From: a virus
IMG/VR virus record: IMGVR_UViG_3300012928_003129
Span: 12,182 to 76,181 of that record
Strand: one strand, 5' to 3'
DNA length: 64,000 nt
The notes beneath the pieces were generated by a model that worked only from the letters and a program-made list of their open reading frames with translations, ran no database searches and was not told the DNA's origin. The position numbers and the translations under genes were made by a program. Every line of letters starts with the position of its first letter. The stretch's first letter is position 1. Shown here piece after piece: positions 1 through 64,000 of this stretch.

Positions 1-15
1 ATTGCCTGTCTCTTT

Positions 16-204
16 ATGAACGAATATAATATAGACCCTTCTAGTATTGAACTACACCTGGATGTTAGTCCATTTGGGGCGAATAACGGCACTTCACGCT
101 ACTCTGACATGCTAAAAGGGTATGTGCAGGGGTTTGGTGTGGAATATCGCTTAAAACCGGATGCTTGGGCTTCTCAAACAATAGCGGATAAACATTCAAA
201 ATGA
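16..204 (+). CDS. hypothetical protein (probably 5'-truncated; frame open from base 1)
   Basis: ORF track; stop overlaps next start (ATGA). Confidence 0.5.
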   Translation: MNEYNIDPSSIELHLDVSPFGANNGTSRYSDMLKGYVQGFGVEYRLKPDAWASQTIADKHSK

Positions 205-536
205 AATCAAGAGGTAATTTAGAAAATTCAAAAAGCTTTTTTCAGGAAGTTTATTCTGTATCTAATGATGATCTTGTTGATGTGTGGATAGAGAGTTTCC
301 ATCCCTTTGGAACTGTGCTTGTTCTCTTTGATGTCGGTAAACATTTTAAAACTCTTCAAGACTGTGGAATATTATGCTCTCAATTAAACGCATATGACAA
401 CAAAATTCTTACAATAGTCTTTCCAAGCGTAAAAGATGCTCTAAAAACGATGGACACGATAAAATCATCAGGGATTTCACCAATTATATACTTATATGAC
501 AACGGAAAATTAATTTTGGACAACATAGAGCCTTAA
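201..536 (+). CDS. hypothetical protein
   Basis: 111-aa ORF coupled to upstream gene. Confidence 0.6.
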   Translation: MKSRGNLENSKSFFQEVYSVSNDDLVDVWIESFHPFGTVLVLFDVGKHFKTLQDCGILCSQLNAYDNKILTIVFPSVKDALKTMDTIKSSGISPIIYLYDNGKLILDNIEP

Positions 537-538
537 AA

Positions 539-546
539 ACTATTTA
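539..546 (+). promoter_or_regulatory. putative phage late promoter ACTATTTA
   Basis: Recurrent intergenic 8-mer (see findings). Confidence 0.5.
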
Positions 547-568
547 GTTGTGGTCCGGAGACCGGGAA

Positions 569-964
569 ATGATAAGAGTAAGAATAGTGCCAAATGATAT
601 AAAGACTGTTGCGAAAGTTATTTTAATTGACGATGACGATAAAGTGCTTTTCCTGAAAAGATCAGATTACATGGAAAAATTTGCAGGAGATTGGGACCTT
701 CCTGGTGGACATCTAAAGCAAAATGAGAGTTTGTTTGATGGACTGTCTAGAGAAGTCAAGGAGGAGACAGGATTGATTGTCAAAAATCCAAAATTAGTAG
801 AAATACAGGCAAACTTACACTTTTTTTGTGCAAAATACAATGCTGATCCGATTAAAATAAGCCATGAGCACACGGAGTTCAAGTTTTTTGAAAAAAACGA
901 GCTTAATGAAAAAGAAAAGTTTCAAAAAGTAGCCCTTAAGGCCCTGGAGATGAAAAATGATTAA
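569..964 (+). CDS. NUDIX hydrolase
   Basis: Nudix box GGHLKQNESLFDGLSREVKEETGL; ATG 569 preferred to TTG 548. Confidence 0.9.
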   Translation: MIRVRIVPNDIKTVAKVILIDDDDKVLFLKRSDYMEKFAGDWDLPGGHLKQNESLFDGLSREVKEETGLIVKNPKLVEIQANLHFFCAKYNADPIKISHEHTEFKFFEKNELNEKEKFQKVALKALEMKND

Positions 965-1760
965 ATTTTCTATCAAAAAGCAAGATTTCGATTTTAATAC
1001 TGGTTTATTAAAGCCGAAAGACACACTTTACCCTAAAATATGGAAAAATAACAAAATCGATCCAATTGTAGCAAGAAAATTAATGAAAATCGCAGACGAT
1101 GTTATCAGATCACTAGAAATAGAAGAACATGTTGATGATATCATAATTACAGGCTCGATTGCTTCCTATAATTGGCATGAAATGTCAGATATTGACCTTC
1201 ACATTATGTTGGACTTCGATAAGATTGATAAAAACTTTGATTTGGTTAAAAAAATGCTAGATCAAACAAGAATTAACTGGAACAAGAAACATAATATTTT
1301 TATTCACGGAAAAGAGGTCGAATTATACTTTCAACACTATACAGAAACCCATGAAGCTAACGGTATATGGTCTCTAGAGATAGGGAAATGGTTGGCAAAC
1401 CCAGTAAGACTTGATCCTGAAATAGATATTGTAACCACAGAGAAAAAAGCAGAAGCAATAGCGATGCAGATAGAGCACTTGTTTGATATGTTTCACCAGC
1501 AAAAATTTAAAGAAACATATGAGTATGCAGATAAAGTAAAAGTCAAAATTGCAAGAATGAGACAGTTAGGATTATCGGATCAAGGTATTTATTCTCCAGA
1601 AAACCTTGCGTTTAAGATGTTGAGAAACGCCGGATACTTAGAAAAACTTTCTGCACTCAAAATTGAAGCGTATGACCGCATGATGTCTCTTAGCCTCAAG
1701 TCGAAGTCGATAGATGAAAACAAGGTGTGGAGAAACTATTTAAATCAGGGGGATAAGTGA
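957..1760 (+). CDS. DNA polymerase beta-superfamily nucleotidyltransferase
   Basis: hGS...SDIDL motif (ITGSIASYNW..SDIDLHI) and third acidic residue in EVELY. Confidence 0.75.
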   Translation: MIKFSIKKQDFDFNTGLLKPKDTLYPKIWKNNKIDPIVARKLMKIADDVIRSLEIEEHVDDIIITGSIASYNWHEMSDIDLHIMLDFDKIDKNFDLVKKMLDQTRINWNKKHNIFIHGKEVELYFQHYTETHEANGIWSLEIGKWLANPVRLDPEIDIVTTEKKAEAIAMQIEHLFDMFHQQKFKETYEYADKVKVKIARMRQLGLSDQGIYSPENLAFKMLRNAGYLEKLSALKIEAYDRMMSLSLKSKSIDENKVWRNYLNQGDK

Positions 1761-2030
1761 ATGGCTTCTCAAAGACGTGGAAAATATGTATTCAGAGTAA
1801 CAAAAGTTAAAAAATATCTTCGTACTCTTTATTCAAATTCTGAAGATGTGATGGCAGAAATTAAAGACTATTTTCGAAACCAACAAGATGAAGATTATTT
1901 AGCTTTTGATGATCATCCACTTTCTGATATAGAATCGTTAATGGATCCTGATAAGCCCGCACCGTGGGATCATCTTACAAACAATGAAGATGACGAAGAT
2001 GTAGATATTGACATAAAGGAAGAAGAATGA
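1761..2030 (+). CDS. hypothetical protein, acidic C-terminus
   Basis: ORF abutting upstream stop; ACTATTTA at 1735-1742. Confidence 0.55.
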   Translation: MASQRRGKYVFRVTKVKKYLRTLYSNSEDVMAEIKDYFRNQQDEDYLAFDDHPLSDIESLMDPDKPAPWDHLTNNEDDEDVDIDIKEEE

Positions 2031-2209
2031 ATTTTTTAGATTGGATGAATATGAACATGATATTGGACATAGCTTTTCTTGTTTTTTCTGTAGCGATAGT
2101 TTGGAAATTCAGGAATTTGGAGAAAAAACTTTTGAAAACCCAAAAAGACTTAGAACTTACAATGAAAAACCCGCTAGCAGCTAAAAGATCGTTAAAAGTG
2201 AGAAGATAA
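2027..2209 (+). CDS. small single-TM membrane protein
   Basis: Hydrophobic ILDIAFLVFSVAIVW followed by basic coiled coil. Confidence 0.55.
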   Translation: MNFLDWMNMNMILDIAFLVFSVAIVWKFRNLEKKLLKTQKDLELTMKNPLAAKRSLKVRR

Positions 2210-2248
2210 TCTGGTACCCTTACAGTGTAATCACTGAAAGGATACAAA

Positions 2249-3256
2249 ATGATTGCTGATGTTGTAGTGGACTTACAGTATGGAGACTGTGGCAAGGGGA
2301 AAATTGCGCATGCACTCTGCAAGGAAAATAAGTATACACATGTAATTAGATATAATGGCGGATGTAATGCAGGTCACACCATTTATCATAATGGGAAAAA
2401 ATTTGTTACACACCACATACCATGTGGTGTTTTTTTTGGTATTAAATCAATTATTGGCCCGGGCTGTGTTGTTCACGTAGAAACTTTCTTAAAAGAAATT
2501 GAAGAACTGGAAGAAGCTGGAATCCCTGCAAAGAAGCTAGTTCACGTTGCTACAAACGCACATCTAATAACCGACTTTCACAGGGCCCAGGATGGCAAAG
2601 ACGAAGAAATCGGCACAACAAAAAGAGGTAATGGACCAGCATACAGAGATAAATATGATAGAAAAGGCGTCCGCGCAATGCATGACCCCAGGCTACAACC
2701 ATATATTATTAGCATGTATCACGAACTTTACGAAAACGAGGATTATAATGAAATTGAAATACTTTTTGAAGGGGCCCAAGGATTTGGCCTCGATATTGAT
2801 TGGGGTGACTATCCTTATGTTACTTCTTCGCATTGTACTGTTGGCTCTGCACTGTTAAATGGCGTTCCTCCAAAGTGTATTAGAAACATTTGGGGAGTTG
2901 CTAAAATATATGAAACTTATGTTGGCGCAAAGTCTTTTGAAGGTCCCGATGAAATTTTTGATACAATTAGAGATATTGGCCAAGAATACGGTGCCACAAC
3001 CGGGCGACCACGCCAAATTAACTGGTTAGACTATGAAATGTTGAAAATGGCAACCAGAATCAATGGATGCACCAAAGTCGTATTTAACAAAATGGATGTG
3101 TTGGAAGGATTAGATGCTTGGTGCTTATATGATGGGCCCAATCTATATCAATTTGAAACCAGATCAGACATTGAGCTTTGGCTTTCTGGAAAGTTAGAAT
3201 TAGAAGTCGATGATAATATAGATGTTATGTTTTCTGGAGATAAAGAATTTATTTAA
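2249..3256 (+). CDS. purA: adenylosuccinate synthetase (short form)
   Basis: QYGDCGKGK, RYNGGCNAGHT, GTTKRGNGPAY, EGAQG, YPYVTSS, TTGRPR motifs. Confidence 0.97.
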   Translation: MIADVVVDLQYGDCGKGKIAHALCKENKYTHVIRYNGGCNAGHTIYHNGKKFVTHHIPCGVFFGIKSIIGPGCVVHVETFLKEIEELEEAGIPAKKLVHVATNAHLITDFHRAQDGKDEEIGTTKRGNGPAYRDKYDRKGVRAMHDPRLQPYIISMYHELYENEDYNEIEILFEGAQGFGLDIDWGDYPYVTSSHCTVGSALLNGVPPKCIRNIWGVAKIYETYVGAKSFEGPDEIFDTIRDIGQEYGATTGRPRQINWLDYEMLKMATRINGCTKVVFNKMDVLEGLDAWCLYDGPNLYQFETRSDIELWLSGKLELEVDDNIDVMFSGDKEFI

Positions 3257-3258
3257 TT

Positions 3259-3266
3259 ACTATTTA
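3259..3266 (+). promoter_or_regulatory. putative late promoter ACTATTTA, 4 nt before ATG
   Basis: Recurrent motif with fixed spacing. Confidence 0.55.
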
Positions 3267-3270
3267 ATAT

Positions 3271-3468
3271 ATGAGCATCAAAAGCGAAAATATATCCAAT
3301 GATTATATTATAGATCATGCAGAGCAGATGCATGAAGAATATGATGGAAATGTGCCTGATGATGCAAAAACAATTCCTTTTCGTTTCATGGTGCAGGGTC
3401 CCTTCAATATAAGATTGCAGCCTTTACAAAATCATTACAAAACTTTTCTCGGAGAACAAAAAACCTAA
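3271..3468 (+). CDS. hypothetical protein
   Basis: 65-aa ORF after the motif. Confidence 0.5.
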   Translation: MSIKSENISNDYIIDHAEQMHEEYDGNVPDDAKTIPFRFMVQGPFNIRLQPLQNHYKTFLGEQKT

Positions 3469-3469
3469 A

Positions 3470-3477
3470 ACTATTTA
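3470..3477 (+). promoter_or_regulatory. putative late promoter ACTATTTA
   Basis: Recurrent motif, followed by GAGG and ATG 3500. Confidence 0.55.
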
Positions 3478-3499
3478 CATTTAGAGGTTTTTGTATAAG

Positions 3500-4816
3500 A
3501 TGATTGATAAATTAAAACCATTATTGGGCAAATTATGTTCCTTTTCCCAGAAAAGACTAGGCTTTTCTCATCCTCCAAAACTTTTTTTAAAAAGCGATTC
3601 AGAGAATGCTGAAAAAACATTGGGAAAAACAGCACATTATGATCCGAATAATTCCTCAATCACTCTTTTCACTACTGGAAGACACCCGAAAGATATTCTA
3701 AGATCTTTTTCGCACGAACTAGTTCATCATGCACAAAATCTCAGGGGTGACCTAGCGCCGGAAAAAATGACCAGTACTGGTGCTAATTATGCCCAAGAAT
3801 GTCCACACATGAGAAATATGGAAAAAGAGGCCTATTTAAAGGGTAACATGTGTTTTCGTGACTGGGAAGATCAATATAAACTAACAGAATCGGAGTCAAA
3901 ATTTTTAAAGGAGAATAAAACAATGACCACAAAGATAACAAAGGACTTTTTAAAAGAACAGATAAAAAGTGCCATAAAAGAATTTGAATTAAGAGGGCAA
4001 GGAAAATATAGTGATTACATGTCTAGCCTAGGCTCGGACTCTATCAAGTATCAAGGCACTGGTACACAAACCCCACCAGCGAAAAAGCCGGTTGCCAAAA
4101 AAAAGCCAGATCTTAGCAACACTGTGATATCTCATTTACAGGATTTTAAAACTCACGTACACAAAAAATATGGAGTTATGCCAGACTTTTCAGACAGTGG
4201 TGGATTTAAATCTGCTTTTGCAGATGCTAAAGCATTGAAAGTGCCTTTCTTTTACTTTGGACCTGGTAAGTATAAAATTTATGCAACCGGTCTAGGAAAG
4301 GACCCACTCAGTCTAGATGATCTTAAAGCTAAATATCAAGAATACGGCGATGAAGCTATGGCTCAGATTGAGCCTGAGATTGATAATTTAGCTGCTACAT
4401 TGAACCCGAAAAAAGAGAAGCCCGTCGTCGGCTCGCCCTTAGAGGAGACTGATGAAATAGAAGAAGGTGGTTGTGGCAAAGGTGGTTTAGGTAGACGAAC
4501 AGATGATAAAGTTAAAGAAACTAAAGGCATTGAAGAAAAGAAAAAATGCCCGGGTAAAAGCTGCCCGGGCTGCCCGGAGTGTAAGCCAGGGCTAAAAAAT
4601 GAACAAGAAGAGTTAGAAGAAAAGAAGACCAAGAAAAAGAAAAAGAAAAAAGGTAAATACGACGATGGCGATGGCAAAGATGAAAAGTGCGATTATGTTC
4701 CATGTAAAGAGTCTGTGATTCAAACGCCGGAGCAGGAAAATACTCTTTATGAGCAAAGATTTACTCCAAAGAACAATAGACTATTTGAAAAACTTCTCCA
4801 AGAATGGACAAAGTAA
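3500..4816 (+). CDS. HExxH zincin-like domain plus Lys/Glu/Cys-rich modular C-terminus
   Basis: RSFSHELVHHAQ...MEKEAY; low-complexity tail with CPGKSCPGCPEC. Confidence 0.65.
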   Translation: MIDKLKPLLGKLCSFSQKRLGFSHPPKLFLKSDSENAEKTLGKTAHYDPNNSSITLFTTGRHPKDILRSFSHELVHHAQNLRGDLAPEKMTSTGANYAQECPHMRNMEKEAYLKGNMCFRDWEDQYKLTESESKFLKENKTMTTKITKDFLKEQIKSAIKEFELRGQGKYSDYMSSLGSDSIKYQGTGTQTPPAKKPVAKKKPDLSNTVISHLQDFKTHVHKKYGVMPDFSDSGGFKSAFADAKALKVPFFYFGPGKYKIYATGLGKDPLSLDDLKAKYQEYGDEAMAQIEPEIDNLAATLNPKKEKPVVGSPLEETDEIEEGGCGKGGLGRRTDDKVKETKGIEEKKKCPGKSCPGCPECKPGLKNEQEELEEKKTKKKKKKKGKYDDGDGKDEKCDYVPCKESVIQTPEQENTLYEQRFTPKNNRLFEKLLQEWTK

Positions 4817-4830
4817 TATAGGGTAAAGAC

Positions 4831-7800
4831 ATGGATAATAAATTGCTCTTAGAAGGTGGCGTCGGTGGACACATGAACCACCCTTATGACATAGATGATC
4901 TCACTTTTGGAGATCTAAAAGATATGCTAAGGGCTGCAGCAAATGGTGAACTGCAAGGATCCGAAAAGACTGACGGTCAAAATTTATATATAACTTTTGA
5001 CGTAGAATCCCAAAAAGCAAAAGCAATTAGAAATCAAACCCAAATCAAAGCAGGTGGGCTGACACCCGAACAACTGGATGATTTCTTCTCCAGCCACCCA
5101 GCGCAAGCCCTAAGATACAGTTTTGTAGAGGCTTTATCAACTTTTGAGAATTTTGCTATAGAGCTGACGAGAGAGACACAGCTAGAAATCTTTGGACCTG
5201 ATGGGGCGATTTATTTTAACACCGAAATAATGAACCCTGGGACTCCTGGTTTTGATAAAGATGATCCTAGAGGCATGGGTACCAAGAACGTTATACCGTA
5301 TGATAAAAAAACTATCCTTGTACACCCTTCTGGGCATAAAGAGTTCGAGAGAGAAACTGCAAAAGATTTAGAAACTAACCTCATTTCAAATTATAGAACA
5401 CTTAAATCAGCATTAGAAGGTAAACAAGTAGAGGATCCGGGGATTTTTTCAATAGAGACGCATCCTCTTAGAAAATTACATCCAAAAGGGCTAGAAAAAG
5501 CAAATAACTTACTTCCTAGAACAATTTCACAAATTGACAATATTGTAAAAGATGCTAGCGCTACTGATGATACTCCTATTGTTAGATACGTTATAGATCA
5601 AGTCAAAGCTGATATAAATACTGCAACACCGGGCCTAAGTGAGGAGAGACTCGAAGACTTAGCTACAAAATTTCTAAAGTTATGTAAAAGAACGGATGGC
5701 GAACCCGGGTATCTGAGATGTGGCGACAAGAAGAATAAAAAATTTATAAAACCAAACGAAAATATAAGAAACTTGATCGCTGGTCTGTCCGGAGATGAAC
5801 TACAAGGAATAAAGTCTTTTGCATCATCATTTTCAGAAGGAAGATACCGACGACCTTTAGCCATGGCCCTTGCAGATTTTACTAATGCAATTCTTGATGG
5901 GTTTGACTCTTCTTTTATTTCTGATAATGAAAAACAATTAAATTCACTAAAGGGTGAACTTAGCAAAGTTGTGAAGCAAATTGCTAAATCAGACAATGAG
6001 GCTGCAAAAGATGGACTTAGAATCGAATTGGAGAAGTTGAAAAATATAGATAATATCAATACTCCTTCTGAGGGTTTTGTCTTTGACTTCAAAGGGGAAG
6101 AGTTTAAGTTCACAGGCGCTTTTTCGCCAATGAATCAAATATTGGGCATGCCTAAGTTTAAAAGATATGGAGAAATAGCCCCTATGGAGACAATAGCGGT
6201 CTTTCCTGGCTCTTTTAAGCCTCCACATAGGGGACACTTAGAAGTTGTTAAAGCAATCTCTCAAAACGCCGATAAGACACTCGTGATTGTATCTAGGCCA
6301 ACACAAAATCAGAGAACTCTTCCTTTATCTGGAAAAATTATTGGATCCACAGAAGCCATAAACCTTATGAGAGCAATGCTTGAGGGTACTGGTCTCGAAG
6401 ATAAAGTTGAAGTGTTGTCAGGGGCAGATGCTTCTCCGATGATGACTACGATAAAATACGTCACCTTTCCAGCGGATGAAGAAAATCCTCTTGTAGCCCC
6501 AGAAAATGCTGAGATTATTCTTGGTGTTGGAGAAAAAGGTGATGATGCTAAACGTTATTCTGGTCTCCCGGAAAAGGTTAGAGAAAAAAGGCCCGATTTG
6601 GATCTTGAGACTACTCCAACCCCTGCAGTTTCTCATGATAAACAATATCTTTCTTTGCTTCAAAGTGAACAGTATTCAGATATTTTAGAGAAAATGCCAA
6701 GTAAAAGCTCAGGTGCTGGTATACAACTTTTTCATGCATCTGATATGAGATTTCTTATGGATTTGGCTGCACAGGATCTTAGAGCAGTAAACCTTCTTGC
6801 TGATTTTGTTGGAGGTATAGAAAAGGTGCCAAGTGTTTTAGATGCAGTTGGCATTGTTCCAGCGACACAGTCCAGCCCAGAAGAAGACCAAGTTGAAGAG
6901 CCGGAACTTGAAGGCCCACCAGAGGATGAAGTCAATGCAGATGATCTTGCGGAGATTGTCTATGAAGAAACCATGAAAGTTTTCGAAGCATTCAAATCAC
7001 AAAAAGCGCCGAAAGCTAGACCTTCGAAGGGTAAGTTTCAGCGAAGAATGCGCAAAAGGCTTTCTAAGGCTCATAGAACCTATTTAGATATGGGCAGAAA
7101 AGATTTAACAAAACACGGTGGTGGTTTTAGGAAAAATAGAAAAAAAGATATTTCAAATGCTTTTTTGGCTGAGGATGAAATAGAGGAATTAAGTTCTGTT
7201 GCTTCCGGAGCAATACAAATGGCCCCAGCAGTAAAGCGAGATTATAATGCTACAAGGAATGATAAAAAAATGAACAAAAAAGAACAAATACTTCGAAAGA
7301 AGATAAGAATCAGTCTTCAAGAATTCTTTAACACAAAATCAAAAGAGCATGAAACTACAGTTGCTAAAATACTTGAAGAGCACGAACTTAGGATGCAGTT
7401 GAGAGAGATCATTTTAGAACAAACTCTTAATGAAGCAGAAGATCCCACAACTGATGTTCATGATAATACTGGCATTAACACTTTAAAAGATTTAATGAAA
7501 AACACAAACGTATTAGCAACCTTAAGAACAGTTTATAAGACTTTAACAACTGATGAAAATCAAAAGAAATCTTTTAGAGCACACATTATAAAGTGGACTC
7601 AAGATACATTAGCGCCAGTCAAACTGAATGACACTGACGCTGAAGCTGTGAATGAACAGGTTGGTGTTGATATAGAAGGTGTAAATGATGATATGTTCAT
7701 TGATGCTAGCGACGGCTCAGAAAAAGATAACCCTGATGTCCCTGAAGAAGAAAATGAAAAGATGCAAGCAATTTCCGGAGAAGATACCACTGGGCGAAAT

Positions 7801-8055
7801 AAGGCCGAAAGAGTTTATCCTTCAATAGAAAAATCAATAATTGACTACTACGCAGAATTGGACAATCCAGAAGATCAAGAAATGTTTTATGACTATTTGA
7901 TTGCTAACTTAAAATTGTATTTTGATAAATGGGACGGCGAGATGTCAAAGGCGGTCGATGAGCCAACAAATAGCGTCTACAAGCAAGCGGCTATGACCGC
8001 GGCAAATGCCCAAGGTCCAGATCCAATCAGCGGTGATGAGCCTGTTGAGCTTTAA
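4831..8055 (+). CDS. multidomain protein: KxDG ligase-like nucleotidyltransferase + HxGH cytidylyltransferase-like domain + acidic C-terminus
   Basis: SEKTDGQNL, EGFVF, FKFTG; FPGSFKPPHRGH; HASDMR. Confidence 0.7.
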   Translation: MDNKLLLEGGVGGHMNHPYDIDDLTFGDLKDMLRAAANGELQGSEKTDGQNLYITFDVESQKAKAIRNQTQIKAGGLTPEQLDDFFSSHPAQALRYSFVEALSTFENFAIELTRETQLEIFGPDGAIYFNTEIMNPGTPGFDKDDPRGMGTKNVIPYDKKTILVHPSGHKEFERETAKDLETNLISNYRTLKSALEGKQVEDPGIFSIETHPLRKLHPKGLEKANNLLPRTISQIDNIVKDASATDDTPIVRYVIDQVKADINTATPGLSEERLEDLATKFLKLCKRTDGEPGYLRCGDKKNKKFIKPNENIRNLIAGLSGDELQGIKSFASSFSEGRYRRPLAMALADFTNAILDGFDSSFISDNEKQLNSLKGELSKVVKQIAKSDNEAAKDGLRIELEKLKNIDNINTPSEGFVFDFKGEEFKFTGAFSPMNQILGMPKFKRYGEIAPMETIAVFPGSFKPPHRGHLEVVKAISQNADKTLVIVSRPTQNQRTLPLSGKIIGSTEAINLMRAMLEGTGLEDKVEVLSGADASPMMTTIKYVTFPADEENPLVAPENAEIILGVGEKGDDAKRYSGLPEKVREKRPDLDLETTPTPAVSHDKQYLSLLQSEQYSDILEKMPSKSSGAGIQLFHASDMRFLMDLAAQDLRAVNLLADFVGGIEKVPSVLDAVGIVPATQSSPEEDQVEEPELEGPPEDEVNADDLAEIVYEETMKVFEAFKSQKAPKARPSKGKFQRRMRKRLSKAHRTYLDMGRKDLTKHGGGFRKNRKKDISNAFLAEDEIEELSSVASGAIQMAPAVKRDYNATRNDKKMNKKEQILRKKIRISLQEFFNTKSKEHETTVAKILEEHELRMQLREIILEQTLNEAEDPTTDVHDNTGINTLKDLMKNTNVLATLRTVYKTLTTDENQKKSFRAHIIKWTQDTLAPVKLNDTDAEAVNEQVGVDIEGVNDDMFIDASDGSEKDNPDVPEEENEKMQAISGEDTTGRNKAERVYPSIEKSIIDYYAELDNPEDQEMFYDYLIANLKLYFDKWDGEMSKAVDEPTNSVYKQAAMTAANAQGPDPISGDEPVEL

Positions 8056-8099
8056 TAAAATACTTGAATATTCTTTAACCGTATGTTACCCTGGGTAGG

Positions 8100-8501
8100 A
8101 TGGTTGGCAAAACAGCGATAAAAGATAATTCTTTAAAAGAAACTAAATTCTTTTCAGATAATAAAAACTATAATTTAAAAAATAAATTATTAAAAGAAAA
8201 GAAAATAGATATTAAATTTTTAGAACAATTATCTTTCATAACTTTAGAAGAATTAATTACATTAAAATTATTAGTTAGTACTGAAGGACTTAAAGGAAAA
8301 TTATATAATTTTCCTTTTTTCAAGTATACTTCTGATATATGTAAAGAAGCTGTTGTGCGATTTGCTCTATCAAAAGCCTCAAATAGAAAAGAAGTTTCTT
8401 TAATACTTGGAACAAAAAAAGCTGATATAGTAAAATATATTAGAGAGTATAATTTACTGGAGGATTACAATTATGATAGTAGAACAAAAAAGAGTAAATA
8501 A
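8100..8501 (+). CDS. putative Fis-type HTH DNA-binding protein
   Basis: C-terminal EAVVRFALSKASNRKEVSLILGTKKADIVKYIREYNL resembles Fis HTH. Confidence 0.5.
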   Translation: MVGKTAIKDNSLKETKFFSDNKNYNLKNKLLKEKKIDIKFLEQLSFITLEELITLKLLVSTEGLKGKLYNFPFFKYTSDICKEAVVRFALSKASNRKEVSLILGTKKADIVKYIREYNLLEDYNYDSRTKKSK

Positions 8502-8829
8502 ACCATGGGGCTATGAAATTATCTGGTCTCAATGTGAAAAGTTTGTGGGAAAAATTTTAACAATAAACTCAGGCCATAAACTTTCTAGGCAATATCACAA
8601 ACAAAAAGAAGAAACTATATTCGTTTTAACTGGAACTTTATTGCTGGAAGTTGGTATGGGTGAAAAGTTAGAAAAAATAGAACTTAGAAATGGTCAGTCT
8701 TTTCACGTCACACCCGGAACAGTACATCGATTCTGCGCACCATATGGAGATGTAGAATTGGCAGAAGTCAGTACACCAGAATTAGATGATGTTGTTAGAC
8801 TTGAAGACGATTATAACAGAGGCAACTAA
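8473..8829 (+). CDS. cupin-domain protein (mannose-6-P isomerase C-terminal-like)
   Basis: KPWG, LSRQYH..KEET, PGTVHRF, EVSTP, DDVVRLEDDY. Confidence 0.85.
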   Translation: MIVEQKRVNKPWGYEIIWSQCEKFVGKILTINSGHKLSRQYHKQKEETIFVLTGTLLLEVGMGEKLEKIELRNGQSFHVTPGTVHRFCAPYGDVELAEVSTPELDDVVRLEDDYNRGN

Positions 8830-8832
8830 TTA
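8825..8832 (+). promoter_or_regulatory. putative late promoter ACTAATTA
   Basis: Recurrent motif, followed by GGAGG and ATG 8856. Confidence 0.5.
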
Positions 8833-8855
8833 GTTTTAACCGCGGAGGAAAATAA

Positions 8856-9260
8856 ATGAAACTTATAATGGAAAATTGGAAAAGGTTCATAAAAGAAGTC
8901 AAAGTCCCACAAGGTAAGGACAGAGAATATTATATAGAAGACCCAAACTTATCTCTAACTGTAGAAACCAGCGATGGAAAGCAACATGTAATCAAAGCCT
9001 TAGAGATAGAAACAGGATGGTATGGAGACACCTCTCAGGGAGCCTTCAAATATTCGATAAATAACGAAGAATACACTTGGGAACTCACTTCAGGATGGTA
9101 TCCTGACGGTGCGGCCTGGAGAATACTAGAACATCTGGGAGAGGACGGTTCTGAAAATAATTCTGATGAACCAACTGAAATAGAAGAGACCATAGAAAGA
9201 TTTATAGAATCTCAAGTAAAAAGAAACCCCAATTACGAATTTGATGATGAATGGTACTAG
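8856..9260 (+). CDS. hypothetical acidic protein with MKLIMENWKRFIKE leader
   Basis: Strong SD GGAGG; 134-aa ORF. Confidence 0.7.
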   Translation: MKLIMENWKRFIKEVKVPQGKDREYYIEDPNLSLTVETSDGKQHVIKALEIETGWYGDTSQGAFKYSINNEEYTWELTSGWYPDGAAWRILEHLGEDGSENNSDEPTEIEETIERFIESQVKRNPNYEFDDEWY

Positions 9261-9266
9261 ATTAAA

Positions 9267-9274
9267 ACTAATTA
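9267..9274 (+). promoter_or_regulatory. putative late promoter ACTAATTA
   Basis: Recurrent motif upstream of peptide/EF-hand/tmRNA unit. Confidence 0.5.
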
Positions 9275-9292
9275 AGATAGGAGGATATTACT

Positions 9293-9361
9293 ATGAGTGA
9301 TACAAAGAAATGTAAATGCTGTGAATGTTGTACATGCGACTGTGATAAATGCACTGAATAG
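9293..9361 (+). CDS. 22-aa Cys-rich metallothionein-like peptide MSDTKKCKCCECCTCDCDKCTE
   Basis: AGGAGG SD upstream of ATG; fills the intergenic gap; 8/22 Cys; not in ORF track. Confidence 0.7.
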   Translation: MSDTKKCKCCECCTCDCDKCTE

Positions 9362-9372
9362 GGAGATAAACA

Positions 9373-9887
9373 ATGCCAAAATTTTATAGACAAAATAAAA
9401 AGAGAATTGACCCTCGTTACTTTTTAAACGAGACAACAAATAGAGATGAAAATATCAATGAGATTGATTTAGATTACGCATCCGACTTGGAATATCAATA
9501 CAACCAAGCAAAGGAATATGAAAAGAAGACTGAACAAGGATATACGGATAAACAAAAAGAGGACATGGAAACCTCTTTAGAGTTTAAAGTAATGCAACCA
9601 GAACGTGATGAAGTTTTATCTCAAGATGACCAGATCAAATTTGCAGATGTTATGAATGCATCCATGAATGGTGATCTTAGCCCTGAGCAAATTAAGGAAT
9701 TGATTCTTGCCACCGACGACGACAACCTCGACAACCTGAAGAAAGTTGTAAGCAAAATCGCTGGAAGTGGACAACAAGGGACCGGTGCTGGTATCGACTT
9801 ATCTAAGGTCGACCGAGATCGCGACGGTAAAATATCTGCTGACCAATTAGCAAATATTGCAAACGCTATAAAAAAGAATCAAGCTTA

Positions 9888-9888
<1 letters not shown>
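9373..9888 (+). CDS. hypothetical protein with EF-hand-like loop
   Basis: GGAG SD; DRDRDGKISADQL matches DxDxDG loop; TAG at 9886-9888. Confidence 0.7.
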
Positions 9889-10195
<307 letters not shown>

Positions 10196-10263
10196 CCAAA
10201 ATTCACACAATTGACACACAGTTTCCTGTAAGATAGGGTATACTTATCTGAAAAAGGAACAAT

Positions 10264-11199
10264 ATGTTAGAAACAATCTTGCCCATGCTCGGTATCTTCT
10301 TTGCCGGAGCAGCAGTAATAAACAACGATGCAGTTCAAACTCTTGGAACTTTTATGTCATCAAATAGAAAGGTGGCTTGGTGGAAACTTTGGGCCGCTGC
10401 ATCAACTATCTTGGTCGGAACCATAACTTGGGGCTGGATCCAGAATAATGGTGATCTATCTTTTGGCCGTCTCACGGATATACCTTATGCTCCAATACAG
10501 TGGTATCACGTTCTAGCACCCGCAACATTGTTGGTACTTACAAGAGTTGGGGTTCCAGTGTCCACAACCTTTTTGGTGCTTTCTGTATTCAGTACTGGAG
10601 TTGTATTTGAAAAAATGCTTGTCAAGAGTATGTTGGGTTATGCTGTGGCCGCTTGTGTGGCATATGGCTTTTGGCTGGCTTTAGCAAACTTTATGGACGA
10701 GAAAAAGAAAGTTCCAAAATACCAAAAGAAATATTGGCAGACAGCACAATGGTTTACAACTGGTTTTCTTTGGTTTACTTGGTTAACTCACGACATTGCA
10801 AATATTGCAGTCTTCTTGCCTAGGCAAGTAGGTTGGGAAACATTGGCTTGCGTCTTGGTATTCTTATCTACAGTCTTGGCCTATATGTTCAAATCGGGCG
10901 GAGGAAGGATACAAGAAATAGTTTCAAAGAAATCCTCCACATCCTATGTGAGATCTGCCACTATTATCGACTTTGTGTATGCTATCATTCTCATAGTGTT
11001 TAAAGAATGGTCAAATGTGCCAATGTCTACCACTTGGGTATTTGTTGGCTTGTTGTGTGGTCGAGAACTGGCTATTGCAACTTGGTATAACAGAAAAATT
11101 AAAAGAGTTTTCCCAATAGTTGCAAAAGATTTTTTAAAAGTAATGATGGGCCTTGCTGTGTCTGTAGTGATGGTTTTATTGGTCCAAGCAATTAAATAA
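10264..11199 (+). CDS. PiT (PHO4)-like inorganic phosphate transporter family membrane protein
   Basis: About 10 hydrophobic segments; duplicated ND/HD..AN and PVSTT/PMSTT signatures. Confidence 0.7.
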   Translation: MLETILPMLGIFFAGAAVINNDAVQTLGTFMSSNRKVAWWKLWAAASTILVGTITWGWIQNNGDLSFGRLTDIPYAPIQWYHVLAPATLLVLTRVGVPVSTTFLVLSVFSTGVVFEKMLVKSMLGYAVAACVAYGFWLALANFMDEKKKVPKYQKKYWQTAQWFTTGFLWFTWLTHDIANIAVFLPRQVGWETLACVLVFLSTVLAYMFKSGGGRIQEIVSKKSSTSYVRSATIIDFVYAIILIVFKEWSNVPMSTTWVFVGLLCGRELAIATWYNRKIKRVFPIVAKDFLKVMMGLAVSVVMVLLVQAIK

Positions 11200-11200
11200 T

Positions 11201-11208
11201 ACTATTTA
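11201..11208 (+). promoter_or_regulatory. putative late promoter ACTATTTA, 4 nt before ATG
   Basis: Recurrent motif with fixed spacing; no SD. Confidence 0.55.
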
Positions 11209-11212
11209 TTAT

Positions 11213-12073
11213 ATGAAGCTTATCAAGCCAATCGTTGGCGAAACTCCCCTTATAAAAATCTCAAGTAAAATTTATGCAAAATTGGAGACCTACAATCCTG
11301 CCGGATCTGTAAAGGACAGAATGATAACATATGTTGTCGACAGAGCACGAATGTTTGGAAAGATAAATGACAACTCAGTACTTTGCGATGCAACAAGTGG
11401 TAATACAGGTATAGCCCTCTCCATGACAGCAGCATCTATGGGTTTGCCTTGTTTGATATTTATGCCAGGAAATATGTCGGAAGAACGTAAACAAATGATG
11501 AAAATGTATGGAGCTAAAATAATTGAAGCTCCGGACGATGATTTTGTAGGAGCAATCGCCATGCGTGATCAATACTTGAAAGCAAATGAAAATGCTTGGT
11601 CTCCAATGCAATTTAGCAATCAAGAGAATGTACATTGCCACCAACACCAGACAGCGCCAGAAATACACAAGCAGGTTATACAAAGAAAATATCTTTGGTC
11701 AGCTTTCATCCATGGCGCCGGCACGGGAGGTACTATGGAAGGTATACGAAGATACAAAGAAATACAAAACTTAAAAACAAAACTTTGTCTTGTTCAGCCA
11801 GTTGAATCACCTCATGGAATACAAGGTATAGCAGATGGTAAAGATTTTTTATTTAACTCTGAAGATGCAGATAAAATTATTCCAATTAAAACAGAAGACG
11901 CAATAAATAGGGCAAAGCAGTTTGCTCGTGAAACAGGTATACTAGTAGGCATTTCATCGGGCGCTAATATATTAGCATCGGAGAGATATGTCCAAAATAG
12001 ACTAATGTCTGGAATAGTGGTAACAATGCTCTGCGATAGAGGTGAACGTTATATGTCTATTTATGGTAAATAA
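11213..12073 (+). CDS. cysK: cysteine synthase (PLP-dependent, CysK/CysM family)
   Basis: TPL, KLETYNPAGSVKDR, TSGNTG, GTGGT, HGIQGI, GISSGAN, DRGERY. Confidence 0.92.
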   Translation: MKLIKPIVGETPLIKISSKIYAKLETYNPAGSVKDRMITYVVDRARMFGKINDNSVLCDATSGNTGIALSMTAASMGLPCLIFMPGNMSEERKQMMKMYGAKIIEAPDDDFVGAIAMRDQYLKANENAWSPMQFSNQENVHCHQHQTAPEIHKQVIQRKYLWSAFIHGAGTGGTMEGIRRYKEIQNLKTKLCLVQPVESPHGIQGIADGKDFLFNSEDADKIIPIKTEDAINRAKQFARETGILVGISSGANILASERYVQNRLMSGIVVTMLCDRGERYMSIYGK

Positions 12074-12074
12074 C

Positions 12075-12082
12075 ACTATTTA
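12075..12082 (+). promoter_or_regulatory. putative late promoter ACTATTTA, 4 nt before ATG
   Basis: Recurrent motif with fixed spacing. Confidence 0.55.
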
Positions 12083-12086
12083 ATAC

Positions 12087-12656
12087 ATGGACAAGAAAAC
12101 ATTAATACAAATTATCAAAGAAGAAGTTGAAAAGCTGCTCTCTGAGAAGAAAAAAGAAAAGAAACATGCCATGTATAATCCTAAAACAGGTAAGAAGGAA
12201 ATGGCAGATGGTGAAAAGCATAAGAAATTAGCAAAGAAAGGCTATGTTCACTTTGATCCAAAAAAGGTCATAGCGGCCACTGATAAGGAAGGCGGCGCCG
12301 CCGGCCTTGACGCAATAGTAAAACACACCAATGCTGATAAAGAAGAATTAAAAAAAAATATCACAAAAGTAAAAGGTATAGTAAAACATACTAAAGGTGA
12401 TTATATCACAACAAGTACTGGCCGAAAAGTTGCTGAAGAAATAATAAAACAAGAAATTGAAGCCGTTCTTGATGAGAAACGAAAAAAACGTAAAAAGAAA
12501 AAAAAGAAAAAGAAATCTTCCGGGAAAAAAGATGCCTGCTACTACAAAGTAAAAAGCAGATATAAAATATGGCCCTCAGCTTATGCGTCCGGTGCATTAG
12601 TGCGTTGTCGCAAGGTCGGAGCAAAAAACTGGGGCAACAAGAGCAAAAAGAAATGA
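12087..12656 (+). CDS. Lys-rich modular phage protein
   Basis: IIKEE leader; DACYYKVKSRYKIWPSAYASGALVRCRK module. Confidence 0.75.
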   Translation: MDKKTLIQIIKEEVEKLLSEKKKEKKHAMYNPKTGKKEMADGEKHKKLAKKGYVHFDPKKVIAATDKEGGAAGLDAIVKHTNADKEELKKNITKVKGIVKHTKGDYITTSTGRKVAEEIIKQEIEAVLDEKRKKRKKKKKKKKSSGKKDACYYKVKSRYKIWPSAYASGALVRCRKVGAKNWGNKSKKK

Positions 12657-13138
12657 AAAAACAAGAACTTATTGACATTATAAAAGAAGAGATTGAGATT
12701 ATCTTATTGGAAAGGTGTCAAAAAGGTTACAAAACTCATCCAAAAAGAAAAACCAAAAAAATGTATGGAAAGACATACAGAAATTGTATAAAAGCTGAAG
12801 AAGCAAATGAGGAACCAGATACAGACGAGGTTTTAGGCGAAAAGAAAAGTAAACGAGATGGAAAAGGATCCCGTAGCAAAGGTTATTCTCTTAGAGATTG
12901 GTTTAAAGGTGGTGGATGGGTCCAGACAGGTGGAAAGTACGACGGAAAACCTTGTGCAAAACAACCTGGACAAAAATCAAAACCATATTGCAGAGACCCT
13001 GATGATAGAGCTAAATTAAGCAAATCAGAGAGAGAAAAAAGAGTTAAAAAGAAAAGAAGAGAGGATGGAGATTCAAATAGACGTGGTCCCGCTAAGAACG
13101 TAAGTCAAAAACGTAAAAAAAGGAAGAGTAAAAAATAA
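12653..13138 (+). CDS. Lys/Arg-rich modular phage protein
   Basis: True start ATG 12653 (ATGA overlap), MKKQELIDIIKEE; CQKGYK..NC and LRDWF..PC..PYC modules. Confidence 0.75.
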   Translation: MKKQELIDIIKEEIEIILLERCQKGYKTHPKRKTKKMYGKTYRNCIKAEEANEEPDTDEVLGEKKSKRDGKGSRSKGYSLRDWFKGGGWVQTGGKYDGKPCAKQPGQKSKPYCRDPDDRAKLSKSEREKRVKKKRREDGDSNRRGPAKNVSQKRKKRKSKK

Positions 13139-13905
13139 TGAAAAAAATAAATATTAATATAACAGAAGGAGGTTGCGATCCTTGCAATGCTGCAGCGCCA
13201 CTCCCAGAAGATCCAAAGAACTATAAAAATGTACATAATGGCGAGGAGGCCAGAATGCACAGAACAACGCTTGCTCATCTTATGGCTGATGTAAAAGTTC
13301 TATTAGATTTGATAGATGATGAAGATGATCTACCAGAGTGGCTAGAAACTAAGATTACTAAGGCAGGAGATTATATGTCATCCGCGGCACGATACATTGC
13401 CGGCAACGAAGCTAGAGACCACGGACAACTTGAAGAAAAGAAAAATTGCGGATGCGACCAAGACCCTTGCATAACTTACGGAAAACAACAAATAAGTGAA
13501 GAGGTTATAGAAGAAGATGTTTGCAGCATCAATGATTATTTTAATCTTTATGAAGCACTTCAGGACGCTGTAGATGAAAATGGAAATACGCCTTGTCCAC
13601 AATGTTTGTATGAAACACTAGTGGAGAATGACTCAGCACCAGTCGAAATGTTGGAAGAGGCTAAATATAAGGGAAAGAAAGTTAAGCTCGGAAAACCTCG
13701 CCGCGGCGGCTCTAAAAAGTTTTATGTTTACGTAAAGGGTTGCGCAAAAGATAAATCCCGTGTAACAAAAGTAAGCTTTGGAGATCCAAATATGAAAATA
13801 AAAAAGTCTAACCCGAAACGAAGAAAGTCTTTCAGAGCGAGACACAAATGCGCAACAGCAAAAGACAGGTGCACTGCAAGATATTGGTCATGCAGAAAGT
13901 GGTAA
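13138..13905 (+). CDS. modular phage protein, acidic middle and basic Cys-containing C-terminus
   Basis: DLPEWLETKITKAGDY module; KVSFGDPNM..RRKSFRARHKC..YWSCRKW module. Confidence 0.75.
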   Translation: MKKININITEGGCDPCNAAAPLPEDPKNYKNVHNGEEARMHRTTLAHLMADVKVLLDLIDDEDDLPEWLETKITKAGDYMSSAARYIAGNEARDHGQLEEKKNCGCDQDPCITYGKQQISEEVIEEDVCSINDYFNLYEALQDAVDENGNTPCPQCLYETLVENDSAPVEMLEEAKYKGKKVKLGKPRRGGSKKFYVYVKGCAKDKSRVTKVSFGDPNMKIKKSNPKRRKSFRARHKCATAKDRCTARYWSCRKW

Positions 13906-13910
13906 AATAC

Positions 13911-13939
13911 TTGACATAAATAAAATAATATGATATAAA
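13911..13939 (+). promoter_or_regulatory. sigma70-type promoter for tilS (probably leaderless mRNA)
   Basis: TTGACA-17 nt-TATAAA with extended -10 TG; ATG 7 nt after -10; no SD. Confidence 0.75.
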
Positions 13940-13945
13940 TAATTT

Positions 13946-14548
13946 ATGATTAGAATTATTGGTAAAATACCGCCAACTATAACTGTAGCTTGCTCTGGCG
14001 GCATAGATTCTATGGCATTTGTGCATTTTCTTTTACAAGGGAGAAGAAAACTTAATTTAGCATATTTTAATCATGACACTCAGCATTCTCACAAAGCACA
14101 AAAGTTTGTAGAAAATTTTGCTTCCGATAACAACTTAAGTCTATTTATTGGTAGAGTGAAAGGTCGTAAGGGTAAGCGATCATTGGAAGAATTTTGGAGA
14201 GACGAAAGATATGATTTCTTGCAGCGCACTGGCAGCGACTATACTATTACTTGTCATCATCTCGACGATTGCGTAGAAACTTGGCTAATGTCTAGTTTTC
14301 ATGGCCAAAGCAAGTTAATACCATTTCAAAGAAATAAAAATATTTTTAGACCATTTCTTATGACATCAAAAAAAACAATAAAAGATTACGCAGACAGAAA
14401 AGGAGTGACCTGGATAGAAGATCCAACAAATCAGAAAACAAATTTCATGAGAAATCACGTTCGCAACAACGTTATGCCACAGGTTCTAAAAGTAAATCCA
14501 GGAATTAGAAGTACTATAAGAAAAAAATTAATTGAAACATACCTTTAA
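13946..14548 (+). CDS. tilS: tRNA(Ile)-lysidine synthetase (catalytic domain only)
   Basis: PP-loop SGGIDS, RDERY, HHLDD.ET, RPFL, EDPTN...RNHVR. Confidence 0.93.
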   Translation: MIRIIGKIPPTITVACSGGIDSMAFVHFLLQGRRKLNLAYFNHDTQHSHKAQKFVENFASDNNLSLFIGRVKGRKGKRSLEEFWRDERYDFLQRTGSDYTITCHHLDDCVETWLMSSFHGQSKLIPFQRNKNIFRPFLMTSKKTIKDYADRKGVTWIEDPTNQKTNFMRNHVRNNVMPQVLKVNPGIRSTIRKKLIETYL

Positions 14549-14561
14549 CGTATGGTATAAA
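14532..14561 (+). promoter_or_regulatory. possible sigma70-type promoter for tRNA
   Basis: TTGAAA-18 nt-TATAAA with TG extension. Confidence 0.45.
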
Positions 14562-14571
14562 ATAAATGTAA

Positions 14572-14645
14572 GGGCCTATAGCTCAATTGGTTAGAGCTAC
14601 GGTCTCATAAACCGTCGGTTCCTGGTTCAAGTCCAGGTGGGCCCA
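14572..14645 (+). tRNA. tRNA-Ile2 (CAU anticodon, lysidine-type); CCA not encoded
   Basis: Full cloverleaf GGGCCTA/TGGGCCC-A, anticodon CAT 14606-14608, C4-G69 and C5-G68 pairs, A73, adjacent to tilS. Confidence 0.9.
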
Positions 14646-14667
14646 CTTAATCTTAAAAGGAGAAAAA

Positions 14668-14844
14668 ATGATTACTGAAAAATTAAAAGAAATTTTAGAA
14701 GAACTAGCAACAGCAGAAGAGGACGCAGAAAAGTGTGAACAAGGTAACGCTTCTGCGGGCCGCCGGGTTCGCAAGGCTTCGATGAACGCAATTAAGGAAC
14801 TAAAAGAACTTAGAGCAGCGGTTCTTGAGCACATTAAGGGGTAG
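14668..14844 (+). CDS. histone H1-like Hc1-family protein (58 aa)
   Basis: AAGGAG SD; EDAEKCEQGNASAGRRVRKASMNAIKELKELR resembles Hc1 N-terminal domain; not in ORF track. Confidence 0.75.
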   Translation: MITEKLKEILEELATAEEDAEKCEQGNASAGRRVRKASMNAIKELKELRAAVLEHIKG

Positions 14845-14845
14845 C

Positions 14846-15484
14846 ATGAGAGATTATTTTTGGGGCTCTAAAGAAGAGCAAGAAGAAGGTTCGCCATCAA
14901 CGATCCATGAGGCAGCTAGTGAATCAAAGGCGCATGCTTCTACGGATAATAATGTTGTAGAATTTAGTCATAACAGGATCTATTTTTATTCCGGGGTTAC
15001 TCGGCCGAAAGTGTTGCAACTTAACAAAGGTATTTTCAACCTAAATGTAAATATGTTGTCAAAAACAGGCCCCCTAGAATATAATCCTCCGCCAATTAAG
15101 TTGCACATTAACAGTTATGGAGGATCAGTCTTCGCAGGCTTATCGGCAGTAGATTATATTAAAAATTCTAAAATACCAGTACATAGTATTATTGATGGCT
15201 GTGCAGCTTCAGCCGCAACTTTAATGTCTTGCGTTGCAGAGAGAAGGTTCATGCATAAAAACGCCTGTATGTTAGTGCATCAATTATCTGGCATGATGTG
15301 GGGAAAATTTCAAGAAATGCAAGATGATATGGAAAATTCTGAGATGCTAATGGAAAAGATAAAGAATATTTATAGAGAACACACTAAGATTCCCAAAAAA
15401 GAGATGGACAATATCTTAAAACATGATCTTTGGTGGGAGGCTGAAAAGTGTTTAGAATATGGACTAGTAGATGAGTTAATTTAA
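14846..15484 (+). CDS. clpP: ClpP-like serine protease (S14)
   Basis: INSYGG, AASAA (Ser), LVHQ (His), HDLWW (Asp), YGLVDE. Confidence 0.88.
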   Translation: MRDYFWGSKEEQEEGSPSTIHEAASESKAHASTDNNVVEFSHNRIYFYSGVTRPKVLQLNKGIFNLNVNMLSKTGPLEYNPPPIKLHINSYGGSVFAGLSAVDYIKNSKIPVHSIIDGCAASAATLMSCVAERRFMHKNACMLVHQLSGMMWGKFQEMQDDMENSEMLMEKIKNIYREHTKIPKKEMDNILKHDLWWEAEKCLEYGLVDELI

Positions 15485-15486
15485 CA

Positions 15487-15801
15487 ATGCCTAAAAATAC
15501 TAAAACAGAAGTGGAAACTAGAGATATTACTCTAGAGGAGTCTCATGAGATTCTTGTAAAACATATACAGGGGAAAGAGCAACTACTCCAGTTTAAGAAC
15601 CACAGAAAATATACAAAATTAAATAATACATTCAGATTTACGGTAAGTATTATATCTTTAGACTTTCTTATAACGTTGATGGAAGATGAAAATATAGCGA
15701 ATGTATACTTCAATCCAGCCATTCCGCCCCCCGGAACAGGTATGGATGGTGTCTCTTTGAGATACAAAATTTATGTAGAATATTATAAGAAGGAGGTTTA
15801 A
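15487..15801 (+). CDS. hypothetical protein
   Basis: 104-aa ORF in operon. Confidence 0.6.
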   Translation: MPKNTKTEVETRDITLEESHEILVKHIQGKEQLLQFKNHRKYTKLNNTFRFTVSIISLDFLITLMEDENIANVYFNPAIPPPGTGMDGVSLRYKIYVEYYKKEV

Positions 15802-15802
15802 A

Positions 15803-15979
15803 ATGCAATCAATTAGAACAATACAAAACAGATTACACAAATTAAAGGTAGAAATTATGGAAATAGAAGAATCAATTGAGAGAGCAGAGAAAAATAACAA
15901 GCCTCATTTTGCTAATAGGTTAAGATTGATGATTCAAAGAAAATTGGAGAAGATTAGTTCTTTATCGGAGGAAGGTTAA
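15803..15979 (+). CDS. small coiled-coil protein (58 aa)
   Basis: AAGGAGGT SD; MQSIRTIQNRLHKLK...SEEG*; not in ORF track. Confidence 0.6.
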   Translation: MQSIRTIQNRLHKLKVEIMEIEESIERAEKNNKPHFANRLRLMIQRKLEKISSLSEEG

Positions 15980-16709
15980 TAATATTTTTACCTTGATACA
16001 TTTTTTTAACCTTCCATAAAAATATAGCAGAAGCATCCCAATTGGTCATAATAGAAACATGATGAAAGTTATGAGCAGCCCATAGTACCCCAACAACTTT
16101 GTTATTCATATCCATAACTGCAGACCCAGATGAGCCCCCTGTAGCAGGGATCGATACTAGTGCGTTAGAAGCATCCATCTGCCCACTGTACAGGCCTGTC
16201 AACAAAGGAACAACAGGAGGGTAATATATGCCCTCAGGCGCACCCATATAGTATAGCTCTTGACCCACCCTTGGTCGAAACATTGAAAAATCGACTCCTT
16301 TAGATTTTAAAGTCGGCACCCATAAAGCACACATGTCAACTTCGCCTTTTGAATTATCTTGAGTAGATAATATTATGTGAGCTTGGTGTTTGACGCTTTT
16401 ATGATCTTGTACGGTAACTCTTTCCCTATAAGATGATATTTTCAATTCATCAACCGCAGAAGAGCAAACGTGTCCGGCTGTGATCACTACAGTTTGGTTT
16501 TCTATAACATTCATAATTATGCCACTGCCCAATGATTGGTATTCGCCTCGGGGACATCTATTTTTAAATGGTTTGGTGCATTCTAATATTTCTATATCAT
16601 GATAAACTTTAACAAAACTCTCTAAAGGAGGGTCAACTTTTTTCTGTAAATTTATAGTTGTGCAACTAAAAAATAAAAAAGATAATAAAAATAGGAGTTT
16701 CTTGTGCAT
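15954..16709 (-). CDS. trypsin-like serine protease, predicted lipoprotein
   Basis: Signal peptide MHKKLLFLLSFLFFSC; TAGHV, VDMC, GGSSGS catalytic motifs. Confidence 0.85.
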   Translation of the reverse strand: MHKKLLFLLSFLFFSCTTINLQKKVDPPLESFVKVYHDIEILECTKPFKNRCPRGEYQSLGSGIIMNVIENQTVVITAGHVCSSAVDELKISSYRERVTVQDHKSVKHQAHIILSTQDNSKGEVDMCALWVPTLKSKGVDFSMFRPRVGQELYYMGAPEGIYYPPVVPLLTGLYSGQMDASNALVSIPATGGSSGSAVMDMNNKVVGVLWAAHNFHHVSIMTNWDASAIFLWKVKKMYQGKNIINLPPIKN

Positions 16710-16759
16710 ATATAATAAATATAATATGAAAAGCTTTATTTTTAAAAAGGAGATAAAAA

Positions 16760-16936
16760 ATGAACTTTATTTTAAGTAGTTTAACGATACTGTCCCTTTC
16801 TATTTGTGGCCCTGGTAAGCATACAATTGAGGAAACAATGGAAGTTGTTAAGCCCACAAGTCCAGAAAAAAATGAGTTAATAAAATTCAAAAAGGTTCCC
16901 ACCAAATGGGTAAAAATCACTAAAAAATCTAATTAA
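16760..16936 (+). CDS. small exported/lipoprotein-like protein (58 aa)
   Basis: AAGGAG SD; MNFILSSLTILSLSIC...; not in ORF track. Confidence 0.5.
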   Translation: MNFILSSLTILSLSICGPGKHTIEETMEVVKPTSPEKNELIKFKKVPTKWVKITKKSN

Positions 16937-16967
16937 TAGTGCTAATATAATATAAAAAGGACACATT

Positions 16968-18284
16968 TTGGCTAAAAAAACATACGTTCTAGATACAAGT
17001 GTTTATCTTACTGATTCTAATTGCATAAATTCATTTGGAAATAATGACATTGTAATTCCACTAAAAGTTTTAGAAGAAATAGATAAACACAAAAAAAGAC
17101 AGGATTCTGTAGGCTCACAAGCAAGATCTATTATAAGAAACTTAGATGCACTTAGAGATAAAGGGAGTTTATCAAAAGGCGTCCGTATAGATAAGGGAAT
17201 GGGAATTGTCAAGGTGGCAAGTTACAATCCTTTGTGTTTACCAGATGATTTGGATTTGGAAGATTCAGATAATCAAATAATTGCAACAGCATTGTCGGAA
17301 CAAGAGATAGCTCCAAAATCCAGAAAAGTTGTAGTGGTATCTAGAGATATTAACATGAGGGTTAAGTGTGACGCACTCGGACTATTAACTGATGATTATA
17401 ATGCAGAACAAGTAGTAGAATCATCAGAGGGTCTCTATACCGGCCGCTCAGAAATGCTGGTTGATGAACAAGTAATTGATAAATTTTATGCAGGTGATGA
17501 TATATGGATAGACAGTGAGGAACACAAACTTCACCCCAATCAGTTTGTGATGTTAATATCTAATTCAAATGATAAGAAAACAGCACTAGCGAGATTTATA
17601 AATTATAATACTCCTTTAAAGAAGATTATAAAAAGTTCAGCAAAGGTTTGGAGTACTAACCCTAGAAATAAAGAGCAGCAGTTTGCTTTTGAGCTACTAA
17701 TGGACCCTAGTGTGCCGGTAGTATCACTAGTTGGCAAAGCAGGTTCAGGAAAGACGTTATTGGCACTCGCAGCCGGACTTGAGCAAACGTTTAATGCTAA
17801 AAGTTTGTATAGGAAAATAGTAGTTACAAAACCGGTCGAACCGGTGGGCAAGGACATAGGCTTTTTACCTGGTACTATGGAAGAGAAAATGATGCCTTGG
17901 TTAGCGCCAATCCAAGATAATCTTCAATTCTTGATGGGAGACGATAAGGCAACGTTGGAAATGTATATGGATAAAGGTCAGATAGAAGTAGAGGCAATGA
18001 CATTTATTAGAGGCAGGTCAATCTCGAATGCATTTATAGTTATTGATGAAGTTCAAAATATGACCCAGCACGAAATCAAAACAGTTCTGACCCGGGTCGG
18101 TGAAGGTACAAAAATTGTTCTTACTGGCGATATAGAACAGATAGATAATGTGTATATTGATGCAACTAACAATGGTCTATCTTATGTCGTAGAGAGGCTA
18201 AAAAAAGAAAGCGTCACAGGTCACGTAACTTTATTGAAAGGAGAGCGATCAAAAGTCGCAACAATCGCAGCAACAAAATTATGA
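16968..18284 (+). CDS. phoH: PIN-PhoH (PhoH2/YlaK-type) ATPase
   Basis: YVLDTSV PIN start; Walker A GKAGSGKT; GFLPG, RGRS, IDEVQN, GDIEQID; TTG start. Confidence 0.95.
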   Translation: MAKKTYVLDTSVYLTDSNCINSFGNNDIVIPLKVLEEIDKHKKRQDSVGSQARSIIRNLDALRDKGSLSKGVRIDKGMGIVKVASYNPLCLPDDLDLEDSDNQIIATALSEQEIAPKSRKVVVVSRDINMRVKCDALGLLTDDYNAEQVVESSEGLYTGRSEMLVDEQVIDKFYAGDDIWIDSEEHKLHPNQFVMLISNSNDKKTALARFINYNTPLKKIIKSSAKVWSTNPRNKEQQFAFELLMDPSVPVVSLVGKAGSGKTLLALAAGLEQTFNAKSLYRKIVVTKPVEPVGKDIGFLPGTMEEKMMPWLAPIQDNLQFLMGDDKATLEMYMDKGQIEVEAMTFIRGRSISNAFIVIDEVQNMTQHEIKTVLTRVGEGTKIVLTGDIEQIDNVYIDATNNGLSYVVERLKKESVTGHVTLLKGERSKVATIAATKL

Positions 18285-18556
18285 GAAATCCGGATTTATT
18301 AAAAGAAATTGTCCCAACCGAAACAGAGCTTAAAAGTATAATAGTTAATTATGTAGGTAATTCGCTGAACCCTGAAGATGAAAATATAACAGTTGAGCAA
18401 ATTATAGAAATATTTGCAAAAGAGTTTCCAGAATTTTTATTAGCAGTAGCAGAAGAAAACTGGGTAAACGGATATACCCAGGCACTTAAAGATACAGAGG
18501 GCGTAAAAAATGACTTTAAAAAATTATATTCTGGAGAAGAAGAAAACCCAATTTAG
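18281..18556 (+). CDS. hypothetical protein
   Basis: Coupled ORF (AEENWVNGY). Confidence 0.65.
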   Translation: MRNPDLLKEIVPTETELKSIIVNYVGNSLNPEDENITVEQIIEIFAKEFPEFLLAVAEENWVNGYTQALKDTEGVKNDFKKLYSGEEENPI

Positions 18557-19175
18557 CATGGGGTCTGTACATGTGGATGTAAGGAATGCTCATCACGATG
18601 AGGTCGATTTAGCATCCGGAATAAAGACGTCTTTATCTAAGATACCTAAACATTTATTAATCGGTGTCAAAAGTATAAAAGTTGGTGATTTTGAATATCT
18701 AAATAATAGAGATATTCAGGGTATGTACAAAGACGGAGAAATATTTTTAGCTAATAACCACAAGTCGACCGAGGACCTTGTAGACGATATTGTGCATGAA
18801 GTTGCTCACTCTGTTGAAGACAAATATTGGGATATAATATATTCTGATGGCTTGCTTGAACAGGAATTTTTAAATAAAAGAAAGCAACTGTGGCTTAAAA
18901 TAAAGAAAACAAATTTTAGCTTGCCTTTAGAAAAGATGTTGAATATTGAGTATGATAGAGAACTTGATAAAATGTTTTACATTAATATAGGGTATGACTT
19001 ACTGAGAACAATAACTTTTAATATATTTTATTCACCATATGCATCTACGTCCCTGAGAGAATATTTTGCAAATTCTTTCGAAGCTTTTTATATGAAAGAG
19101 CAGATACCCAGGTTAAAAAAAATAAGCCCAGTGGCATATGCCAAAAATGTCGATTTGTTAAATTTAGGAGAATAA
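18510..19175 (+). CDS. HExxH zinc metallopeptidase-like protein
   Basis: VHEVAHSVE...REYFANSFEAF. Confidence 0.65.
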   Translation: MTLKNYILEKKKTQFSMGSVHVDVRNAHHDEVDLASGIKTSLSKIPKHLLIGVKSIKVGDFEYLNNRDIQGMYKDGEIFLANNHKSTEDLVDDIVHEVAHSVEDKYWDIIYSDGLLEQEFLNKRKQLWLKIKKTNFSLPLEKMLNIEYDRELDKMFYINIGYDLLRTITFNIFYSPYASTSLREYFANSFEAFYMKEQIPRLKKISPVAYAKNVDLLNLGE

Positions 19176-19177
19176 GT

Positions 19178-19528
19178 ATGGAAATAGAAAATATTGTATA
19201 TGTTCAAAGCGTAGATATTGATAAAAATATTATCACCATAAAAGCAAGGATGGAGATTAAAAAATACGCCAAAGATAAAAAAATAGTTCTAACAACAAGA
19301 CACATAGTCGAAGCACTTGAGAAAGATTTCACTATAATAGAAAAACTAAAAGAATCTAAGATATCAAACTGGAACAAGGCAAACTGTGATTACACTAGAG
19401 ATGGCGTATGGCAATTCAAGGTAAAGAAAAAGACAAAAACAAAGAAAAAGGTTGAAAGTACTAGACCTAAAGCATCAATCCGTGGTAGAATGAGTAAGAT
19501 AGCAAAAGATAAAATAGGAAACTCATGA
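19178..19528 (+). CDS. hypothetical basic protein
   Basis: AGGAG SD; 116-aa ORF. Confidence 0.6.
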   Translation: MEIENIVYVQSVDIDKNIITIKARMEIKKYAKDKKIVLTTRHIVEALEKDFTIIEKLKESKISNWNKANCDYTRDGVWQFKVKKKTKTKKKVESTRPKASIRGRMSKIAKDKIGNS

Positions 19529-20310
19529 ACCAAGAAATAAAGAGAATAAGTTTTTCAGAATTAAAAAACTGGAAAGAATGCCCCTATAGACACAAGCTAA
19601 TATACGTTGACAAATTACCTCATTTTGAAGGAAATGAATACACCGCTTTTGGAACAGCAATTCATACTATGTGTGAACAAGTTATTCCAAGTAATTCAAC
19701 CACCGCGACCCAAGTATTTGAAGAAGCCTTTTCTAGAGAAATACAAATATTATCTGAAAATGGAAAACAACTTAATCAAGACTTGATAAGAGACATGGAA
19801 AGCCAAGCAACACAGATATGTGAGCAGGTTTTGCCGGCTGTTAAGCAACATTTTGGGATATTTGAGGTAGTTTCAGTAGAGGAGCAGATTTTAGAGCCAA
19901 TTAGAGAATTCGATTCATATGGAACTAGCTTTAAAGGTTTTATAGATATGGTAATAAAGACACCAGACGAAAAATACCATATCATTGACTGGAAGACTTG
20001 CTCGTGGGGTTGGTCGAGAGATAAAAAATCTGATCCTTTAACAAATTACCAGTTAACCTATTATAAAAATTATTTCTCAAAAAAGCACAATATTGACCCA
20101 AAAAAGATAGAAACTTATTTTGTACTACTTAAGAGAACAGCAAAGAAGGACAATGTAGAGGTTTTTAGAGTAACGTCTGGACAAAAAAAGACAGAGAACT
20201 CCTTAAAAGTTTTACAAAATGCTGTTATAAACATAGAGAAAGGTATCCATATAAAAAATCGCCTTAATTGCAAATATTGCAAATTTTACAAAACAGAGTA
20301 TTGCCCATGA
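19525..20310 (+). CDS. PD-(D/E)XK nuclease, RecB/AddB/Cas4-like
   Basis: SFS..ECP, FGTAIH, KGFID, IIDWKT, QLTYY, CKYCKF..YCP. Confidence 0.88.
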   Translation: MNQEIKRISFSELKNWKECPYRHKLIYVDKLPHFEGNEYTAFGTAIHTMCEQVIPSNSTTATQVFEEAFSREIQILSENGKQLNQDLIRDMESQATQICEQVLPAVKQHFGIFEVVSVEEQILEPIREFDSYGTSFKGFIDMVIKTPDEKYHIIDWKTCSWGWSRDKKSDPLTNYQLTYYKNYFSKKHNIDPKKIETYFVLLKRTAKKDNVEVFRVTSGQKKTENSLKVLQNAVINIEKGIHIKNRLNCKYCKFYKTEYCP

Positions 20311-21563
20311 CAGAAAAGAAAAAGATATTAGTAATTGCAGATTCACCTCTAGTGCCATCTGGCGTAGGAACACAGACCAAGTATATGATTGAAGCCATGT
20401 TGAGAACAGGAGAATTTAAATTTTTCTGTTTAGCCGGAGCTATTCGACATCAAGACTACAGACTTCAGAAAGTTGGCGACTGGGGAGAGGATTGGTTAAT
20501 ACAGCCAGTTGATGGATATGGCAATGAACAAATCGTAAGACAAATAATCCAAGATTATAAGCCAGACATTCTTTGGTTTATGACTGATCCACGTTTTTAT
20601 GTTTGGTTGTGGGACATGTCATCAGAGATAAGAAAGCAAGTACCATTGGTTTATTATCATGTTTGGGACAATTATCCACCTCCTTTTTACAATAAAAAAT
20701 ACTATGATTCAAATGATATGGTTTGTACAATCAGTAAAGTAACTGACGATATAGTCAAGATAGTATCTCCACAGGTCAATAGAGTCAGAATTCCACATAC
20801 AGTTGACACTAATATTTTTAGCAAAAAAGATGAGGCCTCTAATAATTTATTTAGAGAAAAGATCACAGACAACCATGAAGACAAAGTGATATTTTTTTGG
20901 AATAATAGAAATGCAAGAAGAAAGCAGTCTGGATCATTAATTTTTTGGTTCAAAACATTTCTTGACAAGATTGGTCACGATAAGGCAGTGCTAATTATGC
21001 ATACAGAGCCAAAAGACCCCAACGGCCAAGACTTGATTGCTATCATGGATAATCTAGGTCTTGTTGATGGTCAAGTTCTAATTTCAACTCAAAAAATGCC
21101 ACCTGAAGATCTGGCTTCTGTTTATAGTGCGGCAGATTGTACAATAAACATATCAGATGCAGAAGGTTTCGGTTTGGCTACATTAGAATCACTAGCTGCT
21201 GAGACTCCAATCATTGTAAATATGACCGGAGGACTACAAGAGCAGGTAACGAACGGCGATCAATGGTTTGGTATAGGTATTGAACCCACTTCAAAAGCAA
21301 TTATTGGTTCACAAGATGTTCCATATATCTATGAAGATAGAACCAGCGAAGAAAGGGTAGTTGACGCCTTAATGAAGGTTTATAACATGACAAAGGAAGA
21401 AAGGGCACAGATGGGTAAAGCAGGCCGCCAACATGTATTAGATAATTATGGTTTCTCTCAGTATTCGGGAATGTGGTACCAAGCATTGAACAAGGTCATT
21501 GAAGATTGTGGTTCTTGGGAAAATAGAAAAAACTATAAACACTGGAGTGTTGAGGAATTATAA
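20307..21563 (+). CDS. glycosyltransferase, GT4/GT-B
   Basis: NRNARRK, EGFGLATLE (EX7E); start ATG 20307 by ATGA overlap. Confidence 0.9.
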   Translation: MTEKKKILVIADSPLVPSGVGTQTKYMIEAMLRTGEFKFFCLAGAIRHQDYRLQKVGDWGEDWLIQPVDGYGNEQIVRQIIQDYKPDILWFMTDPRFYVWLWDMSSEIRKQVPLVYYHVWDNYPPPFYNKKYYDSNDMVCTISKVTDDIVKIVSPQVNRVRIPHTVDTNIFSKKDEASNNLFREKITDNHEDKVIFFWNNRNARRKQSGSLIFWFKTFLDKIGHDKAVLIMHTEPKDPNGQDLIAIMDNLGLVDGQVLISTQKMPPEDLASVYSAADCTINISDAEGFGLATLESLAAETPIIVNMTGGLQEQVTNGDQWFGIGIEPTSKAIIGSQDVPYIYEDRTSEERVVDALMKVYNMTKEERAQMGKAGRQHVLDNYGFSQYSGMWYQALNKVIEDCGSWENRKNYKHWSVEEL

Positions 21564-22828
21564 TGAAAATATTATTAGAGTCACCAATTTTTACTCAATC
21601 TGGGTACGGAGAACATTCTAGATTGGTTTATCGGGCCCTTAAATTGCAAGACGGAGTTGATATATATGTGAACCCATTAAATTGGGGGACAACCTCTTGG
21701 GCATCTTCGTTGTCTTCAAGCGAAAAAGAAGAGATCGTCGAGAATATTAAAAAGTTAGGACAGTATACACAATCCTGCAAAGAGCAAAACACGAATCTAT
21801 CATTTGATGTTCAAATCCATGTAGGTATTCCCTCTGAGTTTGAAAAAAAAGCACCATATTCAATTTGTGTAACCGCCGGTATAGAAACAGACAGGGTCAG
21901 CGCGGAATGGCTCTTTAGAACCCACAAGGGCATAGATAAGTTGATTGTACCATCGCAGCACGCAAAGAACGGATTCGAGAAAACATCATATGAAGTCCAG
22001 AATAATGTAACTCAACAGAAGACAATACTTGAATGTGCAAGTAAGGTAGAAGTGGTCCCCTATCCAGTAAAGGAGATTGAGACAGTACCATTAGACTTCA
22101 AAACCACGACAGATTTTAATTTCCTTGCAGTTGCTCTACTGGGCCCAAGAAAAAACATAGAAAATACCATAAAATGGTTTTGTGAAGAATTCAAAGATGA
22201 AAATGTCGGATTAATAATCAAGACTGGATTTTCAAAAGGTGGTCCGATAGACAAAGAAAAAACAGTAGAACACTTAATGAAGACAGTGCCAAATTCATCT
22301 GAAAGAAAATGTAAGGTTTATCTACTTCATGGAGATTTAGAGGAAGCAGAGATACATTCTTTATATAATAGAGAAGACGTCGGAGCTTTTATAACAGCAA
22401 CACACGGAGAAGGCTATGGTTTGCCGGTTTTCGAGGCAGCATACCATGGTTTACCTATAGTAGCCACTGATTGGTCTGCACATGTCGAATTCCTCTCAGC
22501 AGAATATAAAGAAGGTGGCAAGATCAAAAACAAAAAATTATTTGCAAAAGTAGATTATGACTTAAAACCAATTCCGAGAGAGGTCGTGTGGAAAGATATT
22601 TTAATTGAAGGATCCCAGTGGTCTTACCCAAAAGAGAAGTTATTTAAAAAGCAATTAAGAAACGTTTATAGAGATAACGGTATGTATAAAAAGTGGGCTA
22701 AAGTCTTGCAGGAAAGCATTAAAGAAAACTATAAGCAAGACAAGGTTTTAGATCATATGAATAAAACAATTTTTGAACATATCGGAAATATCTCCAGTTC
22801 AGAGGACATCGATGTCGTCGTTCTATAG
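21563..22828 (+). CDS. glycosyltransferase, GT4/GT-B
   Basis: SGYG, PRKN, EGYGLPVFEA. Confidence 0.9.
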   Translation: MKILLESPIFTQSGYGEHSRLVYRALKLQDGVDIYVNPLNWGTTSWASSLSSSEKEEIVENIKKLGQYTQSCKEQNTNLSFDVQIHVGIPSEFEKKAPYSICVTAGIETDRVSAEWLFRTHKGIDKLIVPSQHAKNGFEKTSYEVQNNVTQQKTILECASKVEVVPYPVKEIETVPLDFKTTTDFNFLAVALLGPRKNIENTIKWFCEEFKDENVGLIIKTGFSKGGPIDKEKTVEHLMKTVPNSSERKCKVYLLHGDLEEAEIHSLYNREDVGAFITATHGEGYGLPVFEAAYHGLPIVATDWSAHVEFLSAEYKEGGKIKNKKLFAKVDYDLKPIPREVVWKDILIEGSQWSYPKEKLFKKQLRNVYRDNGMYKKWAKVLQESIKENYKQDKVLDHMNKTIFEHIGNISSSEDIDVVVL

Positions 22829-23867
22829 GTGCAGTTTTTTTCAAGAACCACAAATCAAAGATTATGAATCTTTTAATGTGTCACAAGAGCAAATAGTCTT
22901 TCAAAGAATGTCTGATTCTGAATCAAGCAAAGCTATTTTTGAAAAACATGAAACAAACTATGCTTGTAGTTTTTTAAAATCTGAAAACTTTGACGAAAAC
23001 TTACCAGCAGTATTAATACCTATAAGAGATAACCACGAATTACTTTCATATACTTTGGCTAATCTTGAGTCGTGTAACATACACAAACACTCAAACATAT
23101 TAGTTGTAGATGACCGGTCAAAAGAAAACATTAAAGACATTTGTCTAAAACACCAAGTCAGTTATCTTAGGGTAGACACAGAATCTGGTTTTAACTTTTC
23201 AATGTTAAATAATATACCAGCTAAAATATGCAGTGATCTAGGCCTGACAACAATTATTATGTGGAATTCAGATTTGTGGTGCGAGAGCGAAGAATTTTTT
23301 TTGGAGCTTCTATACAGGCACCATAGCCATGGCTCTAAAGTGTCAGGTTCTAAGTTACTTTACCCTCCTTTATCAAAAAGCATGAATAAAGAGCAAGATT
23401 CTGAAAACATAAAAAACCACTTCCCTTCTCTTTTAGGCGGCCACTGGAGAGGTACAGTGCAATTTGGAGGAGATTATTGGATTCATAACCCAGGAAATTC
23501 TTTTGTTAAATATTCTCCGATTCATCACAAAAGGTTTACAAATAAGGATAATCCTTTAGTTAATTGCGATAGGGGAAGTATATGTCTGACCGGGGCTTTG
23601 CATGTTTGGGATTTAGAATATTTTATATCTTTAGGTGGTTTTAATCCGAGCCTCCCTAAAATATTTCAAGATAACGATATTTGTCTTAGAGTCATAGAGC
23701 AAGGTGGTTCAGTGTGGTATTTTGGTAGAGATTTGCATTTTTACCATGATGAATCACTAACTAAATTTACTTTAAAAGACCACAGTAAAAATGACAAACA
23801 AAACTTTAGCGATAACTTGCTTTTTGGTAAAATATGGAATGAAAAGATAGAGAGAGTGATATTATGA
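22812..23867 (+). CDS. glycosyltransferase, GT2/GT-A
   Basis: VLIPIRD, VVDDRS, FNFS..NN, NSD, GGF, QDNDIC, HDES. Confidence 0.85.
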   Translation: MSSFYRCSFFQEPQIKDYESFNVSQEQIVFQRMSDSESSKAIFEKHETNYACSFLKSENFDENLPAVLIPIRDNHELLSYTLANLESCNIHKHSNILVVDDRSKENIKDICLKHQVSYLRVDTESGFNFSMLNNIPAKICSDLGLTTIIMWNSDLWCESEEFFLELLYRHHSHGSKVSGSKLLYPPLSKSMNKEQDSENIKNHFPSLLGGHWRGTVQFGGDYWIHNPGNSFVKYSPIHHKRFTNKDNPLVNCDRGSICLTGALHVWDLEYFISLGGFNPSLPKIFQDNDICLRVIEQGGSVWYFGRDLHFYHDESLTKFTLKDHSKNDKQNFSDNLLFGKIWNEKIERVIL

Positions 23868-24400
23868 AAGAACCAATATTAATCGAGGGTCTGAGAATTT
23901 TTGAAGATAATAGAGGCTGTTTTTTTGAATCTTATAAGCAATCTGTATTTCAAGAGACTTATGGGATTAGTAAAGAATTTGTACAAGATAATCATTCATA
24001 TTCTGTAAAAAATACAATAAGAGGTTTACATTATCAGTGGGACGGCCCAATGGGCAAATTAGTCAGAGCAGCATCTGGCACGGTAAAGGATGTAATAGTC
24101 GATATAAGAAAAGAATCTAATAATTATGGCAAGAGTTATTCATATATATTGAGCGCTGATAATAATAATCAATTATATGTGCCCCCTGGGTTTGCACACG
24201 GCTTTGTGTGTCTTTCTGAAGAGGCTGTTGTTTTGTATAAGTGCACAGAGGAATATAACAACTTGGGCGAATCCGGTATAAACCCTTTCGATAAAGATTT
24301 AAGAATAGATTGGGGTATCAAAAGAGAGAAAGCCGTAATATCAGAGAAAGATGCATCCGCTCAAACGTTTCTAGAATATTCACAGTTACCAAGGTTTTGA
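23864..24400 (+). CDS. rmlC: dTDP-4-dehydrorhamnose 3,5-epimerase
   Basis: DNRGCFFE, QDNHS, RGLHYQ, VDIRK, PGFAHGF, YKC. Confidence 0.95.
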   Translation: MKEPILIEGLRIFEDNRGCFFESYKQSVFQETYGISKEFVQDNHSYSVKNTIRGLHYQWDGPMGKLVRAASGTVKDVIVDIRKESNNYGKSYSYILSADNNNQLYVPPGFAHGFVCLSEEAVVLYKCTEEYNNLGESGINPFDKDLRIDWGIKREKAVISEKDASAQTFLEYSQLPRF

Positions 24401-24409
24401 GGTTAGTCT

Positions 24410-25057
24410 ATGAAGAAGCTTGAATTAATAAACGTATTTCAGTATTCTACTGAGAAATATCCCTTTAGGGAATGTGTACAAGACATAATAAAACAAGATG
24501 ACTTAGAAAATTTGCACAAAAATTTTGATTTTTATCTTTTGGAAAGAGAAAAAGATCAAACAACAAGTTTTCATAAAAGTTTTTATTCAAATTACAAAGG
24601 TAGTAAATTTGAAAGCATGTATGAGGCGTTTATTAAAGAATATGTAACAGACTTATTAGAGACCAGTGTAATTAACCAGGCAAAACCAACTTTTAGAGTT
24701 CACATGCATGACAATTTGGGTGTGGGAGAGTTTCACAAAGACAGCGATTATGATCATCCGATTGAAGAAATTAATTTTCTTATTCCTGTTACAGAAGCAA
24801 AACAAAACTCAACAATATGGATAGAATCTGCCCCGGATAAAAATGATTTTTCGCCTATTGATTTGAATTATGGAGACTGTATGATCTTCCGCGGCGGCCT
24901 CTTAAAGCATGGAAATAAAATAAACAATACTGGTCAAACACGAGTATCGTTTGATTTTAGAGTTATACCCATGGACCACTTTAAGCCCTCGACAGCTGGG
25001 TCCATAAATACTGGCTTGAAATTTGAGATAGGCGAATATTATAATTTTTTAAAATAA
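24410..25057 (+). CDS. Fe(II)/2OG dioxygenase-like protein (StrG-like)
   Basis: FHKD...HGN...TRVSFDFR (HxD..H..RxS). Confidence 0.7.
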   Translation: MKKLELINVFQYSTEKYPFRECVQDIIKQDDLENLHKNFDFYLLEREKDQTTSFHKSFYSNYKGSKFESMYEAFIKEYVTDLLETSVINQAKPTFRVHMHDNLGVGEFHKDSDYDHPIEEINFLIPVTEAKQNSTIWIESAPDKNDFSPIDLNYGDCMIFRGGLLKHGNKINNTGQTRVSFDFRVIPMDHFKPSTAGSINTGLKFEIGEYYNFLK

Positions 25058-25072
25058 TTTGGAGTTTTAGAT

Positions 25073-25975
25073 ATGAGTAGTGTAAAAAAGATTATTGTTA
25101 CTGGCGGCCGAGGATTCATCGGTAGCCATTTTGTTGAGAAAGCATTAGAAAGAGGAATGATTGTTTATGACATAGATAAAATGACATATGCCTCCAATCC
25201 AGAATTACCTTGGGATAATCACAGAAACTATACACTTATTAAAAAAGATATAAGTGAAATTAATTATTTACCACCGTGTGATGTTATAGTTAATTTTGCA
25301 GCAGAAAGTCACGTTGATAATTCAATTAGAATATCTGATGTGTTTGTGAAGAGTAATATTATAGGAGTGCATAATCTTTTAGAATTGATCAGAAACAAGC
25401 CTTCTTATGAACGTCCTCTATTTTTTCAAATAAGCACTGATGAAGTTTACGGTGATTTGCTAAAGGGCCACTTTGTCGAAGAAGATAAGTTGACACCTTC
25501 TAATCCATACTCCGCAACTAAGGCCGCTGCAGAAATGCTTCTGTTATCATATCATCGCACTTACGGTATAGACTATATTATAACCAGAAGCGGAAATAAC
25601 TATGGTGAGAGGCAGTTTGAAGAGAAACTAATACCAAAGTGTATATCTTCTATAAAAGAAGGAAAGAAGATACCAGTTCACGGTGATGGATCTTATGTCA
25701 GAGATTGGACATATGTAGAAGATAATGTTGATGGCTTGTTTGATATTATTGATGCCGGAATTAAAAATGAGACTTTTAATATTGCTGCGGAAAATTATCT
25801 CACAAATCTTGAAGTTGTTAATACAATAATTGACTGGCTTGGTCAAGGAGAGTATTCCTTCGTAGAGAATAGAAAGGGTCAAGATCTTAGATATGCAGCT
25901 AGTGCTGAGAAAGTAAAGAACATTGGCTGGAAACCAAAGCACATCAAGGGATTATATAAATGGAAAGAGTTTTAA
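25073..25975 (+). CDS. rmlB: dTDP-glucose 4,6-dehydratase
   Basis: TGGRGFIG, FAAESHVDNS, STDEVYG, YSATK, NNYG, RDW. Confidence 0.95.
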   Translation: MSSVKKIIVTGGRGFIGSHFVEKALERGMIVYDIDKMTYASNPELPWDNHRNYTLIKKDISEINYLPPCDVIVNFAAESHVDNSIRISDVFVKSNIIGVHNLLELIRNKPSYERPLFFQISTDEVYGDLLKGHFVEEDKLTPSNPYSATKAAAEMLLLSYHRTYGIDYIITRSGNNYGERQFEEKLIPKCISSIKEGKKIPVHGDGSYVRDWTYVEDNVDGLFDIIDAGIKNETFNIAAENYLTNLEVVNTIIDWLGQGEYSFVENRKGQDLRYAASAEKVKNIGWKPKHIKGLYKWKEF

Positions 25976-26661
25976 TAACTGGGGCCACTGGCCTATTGGG
26001 TAAAAACATATTATCAATTATCGATAAAAGCAAGTATGAGGTCCTATCTCCATCATCCCTTCAGATGAATATCAAAGATATACAAAGTATAAAACAATAC
26101 TTCAACGAGCGCAAAATAAACATATGTATTCACAGTGCTGCCCTAACTAATGTTGGTGATATAGAAAAAGACATTAAAATTACCCAAGAAGCAATTTATA
26201 CTAACACTGTCGGAACAGCAAATATATTGATGTGTTGTATGGAGAGTGGCACAAAAATGGTTTATATTTCAACTGATCACGTCTTTGACGGTAAAAAGGG
26301 GAATTACACAGAGAAAGATAAGATTAATCCTCTGAGCAAATACGCAAAAACAAAAGCAGCAGGAGAACTTTTAGTGCGTACATATCATAATAGCTTAGTA
26401 ATTCGCACGTCATTTTTTGGAGAGAAATTTCCATATGAAAAAGCATTTACAGACCAGTGGAGTAGTAAAGACTATATTGATGTAATGGCTCCTAAAATTT
26501 TACAAACCTGCCTTTCAACATCGGTTGGGATTGAGCATGTTTATTCAAAAAGGCGAACACTACATGAAATAGCGACCTACAGAGGAGATAAAGTAGAAAA
26601 GATTAAAATGGCTGATCTGGGAAGCGCCATTCCAAGACCGATAGATACAAGTTTGAATTAA
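25960..26661 (+). CDS. rmlD: dTDP-4-dehydrorhamnose reductase-like
   Basis: TGATGLLG, STDHVFDG, YAKTK. Confidence 0.85.
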   Translation: MERVLITGATGLLGKNILSIIDKSKYEVLSPSSLQMNIKDIQSIKQYFNERKINICIHSAALTNVGDIEKDIKITQEAIYTNTVGTANILMCCMESGTKMVYISTDHVFDGKKGNYTEKDKINPLSKYAKTKAAGELLVRTYHNSLVIRTSFFGEKFPYEKAFTDQWSSKDYIDVMAPKILQTCLSTSVGIEHVYSKRRTLHEIATYRGDKVEKIKMADLGSAIPRPIDTSLN

Positions 26662-26671
26662 GGAAATTAAT

Positions 26672-27766
26672 ATGAAAAATATATCACTTTTTAAGGTGCA
26701 TACACCACCGAACATAGGGGAAACATTACAGGAAGTTTTTGACTCCGGAATGATAACAGAAGGTACGTATTCCGATAAGTTTGAAAAAATGTTTGGAGAA
26801 TATGTCAGTAATGATAATTGTTCTCTTTTGAACAGTTGTACTTCAGCATTAACGCTAGCATATCATATGGCTGGTGTAGGGCCTGGTGATGAAGTTATTT
26901 CAACACCAATGACATGCATGGCAACAAACGAGCCAATAGATACATTGGGAGCAAAGATTGTCTGGGCAGACATCGACCCTAGTACGGGAAACATTGATCC
27001 TGAAAGTATAAAGAAAAGTATAACCAGCAAAACTAAGGCAATTGTCGGTGTACACTGGGCTGGCCAGCCGTTTGAAATAGAGGAGATAAATTCAATAGCT
27101 TCAGAACATGGTATAAAGGTGATAGAAGACGCAGCACATGCAACAGGAGCCACTTTTAAAGGTGCCCCAATTGGATCACACAGTGATTATGTTTGCTTCT
27201 CGTTCCAGGCAATCAAACACTTAACCACAGTCGATGGAGGCGCACTTTGTTCCAAAAGCAAAGAAGAGGACTTGCGTATAAAGAAATTGAGATGGTTTGG
27301 TTTAGACAGAAAATTTAAGGGAAGCAAGTGGAGCCAAGATATAACTGAATCTGGGTTTAAGTTTCATATGAACAATGTAAATGCTTCAATCGGAATTAAA
27401 CAAATGAGTTACATTGAAGGTATTATTAATGGTCACAAAGAAAACCACAGATTTTATCAAGATAATATCACTAATCCCAAGATTACAAAAATGAGGGAAA
27501 ATGATTATTCAGAATCCTCCTGTTGGATCTATACAGTGCTTGCCGAAGACAGAGAAGGGCTGCAAAAGTACCTATCAGAAAAGGGGATAGCTTCAGACCC
27601 AGTTCATGTTAGAAATGATAACTATTCCGTATTTAAGGAATTTTTTCCAAAGAAGCCTTTAGTGGGAGCAGACGAATTTTGTAGCAAGCACTTAAATATA
27701 CCAGTGGGCTGGTGGGTCTCCAAGGAAGACAGAGAATATATTGTAGAGGCTATAAATGGGTACTAA
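26672..27766 (+). CDS. DegT/DnrJ/EryC1/StrS sugar aminotransferase
   Basis: NSCTSAL, IEDAAHA, SFQAIKHLTTVDGG. Confidence 0.93.
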   Translation: MKNISLFKVHTPPNIGETLQEVFDSGMITEGTYSDKFEKMFGEYVSNDNCSLLNSCTSALTLAYHMAGVGPGDEVISTPMTCMATNEPIDTLGAKIVWADIDPSTGNIDPESIKKSITSKTKAIVGVHWAGQPFEIEEINSIASEHGIKVIEDAAHATGATFKGAPIGSHSDYVCFSFQAIKHLTTVDGGALCSKSKEEDLRIKKLRWFGLDRKFKGSKWSQDITESGFKFHMNNVNASIGIKQMSYIEGIINGHKENHRFYQDNITNPKITKMRENDYSESSCWIYTVLAEDREGLQKYLSEKGIASDPVHVRNDNYSVFKEFFPKKPLVGADEFCSKHLNIPVGWWVSKEDREYIVEAINGY

Positions 27767-28538
27767 AGCTAGGTCATGTAGAGTAATTGTTAGTTGTTTT
27801 CGCTATGGGAGGTCTGCCAGGAACAATTCGCCACCAACACCTGAATCGGGAGTTAGGTTCTTACAAAGAATAATAAAAGCAGAATTAGATATCAAAACTG
27901 AAGAAAAGTATGATCTTATAATAGTGAATCATGATACTGGATATATCCCCGGGAACCAATATATAGAAGCTTTAAACGGCGAATCTCTAGGGGAAAACAA
28001 AGGAACCATAAGAACAATAACAGTACCCAATCGAGGAGCCAGTTTTGGGGGTTATAGTACCGCCTTTAAGATGTTTGCTCCGGATTACGAATATTGGATT
28101 TTTTCTGAGGATGATCATATTCTATATCAAGACAATTACTATGATCACTTTATAAAAGAGTACGAAGAATACAAAGACAATAACATTGGTTTTTTGGCAT
28201 TTGCTCCGATTGCAACTCACGATCAGCACACCCCAAAGCACTCAGGAGGGGGATTTGGTCTGTGCAAAAAAGAAGACCTTGCAAAAATCTTAGACATTTA
28301 TAATGGAAGAGACCTGTCTTGTTTATCAAGTAGAGGAATTATCAGTGCAGCAGAGGTGTTTTTTACGCATGATTTTATTACAATCGGAAAAGAAATATTG
28401 CCGCAACTTACATATTCTTGCTACCCAGTAAATCATCACAAATGCGCAGATCATACAATACATAGAAATTTAAGAAAACTCGAAGATAATGAAAATTACT
28501 TCTTTCAGGTAGGTATAGGAGATGGAGAAGAATGGTAG
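27756..28538 (+). CDS. putative GT-A-like glycosyltransferase
   Basis: LIIVNHD, NRGASFGGY, FSEDD; cluster context. Confidence 0.5.
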   Translation: MGTKARSCRVIVSCFRYGRSARNNSPPTPESGVRFLQRIIKAELDIKTEEKYDLIIVNHDTGYIPGNQYIEALNGESLGENKGTIRTITVPNRGASFGGYSTAFKMFAPDYEYWIFSEDDHILYQDNYYDHFIKEYEEYKDNNIGFLAFAPIATHDQHTPKHSGGGFGLCKKEDLAKILDIYNGRDLSCLSSRGIISAAEVFFTHDFITIGKEILPQLTYSCYPVNHHKCADHTIHRNLRKLEDNENYFFQVGIGDGEEW

Positions 28539-29218
28539 AGAATAGTGACATTTGGAAAGAATTTTGGGAAGAGAGTAAATGCAAGCCTATTTGTGCAATT
28601 CCTCCAAAAGAAGCTTATGGTGGCACTAATATTGAACCCCTTGCCTCAATAGGTATGGCTCATTTTTTGGACCCTCTCAGGGCTCAATTTAAAGAAAATA
28701 TTAAAATCTTAGATTATGGCGGAGGAGCAGGAATTTTAGGTAACTTTATTAGTGAAAGATTACAAAAATTTCAGTATTTTTGCCTAGAACCAAAAGGTGA
28801 ACATGGAGAATCAAGAATAGAACTTGGTAAAAATTTGTTTAAAGATTCTCGTGTGTTTTTTGGGCTTATAGAAGAAGATTTAGAATACTGTTTTTCGAAA
28901 AGTGTAGATGCAATAATATTGATATCTGTTTTCACACACTTGGAAAAGCAAGATATTGAACAGTCATTGGATAGGTTACATAAAGTTTTTGATTTTAACC
29001 CTGACTGTCAAATTGTTTTTTCTTGTTTTTTGGGCCCGGATTATGCTCTGCAGTTTCCTGAGCCTCACATTTGGGAAAGATTTTATGGAAAAGTTATTTT
29101 AGAAGAAGAATATTTAGAAAATATATGCAAAGAAAAGGGATTCAATATACAGAAGTGCAGCCCATTTATTGCTATGGGCGGTCATCGACACGAAATATTT
29201 AAATTAACAAAGGGATAA
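28532..29218 (+). CDS. class I SAM-dependent methyltransferase
   Basis: ILDYGGGAG, SVFTHL. Confidence 0.85.
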   Translation: MVENSDIWKEFWEESKCKPICAIPPKEAYGGTNIEPLASIGMAHFLDPLRAQFKENIKILDYGGGAGILGNFISERLQKFQYFCLEPKGEHGESRIELGKNLFKDSRVFFGLIEEDLEYCFSKSVDAIILISVFTHLEKQDIEQSLDRLHKVFDFNPDCQIVFSCFLGPDYALQFPEPHIWERFYGKVILEEEYLENICKEKGFNIQKCSPFIAMGGHRHEIFKLTKG

Positions 29219-29221
29219 AAA

Positions 29222-29794
29222 TTGATAGGTTGGAATGAAGATATAAAAAGACATTTAGGACATTGTGGAGAAAATGTTTTTATAGGACATAATACAATGT
29301 TTGCAAACCCAGAGAAAGTGTTTTTGGGTGACAATGTTAGAATTGATCCTTTTTGTTGGATTAGTGCCGGCCTTAAAACTGGGAACAATGTTCAAATAAC
29401 TTCTCATGTTGTATTGGGTGGTGGATCATGCAGTACTATAACTTTAGGAGATTGGACTTTTGTTGGCTATGGTACTAAGTTCTTTTGTGGGTCAGAGGAT
29501 TATAGCGGCGAGCACGGCCCTGTAAACGACTTTTGGGGTAATAATAAGGTATACAGAGGGGATATCACAATATCTGATTACGCTGGCGTTGCTAGTGATG
29601 TAATGGTAATGCCCGGAGTGACCATTCCGGAAGGGTGTACTATAGGTGCAAAATCTTTTGTATACACTAGGAACGCACTCACACCATGGAGTGTCTGGAT
29701 AGGCAACCCTTTAAAGTTTCATAAAGATAGAAACAAGGAAAGGGTCTTAGAATTAGCTAAAGACAAACAATTTTTAAAGGAGAAGTGGAGATAA
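29222..29794 (+). CDS. left-handed beta-helix sugar acyltransferase
   Basis: Hexapeptide repeats (LGDNVRID, PGVTIPEGCTIGAKS, GNP); TTG start. Confidence 0.88.
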   Translation: MIGWNEDIKRHLGHCGENVFIGHNTMFANPEKVFLGDNVRIDPFCWISAGLKTGNNVQITSHVVLGGGSCSTITLGDWTFVGYGTKFFCGSEDYSGEHGPVNDFWGNNKVYRGDITISDYAGVASDVMVMPGVTIPEGCTIGAKSFVYTRNALTPWSVWIGNPLKFHKDRNKERVLELAKDKQFLKEKWR

Positions 29795-30657
29795 TGTTTA
29801 CAGACTCAACAAACAGTATGAATATGCCGTGGGTACATTCACCAGTTTTTAATAGTATTTTAAATAATCTAGATATTTCAGATGAGCAAAGAGAACTTGC
29901 AGAAAAATTCAACAAAGACGGTTATGTTGTGGTGGATCTAGGACTTTCAGATCAAGAGATAGAAACCTTAAAAAAAGAGGTTTTGGAGTCGGAGCACAAA
30001 CAACAGGAAGAGTTTTACCATTATTCTGACTCTCCAAGGGTTTTTGAGGCTTGGAGGAAGTGTGAAAGTGTAGTGGACATAGCCCTGCATCCAAAGATAG
30101 TCGAAACAGTAGAGTTTCTATATGGAAGGAAAGCATTCCCGTTTCAAACAATTAACTTTATGAAGGGCTCCAACCAGCCTATACACAGTGATGCGATACA
30201 CTTTCATACGATCCCTCAACTGTGGGTCGCAGCAGCCTGGGTAGCGTTTGAAGACATGGACGATACTAATGGGACGCTTGCATATTATCCAGGCAGCCAC
30301 AAGATGCCTGTTTATGATTTTAAGTCATTGAACCTTGGACCAACCGCTTATGGTGAGCAAGCAGAAAATTATGAAAAGTATGAACAGTTTATTCGCGAAA
30401 TGATAGAATCAAATAGCCTAGAGAGAAACCTGTTTACTGCCAAGAAGGGCGAAGCTCTTATCTGGTCTGCAAACTTGTTGCATGGCGGCTCTGAAATAAA
30501 AGACGAGAAAAGAACTAGGTGGAGCCAAGCTACACACTATTATTTTGAAGGGTGCGAACACTATTATACACCTATGTTTTCAGATCCATTCGAAGGTTCA
30601 TACGCGGAAAAAGATATAGAAAATAAAAATATAAGAAAAAGGCTAAAAACAGTATGA
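29794..30657 (+). CDS. PhyH-family Fe(II)/2OG dioxygenase
   Basis: HSD, WVAFED..NGTL.YYPGSHK, HGG, R.SQATHY. Confidence 0.88.
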   Translation: MFTDSTNSMNMPWVHSPVFNSILNNLDISDEQRELAEKFNKDGYVVVDLGLSDQEIETLKKEVLESEHKQQEEFYHYSDSPRVFEAWRKCESVVDIALHPKIVETVEFLYGRKAFPFQTINFMKGSNQPIHSDAIHFHTIPQLWVAAAWVAFEDMDDTNGTLAYYPGSHKMPVYDFKSLNLGPTAYGEQAENYEKYEQFIREMIESNSLERNLFTAKKGEALIWSANLLHGGSEIKDEKRTRWSQATHYYFEGCEHYYTPMFSDPFEGSYAEKDIENKNIRKRLKTV

Positions 30658-31625
30658 TTATAAAAGGCTTGGGTTCCTATTTGCCTGACCGGATTTTGAC
30701 AAATAAGGAAATTGAAAAAACTGTAAAAACTTCTGATGCTTGGATTCAAGAGAAATTAGGAATTAGAGAAAGGCGCATCGCAGATGATGAAGTATGCTCT
30801 TCAGATTTGGCTCTAGGGTCGTCTATTAGAGCCCTTGAAGATGCCTCTATGGAAGCTAGTGAGATAGATTTGATTATAGTCGCTACTTCGACCCCGGATA
30901 GGATAAGTCCATCTACTGCATGCATTTTGCAAGAAAAATTAGGAGCTTTTTCCGCCGCGGCATTTGATATAAATGCGGTTTGCAGCGGATTTCTATATGG
31001 TCTCCAATTAGCTTCAGGCCTCCTAAAGTCTGGAACATACAATAATATTCTATTGGTAGCAACGGAGACATATTCAAGAATAACTAATTGGCAAAGTCGA
31101 CAATGTGTTTTCTTTGGTGATGGGTCAGGCGCAGTCGTACTCAATTCTGGAAATGAAGAATCATTTTTTGATTGTCTATTATATGCAGATGGTAAGGGTA
31201 AAGAACACTTCACTGTTAAGGCAGGAGGTTCTTATATGCCATGTAGTAAGGAGACACTATCAGAAAAGCAACACTATTTTAAAATGAATGGGAAACAGGT
31301 ATATGAAACAGGAATAAAGGTTTTACCAGATGCTATTAATCGAGTATTAGAGAAAAATAACATGACGATAGAACAGGTAGATCATTTGGTGCCACATCAA
31401 CCAAGCATTAATATATTAAAAGAAACAGCAAAAATAATAAACTTGCCCTTTTCAAAGGTCGCAACATCGATGCAAGTATGTGCAAACACAGCCGGAGCAT
31501 CAATTCCTGTTACTTTGGATTTATTGAGAAAGGAAAAGGGTATCGAAAAGGGCGCAATGCTACTTTTCGCAGCTGTGGGTTCTGGGTGGACTTGGGGATC
31601 TTCACTGATAAGGTGGGCAAAATGA
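30654..31625 (+). CDS. fabH: 3-oxoacyl-ACP synthase III
   Basis: AVCSGF (Cys), FGDG, MNGKQV, PHQ (His), NT (Asn). Confidence 0.93.
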   Translation: MIIKGLGSYLPDRILTNKEIEKTVKTSDAWIQEKLGIRERRIADDEVCSSDLALGSSIRALEDASMEASEIDLIIVATSTPDRISPSTACILQEKLGAFSAAAFDINAVCSGFLYGLQLASGLLKSGTYNNILLVATETYSRITNWQSRQCVFFGDGSGAVVLNSGNEESFFDCLLYADGKGKEHFTVKAGGSYMPCSKETLSEKQHYFKMNGKQVYETGIKVLPDAINRVLEKNNMTIEQVDHLVPHQPSINILKETAKIINLPFSKVATSMQVCANTAGASIPVTLDLLRKEKGIEKGAMLLFAAVGSGWTWGSSLIRWAK

Positions 31626-32269
31626 ACAGAATAGCATTCTTTGGAGGTACTGGCGGCCTGGGTAAAGAATTAATACCATTACTGTCAGAGGATCACAGGA
31701 TTACAACAATAGGGTCGAAAGACGTAGATATAACCAATAGAGAGCAGGTGTTTGATTTTTTTGCAGAAAATGATTTTGAGGTAGTAATAAACTTTTCCGC
31801 TTTTAATTATGACTCTTTTTTGCATAAACTGGATATGACAAAAACAGACAAAGTAAAGAATCAGTTGGACGTTAATGTGCTTGGCAATGTTAATATACTT
31901 TCCGCGTGTTTACCAATGATGAGAAAAAACAATTTTGGAAGAGTTATTGGAGCTTCGTCTATATTAAGTTCTAGGCCAATTCCTGGAACTTCCTTGTATT
32001 CCGCATCAAAATCTTTTATAGAAACGCTATATAAAACAGCATCTTTGGAAAATTGTAGTAAAAATATTACTTGTAATACGATACAATTAGGTTACTTTGA
32101 CGGTGGGCTTGCTCATAAGATTCCAGAAGAAATCAGGAATAAAATTGTTAAAAGCATACCTTCCAAAAGACTAGGTAGCATAGAAGAGTTAAACTTAGCG
32201 ATCAGATTCTTATTAGGTGTATCGTACATGAACGGCGAAGTGCTAAATATAAACGGTGGATTAAATTGA
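31622..32269 (+). CDS. short-chain dehydrogenase/reductase, FabG-like
   Basis: GGTGGLG, YSASK, IPSKRLG, GEVLNINGG; start ATG 31622 by ATGA overlap. Confidence 0.85.
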   Translation: MNRIAFFGGTGGLGKELIPLLSEDHRITTIGSKDVDITNREQVFDFFAENDFEVVINFSAFNYDSFLHKLDMTKTDKVKNQLDVNVLGNVNILSACLPMMRKNNFGRVIGASSILSSRPIPGTSLYSASKSFIETLYKTASLENCSKNITCNTIQLGYFDGGLAHKIPEEIRNKIVKSIPSKRLGSIEELNLAIRFLLGVSYMNGEVLNINGGLN

Positions 32270-33870
32270 AAGACTTAAAAATTTTATTAATAATGCCCTA
32301 CTTTGAGAGGCCCAAGATGGTAGTAAATGCCCTTCGCAGCATGGAAGATATAGATTATGAAAATTATGAAATTTGCATAGTAGACGATGGCAGTGTAATT
32401 GACCCCATTGAAAAAGTTATGGAACAAAACAACATTTCTATTTCAAATTTAAAAATTTTAAAGACAAACGATTCCTTGGAAAATAAAAAACAGAGAGGTT
32501 CAATCCATGGAAAGTTTATGAATCAAGCAATCCGCGAAAGCGATGCGGATATAATAGTGATGATGAGTGATGATGATGCAGTGCATAGAAATTATTTTAC
32601 AAAATTAAATAAATTTTACAGTTTAAATGATCATGTGAATTATAGTTACGCACACGTTATACCTTTCGATCCGTTTGATCAAGTTCCATGCGATACTTTG
32701 GTTGTCCACAATATGAACAGAAAATGGAACACAACAGCTGCCTCGGGATTAAATTGGACTCACCCCATAAATCCATTTTGTAATGTAGATGCAACCCAAG
32801 TATCGTGGAGATCTTTATGTAATAAAGAGCACAATATATGGTTGCCGGAAGAACAAACAAAAAATCTAGATGCCTCTTTCTACCAAGACATGTTTGCAAA
32901 GTTTGGAAATTGTGTATTTAATGGTTCGATTAGTGTCTACAAGGGGTTCCACAAAGACCAGTTGTCTAATCGCAAAGAAGGAGACCAGTTTTTACCAAGT
33001 GATTCTAAAAACAAAGTCAGATATTTAAGTATATGTACAAACTTTAAAGATGAAGTAAAGTATCTAAAAGAATGGCTAGATTATCATATTGAGATAGGTG
33101 TAGATCATTTCTATCTTTATGACAACAATAGTGAAGACAATTATGCAGAAGTTTTAAAGCCATATTATGATGAAGGTTATATAACATTAAAAAAAGTAAA
33201 ATCAAACCCAGCCAAGCCAAAGGTCTATGAGGACTTTTTGAATAATCATAAATTTGAGACTTATTGGGTTGCATTTGTTGACTGCGATGAATTTATAACA
33301 TTTAAACATGAGAATACAAATGCTTATAAATTTTTTAAAAACTATGAAGATTATCCTGCTGTAGGTCTAAACTGGCTGATGTTCGGTTCATCTAATTTAG
33401 AAAAAAATGAGAACAATTTAGTTCTAGATAAGTTTGAACTATGTAATGATCCTTTTGATCATTCACACAATAATGTAAGTTGCCATATAAAAAGCGTAAT
33501 AAACCCGAGAAAAACAATTCCAAAATATTTAAACCCCCACTTCTGTATCTATGATACTACGCTCTGTTATCCGTATTCGCCCTTGGCTGTAGATACTGAT
33601 CAGGAGTATATCACCGGTGAAAAAAGAAAAGTCGACGGAGAAAAATATTATTTTGCAGCCACCGATAAGCCAAAATTTACAAAAGCATTCATTAGGCATT
33701 ACTGGTGTAAATCTAAGGATGAATTTATAGAACGAAGACTTGGAGCTGCGGAAGACGACACTGGTGGAGTTCAGTATGAAACAATGAAACAATGTGTGGA
33801 AGAATTCGATGAAATGAACAAACATTTCAATAAATTAAATTATAAAAACTTTATAGGAGAAGTATCATGA
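32266..33870 (+). CDS. bifunctional glycosyltransferase (GT2 + GT92/DUF23-like)
   Basis: IVDDGS..SDDD; second domain KDE..YLKEWLDYH..GVDHFYLYDNNSED..DCDEF. Confidence 0.85.
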   Translation: MKDLKILLIMPYFERPKMVVNALRSMEDIDYENYEICIVDDGSVIDPIEKVMEQNNISISNLKILKTNDSLENKKQRGSIHGKFMNQAIRESDADIIVMMSDDDAVHRNYFTKLNKFYSLNDHVNYSYAHVIPFDPFDQVPCDTLVVHNMNRKWNTTAASGLNWTHPINPFCNVDATQVSWRSLCNKEHNIWLPEEQTKNLDASFYQDMFAKFGNCVFNGSISVYKGFHKDQLSNRKEGDQFLPSDSKNKVRYLSICTNFKDEVKYLKEWLDYHIEIGVDHFYLYDNNSEDNYAEVLKPYYDEGYITLKKVKSNPAKPKVYEDFLNNHKFETYWVAFVDCDEFITFKHENTNAYKFFKNYEDYPAVGLNWLMFGSSNLEKNENNLVLDKFELCNDPFDHSHNNVSCHIKSVINPRKTIPKYLNPHFCIYDTTLCYPYSPLAVDTDQEYITGEKRKVDGEKYYFAATDKPKFTKAFIRHYWCKSKDEFIERRLGAAEDDTGGVQYETMKQCVEEFDEMNKHFNKLNYKNFIGEVS

Positions 33871-34079
33871 AATTATCAAATCAAGCAATGGGTGCCATTA
33901 TGATGGCATTACAAAAAAGCCTCTTGGAACAGACAGACATCGTTCCAACTTTAGAAGGTTTTAATTTTGAAATGAACGAAAGAGAGGAACTAATAGTGAA
34001 GAACCCTCCAAATTTCAAAATAGGAACAGATGTGTTCACACCAGGGGCAGAAAAGAAGAGTACAGTTGGATCAGATTGA
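33867..34079 (+). CDS. hypothetical protein
   Basis: AGGAG SD; coupled ORF. Confidence 0.65.
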   Translation: MKLSNQAMGAIMMALQKSLLEQTDIVPTLEGFNFEMNEREELIVKNPPNFKIGTDVFTPGAEKKSTVGSD

Positions 34080-34327
34080 TGCCAGTTTATTGTTACAAAT
34101 GCAAATCTTGTATGAAAGAGTTCGAAGTTAGACATAGTATGAATTTTGAAGAACAAAAATGCACAGAGTGTGATAGTAATGATGTGTTTAAGGTCCCATC
34201 TCTTGGGAAAATAAACAATATTGTATCATCGGCTCCCAAGGCCGGTAAGATCGTTGATGAATATATTCGCGATGTAAAAAAAGAAATAGAAAAAGAAAAG
34301 AAAAAATTAAAATCAGAGGAAATGTAG
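34079..34327 (+). CDS. FmdB-family zinc-ribbon protein
   Basis: MPVYCYKCKSC...CTECDS. Confidence 0.8.
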   Translation: MPVYCYKCKSCMKEFEVRHSMNFEEQKCTECDSNDVFKVPSLGKINNIVSSAPKAGKIVDEYIRDVKKEIEKEKKKLKSEEM

Positions 34328-34328
34328 T

Positions 34329-34634
34329 ATGTGGTTCTGGCTTTTTATAGTAAGTAGTTGTTTAAATATATTGGCCTTATTTTATGTTAGGTGGCTTATA
34401 AGGGTTATAGCGACCATAAATGAAGATATGGAAAATGTATCAGGCTTGGTATCAATGTTCGCAGAGCATACGAAAAGTGTTTATGAATTGGAGATGTTTT
34501 ATGGAGATGACACGTTGAAATCTTTAATGGATCACGCATCCCAGCTTTCAGAAAAACTTTCCAATGTAGATTTAGTTTTAAATGAAAAGGAAATAGATGC
34601 AGAAACTGAAGAAGAAACGCCGCAAGAGGACTAA
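34329..34634 (+). CDS. single-TM membrane protein
   Basis: Hydrophobic N-terminus; GAGGA SD. Confidence 0.65.
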   Translation: MWFWLFIVSSCLNILALFYVRWLIRVIATINEDMENVSGLVSMFAEHTKSVYELEMFYGDDTLKSLMDHASQLSEKLSNVDLVLNEKEIDAETEEETPQED

Positions 34635-35304
34635 AAACAATTATTTTACAAAAATTCATGAAGATGCGATTGTTGAATATGCAAAATCTCTTTGTATAAA
34701 ACAAAGAACTAAGCTTTATGAATCATTAATCCAGCCAGCTTTTGAAGAAATGGTAAATAAGATAATCTTTACTTATAAGTTTAATAATTTACCAAACATT
34801 GACCCATTAAGGGAAGATTGTAAAATTTGGTTAACTACTATTTTGGATAAATATGATCCAAATAAAGGGTCAAAGGCATTTTCTTATTTTTCGGTAGTAA
34901 CTAAAAACTGGTTTATTCACAAGGTAAAGGTAAACTCAAAAAGGATCAAGAGAGAAGTTTCATATGAAAACTTGGTAGAAACCGGCGGATCTGATGTGTT
35001 AGGAACATCAGATACCGAAAGTCAAGATTATATGGAACAGAGAATAGAGACAGAATTTTGGAATGCATTGTTAACTCAGGTAGACAGATGGGATACCGGT
35101 AATTTAAAGCCAAATGAAAAAGCAGTGCTAGAGGCCGTAAAAGTTTTATTATGTAATATAGAAGACATTGAGATTTTTAATAAAAAGGCTGTTTATCTTT
35201 ATCTAAGAGAGCTGACAGGGCTAAATACAAAACAGGTTGTAAATAACCTCAACAAGTTAAGGGAAAAGTATAGGACATTTAAGTACAAGTGGGATAGGGA
35301 ATAA
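34597..35304 (+). CDS. phage RNA polymerase sigma factor (T4 gp55-like late sigma)
   Basis: NYFT..., region-2-like KYDPNKGSKAFSYFSVVTKNWFI, C-terminal HTH-like LRELTGLNTKQV. Confidence 0.75.
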   Translation: MQKLKKKRRKRTKNNYFTKIHEDAIVEYAKSLCIKQRTKLYESLIQPAFEEMVNKIIFTYKFNNLPNIDPLREDCKIWLTTILDKYDPNKGSKAFSYFSVVTKNWFIHKVKVNSKRIKREVSYENLVETGGSDVLGTSDTESQDYMEQRIETEFWNALLTQVDRWDTGNLKPNEKAVLEAVKVLLCNIEDIEIFNKKAVYLYLRELTGLNTKQVVNNLNKLREKYRTFKYKWDRE

Positions 35305-35315
35305 ATTTAATTATT

Positions 35316-35323
35316 TCTAATTA
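35316..35323 (+). promoter_or_regulatory. putative late promoter variant TCTAATTA, 4 nt before ATG
   Basis: Same spacing as copies at 3259, 11201, 12075. Confidence 0.45.
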
Positions 35324-35327
35324 TAGT

Positions 35328-35624
35328 ATGAGTAAGGAATTAAAAAATTTTATAGAAAGAGCTAATCAGAATGTTGTAGAAGACAGAGCGGCAACAAAAA
35401 CACTGCTCATGGCTATTATGAAATATATGCAGACTGGAGATGATAGGCACAAAGAAGTTGGCTTGATCGCTGCAAAATACCTAGAAACTTTACAAAGATC
35501 AAATGAACAACTTGTAAAGCTTGCTTCTTTGGTGCAAAAAAATGAAAGAGGAGAGGCTGGTATAACCGAACAAGACAAACAAGACTTGTTTGATATGATA
35601 AACCAAGTAGAAGAAGATGCCTAA
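35328..35624 (+). CDS. hypothetical helical protein
   Basis: 98-aa ORF. Confidence 0.65.
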   Translation: MSKELKNFIERANQNVVEDRAATKTLLMAIMKYMQTGDDRHKEVGLIAAKYLETLQRSNEQLVKLASLVQKNERGEAGITEQDKQDLFDMINQVEEDA

Positions 35625-36303
35625 CATATTAGACAATGTACAAATTGACGAAATAGTCCGCGCCGCCGGTCACTCAACTCCCCAAATGTCACCAGAACAG
35701 TTGCCTTCAGATGATTTTTCTCCTGGAAGAAACCTGCACGACAAGTTAATGAATACAGCTGATTATCACAATAAAAAGGCCACTAGAAAATATAAAGATT
35801 TAGAATTTGTTGGATTAATCCTGCGAGTTCGAACTCTTGCAAGTAGAAAGCAATTAGAAAATAGAACCAGTCCCGTTTTTTCAAATTATATTCTTGAGAC
35901 ATCTCAAAACAACGATCAGAAAATATATGAACTGTTTGTTCACATTCCAGAAGTATCCGGAATATTACCGCAACCATCCTTCGCAAATATAGTTGATTAT
36001 AAAAACTCTAGACTTAGTGAGTTTGATGAAAAAAAATATGAAATGATCACAAGCAGATTTCCAAGATTCTATTGCACTGGAAAGACCCAACCAGGTATAT
36101 TTGATATATGGAAGGTAAGCTACCCAGACGAAAATTTTCTTTATTTTGGGCGGGCTAATAAATTACACAAAAATGCATCTGCTGTGTTTACGCTGGAATA
36201 CGAAAAAATTCAAAAATATTACAATGAGCAAAATCCCAAACCGAATCAGACTCCAGTCGAAGGCGGCGATATCAGCCTGTCGTCTGTCAACGGGCTTGTA
36301 TAG
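35617..36303 (+). CDS. hypothetical protein (possibly baseplate hub-associated)
   Basis: 228-aa ORF preceding the LysM/spike-like gene. Confidence 0.55.
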   Translation: MPNILDNVQIDEIVRAAGHSTPQMSPEQLPSDDFSPGRNLHDKLMNTADYHNKKATRKYKDLEFVGLILRVRTLASRKQLENRTSPVFSNYILETSQNNDQKIYELFVHIPEVSGILPQPSFANIVDYKNSRLSEFDEKKYEMITSRFPRFYCTGKTQPGIFDIWKVSYPDENFLYFGRANKLHKNASAVFTLEYEKIQKYYNEQNPKPNQTPVEGGDISLSSVNGLV

Positions 36304-36315
36304 GTTAGAATTGTT

Positions 36316-37608
36316 ATGATAAGATATACTGTAATTCCAGGAGATAATTTAACTAAAATTTCCAGAAGGTATGGAATTCCGCTTGCAGATGTTATAGAAG
36401 CAAATCCACAGATAGCGGACCCAAACTTAATATTTCCTGGAGATATTGTTTTCATACCAAATCAGGACCAGCCAACAGAAGTAGACTTCTCTGAAGTTGA
36501 GAGATTGGTGACTCCACCTGTTGAGCCTCCTACTAAATTTATAAAAGGTTTCCATGGAAAAAGTCACAAGTCTTATAAACCATTTAAGGCAGGCCAGAAT
36601 GGTTTGGGCGAAAGTAAACTAGAGGAGCCGATTCCAATATACTTCGGCCGCCCCGGCGATGGCATTTTGACTGCCAAAGGTTTCGAGCCCGGAGTTGATA
36701 ATAATACTATGATAGTATTTGGTAGGGATCGCACTGGCCTTGGAGAAGTGGATGCTTTAAAAAAAGAAGACCGAAAATCTAAATCTGGATATTCTGATTA
36801 TATGGCAGCCGGCGCAATTGACATTGTTGTCGGCAGGTGCTCTCCTTTTCCTCTAAATGTAGAAGGTAAAAGTTATGGACCCCTCTTTAACACCAAGAAA
36901 GAAGTGCCGGAATTGCAAATAGAATTATTAGAGGGTATAAATCCAGAGAACAATAATCAAGCATTTTTAGTTGGTCACCCTGGCACAATAATGGATGCAT
37001 CAAGAATATATATCAGTCAAATGACAGATGTGGATGAGAATTTTGATATTCAAAAATCACTTTTCTCAACGTCAGGACTTTCAACAAGTACACAAATCAG
37101 AACGCCATGCTCAGCAATAATGATAAAGTCAGACAAAGTTAGGCTTCATGCCCGTCAAGACATAAAAATAGTCACTGGAGGTCCCAATGAAACTGTAAAT
37201 TCTCAGGGCAACGATATAACTAATACAGCCGGCGGCATACACTTAATGGCCGGTAATAAACCGTCGCAACAACAGCCCATACCTTTAGGCTACAACCTTG
37301 TAGCTGCTTTGGAGGATTTGTCAAAAAAGATGGATCAGTTATCTGGAATTGTGTATTCTTTCGTGGACAGTCAGATGAAGTATAATAGAACTCTCGGGGA
37401 TCATTATCATCAATCTCCATTCTATGGTATTGCAACATCTCCTTCAATAACAGCTGGACCCCACTCTATAGAGACAATATTGAGCCAATTCAGTCGAGTG
37501 TCTTTTCAATTGGTAAGCTTAAAAAGGAACTTGGGCAAATATCCTAGCAAGTATTTAAAAACTGGAGCGGATAACTATATAAATAGTGATTATAACACTA
37601 CAAACTAA
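36316..37608 (+). CDS. LysM-domain baseplate hub/spike-like protein
   Basis: LysM YTVIPGDNLTKISRRYGI..ANPQIADPNLIFPG; C-terminal IKSDKVRLHARQDIKI beta repeat and HYH motif resemble gp5-like spikes. Confidence 0.7.
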   Translation: MIRYTVIPGDNLTKISRRYGIPLADVIEANPQIADPNLIFPGDIVFIPNQDQPTEVDFSEVERLVTPPVEPPTKFIKGFHGKSHKSYKPFKAGQNGLGESKLEEPIPIYFGRPGDGILTAKGFEPGVDNNTMIVFGRDRTGLGEVDALKKEDRKSKSGYSDYMAAGAIDIVVGRCSPFPLNVEGKSYGPLFNTKKEVPELQIELLEGINPENNNQAFLVGHPGTIMDASRIYISQMTDVDENFDIQKSLFSTSGLSTSTQIRTPCSAIMIKSDKVRLHARQDIKIVTGGPNETVNSQGNDITNTAGGIHLMAGNKPSQQQPIPLGYNLVAALEDLSKKMDQLSGIVYSFVDSQMKYNRTLGDHYHQSPFYGIATSPSITAGPHSIETILSQFSRVSFQLVSLKRNLGKYPSKYLKTGADNYINSDYNTTN

Positions 37609-37626
37609 TATACAAAAGGTCAAGAT

Positions 37627-40600
37627 ATGCCATCAAGATTAGAAGAAATATTCATCATAACATCAAATACAGATTATTTGCCTTTCTTTACCAGGCACTT
37701 TGGTGAAAACGGTCGTGATATAGCAGCAGTAAAGTTGGCCCTTGGAACTGCTTACACAACAACCCTAGATGGAGAGGTACCAGAGGATAACACTATTGGT
37801 ACCTCATGGTTTCAATGCGGTTCAGACGGTGAAATATCTGCGCATAAGTTAAGGCAGTTTGATAAAAGATTAAAATTAGATCTGATGGCATTTCAAATGA
37901 AACATCACTTTGTAATTTTAAGTTATTATTTTGAAAAATATGCAGCATATGAAATACAAACACAACAAGAATTACCAGCAAAAGTTACGGCCTCTTTAGA
38001 TTTATTCGACGCTGAATTTGGAAGTATCGGAGAAGGGACACTTGCAGTTTTGCATGGTTGGCGACCAAATAGTGTAATATACAATGAGTCGTTTGTGACA
38101 GATTATGAAAGAATTCTGGATGAAGTACCCAAAGAAATTCATGAACTAATAGAAAGACAACTTATAACAACTCCAGACCCAGCAGTAATAGCTGATTTTA
38201 TAAAGTTTGCAAACCCAGCATATCAAGAGCATGCGGAATACTTTAATAACAACAACCACGCAGGCAAACAGCTTGCCTCAAGACTATCTCTTACATCACA
38301 AAACTCTCCTGTGTATGCAGTGTATAAGTCATTTTCAACATCTTCGAACATAAAGCAGAGCGCGCTTTATGTCGCAGCCACAAGCATTATGTCAAGCAAT
38401 GTTGAGAGGACACCTCAAGAGCTTTCGGTTTCAGATCGATTCCGGGCACTATCTCCAATGTTGGAGCCGGATCACTTGTCAGATCCAGATCCCTTCGACA
38501 TTAGTGTAGATAAGATAGGCTTCTTTGACAGAACTGAATTCACTTTAGAACAGTTACCAGATTTTTCGGATCCCTCTATTCATGATATTAGAAAAATGGA
38601 AGATCAAGCTTTTGCAAAAGTATTGGAGTTCTATAATAAACCTTTGGTGTGGAATATGCATGAGGACCTTCGAGATAATGATATTTTGGTTTTTGAAGAT
38701 GATGAATCCGAACAAGCATACCAAGAGGATAGGGAAAACTATAGAGTAACTACATTACATACAAGACAGAAATATGAAGTTGAAATTGATGGAACTGTTG
38801 CTTTTTATAAAAAGAATCTAAAATCTTTAAATTTAGATAGTCCCATAAAATTTATAGAATTCAGAACACCGTCCTTAAGGCCAGGAGACGTTTATAGGGC
38901 ATATTTTGAAATATCAAGAAGATTTATTGACAGAATCGAAACTGGTCTTTTTAGGTTTGACTTACAGCAAGCAGCCGCTATTTCGTCTTCAAATCAATCT
39001 GCTATGGACGATCTTCAAACAGAAGTAGAATCAACCTATTGTGCTGATTCCGAATCAACTGGAGAATTAGCAAAAATTAAATTTGAAAATTATAAAGCAT
39101 TTGCAATGAAAAAGAAGTTGGAGATTTCTAGAGAAATTAGAAACAAGTCCATTCTCGCCGCGGCCGGCAGAAATTTAGATGGTTCTAATTTGGACTTGGG
39201 AGTTTTTGGGAATATACCTGTGTTAAATCTTTTAGACGATGTGTCATATAATACTGATGATGTTCTTGCGCAAATAGGAACAGCAGCTTCAAATTATGTT
39301 AATCGAAAACTACCTCCAGCACCATCAAGTAATCCATTGTCCATTCATTTAAGCGATTTAGAGCTGGGAATAGCACAACTTGTAGACATGTTTAGGAGTG
39401 AGCAGGTAAGTAAAGATATTTCACAATTTAAAATAAAAAATTCAGTTTTAAAATTAGATCTAAATAAAGAGGCAGAATTATTATCGCCTTTGCCTGGTCT
39501 CATAAAATCTCTAATCTCTATTAATGAAACTTTCCGCGAAAGAGTAAAGAGTTCATCAAAAAGCATAGAAGATATACTAGAAGCAAAAAGGGAAAAACTA
39601 TTTTCAGGCTCTACTGGTACAAAAATATTAATTAAGTTTTCTGACGTTAATAATTCAGTTCAAATAACAGAAATATTTGTAGATTCATCTGATCCAAATG
39701 TTGGCAAAGTCAAGGTGTTCGCATCTGACGGATCCTATGAAAATTTGCAAGGACCTCTTACAAATTCACGAACCTTAAATTATTTAAAGAACATATACAA
39801 TTTGATACCACTAGGAATAGATAATTGGCAACAAGCATTGGAGCAGCTAGTAGGTCTTGGAAGTTCACCATGTGAAGATTCTGGGTCTCCAATTACTACT
39901 GGCGCCGGATTAATAATGAGATACACTATACATAGTGACGGTACACCAATGGAGTTCGAAAATGATGGGTCTCCCTACAACCCATCTCACGATTTTATTA
40001 ATGACCTCAAACAAAGAGAAGAGATAAAGAGAATTGGAGAAATTTTTGATAATGATCGAGAAAAAGACATATCTTGGGGTATTGATGAGGCTCTGCCTGT
40101 GGTGGGATCAGTATGCACTATAGATGAACTTTACAGGGACTTTATAAATAAAAAGAACCTCTCGAAGTTGTTGTGTGATTTTGTTGCTTGTGCGAACATT
40201 CCAGGGGTGAACATTCAGCTTCCAAACCTTAAATTGCCGGAGATACCTGACATACCAATATTTCAGTACTCAGGGTTGGACTTTTCGGAGCTTTTTGAAC
40301 AACTCGACGCATTGGCTTTGAGAATGGTTTGTGCAATTGTTAAAAATTTGTTAGATATTTTAAATTCACCACTGTGCAAAGAACAACTGGTAAGAGATTT
40401 ATATGGAGCAGCATCAGATACGAGCCCAGATATTAAAAGGGCTTTTGCATCTGCAATGGTAGAAACAGGAGTTTCCCCAGATAAAAATTCTAATGTTTCA
40501 AGCTTAATAGATGATTTGGTAAATTTCTTAACACCCAGAGAACTGTGTGCGCTGCTACAAGGTCAACCAGTCAATAGACAGGTATACAATATTATACAAA

Positions 40601-43600
40601 ACTTAGCAAAAAACTACAATCTAGAATCTGAACTTGACAGTAAGGAGAAGATACTAATTTTATTCGAATCAATAGGTATCTACATCCCAGAGAACATATG
40701 TAGCCGTCTAGCACAGACCGATAACTTATTAGGGACCCAAGGTTGCAGCGACACTTCTGATTTGTTAACAAGAATACGAAACGCTGCAACTAGGGGCGAG
40801 GTTGAAGAAAGTAGGGTCGCAGAAGCTGTCGCTCAAGTAGAAAAAAGTATCATGGATAAAACAAAAGCTTTTCAATTACTGACAGGAGAGATGAGTTTAC
40901 AGGACATGATACCAGAAGTCGATACTACAGAAATATCAAATAGTCCAGCGCTTCAGGAATCTTCAAAATTAGCATTAGAAGCATCCTTATCTGTCGTAAA
41001 AAGGAGCTATATATCTTCTTTAACTAATTTTACACCTTCCTTGTTTTTAGATATGTCATCGCTGGTGAATATAGATAGTGAAGAATACGATCCGATTGCT
41101 ACAATGAGGTTTTTGAGAGCTACTAATAATCTACAAAAGATTGCTACTTTTAACTTAGCAGACGTAGATTTCTCCAGACAAGGCTTGACTCTTTATTTAA
41201 GAAGAACTCTATTCCGTCTTTGTGATGATTATGAAAAAGTAAAATATAGAGACTTTGAAATCTATAAAAGTCAATTAAACCCAGTAAGTAGAGAGGAATT
41301 AACACAACCAGACGCCGCGCAACAGACAGCCAATAATAGACGAGAAAGCGCCCTCTCTCCAGGAAATGACACAGATCCGTATGCGGGCATAACAACACCC
41401 TTGAAGGGTTCTTTATTTTATGGAGAAGATCTTTCGAATGAACTCATTGATAGTGGAATAACTGGACTTTTAGGCTCACTTGCGGAACATGATCAAGCAT
41501 CTTTGTTGGACAATTCTTTGAGACTTGAATACGCTGCAATATTTGATTACTTGTTTCCTTTATTTTTAGAGGTCCCTCGCGACCCCACTGGTGAAAACCC
41601 CGGCTCAAAAACAGAAGTTGTTAATACATGGCCTAATTTAGATCCTTTTGCAGCTAATAGATTCCTCGGTAGCGTCGGTACCGCCGGCGCCGGAAATGAC
41701 GGCCACGGTGAAGACGAATCTAATAGGGCCTTGAATATATCTTATTTACAAGCTATTAAGAAAGTTATAGACAGGTACCAAAGAGATATTCAAGAGACAA
41801 TAGAGCCTGTTTTTAGAGTAGTTAGGGATAATAAATTTCTAGAAGTTATAAGAGATTTCTATAATATAGAACTGGAAGCACAAAGAGAAGAAAGAGAAGA
41901 GGATGAGGAAGATTTAGATATCGGAACAGTGCAGCTAATAAAAACATCTTTGATAACAGCTGGTCAAAGTGTGGTGCTAGAGCATCCCGCATTCGGCCTT
42001 ATGCAGACTGAGATGAACGATATAACATTAAATTCTTCAACTATAAGTAATCGAACAAGGATTGATGATGGGTTTTTTCTAGGAACAACTGAACAACCAA
42101 TCAATGAAATACTTTTATGTGAACAAGTTCCAGAGGAATATAGAGGACTTTTCAATCAAGGAACGCAAAACAACCCACTTAGAAGAAAGGTTTTCCAACA
42201 GCAAATAACTGACCAAGCAAAAAAATATTATTTGGATTATTTTTTAAACGGTATGCCTGATTTTGAGGACATTAATAATGTTGAAAATTTAGAGTCTTTG
42301 CACTTGGCACAATATGAGGAAGTCCTAGAGGGCACCATTGAACAATTGGTTTCTTATATGGGTGGTTCTAGATTATTTGAAGATACAGAATATTTGCAAA
42401 GATTAGATTCAAAACTAAGATCCAGACCGTACTTTTCGTCTGGAGATGGCACTGATGGTTGCGAAACCATTGGCTTGGTAAATGAAAGCGGCTTTTTATC
42501 ACAAGGTCCCGTAAAGTTTGATGATTTGGTAACAAATTTTTTCCCTGGTATGTATGCAAAAGAGTTAATGGATCCTAGAAATTCTATGTATAATCTGGAC
42601 TACTCAAAACCCGGCGCATTTGAAAAGGCCATAATCTCAACAATATTAAGAGGCTACATCCGTGTAACTTGTTTGGAGGCTTTGATAAAAGGGGCTATTG
42701 CATACAGTACATGGGACATTGATTTTGTAAAATCAGATCCGTTATTTTTTGAATATATTTCAAGACTGGTAGAAAACTCTATAGAAAATGAACAAGGCTT
42801 CCAAAGGTATCCTATTTTGCTCGACGAAGCATTTTCAAAAATTGCTAATACAAACAACCGCCCGGTTGCTATAAGAAGCATAATCAGAAAAGAGTTAGAT
42901 AGTTATGTTGGTGTTTTATCAAAAATTTTATTTGAAAACAAGGTTGATGTAGATTACAACAACTGGTTTCTAAATAAAATGCAGCTAGTAAATGCACCCT
43001 ACAAAAGAACTACGGACCATCAGTGGGTTTCTGAGCTTGTGGAATCTGATATAAATCAATATCGGAAAAATTCATTCACTTACTTGGAGAGGTATATAAG
43101 AACAAACGGCCGCTTTGAGTTAACCCTTGGTCCTATGCCTGGTCTAGCAGAAAGACAAAGACAAGCGTTATTTGACTTTATTGGGTACCCAACTAACTCG
43201 ATTGGGCTTCCATATCATCATTCTCTCGTATGGAAGCTATATCAAGAATTACAAGTACCTTTAAAGCTTGATATACCAACAGAAGAGGAATTATTGGGCT
43301 TTGAAATAGGAGATGATAATAATATTCAAGAAACTACATCAATTATTGAAGACCCCGATCAATGGCCAGAAAAAGAATTATGGTCTCTTGAAGATTTTTC
43401 TAGTCTACTTTCTGGCATATATGCCAACAACATTGGTGTAGAAAGATTTGTTTTTCATTTGTTGAAAAAGTTTTATGACGTAGATGGTACACGGCCCTAT
43501 TGGCATGGTAAGCCAAAAAGTTTAAAAGAAAGAGCCCCAATAAGAATTATAAAAAGAAAGAGACAGTACTTTCGAATATCCGAAAATGATCTTTTCAGTT

Positions 43601-46600
43601 CAAAATTTAAAGAAGACTTTGAGCCAGTAGTTAAGGGTGAGTTCATCCCCGATGGTTCTGAGATGGTACCTCCTCAACCACGAACAAAAGATTCTGCACA
43701 ATATTATAATACTATTTCTGGCGAACACCTTGGTGGCGCGCGCCATTCATCTGACGGCTCAATTAGTATATCAGAAACCATTGAATATGAACCTAGGCAT
43801 TATATACTCGCTACAAACCCAGAATCTTTCCAAGATGACGGCTTCAGACCGCACCAAACATACGCCCCTCGCGCCCGTTACGGCGGCGGCAGCGCCGGCG
43901 AAGGCGTATTCGGCCAGTTCAATGCTCCATCGCGTGGATTGTCCCCGTCTGTTAATGTAAATAATTCTGTTTGGGAATCGATGCCAGAGGTGCTAGAGGA
44001 AAATCTAACTGTTGATAGTATACATGTTTTAGCCGGAGGCTCGGAGTCTTTTGTGCCACAGGCAATTAGATCCAAAAATGTTTTTATAAACAAGGCAGGA
44101 AAAATAACTCAAGAGCAGTACGACAATATATCTGATATTCTTCGCGATGATATAGAGGAAGAAATTTGGGAAGAATATATCATTGATTTAACAGATTATG
44201 CATCTCCTATCTTCACTCAACCGGGAGAATCTGGCTATAATCCAGTTGAGGAACTTTCCGAAGGTCAGAAAACCTCACTGGGTAATCGCCTTCAAGAAGC
44301 GTTACGGCTTATCCCCAAACGAGGCGATGATCTGGGCCCAAGGTACGACGAACAAAGAAACATAGTAATTTGGGACCAATGCGGAACAGGAGAAGAGCCT
44401 AATCCCCCAACACCGCAACCATCACAGGTCTTAAGGACAACTACAGACACACTATGCACAGACTCTGGCATGCCATCTGTTACAACAGCCGCTCCAGTAA
44501 GAGGAATCGGCTTTATCAGTAAAGAAGACGGCCTGGAAGATGCCCCTACCGGTATTGGTGTTCCTATCCCATCTGCTGGTTATGCATATTATGATAATAA
44601 CCTGTCGCTCGATTTTCAGCCCGGAGTCGCGGCACAGATAGACGGCTCCCGGGAAATCGACTTGGGGATATATGTTTTAAATGAAAAATCACAACATATC
44701 ATTGGTGAGAACGAATACAAAATACCACTGAGACTACTAATAACACAAGTAAAAGATTCTAGTGGAAATATAAAGGAGTGTTTCGTTAGGTACCTTATTC
44801 CAGAAGTGGCCACCTTTGGGAAAGAAGATGAATCCGGAAAGCGCGCTGAGTATTTGAAAGAGGCAACTTCTGAGGCGATAGGATCATATATAGATTTTCA
44901 CCATGACGCGTTTCAGAGGTTAGAGTTTGATGATAACTTAGCCGCGGAAAGAATGAGAACCTGGAACAACTGGTCCCGCGCTACCGCAGATGTCAGCCAA
45001 GACCCAAATACCGATCTCGAACGAAACATGTGGCGCCACTTTGCGGTAAACTGGGCAATGGGAAGAAGAACTGACCAAAGAGAACAAACCGGCGGTGCAG
45101 TCCCAGTGTTCTTAAGGTCGCAACGCTTCATGGGCGCCGGCAGAAACTCGATGGGTTGTGCTGTGCTCACTACAGAAAAGATATGGTCACAAGCTTCAAA
45201 TAAAGAAGCTAGAGCAAATACAGGGCATTTTGCAATTGATGCAAATGAAGATGAACATTCAGTTTTTGATGAATTTTTCAAATATAATCCTGGACATTTA
45301 CTTAGAAGAGAACAACCTGATCTTGGAGTTATCGGAAATGATATTAATCAGTTTATAGCAAGGTTCAAAAATTCACAGCCCGACAGCATCGATGCGACTG
45401 AAGAACAACAAGAGCTTTTAGCAAGAAAATATTTCAGCTATGCCCAAGCTTCACGGCATCATTTTTATCAGAAAAGTGTTTCGTCAATATTGGAAAGTCG
45501 TGATGAATCCGTCCTATCAATAGGAAACTTGGTGTCATGGTTTTCCCAACGTCGCGTGGATGGTTTTTATGGGGCAACGTCTAAGGATGTCAAAGGCCCA
45601 TTTTCAAAAACAAGCCAACAAAGAGGAATTACTTGTAATCCTGCAGGAGAACTTGCTACAAATCAAACCAACCTGGAGAAAACAGTTTACAGGACAGAGG
45701 CGGCAGATTATGATTGTGGCCCATCTTTATTCTATGGAGATAACAGAAACCTGCCAGAATTTTTTATATCCGAAGCTGCACGCCGATTAAAAGACAACGG
45801 CATGCCCGATACACTTAACAACTTTACTCTCAACAGTGTGATTCGAGGCTATAGAAATCAAAATGCTTACAAAGTTAATGTATCTACTTTTAGAGATCTC
45901 ACCACCGGTGGCGATATAGGGGTACTACACACGACCGTCAATATGAATGAGGACTATCAGGCTCGGCTTGAAAAAAAGAAAACTTTGGTAACTTTACACT
46001 CAAACCCCCAGGATGTAGCGATTGGATTGAATGAACTGGATCGCCGCATGGGGTCTACCGATAATCCTCTTGAGCCCAATAATAACGGAACAATATCGCT
46101 TGGCGGTGGTGGTTTTGATCAGATTGCTGAAAATGAATTTGAAATGCCCGTTGCCCCCAATGGCGGTGGCCACCACTTTGTTAAAATATCACAAGATCAA
46201 GAATCTTCATATAACTTATCTCCAGTGTACTCAGACCGACCTACAATGTTGATAGATGGTATTTTTCACAATCCAAAGATCGATGATTTGTTTGACCCGT
46301 GGTACCAGCGACACCAATCCGAAAATCTCCGCGACACGCAACCAGCAAGATATTATAGTAGTAATGACACTCTTATAAGTGAAATTGATAACGCATCTAA
46401 ATTTTTACAAGAAGCGGGAAATTTCAATAATCCGGTTACACGACAATATTTAGAAACAATCATCGACCGCTATTCTGAGAACTTTAATGATGCGCTGAGA
46501 TATGCGGATATATTATTGGAAGAGCTTTCAAAATTACTCTCAGGCATTGATCCTAGAGCCGCAGAGTTGGTATCTCAACTTGATGCACGACACGGTATAA

Positions 46601-47853
46601 GGTTAAATCTTGTACTAGATCATGATTTGAAAACTTCAGATAATTCAATTTTATCACCAGCTAGATTTATAGAGAAATTGTTTTCTGAAGATACTGAAAT
46701 AGGTGAAGAAGAAAGAACTGGAAGGATATTTTATGAAAAATCTAGCTCTGAAGATGAAGATGAAACATCGTATGAAAAGTACATTTCTATACCAATAGCG
46801 AGTCACGAAATGGAATTGCGTACATCAGACATATGTATACCAAACGCGCTAACTACATTTGAAGATATTAAAAATACTATAATTGCAAGAGACCCAATTA
46901 TGCTAACAGGCCTCTCTAAAGAACAAAAGTTTAAATCTTTCTATGAATTTGGAATACCTTATAGACGACTGGCTTCGCTATTGACAGTACATAGTACATC
47001 AATGTTGGCAGGATACAACACCATGCCTTCAGTTTTGACTTCTACAAAATCTTCTTTGGCTTCAGTATTTTTGGTAATGGCTCAGCGAGACAATTTTGAA
47101 GCATCAATGGGCAAGCAATTTGGGACAAATTTCAATAATGCAGATATATTAAGTGCACTTGGGGAGCAGTTTCCCGCCGGCGGTGAGCCACCAGATTGCT
47201 TTAATTTAGATGGTCTGAATGGGGATTGGTTTAAATTGATAGGGGAAATGGTAGCGAACTTTATAAAATATTTCCCATCAGTAATTTTTAGAGGAGTCGC
47301 TGATCAGTTGGATCCCGCATACAAAGAAATGAAAAGTCACTTTTATGCCTGTGAAATACCTAGATTGAATCAATCATCTTTAGGTTTCCGCGGCGGGGAA
47401 GATAAAACTCCTTTTGGTTTGAGAGGAAAAACACCTGGTCAAAAAAGTTACATACCAGTGAATACCGGTTTTCCCATAGACTTGTCAATTGGGTTGGCCA
47501 GAATGTTGAATCCGTTTCAAACAGACGGTGGCGTATACTTAGGTAAATCCATAAACAGGCTGACATCATACGTCATAGGGGGTCCAGCTCAGTTGTTGGA
47601 CGGTAGCTATGCATTTCAGATTCCGTGTCAAGAAGCAAGTTCTGGAAGGTTTAGAGATTGGGAGAACGCCCCTTGGGCAAATATTGGGACATATGGTAGA
47701 TACGGGCACCCTTTAAGTTTATTTACTTTATTGGCGCTACCAACTTACGAGCTGCCAAGAGATAATGAATACAGAAACCAAGCCTGTACTAGAGAAAGGT
47801 TACGAGAAGATGGTATAGATCCTACAGCTATAGTTTGTTCTGATGAGGAATAA
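37627..47853 (+). CDS. giant (3408 aa) putative virion/baseplate protein
   Basis: Uninterrupted 10.2-kb ORF between spike-like and gp25-like genes; N-terminus resembles a peptidoglycan-binding domain. Confidence 0.7.
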   Translation: MPSRLEEIFIITSNTDYLPFFTRHFGENGRDIAAVKLALGTAYTTTLDGEVPEDNTIGTSWFQCGSDGEISAHKLRQFDKRLKLDLMAFQMKHHFVILSYYFEKYAAYEIQTQQELPAKVTASLDLFDAEFGSIGEGTLAVLHGWRPNSVIYNESFVTDYERILDEVPKEIHELIERQLITTPDPAVIADFIKFANPAYQEHAEYFNNNNHAGKQLASRLSLTSQNSPVYAVYKSFSTSSNIKQSALYVAATSIMSSNVERTPQELSVSDRFRALSPMLEPDHLSDPDPFDISVDKIGFFDRTEFTLEQLPDFSDPSIHDIRKMEDQAFAKVLEFYNKPLVWNMHEDLRDNDILVFEDDESEQAYQEDRENYRVTTLHTRQKYEVEIDGTVAFYKKNLKSLNLDSPIKFIEFRTPSLRPGDVYRAYFEISRRFIDRIETGLFRFDLQQAAAISSSNQSAMDDLQTEVESTYCADSESTGELAKIKFENYKAFAMKKKLEISREIRNKSILAAAGRNLDGSNLDLGVFGNIPVLNLLDDVSYNTDDVLAQIGTAASNYVNRKLPPAPSSNPLSIHLSDLELGIAQLVDMFRSEQVSKDISQFKIKNSVLKLDLNKEAELLSPLPGLIKSLISINETFRERVKSSSKSIEDILEAKREKLFSGSTGTKILIKFSDVNNSVQITEIFVDSSDPNVGKVKVFASDGSYENLQGPLTNSRTLNYLKNIYNLIPLGIDNWQQALEQLVGLGSSPCEDSGSPITTGAGLIMRYTIHSDGTPMEFENDGSPYNPSHDFINDLKQREEIKRIGEIFDNDREKDISWGIDEALPVVGSVCTIDELYRDFINKKNLSKLLCDFVACANIPGVNIQLPNLKLPEIPDIPIFQYSGLDFSELFEQLDALALRMVCAIVKNLLDILNSPLCKEQLVRDLYGAASDTSPDIKRAFASAMVETGVSPDKNSNVSSLIDDLVNFLTPRELCALLQGQPVNRQVYNIIQNLAKNYNLESELDSKEKILILFESIGIYIPENICSRLAQTDNLLGTQGCSDTSDLLTRIRNAATRGEVEESRVAEAVAQVEKSIMDKTKAFQLLTGEMSLQDMIPEVDTTEISNSPALQESSKLALEASLSVVKRSYISSLTNFTPSLFLDMSSLVNIDSEEYDPIATMRFLRATNNLQKIATFNLADVDFSRQGLTLYLRRTLFRLCDDYEKVKYRDFEIYKSQLNPVSREELTQPDAAQQTANNRRESALSPGNDTDPYAGITTPLKGSLFYGEDLSNELIDSGITGLLGSLAEHDQASLLDNSLRLEYAAIFDYLFPLFLEVPRDPTGENPGSKTEVVNTWPNLDPFAANRFLGSVGTAGAGNDGHGEDESNRALNISYLQAIKKVIDRYQRDIQETIEPVFRVVRDNKFLEVIRDFYNIELEAQREEREEDEEDLDIGTVQLIKTSLITAGQSVVLEHPAFGLMQTEMNDITLNSSTISNRTRIDDGFFLGTTEQPINEILLCEQVPEEYRGLFNQGTQNNPLRRKVFQQQITDQAKKYYLDYFLNGMPDFEDINNVENLESLHLAQYEEVLEGTIEQLVSYMGGSRLFEDTEYLQRLDSKLRSRPYFSSGDGTDGCETIGLVNESGFLSQGPVKFDDLVTNFFPGMYAKELMDPRNSMYNLDYSKPGAFEKAIISTILRGYIRVTCLEALIKGAIAYSTWDIDFVKSDPLFFEYISRLVENSIENEQGFQRYPILLDEAFSKIANTNNRPVAIRSIIRKELDSYVGVLSKILFENKVDVDYNNWFLNKMQLVNAPYKRTTDHQWVSELVESDINQYRKNSFTYLERYIRTNGRFELTLGPMPGLAERQRQALFDFIGYPTNSIGLPYHHSLVWKLYQELQVPLKLDIPTEEELLGFEIGDDNNIQETTSIIEDPDQWPEKELWSLEDFSSLLSGIYANNIGVERFVFHLLKKFYDVDGTRPYWHGKPKSLKERAPIRIIKRKRQYFRISENDLFSSKFKEDFEPVVKGEFIPDGSEMVPPQPRTKDSAQYYNTISGEHLGGARHSSDGSISISETIEYEPRHYILATNPESFQDDGFRPHQTYAPRARYGGGSAGEGVFGQFNAPSRGLSPSVNVNNSVWESMPEVLEENLTVDSIHVLAGGSESFVPQAIRSKNVFINKAGKITQEQYDNISDILRDDIEEEIWEEYIIDLTDYASPIFTQPGESGYNPVEELSEGQKTSLGNRLQEALRLIPKRGDDLGPRYDEQRNIVIWDQCGTGEEPNPPTPQPSQVLRTTTDTLCTDSGMPSVTTAAPVRGIGFISKEDGLEDAPTGIGVPIPSAGYAYYDNNLSLDFQPGVAAQIDGSREIDLGIYVLNEKSQHIIGENEYKIPLRLLITQVKDSSGNIKECFVRYLIPEVATFGKEDESGKRAEYLKEATSEAIGSYIDFHHDAFQRLEFDDNLAAERMRTWNNWSRATADVSQDPNTDLERNMWRHFAVNWAMGRRTDQREQTGGAVPVFLRSQRFMGAGRNSMGCAVLTTEKIWSQASNKEARANTGHFAIDANEDEHSVFDEFFKYNPGHLLRREQPDLGVIGNDINQFIARFKNSQPDSIDATEEQQELLARKYFSYAQASRHHFYQKSVSSILESRDESVLSIGNLVSWFSQRRVDGFYGATSKDVKGPFSKTSQQRGITCNPAGELATNQTNLEKTVYRTEAADYDCGPSLFYGDNRNLPEFFISEAARRLKDNGMPDTLNNFTLNSVIRGYRNQNAYKVNVSTFRDLTTGGDIGVLHTTVNMNEDYQARLEKKKTLVTLHSNPQDVAIGLNELDRRMGSTDNPLEPNNNGTISLGGGGFDQIAENEFEMPVAPNGGGHHFVKISQDQESSYNLSPVYSDRPTMLIDGIFHNPKIDDLFDPWYQRHQSENLRDTQPARYYSSNDTLISEIDNASKFLQEAGNFNNPVTRQYLETIIDRYSENFNDALRYADILLEELSKLLSGIDPRAAELVSQLDARHGIRLNLVLDHDLKTSDNSILSPARFIEKLFSEDTEIGEEERTGRIFYEKSSSEDEDETSYEKYISIPIASHEMELRTSDICIPNALTTFEDIKNTIIARDPIMLTGLSKEQKFKSFYEFGIPYRRLASLLTVHSTSMLAGYNTMPSVLTSTKSSLASVFLVMAQRDNFEASMGKQFGTNFNNADILSALGEQFPAGGEPPDCFNLDGLNGDWFKLIGEMVANFIKYFPSVIFRGVADQLDPAYKEMKSHFYACEIPRLNQSSLGFRGGEDKTPFGLRGKTPGQKSYIPVNTGFPIDLSIGLARMLNPFQTDGGVYLGKSINRLTSYVIGGPAQLLDGSYAFQIPCQEASSGRFRDWENAPWANIGTYGRYGHPLSLFTLLALPTYELPRDNEYRNQACTRERLREDGIDPTAIVCSDEE

Positions 47854-47863
47854 ACTAGAAGAT

Positions 47864-47871
47864 ACTATTTA
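47864..47871 (+). promoter_or_regulatory. putative late promoter ACTATTTA
   Basis: Recurrent motif in a 41-nt gap before the baseplate wedge gene. Confidence 0.55.
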
Positions 47872-47894
47872 TATTTAGAAAGAGGCTTATAACG

Positions 47895-48296
47895 ATGTTT
47901 CAACCTAGATACCCACTTAGCTTATCAGATCTTGAAGGCGCTTATGCCAGCATAAAAGATATTAAAGAGAATATAAAACAGAATGTAAAGTTTCTTTTAC
48001 TTACATCTGAAGGCGAGTGGCCCGGACGCCCAGAATTAGGGGTAGGTCTAAGAAGGTTTTTGTTTACAAATTATCCATCTCAAGATTTATTACTAATACA
48101 CAAAAAAATAAAAGATCAATTTGAAAAGTATATGCCATTTGTATCAATAAGATCAGAATTGATTGATAAAGACGAAAGAGGAGAAAGTTTTATAGATAGA
48201 AACGAAATCAAGCTTGTAGTTAGATATAGTGTTCCTTCAATAAATGTTGAAGATTATATGGTCTTCAATGTATCAGAGGGTACCCAAGCGCTGTAA
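47895..48296 (+). CDS. baseplate wedge subunit, T4 gp25-like
   Basis: IKQNVKFLLLTSEGEWPGRPELGVGLRRFLF...YMPFV. Confidence 0.88.
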   Translation: MFQPRYPLSLSDLEGAYASIKDIKENIKQNVKFLLLTSEGEWPGRPELGVGLRRFLFTNYPSQDLLLIHKKIKDQFEKYMPFVSIRSELIDKDERGESFIDRNEIKLVVRYSVPSINVEDYMVFNVSEGTQAL

Positions 48297-48336
48297 GTAG
48301 AAAACAGTTAACTAATTTATAAAAGAGAATAATAAG

Positions 48337-50142
48337 ATGCCAAAAAAAATTGTACCAATTGACTATACGAGCACAGATTTCGAAAAAATAAAAAGAGATC
48401 TCGTAAATTATGCTAAAAAATATTATCCAAATACCTATAAAGATTTCAATGAAGCATCTTTTGGTTCATTGATGACAGATCTTGTAGCTTACGTTGGTGA
48501 TAATTTATCTTTTTATTTAGATTATAATGCCAACGAGTCGTTTTTAAACACAAGTTTGGAATATGATAATGTCTTAAATCACGCAAATCAACTTGGTTAC
48601 AAGCATAGTCCATTTAAGTCTTCTGTTGGAGAAGTGGAAATTTTTATACCAATCCCTGCAAGTGACTCAAACGTCGCACCAGATCTAAGATATATGCCTC
48701 GTATAGCTAGGGGCACGTCTTTCTCAACGGCCGCGGGGAATGTTTTTACTTTAATAGATGATATAGAACTTTATAATGTCAACCCAGAAATTGTTGCAGA
48801 TCAGGTTTCTGCAGATGGCTCAAGAGTAGTTTATTATGCAGTTAAGACTACGGGAAGAGTCGCTTCGGGCGAGGAGTCGCAAACGGTTGTAGAGGTTGGT
48901 GATTATAAGAGGTTTCTTAAAATACCAGTTCCCGGAACAAATATAACAGAAATTGTATCAATTTTAGATTCAGAAGGGAATGAGTATTTTGAGGTTGATT
49001 ATTTAAGTCAAAATACTATCTATAGACCAACGCTATCTCGCACCCAAACTGATGGCACCATCGATCCGGCTGCAGCATCTATCATGAAGCCAATCCAGGT
49101 TCCAAGGCGTTTTATAGTTGAAAGAACAGTTGATCAGGTTTATGTGATATTTGGATATGGATCGGAAGAAGAAATAAAAGATAATGTAGTTGCAGATCCA
49201 TCAGATGTGGTACTGGATATAGCCGGCAAGAATTACGTTTCTAATGCAAATTTTGATCCGTCTAAGTTGCTATCAACAGATAAATTTGGAGTAACACCTG
49301 TAAATACGAATTTGACAATAACTTATAGAACAAATACATTAGATAATGTCAATGCTGCGGCAGGTACGATAACTAAAGTTTTATCACCAAAGATAGAATT
49401 TAGGGATGTGCAAGATCTAGAAACCGGAAAAATCAACTACATATATACAAATCTTGAAGTTAACAATCCTACGCCAATTAATGGAGATATAACAAGCCCA
49501 ACAACAGAAGAGATAAAACGCAGAGCAACAGCGACTTTCGCAATGCAAGGAAGAGCGGTCACACTTCAAGACTATGTTTCAGCTGTGTATGCAATGCCGT
49601 CTAATTTCGGGGCTATAAAACGAGCAGCAATCTATAGAGATGACGACGACTATAGAAGAAACATGAACCTGTATTTAATAGGAGAAGATAACCAGGGAAA
49701 ACTTCAGCACTGCAGTTCTGTACTTAAAGAAAATCTTAAGACTTGGTTAAATTCCGTAAGAATGGTTAATGATAGTTTGGATATGTTCGATGCGACAATC
49801 ATAAATATAGGCATTGAATTTACTGCATTGTGTCCTAGAGACGTCAACAAAAACGCGGTGTTTAATCGGGCAAAAGAAGAGATATATCGAAAAATAAATG
49901 AAGTAAAACCAGAAATTGGAGAGCCATTTAGTATTACAGAAATATTTAAAATCCTGAAGGGTGTCCCTGAGATACTAGATGTTTCTGATGTTGTGATAAC
50001 TTCAAAAAGCTCTTCTTCCCACTCGTCGTATGGGCACAATATTTTGGCGAATAAGTCAATTGACGGTCGTATGATCCACATTCCAAAAGATAGTATTTGG
50101 GAATTAAAGTATAAAAACGATATCACAGGAACAATTATATAA
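48337..50142 (+). CDS. baseplate wedge subunit, T4 gp6/J-like
   Basis: YTSTDFEKIK, LSFYLD..NESFL, FG.G, RAVTLQDY. Confidence 0.88.
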   Translation: MPKKIVPIDYTSTDFEKIKRDLVNYAKKYYPNTYKDFNEASFGSLMTDLVAYVGDNLSFYLDYNANESFLNTSLEYDNVLNHANQLGYKHSPFKSSVGEVEIFIPIPASDSNVAPDLRYMPRIARGTSFSTAAGNVFTLIDDIELYNVNPEIVADQVSADGSRVVYYAVKTTGRVASGEESQTVVEVGDYKRFLKIPVPGTNITEIVSILDSEGNEYFEVDYLSQNTIYRPTLSRTQTDGTIDPAAASIMKPIQVPRRFIVERTVDQVYVIFGYGSEEEIKDNVVADPSDVVLDIAGKNYVSNANFDPSKLLSTDKFGVTPVNTNLTITYRTNTLDNVNAAAGTITKVLSPKIEFRDVQDLETGKINYIYTNLEVNNPTPINGDITSPTTEEIKRRATATFAMQGRAVTLQDYVSAVYAMPSNFGAIKRAAIYRDDDDYRRNMNLYLIGEDNQGKLQHCSSVLKENLKTWLNSVRMVNDSLDMFDATIINIGIEFTALCPRDVNKNAVFNRAKEEIYRKINEVKPEIGEPFSITEIFKILKGVPEILDVSDVVITSKSSSSHSSYGHNILANKSIDGRMIHIPKDSIWELKYKNDITGTII

Positions 50143-51974
50143 TGTCGATAAAAAGAATAGTAGCAACAAAAGATAATACCATCTCAACAGCATTCAAGTC
50201 AAATCTTAATAATCGTGCGTCTGGCGCCAACATGGGCGCATCTGATATTTTAGAGATATTTTCTATATATGGCCACGCTAGTACTGGCTCTCTCGAGCGC
50301 GCCAGAATTTTGACGCAATTTGCTGTAGGTGAAATTCAGACTTTAAGAAACGCATCAGAGATTCCAGCTTCGGGATCAGTCTCTTTTATATTGAAGTTGT
50401 TCAACGCAGAGCATGGACAAACTACTCCATCTGGCTATACAATTAGCGCTGCCCCTTTGGTTCGGGCATGGAACGAAGGAGAAGGGTTAGATATGGAGAG
50501 TTATCTTGATAAGGGCCCAAGTAACTGGTTTTCGGCAAGTACAGGAACACCTTGGTACAATTATGGAGGTGATTATGCATCTTCGAATTATATACATACA
50601 TCACCAGTCCCTTTGCATTATGATAAATTATTAGATTCCGGATTAGAGGATTTTGAAGTCAATATTACCCCTTTGGTTGAAGAGTGGTTGAAGCTCGAAG
50701 CAGGAACTATGGTTAATGCTACTGCATCAATTACATTAGCTAGTAACCCCCCGCAATCGGAGATAATAAATCTTTATACATATGATGGTCAAAATCATAA
50801 TATTATAATCTCAACCGCGTCGGCCACTATTTCAACTAATCACTACGTTGAGCAGGGTACTACAAAAGAAGATACACTTGCCAATATAAAAACTCAATTA
50901 GATAACAATTTATCACTAAAATTATCGTCATCAGTGAGTGCTAATACTATTAATTTTTCACACGTAGCCGGAGGGTTTTATGGAAACAGTATTATATCCG
51001 CCAGTTTTGGTGATTCTGTGGGCACATTTACAAACTTTGGTGGCGGCCAAGGTGCTATAAACTATGGACTAGTGGTCAAATTGTCTGGCTCATATGAGTC
51101 TGGAGCAACTGGAAAAAGTTATTACACTAAGAAATTTTTTGCTAGGTCATCTCACCACTACTTTGAAAAGCCAATTATAGAAATTCAATGGGATGACTCT
51201 ATAAAAGACGACAGATCCAGCACATATAGGTCGTCTAGTTTGGCTACTGCAGAAGAAAATTTAAACAATATCTATCTTTATAACAGGAGAAGAACCGGGT
51301 ATGTGGACATACCAAATACAGGGTCTCATTTGTTGGTTAAGTTGGTACCTTCTCCCGGGCAAGAAAGAGAGCCAGTTACAGGGCCTAGTGTTGAGAACAA
51401 TTATATAACAGCAAGTAGACATTCGAAAGGCATATACAAAGCGACCTTTTCTTACTCGGGAAGCCAGGAAACATTATATGATGTTTGGCAAAAGCATGAC
51501 TCAGCTTCAGGAGCAAACACGGAATTGTTTACAGGTTCCGCCATATCTGTTAAGGACGATTTGTCTTATTCTTATTATGAAATTCCTAACTATGTAGTGA
51601 ACATAACAAATCTTAAGCCCACTTATCACCCAAGTGAAGTGGGTACATTTAGAGTTCATACTAGGGACAAAAATTGGAAACCAAACATTTATACGGTTGC
51701 TACAAGTGAAGCACCGGTAAATACGATTAGAGACGCATACTACAAGGTTTCAAGACCAGTGGATAATACAACTGTGATTGACTACTCTACTGGCAGTTCT
51801 CCAAGTTATTCTTCTTTATCTTATGACTTAAAGGGTTCTTACTTCGATTTAGACATGTCAATTCTAGAACCAAACTATTTATATGAGATAAGTTTTTTAT
51901 ATAAAGATGGTACAGATTATGTTGAACAAAAAGAAAAATTCAAATTTAGAGTGGACCCTAAAAAACTTGATTAA
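50142..51974 (+). CDS. Ser/Thr-rich virion structural protein (DNRLRE-like beta domain)
   Basis: KDNTI, WNEGEG..NW..W..GGD, NITPLVEEW, NYGLVVK, P.IEIQWDD; baseplate context. Confidence 0.7.
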   Translation: MSIKRIVATKDNTISTAFKSNLNNRASGANMGASDILEIFSIYGHASTGSLERARILTQFAVGEIQTLRNASEIPASGSVSFILKLFNAEHGQTTPSGYTISAAPLVRAWNEGEGLDMESYLDKGPSNWFSASTGTPWYNYGGDYASSNYIHTSPVPLHYDKLLDSGLEDFEVNITPLVEEWLKLEAGTMVNATASITLASNPPQSEIINLYTYDGQNHNIIISTASATISTNHYVEQGTTKEDTLANIKTQLDNNLSLKLSSSVSANTINFSHVAGGFYGNSIISASFGDSVGTFTNFGGGQGAINYGLVVKLSGSYESGATGKSYYTKKFFARSSHHYFEKPIIEIQWDDSIKDDRSSTYRSSSLATAEENLNNIYLYNRRRTGYVDIPNTGSHLLVKLVPSPGQEREPVTGPSVENNYITASRHSKGIYKATFSYSGSQETLYDVWQKHDSASGANTELFTGSAISVKDDLSYSYYEIPNYVVNITNLKPTYHPSEVGTFRVHTRDKNWKPNIYTVATSEAPVNTIRDAYYKVSRPVDNTTVIDYSTGSSPSYSSLSYDLKGSYFDLDMSILEPNYLYEISFLYKDGTDYVEQKEKFKFRVDPKKLD

Positions 51975-51994
51975 TAAAATAAGGAGTTATTAAG

Positions 51995-54900
51995 ATGCCC
52001 GGGCATTACAATCATGGCGACAAAGTAAACGTCAAGATACTTGGAAAATATACAAATAAAAACTTTCTCAGCGAAGCAGAGTCGGAAAGATTAGTAAATG
52101 CTTACATAAAACTTAAATCCAGATACATCCCAGAAATTGACTACAGAAAGCCAGAAACTTTTTCTTATTTTGGTTCTGCAAAAAAATATTATGAAGACAC
52201 CATAAAGGGTATATATGAGTCTTATCCATATGATGGCTCAAAGGCGGAAAAGGTAGAGTGGTCCTTATCCGCTTCATATTTAGATTTATATTTTATAGAA
52301 CACGAATATCCAAAGGCTAAAGGTCACATTACATTTGATAGGACTGGTGATACAATAAGTCAGCACAGTACTTTTCCTACTACAGATAATCCTCAATATA
52401 TAGAATTCACTGGTGGGCCACATATAGGAACAGTGTACGATGCCAATAACAACCGAGAAAGCAATCTAAAAATTGATGGGTCAAAAGGAAATACAATTGA
52501 GTTTTGGCTCAAGAAAGATGTTTCAAGCTTCTATTCAACAGCTATAAGAAACGAGGTCATATTTGAGTCAACAACTGCTGATTTCGGTATCAATGATCAT
52601 CAATACGGTAAAATAGCTGTTTACCTTGAATCAACTAACTCATCCACAGAGTCACCAATTTCGTTTGTATATCAATCCGGCACCAACGCAGCCGGCACAA
52701 AGGTATCGGCTAGAATAGGCTCTTCGGACATTACAAAGGATTCTGTAGGTGACAATCAGTGGCACCATTATGCAATAACAATATTATCAGATGACACCTC
52801 CACAGTAACAAAACTTTATGTAGACGGTGAACTTGACAGTACCAGGGTTGATTCTATTGTTGTAGGTCCAGTTGACCGACCCTTTGTTGGGTCAATTGGA
52901 GGTAGTGTAGAGGTCACACCAAAAGGTTCTGGAAAACTATCAGGCTCTCTTGATGAAATTAGGTTTTGGAAAGAAGCAAGAACAGAAAAAGAAATAGGAA
53001 GATTTTGGTATAGTCCGGTCCATGGAGGTACAGACAAAGATCACACCAATGCAAACTTGGGTTTGTATTACAAGTTCAACGAGGGTATTACGGGAATAGG
53101 GTCACACGATAAGGTAGTTTTAGATTATTCAGGCAGAATTGGCAATGGTGAGATTGTAGGCTGGGACAGTGACATGAGATCATCCATCAGCGCTATTGAT
53201 CAAAGTATAAATTTACCAGATTCAAGCTTTAAAGAAGTTGGGGACCCAATTATAAATCCATCGAATGTTTTAATTAAAGACGTTCTTGAACAATATCGCA
53301 AAATTGGTGAAGGTCACGATAGAAACAACATGGCTTCATTGGCAAACAGTGTTCCTAATTTTTTACATGATTTGGATAAAGAAGGTTTGTACGCAGATTT
53401 ATTACAGATCATGGCTTCAAGCTTTGATGATATTTTCTTAAAAGTAAAAAATTTGCCAAAGATTAGAGATTTTGCATATCATGAATTTTTCAAAGAGTCT
53501 GGCCAATATACAAATTCTCTTAGAAATAATTTTATTTTAGGATGTGATGATAATTATTTGTTTCAATTCACCGGTAACCATACAAAACCTTGGGTTGATC
53601 ATATACTAAGGCACTTTGGCCTTGTCACTACAGAGATATTTCCAGATGCATCGCTGTTTGAGATGTTTTATGAAAGGTCAGAAAAAACAAAGTTTGAGCA
53701 TGATTTAACAGAAGTTAGAAACACTATACTGTCTAATATTCACAAAAGTCTCGTGCACATATTTAAAACAAAGGGAACAGAACAATCTTTTAGAAACCTT
53801 ATAAGATGTTTCGGTATAGATCAAGAGTTGGTACGTCTTAACGCTTACGGTAAAAATGAAAATTTTCCAATTGAAATTAAGCCTGTTTATGCAACCGCAA
53901 AAAGAAAAACAATTAGCTTTGAAGGGACAAATTATCAAGGTACAGTACATCATACCTCTTCAGCGTCTGATGAAATAAGCTATATAGCATCCGAACCCAG
54001 TAAGAAGCCAATGTCTGTAACGAGTAATTTCTACTTTACGAAGCGGTCATCATTAAATCAAAGCGAAACAAATAGAGTTTCACTATTTGGAATGCATTCT
54101 GTATTAGGTTCCACTAATGAGGACGATCCACTGAAATGGCATGCAGAGGATTCAGGAAGCTTTCAGGTGTACTTCAATAAAAAGAGTAGATATTCTCCGG
54201 ATGGATATTTTGAACTTTCCTCATCAGCAGGTGTTTTTCAGGCAGTCTCTTCTTCTATAATACCTCGGGTGTATGATAATACTCACTGGGCTTTGGCTGT
54301 AAGAATAGGTAAAAAAAGTTTTGTAGACTTTAATGTAATACCTACTGGTTCATCTAATCAATATGCAATTGAACTTATCGGGTATGAGTATGAATTAGAC
54401 ACACTTAAAAATACTTTTAAACTGTCATCAAATATTTCTGGTGATGACTTTGATAAGCTTTCTAAACAGGATAAAGCCTTGTATCTTGGGTCCCATAAGA
54501 CAAACTTTAGTGGCTCACACCTAGATTCTTCTGACGTCCGCGCTTTTGGTATGTCTGCCTGGAGAGATATATTGGATGAGGATGAAATTAAAGAGTATGC
54601 GAAGAATCCAAATTTCTTTGGTCGTACTGATCCACTCAAAATATCATCTCATGATGACGGAGAGAATTTAAAAAGAGCAGAATCACTTTTATTAAGATGG
54701 CAATTCAACAATCTCACAGCATCAAACTCCTCAAATCAGATGGATATCGTAGACTTTTCAGCTCAAGCAGGCCAGTCAGCACAATCTTCTAAAAAATATC
54801 CTGGTCTAGCAATAGACATGGTTGCCGGCCCAAGTTCAATTCAGCAAGAATTTTTACCAGTGGTTGAATACAATGTTCTAGATAATCTTCACACTAGCGA

Positions 54901-57900
54901 CCGGGTCAAGATAAAGTCTCAAGAATTAGATAGGTTCGAGTCAGATAGTAGGCCAATTACATACTTTTATAATTTTGAAAAAAGTATGTACCAAGTGGTG
55001 TCCATAGAAATGATAAACATGTTTGCAAGTATAGTTGGCTATAACAATATTATAGGCGATCCTGTACATAAATATCGCTTAGATTACAAGGGACTTGAAA
55101 AACTAAGAGAAAGATTTTTCAGAAGAGTCCGGAACGACATGGATTTGGATAAGTTTGTTGAATATTACAGGTGGATAGATTACTCTTTGTCAAATTTTTT
55201 AAACCAATTAATTCCAGCCTCATCAGAATTTGGAAGTAATATAAAAAATGTAGTAGAAAGTCACGCACTCGAAAGAAACAAATACCAACATAAAATACCT
55301 ACTTTGCGTTTAAGTAATGAAGAAATCTCCGCAAACGCTGTGTCTATTGGCGAGTTTGGATTTAATTGGAAACAGCCAAATGACTTTTTTGAGAACCAAG
55401 TAGAGGCCTCTATAGATTTTGCTTCTAGTTCTTCTGTAGAAGTGTCCGATCAAGATGATCTTACACATAGTAACAGTCCAGATGCTCCCTTTGCAATATC
55501 TTTTTGGTTTAATTTACAAAACACCGGCAGCGGCGAACAGGTCTTGTTAAATAAGAGTTCCGAATATTCTGTAAAAGTGGATGATGACGACCTAGAATTT
55601 ACTCTCTTTAGTGACGCGAGTAATCACACCACTATCACTGCTGCAAATCAAATAGGTACTGACTGGACCAGCGTAATTGTGACGTATGATGGTACGCTTG
55701 ACGAAGCAACAGCTTCAGCAACGCCTAGGAAAATATACATCGACGGCGCTGTAGCATCTGCAACAACCAGCTCGGTAGGAAGCTACTCTGGCATGACAAA
55801 TACTTCAAATAGTCTTGTTATCGGCGCCGCAAATGTCAGTGGCTCAAACAGTTTCAATGGTCGCATAGCAGATATCGTTATGATTACGGGGTCAGAGCTT
55901 ACAGCTGGGCAGGCGACAGAGATATACAATGGCGGCCGCAGCTTTGACATTACAAATTTTTCCCGCTACGATGATGTTGTCGCTTGGTGGAAAATGGGTG
56001 ATGATGCAGATTTAGCAGCAGGGTCGGGATCAATAAAAGATTATGTAGGGAACCACCATGGCACTCCCAGTAGTGTAACTATATCCTCGGAAACAACTAA
56101 GGTTTATAGTCACTTTAGAGATATACCAGCTTCAGATGTTAGGTATTCTTTGTATCAGGCAATAAAAACAGATATACCAAACTCTTTGTCATCCACTCGT
56201 TGGAAATCAACACCGTTTAGGGTAATCACTGGCATGCCAAGTAATCTTACCACCGGCATAAACAAGTTAAGTCACGAACCTCTTTCCGCTTTATCAAGAA
56301 TAAACAACGGCCAAAGTGTAGTTGTGACAAAAGACGATTTAGACAGCCAAGCTCACCGTGTAGACGCGGAGCTTCCATTTACATTGACTAGTGCGTCTAA
56401 TGGAGTTGAAGGCGCAGATCTTAAGGACAATTATTTAATAACAAACAACCATTTAGACATCTCTATAACGAAAGATGTTTCATTAAAGGGTCTTTTTGCA
56501 GATACACATGTCGGCGGTATGCCACACAGAAATGTCCCTTTTGGAACATCAGATTCAGAAAGGCCTGAAGCTTATAAGCTTGATTTTGCAAGCAATCAGC
56601 TCACAATATCACAAACTCCAATCAACAAGCCAAAGTCGATGTTTTTTAGAGGAGTGTCAGCGACCCGCTTTATGAATTTTTCAAACATAAAGGATTCTTC
56701 AATTACAGGTGCTTTAGGTAACTATCAAAAAGATTACGAAATTGTAAAGACATTGGGGCGCTTATCTAGAAATAAATACCTTGTGGAGACCACTGGGTCT
56801 TGGCTCTCGCAGGATGCTGCAGCGTCTACTCATATAAGTGGAGTAGTAGATTTTGAAGTTCCCCAAAGGACAAGAGCGGAGCATGTCATAACAAATAGGT
56901 TTACTGCTCTCGGTGGTCCAGAAACAACCGCTCTGACTAGAGATAGGGAGACAGAAGAATACTCAGTCTACAATACACTAAATTACAGAAACTCAATCGT
57001 AAGAACAGCAAAAAATATTCTTAGTGCAGAACCGTCTGAAAAGTTTGGATACCGGTCTGGAAGCGCAACTCAAGGGTCTATACACAAAATAAACAGAAAT
57101 CCGCAAAGATTTATGCTTGGAACAGAGCATGCATCAAGATTTGACAATGAATTCGTACAACATCAAATACCACAATCTGACTATCAATACAGTTGGGTGA
57201 CGCAATCAGTAGATGACACAGTATACGATTTCTTGCAGAGAAACGACAACCGTCCATATGTTAGTAAATTTTCTCTTAAACACGGACAATATATTAAAGA
57301 TTTTTCTCAAGAGACAACTGGTACATTACCATCAGCTTGGTCTACAAGCAATTCTGACAAGTCTTCTATATATGCAACAGTCGAAAGCAACCAGACTATA
57401 GAAATAACAGCCTCCGCCGGAGAATTGATTGCCCCCGGAGCAAGAATGTTCTCGTCAGAAAATTTATTAATATCAGAAAATAGATTATATAGAAGGGTAG
57501 GAACGTCATACACGCTTGAGTATATTATAGACACTAGGTTTAATGTTGATGCTTTTGCAGTTAATCAATCAGAAGACCTTGTGGCATCAATAGTACACAC
57601 TGACAGTTCCTTCAATTCAGCAAGAGCAATTGATATTCACCGAAGCTCATCTGGCGGCTGGGTCTTAGAAACTAGCCTAACCGGCGCTTTCGGCAGCAGT
57701 CTAAACAGAAGCACGAAAATGGGCGGGATATTCTTCTCTGGATCTTCCGTGGTATATGGAGACTTAACAAGCGGCACTGCAGAGCGTCTTAAAGTAAATT
57801 GGTTTACATCTTCTTCTTTGGGTTGGGGATCTAGAAACCAAAGTATTATAAATTCAGGAACGGACTATTTGCAATTTGAAACAAACTGGGCTTATGACTC

Positions 57901-60900
57901 CAGCACCTCTAAGGCATTAGTGCATGGATTAAATAATATTAAAGAGATACAATATAATCATGGAACTTCGCAGTGGGAAGTGTATCGTACCCATTCAGAG
58001 AAGACAAATGCTGAAGCGGCGTTCCTTGCTTATCAAGATGGTGTTGTAGCGATTGGTTACCCAGGCACGGGTTATCGAGGACTGGGGACTTCGACACCTG
58101 TTGGGGAAGTGAATATAATTCACCCAGACTCTCAAACAAATACTATTAAAGCACCAGATCAAGACTTTATAGATGGTTTCGGTACATCAATTGATTTTAG
58201 CGGTAGTTATATGGCCATCGGCGCGCCAAACTTTGACATTACTTTTAACTCATCTGAAAGGGAGTTAGTCTCTAATGATAAAGGGGCAGCATATTTGTAT
58301 AAAATAGACTCAGACCAATCAGGATCTTCCGACTGGGCTTCGATTCAAAGAAAGATATATACTCGTGTAGAGAGCCCAAGAGATTTCTCCAAATTTGCTA
58401 CAAGTCTGGGATTTACAGGGCCGGCTCTTGCTGTTGAGACCCCTGGCGAGGCTACATTCCTCGGGTCTTTCGAGTCAGATTCCTCAACTCATGTTAACAT
58501 TTATGAGGTATCAAGTTCAGCCACGCCTGTAGATTTGGTGCTGTCAGGTCCGATTATTAGTGGAAGTTCTGGCCAGGCCGCTCTTCTATTTAAGGGGGAT
58601 AGCGTTTTTTCTAACGAAATCAATCAATTGCCATCTCAATTTGAGCAGGTAACTGGTCATAAATTTAGAATACTAGAGACATTAACAGGAATAACACCGA
58701 CTTCTTCTGAATTTTCTATTGAAATAGAAGTTATAGAAGGGAGCACCTCTTCCTCTGACTTATCAAATTCAGTGTATGGTTTAACATCTTCTCCGTCTTC
58801 AAAAGAGAAATTAGTTTTACAATATAAGGTAGGATCTGGAAAGTGGAAAACTAGCAAGATTTCTTTAGTTGGCTCTGGAACTACAGCGCAAGAAAGTCAA
58901 AAAAGTTTTAATAAACATATAACTGAGCTTATATCTAATGGAAAGATGGAAGAGGTACATGTCAGGATAATTTCTAATATTGAAAATAAGGACAGCACCC
59001 CTTGGGGTCTAGGAAAGATATCTTTGGTAAATAGCGCTGATTCATCAAAATCAGAAGAGAACTTGATAGAGCTAAGCAACTATAGAAGAGATGTCATAAA
59101 AGAAAATACAAAACAAATTGATGTTCTATATTTTACAAATGGGTTCATGTCTCAGTTATCTAATTTACAAGGATCTTCTCCATTAGGCTCCAGGCCTGGC
59201 GACCATGACTCCGGCCTACATTGGGGTAATGGAACAACAGATTATGCTAGAAGTGTTCAGCTTTGGGTAAAACAAGACGCCATCAGTATTGCGGATGGTG
59301 AAGAGAGTATAATTGCTCAACTTGCAGGTGGTACTGGGGCCAGTTATGATGCTGAGGGATTTTATCCGGGTGCTAGAGCGTGGGAACTATCAGTAGAGCA
59401 TCAATCTGGAAAAATCAAATTTATTTTTAGAATACAAGATGACTATTCTAGTATTGCCTCACGCGGAGACTATTATGAAGTAAAGACTATTTCTTCGTAT
59501 AATGTTGAAGAGTGGCACCATGTGTGTGTAACATATGATGGCAACGGCACTTCGACAACCTCGGGTTTAAAAATATATGTTGATGGCAACCCGGTAGATC
59601 TATTAACCAATAGGACAAGCACTTCTTTTCAAGCAATAAGGTTTCACGCAGATCTTAAGTTGATGCTCGGCGCTACGGATCCGGCACAGCAGTCTATGTT
59701 AAGTTTTATGGGTAAAATGAATTACCTAGCTCAGTTTAATAAAGAATTGTCACAAGCTGAAGTTCAGGAGCTGTATGAATTAAGAAATAATATATCAGAA
59801 AATTATAGCTTAGAGTTAGACCCACTTAAGATAACACAATCTAGTATAAAATCTAGTCTAGCTGCAGCATGGCCGCTGAACAAAAATAACTTACAGATAG
59901 ACTCATCAACAGGTTATTCTATATATACAGATATAGTTTCTGGATATGAACTAGTGGGAGAAACACATCAAAATAGTAATGTTACAGCATACAAGAGAAT
60001 TGCACCTTTCAGTGTGGTAGAAAATATAGAAAAAATTATAGGTTACACTCAGCCTTATGAGATAGAAAATTATAATACTTTAACAGTCAGTAACGATAAA
60101 GATTATCTTAAGAACACACTTTCGCCATATGCACATGCATCATGGGTACAACTTAGGGCTACAGAGTCACCTGTTGTTAGAAAGCAAAGGAAAGATAACA
60201 AGCTTACGATTTCGGTAAGAGGATCTCGTGTGCACCCTAAGTCAATAAATACTTACTATCATGATTTGAATTCAGAACTTGATCTGACACCTGGCATGAC
60301 TTTGGTTAATGAGTCAAGGGAAGTGGAAGTATACGATGAAGTCTTTGTGACGAAAAAATATCAACCACTTACTATCACCTTGCATACAGAGATATCAGAA
60401 AATATAATTCAAGCTCCAACTAGTTCTGCTCTCGTTGTTTCACAAGAAGATATGAGAGACCATTGGTCAGGAGAAGAAACTCTCTCTACCATTTATAATG
60501 GCGATATACCCTTAGAAGACACTCGATTGATTTCTATGAAAGTCTCGGCGCCGAATGACTTAACTATGTTTTCAAGTGAAGAGTTGAACAATAAGTTGGA
60601 AATGGATCAACACCGTCCTCACGACATATCTGATATAATCCAAGGAATCAGAAGCGTTGCAAGTTCAGAGGTTGCTGTAGTTGAAATTGGATATAAAGAA
60701 GTTATTTATCCTCGCGAAGTAAATTCTTTCACGAACCGAGCGCGCACCCGCGTAAATTTTGATTTTTACTCTTGGAGAAACCTGAGGCAAGACAGGATTA
60801 ATATACTTTCTGGTTCGAACAATTATGGAAACACGCTAGTCAATATCGGGTCAACAAAGATCTTTCCAGACATTGAGATTGACAAGTTCGATTTCTTGAG

Positions 60901-63900
60901 CACTAATGAGTTCTTTGTGGATTCTAGAAATATTGATAATAGATTTTCTGAAAACCCTGTCACTATACATTTGACTGCATCACGTTGGCCGCTAGACGCA
61001 CGAAGTAATTTTTCTGGTCTTCCGTCAAGTTTAGAAAAGTCTTACTTCAAACAAGGTGATCTTTACTTTACCGACAGTGATATTGGCACTTTTGGAGAAG
61101 GTACTCTACAGAATGACTACAGTGTTTTTGGCATGGGATACAACGGCCTATACGGCACACCACCACCGGCACCTTTATATTCAAGAAGAGTGGTGCAAAC
61201 ATCTGGCTCGATAGAATATTTAGCAGGTGAAGCTAAGTGGAAAGCCGCAGAGCAATCTGGAAAGTATCCTTTTGAAAATTCTGGAGATACAACAGAAAAG
61301 CTAAGAAGGTTGTGGCAAGATCACTCATTGGTACCAGAGTACAGAGTTAGTGATTACATAGAGGATATTGTTCTTAACGAGCAATCTAATTTTAAAAAAG
61401 TTAGAGATAAATCCGATTACCTACAAGTCACCGGAGCAATATACCATACAAGCTCTCAGGAAATTTCAGTTGGCACAAGCTTCTTCAAGACCTATGGCAC
61501 AAGCGATTTCATGAAATATTTCGGCATGACACTTGACGAAGTGAAGGAAAACAATCTTGGTGGAGCAGCCCAGCTAACACTTAAGTGTAACGCAGCCATA
61601 AAGTTTACACCTTACAGAGGGTTCTATCCTGTAGAAAGGACACTTCAAATAGGGGAATTGTTTTCAAGAGGGTATATGCCAGAATTTTCCATTACAGACG
61701 AAAGGCAAACTGCCGCAGATAGAACACAGGTTACATCTCCTGAGAAGATGGTCGAAAGAAAAATTAGAGCAAATTTACAACAATCTTTAAAACCTTTGAT
61801 GGCACCAGGTATTCTATATAATTCAATTAAGTCTGGTTTAGCTGTAGATTATCCAGTTTTTGGTTCGACCGCTGATGACACTGCCCTTGAAAACTTTGAC
61901 ACTGCAATTAGGCAAGAGTTTGAACCGGTGATAGCCTTTGACTCAAGCTTATCTTCTCTGACAAATATAACAGGATCAGAGATAAATGCAAGTAAAGATG
62001 AAGGAATACCTCGACTTAAGGGACCAGTTGATCACAGAATCACATTCGAAGATATGTTGGACCCCCAGCGTTTAATAGGAAAGAAGATATACGATAATGA
62101 GCCGCACCCTTCTGCAAGTATATATTACGGCGATGCAGCAGTGACAAAGGTTTTTGATTATCCTTTCCGTTTCGGACAATTAAATTCTGATAATAATCAG
62201 AGCAAGTTGTTTGCGGGTAATTTTAACTTACAAAAAACATTAGATGATACATTAACTCCTTACAAGATGGCAGTAAATAATTTTTGTGCAGAGACAGTTA
62301 ACTTTTTTCTTGAAAACGGAAATCTTGCAAGTCTTGAATCAGATCAGGTTAATCCTAATCTTGTTAGTGGATCACAATATAAGATGCGCGTTTACGTGAA
62401 AAACAATAGCATATCTATGTATGACAGGCACTCATCTTTTGGTCCTGCAGTAAATGAGGGGGATATACTAGTAACACAAATTAGTGGCACCGCCACCACT
62501 AACCCCGGCACCGCCGCGTTTGCTAGCTTGGGCTCCCCACGCATAACCATTGCCGCATCTGCAATAGGTACTGGATCGACAAATTTTGTTCTTGAGGATT
62601 CATCTGGTAGTACTATAAAGGTAGTATTTAGATCTGGGTCAACAGGTACAGACATAACAACCGGTAGTTATGGGCCCAACTCATCTTTCGATTACGATGT
62701 TAGTCAATATGGTAAAGTGTATGTAAATAACCTTACATCTTCGATAGATCTCGGCGCAATCGAAAATTCCAATGAGATCAATACTGTGTCAATAAATAAG
62801 TTAATGGAGGTGGCGGTAAACTATCACCGATGGTCAGGGTCTTTTGGGATTGAAGCAAATTTTGCAAACAACAATATTAGGCTTAGGCAGCGCACCATAG
62901 GTACAGCTGGAAATACACCCATTGTGTCAACAGGAAGTATATCATCTCTTTATCCTAGTTTTCCGACTCACCTCACTGGCGGCACGGCCAACTCAACAGA
63001 TTATACCAGTGTTGTAACAACAAAGATAACAGTCAGCTCTTCACATGAATACGCGCCGTTTGTTCCTCCATATTTGGATCAAGGAGCTGAGCCATATGTA
63101 GAGATATCATTCACACCGGAGGAAAGCAGAAACTATTCTCTAGAGGAAATATTGCAAGGATCCAGTTATCAATATGTTAACTTTAAGGAAGTTCCGTCAA
63201 ATGCCTCGAACAATGATAACTACAAAAATGCAATGTCAATTTCAGCATCACTAGACTTAACTAATTTCGTAGCATACGAGGAAGACAGTCAAGATCCTGG
63301 AACTACCTTACAGCAAAGAAAAAGATGGGTAATACAGACAAAGTGGGAAACACCTCTGTTGAATTTTAAAAACTCATCGGTTGATGCATTGAATTTAAAT
63401 AACATGTCAGTTGTCTCGGTTACCGGATCGCCATGGCAATCTAGAAGCTGGAACCAATATTTAACCAAATCAGTGTTAACACATTCAGAAAATTATCTGA
63501 CTTCTTCAACTGGTATGTGGCATCAATATGGCTCCATACTTAACAGTAATGAGGGCTATAACATATCTATAAGAAAAGTTGAGGGAGTCTCTCAAGACTT
63601 GCAATTGGCCCGAAAGGTTGGATTCTTGGGAGAAGACATGAAGCCTTTAGTAGCAACACCAGGTAAAATTGCTGAAAAGAAAGAAATATCTGAAGCTGTT
63701 GTTGCAATACCTTTTTATGTGGATCAAAGAGGAGGTCAATTAAAGTTTTTTACAGTTAAAAGCAGATTGCTTGATCAAGCAGTGGGCTTGAATAGCACTC
63801 GTAAAAGCGAATACATGCAATCCATTAGTGGCACTCCTGCATCTTCAGGTGAATACAAGGAACTTCGAGAACAATACTTAAGATTCTACAACAACCCAGG

Positions 63901-64000
63901 CGCCACTGGGAAAGAGTCTATTGCTTATCAGATGAGGATGATGGAAAAGTTTGTTTTCCCATCACAATTTGATTATTATACATACCCTGATTTGTCACAA
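51995..64000 (+). CDS. giant (>4000 aa, 3'-truncated) tail/baseplate protein with multiple LamG-like domains and FG-GAP-like repeats
   Basis: AAGGAG SD, MPGHYNHGDK...; frame open in all lines checked and no stop-terminated ORF listed in this frame; TIEFWLK/WHHYA/LYVDG/SLDEIRFW, ISFWF/TYDG/IYIDG/WWKMGD, WHHVCVTYDG/IYVDG; FGTSIDFSGSYMAIGAP. Confidence 0.85.
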   Translation, partial: MPGHYNHGDKVNVKILGKYTNKNFLSEAESERLVNAYIKLKSRYIPEIDYRKPETFSYFGSAKKYYEDTIKGIYESYPYDGSKAEKVEWSLSASYLDLYFIEHEYPKAKGHITFDRTGDTISQHSTFPTTDNPQYIEFTGGPHIGTVYDANNNRESNLKIDGSKGNTIEFWLKKDVSSFYSTAIRNEVIFESTTADFGINDHQYGKIAVYLESTNSSTESPISFVYQSGTNAAGTKVSARIGSSDITKDSVGDNQWHHYAITILSDDTSTVTKLYVDGELDSTRVDSIVVGPVDRPFVGSIGGSVEVTPKGSGKLSGSLDEIRFWKEARTEKEIGRFWYSPVHGGTDKDHTNANLGLYYKFNEGITGIGSHDKVVLDYSGRIGNGEIVGWDSDMRSSISAIDQSINLPDSSFKEVGDPIINPSNVLIKDVLEQYRKIGEGHDRNNMASLANSVPNFLHDLDKEGLYADLLQIMASSFDDIFLKVKNLPKIRDFAYHEFFKESGQYTNSLRNNFILGCDDNYLFQFTGNHTKPWVDHILRHFGLVTTEIFPDASLFEMFYERSEKTKFEHDLTEVRNTILSNIHKSLVHIFKTKGTEQSFRNLIRCFGIDQELVRLNAYGKNENFPIEIKPVYATAKRKTISFEGTNYQGTVHHTSSASDEISYIASEPSKKPMSVTSNFYFTKRSSLNQSETNRVSLFGMHSVLGSTNEDDPLKWHAEDSGSFQVYFNKKSRYSPDGYFELSSSAGVFQAVSSSIIPRVYDNTHWALAVRIGKKSFVDFNVIPTGSSNQYAIELIGYEYELDTLKNTFKLSSNISGDDFDKLSKQDKALYLGSHKTNFSGSHLDSSDVRAFGMSAWRDILDEDEIKEYAKNPNFFGRTDPLKISSHDDGENLKRAESLLLRWQFNNLTASNSSNQMDIVDFSAQAGQSAQSSKKYPGLAIDMVAGPSSIQQEFLPVVEYNVLDNLHTSDRVKIKSQELDRFESDSRPITYFYNFEKSMYQVVSIEMINMFASIVGYNNIIGDPVHKYRLDYKGLEKLRERFFRRVRNDMDLDKFVEYYRWIDYSLSNFLNQLIPASSEFGSNIKNVVESHALERNKYQHKIPTLRLSNEEISANAVSIGEFGFNWKQPNDFFENQVEASIDFASSSSVEVSDQDDLTHSNSPDAPFAISFWFNLQNTGSGEQVLLNKSSEYSVKVDDDDLEFTLFSDASNHTTITAANQIGTDWTSVIVTYDGTLDEATASATPRKIYIDGAVASATTSSVGSYSGMTNTSNSLVIGAANVSGSNSFNGRIADIVMITGSELTAGQATEIYNGGRSFDITNFSRYDDVVAWWKMGDDADLAAGSGSIKDYVGNHHGTPSSVTISSETTKVYSHFRDIPASDVRYSLYQAIKTDIPNSLSSTRWKSTPFRVITGMPSNLTTGINKLSHEPLSALSRINNGQSVVVTKDDLDSQAHRVDAELPFTLTSASNGVEGADLKDNYLITNNHLDISITKDVSLKGLFADTHVGGMPHRNVPFGTSDSERPEAYKLDFASNQLTISQTPINKPKSMFFRGVSATRFMNFSNIKDSSITGALGNYQKDYEIVKTLGRLSRNKYLVETTGSWLSQDAAASTHISGVVDFEVPQRTRAEHVITNRFTALGGPETTALTRDRETEEYSVYNTLNYRNSIVRTAKNILSAEPSEKFGYRSGSATQGSIHKINRNPQRFMLGTEHASRFDNEFVQHQIPQSDYQYSWVTQSVDDTVYDFLQRNDNRPYVSKFSLKHGQYIKDFSQETTGTLPSAWSTSNSDKSSIYATVESNQTIEITASAGELIAPGARMFSSENLLISENRLYRRVGTSYTLEYIIDTRFNVDAFAVNQSEDLVASIVHTDSSFNSARAIDIHRSSSGGWVLETSLTGAFGSSLNRSTKMGGIFFSGSSVVYGDLTSGTAERLKVNWFTSSSLGWGSRNQSIINSGTDYLQFETNWAYDSSTSKALVHGLNNIKEIQYNHGTSQWEVYRTHSEKTNAEAAFLAYQDGVVAIGYPGTGYRGLGTSTPVGEVNIIHPDSQTNTIKAPDQDFIDGFGTSIDFSGSYMAIGAPNFDITFNSSERELVSNDKGAAYLYKIDSDQSGSSDWASIQRKIYTRVESPRDFSKFATSLGFTGPALAVETPGEATFLGSFESDSSTHVNIYEVSSSATPVDLVLSGPIISGSSGQAALLFKGDSVFSNEINQLPSQFEQVTGHKFRILETLTGITPTSSEFSIEIEVIEGSTSSSDLSNSVYGLTSSPSSKEKLVLQYKVGSGKWKTSKISLVGSGTTAQESQKSFNKHITELISNGKMEEVHVRIISNIENKDSTPWGLGKISLVNSADSSKSEENLIELSNYRRDVIKENTKQIDVLYFTNGFMSQLSNLQGSSPLGSRPGDHDSGLHWGNGTTDYARSVQLWVKQDAISIADGEESIIAQLAGGTGASYDAEGFYPGARAWELSVEHQSGKIKFIFRIQDDYSSIASRGDYYEVKTISSYNVEEWHHVCVTYDGNGTSTTSGLKIYVDGNPVDLLTNRTSTSFQAIRFHADLKLMLGATDPAQQSMLSFMGKMNYLAQFNKELSQAEVQELYELRNNISENYSLELDPLKITQSSIKSSLAAAWPLNKNNLQIDSSTGYSIYTDIVSGYELVGETHQNSNVTAYKRIAPFSVVENIEKIIGYTQPYEIENYNTLTVSNDKDYLKNTLSPYAHASWVQLRATESPVVRKQRKDNKLTISVRGSRVHPKSINTYYHDLNSELDLTPGMTLVNESREVEVYDEVFVTKKYQPLTITLHTEISENIIQAPTSSALVVSQEDMRDHWSGEETLSTIYNGDIPLEDTRLISMKVSAPNDLTMFSSEELNNKLEMDQHRPHDISDIIQGIRSVASSEVAVVEIGYKEVIYPREVNSFTNRARTRVNFDFYSWRNLRQDRINILSGSNNYGNTLVNIGSTKIFPDIEIDKFDFLSTNEFFVDSRNIDNRFSENPVTIHLTASRWPLDARSNFSGLPSSLEKSYFKQGDLYFTDSDIGTFGEGTLQNDYSVFGMGYNGLYGTPPPAPLYSRRVVQTSGSIEYLAGEAKWKAAEQSGKYPFENSGDTTEKLRRLWQDHSLVPEYRVSDYIEDIVLNEQSNFKKVRDKSDYLQVTGAIYHTSSQEISVGTSFFKTYGTSDFMKYFGMTLDEVKENNLGGAAQLTLKCNAAIKFTPYRGFYPVERTLQIGELFSRGYMPEFSITDERQTAADRTQVTSPEKMVERKIRANLQQSLKPLMAPGILYNSIKSGLAVDYPVFGSTADDTALENFDTAIRQEFEPVIAFDSSLSSLTNITGSEINASKDEGIPRLKGPVDHRITFEDMLDPQRLIGKKIYDNEPHPSASIYYGDAAVTKVFDYPFRFGQLNSDNNQSKLFAGNFNLQKTLDDTLTPYKMAVNNFCAETVNFFLENGNLASLESDQVNPNLVSGSQYKMRVYVKNNSISMYDRHSSFGPAVNEGDILVTQISGTATTNPGTAAFASLGSPRITIAASAIGTGSTNFVLEDSSGSTIKVVFRSGSTGTDITTGSYGPNSSFDYDVSQYGKVYVNNLTSSIDLGAIENSNEINTVSINKLMEVAVNYHRWSGSFGIEANFANNNIRLRQRTIGTAGNTPIVSTGSISSLYPSFPTHLTGGTANSTDYTSVVTTKITVSSSHEYAPFVPPYLDQGAEPYVEISFTPEESRNYSLEEILQGSSYQYVNFKEVPSNASNNDNYKNAMSISASLDLTNFVAYEEDSQDPGTTLQQRKRWVIQTKWETPLLNFKNSSVDALNLNNMSVVSVTGSPWQSRSWNQYLTKSVLTHSENYLTSSTGMWHQYGSILNSNEGYNISIRKVEGVSQDLQLARKVGFLGEDMKPLVATPGKIAEKKEISEAVVAIPFYVDQRGGQLKFFTVKSRLLDQAVGLNSTRKSEYMQSISGTPASSGEYKELREQYLRFYNNPGATGKESIAYQMRMMEKFVFPSQFDYYTYPDLSQ

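Follow-up and report, generated by a model that had tools for sequence, protein, structure and literature searches.

An [S/T]-[G/A]-S tripeptide enriched in outer tail proteins of a marine phage and lost together with a sugar-gene island

The tripeptide [S/T]-[G/A]-S is about fourfold overrepresented in two outer baseplate/fibre proteins of an uncultured marine Far-T4-type phage. The enrichment, its limitation to outer tail proteins, the turnover of its sites at surface-type positions and its joint loss with an island of sugar genes are established here. As phages that lost the island also lost the motif, the motif is probably a sugar-attachment site, and covalent glycosylation of the two proteins at the motif by island products is tentatively put forward as the best reading. 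In large marine phages, islands of sugar genes rank with the most common features still lacking an explanation; the usual view is that they serve to remodel the host surface. If the reading is true, such islands would gain a concrete target in a defined acceptor motif carried by receptor-binding proteins of the phage itself, and virion glycosylation would extend from actinobacteriophages to abundant aquatic myophages, whose hosts are probably Bacteroidota. The tail glycans would then be predicted to affect adsorption, protease resistance or recognition. Three cultured relatives carrying both genes and motif, namely Flavobacterium phage immuto, Microcystis phage Mel-JY01 and Rhodothermus phage RM378, make the question directly testable.

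Motif counts and the proteins that carry the motif

The window is the whole stretch of 64,000 nucleotides that was analysed; coordinates refer to it, and all features named below lie on its plus strand. It holds a T4-type baseplate module, in which a gp6-like wedge protein of 601 aa (48337-50142; phrog_219, E 1e-20) is followed by two peripheral baseplate/fibre proteins, A (610 aa; 50142-51974) and B (more than 4002 aa; 51995-64000, extending beyond the window). The wedge protein is 33% identical to its Mel-JY01 homologue over 99% of its length and 30% identical to the 'baseplate wedge protein' of immuto. Upstream are a LysM-domain protein of the baseplate/hub region (36316-37608; PF01476) and a giant inner tail protein of 3408 aa, protein C (37627-47853), for which neither Pfam nor PHROGs gave a match. 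Megablast of positions 48000-56000 and tblastn of A against 50,697 phage records returned zero matches.

Protein A contains 13 [ST][GA]S tripeptides (2.2±1.4 in shuffled sequences) and protein B 34 (11.3±3.2). Protein C has 3 (4.7 expected), the wedge protein none (0.7 expected), the LysM-domain protein none, and the remaining window ORFs of at least 150 aa have 0-2 apiece. These recounts agree with an earlier note on this DNA, which had given 13 with about 2 expected for A, at least 34 for B, none for the wedge and about 3 for C. The same note had described the sites as dispersed and variously encoded, with selection acting on the protein, and this description holds: the sites are scattered along A and B without periodicity, and 13 of 13 and 33 of 34 of the 9-mers encoding them are distinct, so the excess acts at the protein level. 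A control for composition, proposed at the time, also left the enrichment in place. Both proteins are rich in serine (12-13%), and the excess withstands global shuffling as well as shuffling within 40-aa blocks (z 6.9 for A and 6.5 for B); hence, it is not due to local composition. Moreover, when 729 tripeptide classes in a reduced alphabet were scanned without bias, [ST][GA][ST] stood out most in A (p 5e-6) and in B (p 4e-9), and not in C. The motif is directional in A, with T[GA]S and S[GA]T occurring 7 times and once, and, as a correction to the first reading, non-directional in B (13 and 11).

The AlphaFold model of A has a pLDDT of 85 and features a jelly roll of the carbohydrate-binding-module type with an inserted domain, followed by Ig/FN3-like C-terminal domains. 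Residues 1-351 match a chondroitin-sulfate-binding module (8WAB_B; Z 18.4, rmsd 2.6, 172 residues aligned) and an alginate-binding module (7VBO_A; Z 14.7). A Foldseek search of A against the PDB yielded generic Ig-like matches with low TM-scores only, and a profile search against PDB sequences yielded nothing meaningful. According to the model, the majority of the sites would lie in well-ordered parts and not in flexible tails; they occupy strand starts, hairpin turns, strands and one loop, with no single structural context. Protein B is a mosaic, lectin-like fibre/baseplate protein with Laminin_G_3 in three stretches, Laminin_G_2 and FG-GAP domains. Its N-terminal approximately 1100 aa are conserved and the remainder consists of lineage-specific inserts, which are likewise motif-enriched. 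Some B sites are in LamG loops and may, on what we take to be the family consensus, be generic to that domain.

The motif in related phages and the turnover of its sites

The excess is a trait of the lineage. Across 80 related loci (80 + 85 orthologues), the A orthologues contain 777 motifs against 177 expected (4.4x) and the B orthologues 1873 against 514 (3.65x), compared with 25 against 72.3 in 80 gp6-like orthologues (0.35x), 20 against 57.1 in C orthologues (0.35x) and none against 4.9 in orthologues of the LysM-domain protein. In G001, a complete relative, no protein deviates more than the B orthologue, and the remainder of the genome holds 47 motifs against 64 expected. Capsid, sheath and tube of this relative show no enrichment, which means that the simple tripeptide cannot be the sole determinant. 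The same enrichment is present in Mel-JY01, immuto and RM378. The virion role of the RM378 proteins concerned (64.8-78.5 kb) is assumed, since PHROGs gave them no identification. In T4, ACP17, P-RSM6 and Cr30, which lie outside the clade and are without these genes, baseplate and fibre proteins are unenriched, even though those of Cr30 are equally rich in serine.

The sequence requirements are narrow. The third place is reserved for Ser, with no enrichment of T[GA]T in any case, and T[GA]S outnumbers S[GA]T in Mel-JY01 (22:6) and immuto (41:12). The N-terminus of a 1053-aa fibre of immuto consists of periodic h-[ST]-[GA]-S-[FY] repeats, hydrophobic at positions -1 and +3, and no solved relative was found for this repeat region. 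As a separate observation, the ratio of 0.35x in gp6-like and C orthologues lies below the approximately 0.75-0.8x of other proteins; because of the relatedness of the sequences and the small counts per protein, this only hints that non-target proteins avoid the motif, and in RM378 a general depletion is not seen.

Individual sites combine conservation with turnover. In an alignment of 81 A homologues, ten columns carry the motif in at least 40% of the sequences; the Ser of the motif is retained by a median fraction of 0.92 of the homologues, other Ser by 0.36, and conservation of the flanking residues is poor. Even variable columns retain a 2.1x motif enrichment. Mel-JY01 and immuto have 17 and 22 alignable sites, of which only 4 are common to both, yet each phage is 4-6x enriched. 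In motif-less orthologues, the residues aligned to the motif are 5-20% hydrophobic (background 34%) and up to 47% D/E/K/R/N/Q. By this substitution proxy, by which alone solvent exposure was judged, the sites appear to be of surface type.

The sugar island and its joint loss with the motif

Two glycosyltransferase genes, GT4a (20268-21563) and, always directly downstream of it, GT4b (21563-22828), precede the island. Both belong to family 4 (Glycos_transf_1; PF00534), with GT4a, a retaining-type enzyme, scoring 53.0 bits and GT4b a marginal 26.6 bits against a cut-off of 26.4, and both having the E-x7-E signature (E299/E307 kept in at least 95% of 17 GT4a orthologues, and E283/E291 in at least 95% of 16 GT4b orthologues). 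GT4a is 53-68% identical to its orthologues in 16 relatives and about 30% identical to those of immuto and Mel-JY01, and homologues are present in RM378 and in the phage genome LR756508; GT4b orthologues are 38-57% identical. The second-best solved relative of GT4a is the chlorovirus glycosyltransferase B736L, and GT4a is as similar to small-molecule GlcNAc transferases (BshA, MshA) as to protein transferases. The conserved left neighbour of the pair is a PD-(D/E)XK nuclease (19525-20310; PF12705, E 4e-22), which in immuto and Mel-JY01 adjoins it or stands one gene off.

The variable island proper (22773-33870; Pfam and NCBIfam assignments) encodes a weak GT2-like protein, RmlC, a 2OG oxygenase-like protein, an RmlB-like dehydratase, RmlD, a DegT aminotransferase and an ORF of unknown function, as well as a methyltransferase, an LbH acyltransferase, PhyH, a FabH-like protein, an SDR and a GT2-GT92 fusion above the Pfam cut-offs. 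Its right boundary is a late sigma-like factor (34597-35304; phrog_234, E 6e-5), whose orthologues, 56-66% identical in 7 of 7 relatives, served as the marker for measuring island size. A late-promoter candidate, ACTANTTA, occurs in 15 copies (14.4 expected), none of them directly before glycosyltransferase genes. All 15 island products are predicted to be soluble, with zero hydrophobic segments at a Kyte-Doolittle 19-residue mean of at least 1.6; GT4a, GT4b and the fusion are thus phage-encoded transferases free of predicted membrane segments. Pfam, NCBIfam and hydrophobicity revealed no flippase, polymerase, ligase or initiating phosphoglycosyl transferase among these products, which therefore do not amount to a lipid-linked (Wzx/Wzy or ABC) surface-polysaccharide pathway; use of the host's machinery is conceivable. 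Island content varies among relatives, and other islands hold sulfo-, carbamoyl- and formyl-transferases. The GT2-like and GT2-GT92 genes have zero orthologues in 20 relatives, by which a conserved island transferase is ruled out as the reader of the motif. The GT4 pair comprises the sole transferases conserved among motif-rich relatives.

The whole island is absent from four related contigs (G019, G037, G038 and G039), in which GT4a and the sigma-like gene are 3.1-3.2 kb apart compared with 14-29 kb in four motif-rich genomes; neither PF01370 nor PF00535 was detected anywhere on these contigs. Their A proteins have 0-1 motifs, whereas every island-bearing relative has 7-13 there. The island-less phages form a monophyletic clade that branches from within motif-rich lineages. 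The A orthologues of G019 and G020 have kept their length and are 36-43% identical to the others, as the others are among themselves, and have 0-1 motifs. Sites that are more than 90% conserved are replaced in the G019 clade, for instance SGS77 by -TT/GGN and TGS464 by EGE/LSE, and Ser in A drops from 12.6% to 6%, with gp6 and GC content unchanged. In motif-less G019, directly behind the nuclease gene, GT4a and GT4b are intact, with 32/33 and 34/35 conserved positions and E-x7-E kept. The pair must consequently have a motif-independent job and is rejected as a sufficient cause of the motif.

A further loss is found in LR756508 (484 kb), which is nested in the Mel-JY01/immuto clade and lacks both GT4b and the island. 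It has 7 motifs in four orthologues compared with 30 and 22, so that its excess is roughly halved, and its genome-wide scan gave no strong outlier; a few sites are conserved even here. As relatives without the island lost the motif, folding does not require it, and its presence is linked to that of the sugar island. The joint loss represents two evolutionary events only, and a host shift could explain both.

Glycosylation, rival explanations and known systems

In the proposed mechanism, [S/T]-[G/A]-S with its strict third-place Ser would serve as a surface motif of the acceptor type on A and B, the distal baseplate/fibre proteins. The soluble enzymes encoded in the adjacent island would synthesize sugars and transfer them to these proteins in the cytoplasm. 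Like an O-antigen locus, the island would differ between phages, and the motif would stay constant. The covalent attachment of the sugar, Ser as its acceptor and the enzyme that reads the motif are the steps that we infer, on statistics and comparative genomics throughout. GT4a and GT4b would be the only conserved candidate transferases, but cannot be the whole story. It speaks against glycosylation that the motif is the same everywhere, yet no island glycosyltransferase is conserved in motif-rich relatives. The earlier note had postulated the acceptor motif of a phage-encoded glycosylation system, with 4-5 glycosyltransferases and a sugar pathway upstream. The gene content fits, with two GT4s, the weak GT2-like protein, the fusion and the sugar genes. 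Its suggestions to look at surface position and at relatives lacking the transferases have likewise turned out in its favour, with hydrophilic substitutions (model contexts being mixed) and with enrichment not kept in the G019 clade and LR756508. Overall, its reading is partly supported, attachment and enzyme both having the status of candidates. DNA as the sugar acceptor is unlikely, as nucleoside LC-MS of immuto DNA gave dA, dC, dT and fdPreQ1 only (PMC10516641). A bolder possibility, doubtful at present, is a 'virion serotype' system, in which a fixed three-residue sequon on the outermost tail proteins and a freely exchangeable sugar-synthesis island would let each phage cover its host-recognition apparatus with a glycan of its own, sequon and island being discarded together.

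The same pattern might arise with no covalent modification at all, if Ser-rich loops of A and B bind host glycans and the island separately remodels the host envelope; a lineage moving to another kind of host would then lose both. Such host-linked co-adaptation, though rather unlikely, would suit the carbohydrate-binding-module fold of A, the lectin-type domains of B and the small number of loss events. In addition, island-type enzymes could extend host lipid-linked intermediates, and the literature reads such islands as serving O-antigen remodelling or superinfection exclusion (PMC7029224). The island, however, holds no gene for membrane export or ligation, and the motif is found in all A domains and in non-homologous B inserts without being restricted to binding pockets, and is identical in phages of such dissimilar hosts as Flavobacterium, Rhodothermus and Microcystis. 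The usual residues of carbohydrate-binding sites are aromatic or Asn/Gln/Asp/Arg, which a directional tripeptide with strict Ser does not resemble. If the tripeptide capped strands or formed turns in the beta-sandwich, jelly-roll and fibre modules of this phage clade and were under selection for folding or assembly only, this would agree with the many sites that immediately precede beta-strands or fall in hairpins in the confident A model, with the periodic immuto repeats and their hydrophobic flanks and with the few sites kept in LR756508. This explanation is weakened by the present comparisons and is decidedly improbable: all sites were replaced in a G019-clade A of unchanged length and identity, most sites differ between Mel-JY01 and immuto, the strand-favoured Thr is excluded from the third place, four different structural contexts are occupied, and baseplate, fibre and giant beta-rich proteins of other phages are unenriched.

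Very little probability is given to another modification or recognition at the motif, such as O-acylation, phosphorylation or island-dependent binding of an assembly factor. The acyl-building enzymes (FabH-like, SDR, LbH), methyltransferases and oxygenases of the island, the sulfo-, carbamoyl- and formyl-transferases of others, and the failure of the GT4 pair and island transferases to account for motif reading point that way; however, these enzymes stand with RmlB/C/D and DegT in arrangements typical of sugar tailoring, and kinase and protein acyltransferase families were not found. Chance or composition might be suspected for Ser-rich proteins and a motif chosen after looking at the sequence, but is practically negligible, being refuted by the shuffles (z about 7, global and local), the class scan, the recurrence of the excess in the orthologue survey and the unenriched Cr30 proteins.

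Several known systems resemble the glycosylation proposed here in part. In the GtfA/GtfB system, which glycosylates serine-rich-repeat adhesins of Gram-positive cocci, an adjacent GT-B-fold pair, of which GtfB is non-catalytic, O-glycosylates Ser in S-[A/V/E]-S-type motifs in the cytoplasm, and variable further transferases extend the glycan. The adjacent pair, the Ser motif, the variable transferases and the repeat-like N-terminus of the immuto fibre are similar. Unlike GtfB, however, both GT4a and GT4b keep the catalytic E-x7-E and other conserved residues; most A sites are in folded domains, and the pair persists without the motif. The only trace of GtfA similarity is that of GT4b to 4PQG (E 0.007), and NCBIfam gave no GtfA/GtfB model, the nearest being SdgA (E 0.002, far below its cut-off), so membership is rejected. 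Mimivirus and chlorovirus fibrils and capsids and the Bacillus exosporium glycoprotein BclA are glycosylated by self-encoded pathways. As there, the phage has its own rhamnose and methylated/acylated 4-amino-6-deoxy sugar pathways, whose products would reach surface proteins, but the viruses, hosts and acceptor sequences are different and no acceptor-protein homology was found.

Virion O-glycosylation by phage-encoded glycosyltransferases is described for mycobacteriophages (Freeman et al. 2023, as cited in PMC12619734). Both cases involve tailed phages, their own soluble glycosyltransferases and a proposed cytoplasmic decoration of virion proteins; among the present relatives, presence of the candidate acceptor tracks that of the sugar genes. 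The glycans reported there are chemically demonstrated and sit at the C-termini of capsid and tail-tube subunits, whereas the present motif is a tripeptide dispersed over distal baseplate/fibre proteins, known from sequence alone and involving a large hypervariable sugar-synthesis island. No C-terminal acceptor on capsid or tail tube was seen, and G001 shows no other outlier protein. Finally, the 'LPS' islands of marine T4-like pelagi- and cyanomyophages, interpreted as modifying the host O-chain (PMC7029224), are likewise hypervariable clusters of glycosyltransferase and deoxy-sugar genes beside tail/host-recognition genes of marine myophages. What sets the present island apart is its co-variation with a peptide motif carried by tail proteins of the phage itself.

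The tripeptide in outer baseplate proteins

The window comes from an IMG/VR fragment of 76 kb, and its last 27 kb carry, on the + strand, a T4-type baseplate module. The mechanically called ORFs of this module are a LysM protein (36316-37608), the inner 3408-aa protein C (37627-47853), a gp6-like wedge protein (48337-50142; phrog_219, E 1e-20), the 610-aa protein A (50142-51974) and protein B, which exceeds 4002 aa and ends beyond the window edge at 64000. B features three stretches of Laminin_G_3, one Laminin_G_2 domain and one FG-GAP repeat. An AlphaFold model of A, built with 81 homologues as input, is predicted to be all-beta (pLDDT 85). In this model, residues 1-351 resemble carbohydrate-binding modules (8WAB_B, Z 18.4, rmsd 2.6, 172 residues aligned; 7VBO_A, Z 14.7); a further domain is inserted at about 190-300, and the C-terminal domain is Ig/FN3-like.

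The earlier note had claimed that the tripeptide [ST][GA]S is in excess in A and B and scarce in C and the gp6-like protein, and the counts bear this out. Observed counts, with those expected from composition in brackets, are 13 in A (2.2+/-1.4), 34 in B (11.3+/-3.2), 3 in C (4.7) and 0 in the gp6-like protein (0.7), and each remaining window ORF has 0-2. The excess outlasts shuffles confined to 40-residue blocks (z 6.9 for A, 6.5 for B), thus passing the check on composition. Moreover, when 729 tripeptide classes are scanned without bias, [ST][GA][ST] ranks as the top outlier in A and B, and not in C. The dispersal and varied codon usage noted earlier also hold, as the sites are scattered along both proteins and are encoded by distinct 9-mers (13/13 in A, 33/34 in B).

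More than 1,400 homologues of A occur in marine metagenomes. When 81 of these, about 50% identical, are aligned, the motif at sites 77, 131, 194, 393, 423, 464 and 550 is retained in 64-78 sequences, some within-class changes included. The third-place serine has a median conservation of 0.92 compared with 0.36 for other serines, its flanks are poorly conserved, and outside ten conserved columns A still shows 2.1x enrichment, spread across 63 different columns. Over 80 related loci, whose totals pool related, non-independent sequences, A holds 777 motifs for 177 expected (4.4x) and B 1873 for 514 (3.65x). B is a mosaic whose lineage-specific inserts are likewise enriched. In the complete relative G001 its orthologue is the top outlier, the remainder of the genome holding 47 motifs versus 64 expected. 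At the same 80 loci the gp6-like protein (25 for 72) and C (20 for 57) show a deficit, 0.35x each versus about 0.8x in other ORFs (102 for 128.5; 0.79x), which is possibly an avoidance signal, with few motifs per protein and related sequences.

By gp6, the nearest cultured phages are Microcystis phage Mel-JY01 and Flavobacterium phage immuto, in which nearly all proteins after gp6 are enriched (56 versus 12 expected and 88 versus 23, respectively). Rhodothermus phage RM378 contains 74 motifs genome-wide for 33 expected, and its outliers, candidate virion proteins, cluster at 64.8-78.5 kb. Relation to RM378 and immuto would place the window among the Far-T4-type phages, whose hosts are thought to be Bacteroidota (PMC7198788). 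The third-place serine is strict, because T[GA]S exceeds S[GA]T (22:6 in Mel-JY01, 41:12 in immuto, 18:2 in RM378) and T[GA]T is enriched in none of the phages compared. Baseplate and fibre proteins of T4 (12 observed, 16.3 expected), ACP17, P-RSM6 and Cr30 lack enrichment, so the excess is not general to phage fibres or Ser-rich beta proteins. Mel-JY01 and immuto have 4 motif sites in common, of 17 and 22 alignable, and orthologue residues aligned to a missing motif are hydrophilic (5-20% hydrophobic versus 34% background). In the immuto 'tail spike protein' (L095:35287-38448), short repeats of the forms h-[ST]-[GA]-S-[FY] and GDGSxLTG, with 53 motif sites, make up the N-terminal ~600 aa, and YadA/Hep_Hag-type repeats matching BpaC (7O23, E 6e-10) are present in the C-terminus.

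Sugar genes and their joint loss with the motif

The region upstream of the baseplate genes (20268-33870) encodes two GT4 glycosyltransferases (GT4a and GT4b), a weak GT2-like protein, RmlC, an RmlB-like dehydratase, RmlD, a DegT aminotransferase, a methyltransferase, an LbH acyltransferase, PhyH, a FabH-like protein, an SDR and a GT2-GT92 fusion, and membrane segments are predicted in none of these products. GT4a and GT4b are 53-68% and 38-57% identical across 16 relatives, tandem in every case, and they are core genes. Both retain the E-x7-E motif. Among solved or curated proteins, the two most closely resemble generic ones (BshA, MshA, chlorovirus B736L), and similarity to protein O-transferases is only trace. 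A PD-(D/E)XK nuclease precedes the pair, directly or one gene apart, in the window, the relative G019, immuto and Mel-JY01, and RM378 has a homologous pair. At three loci (L103, L111, L112) GT4b orthologues of 683-697 aa are fused to an extra C-terminal ~270 aa. The island outside the pair is not conserved among relatives, and the window GT2-like and GT2-GT92 proteins have no orthologue among 20 relatives. The G007 island in the same position (L082, G007:C1:125300-145243) encodes NeuB, UDP-GlcNAc 2-epimerase, two formyltransferases, GT2, sulfotransferases, a carbamoyltransferase and FkbM methyltransferases, a content that points to a glycan of the nonulosonic-acid type.

Searching by gp6 yielded about 50 loci, and post-gp6 enrichment is 2.2-5.6x in all of them except L161 (G019, 1.7x) and L173 (G020, 1.3x). 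G019 (145 kb, 80% complete) has the order PhoH - nuclease - GT4a - GT4b - sigma - LysM - C - gp6 - A - B, and the sugar island is absent. The A orthologues of G019 and G020 hold 0 and 1 motifs, and sites conserved in >90% of other A proteins are replaced: SGS77 by -TT/GGN, TGS393 by PEP/LAA, TAS423 by QAV/AMD and TGS464 by EGE/LSE. Serine in A falls from 12.6% to 6%, with gp6, GT4a and GC content unchanged. In the subclade of G019, five distinct contigs have 0-1 motifs in A and downstream ratios of 0.7-2.0; all A relatives outside it have 7-13 and 3-5.7. GT4a and the sigma gene lie 3.1-3.2 kb apart in 4/4 testable members, the contigs being mostly incomplete, and 14.3, 17.0, 26.4 and 28.6 kb apart in motif-rich genomes. 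PF01370 and PF00535 have zero matches anywhere on those four contigs; in G042, taken as a control, the numbers are two and three. A quick, midpoint-rooted gp6 tree recovers the subclade as monophyletic (support 99), nested within motif-rich lineages.

LR756508 is a second case, within the Mel-JY01/immuto clade, where neighbour lineages have ratios of 4.4-5.1. It has GT4a and lacks both GT4b and the island; four orthologous proteins carry 7 motifs versus 30 and 22, counts that would be blurred by an alternative genetic code, which this phage may use. The record (LR756508.1, W03) yields 306 ORFs of at least 150 aa in 484 kb under table 11. Motif and island are thus lost jointly, and GT4a and GT4b, a constant pair, are fully intact in motif-less G019.

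Possible basis of the link

On this reading, the motif is selected as sequence, lies at surface-type positions on the outermost tail proteins, is dispensable for the fold and is retained only by phages that make their own sugars. The simplest link between motif and island is covalent O-glycosylation of these proteins: sugars made by the phage would be O-linked to outer tail proteins at the motif. Our confidence falls slightly below half, in part because the motif is constant, no island transferase is constant, and GT4a and GT4b persist without the motif. Host-linked co-adaptation without covalent modification is a serious rival, though a less likely one. Sugar islands of marine myophages have been interpreted as host remodelling (PMC7029224), whereas here the island is lost jointly with a tail-protein motif. 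DNA as the sugar acceptor is unlikely, since immuto DNA contains only dA, dC, dT and fdPreQ1 (PMC10516641). Regarding the glycosylation reading, virion glycosylation is known in mycobacteriophages, according to work cited in PMC12619734. The literature searched yielded no account of a sequon on tail proteins of this kind, and the joint loss of motif and island is, as far as can be told, new.

Other genes of the window

ARAGORN locates a phage-encoded tmRNA (9888-10195; tag peptide ANDDVETFEDFALAA) and a tRNA with anticodon CAT (14572-14646). Auxiliary gene products include adenylosuccinate synthetase, a PLP-dependent (PALP) enzyme and a ClpP-like protease (2249-3256, 11213-12073, 14825-15484). 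Additionally, a PIN domain is fused to a PhoH-like ATPase (16968-18284), likewise in G019, upstream of the nuclease-GT4 block. A 221-aa protein (18510-19175), with an orthologue in G019, weakly matches, below threshold, the anthrax lethal factor N/C-terminal domain family (E 1.5e-4; 22 bits versus a cut-off of 27.4) and probably has merely a metalloprotease-like fold.
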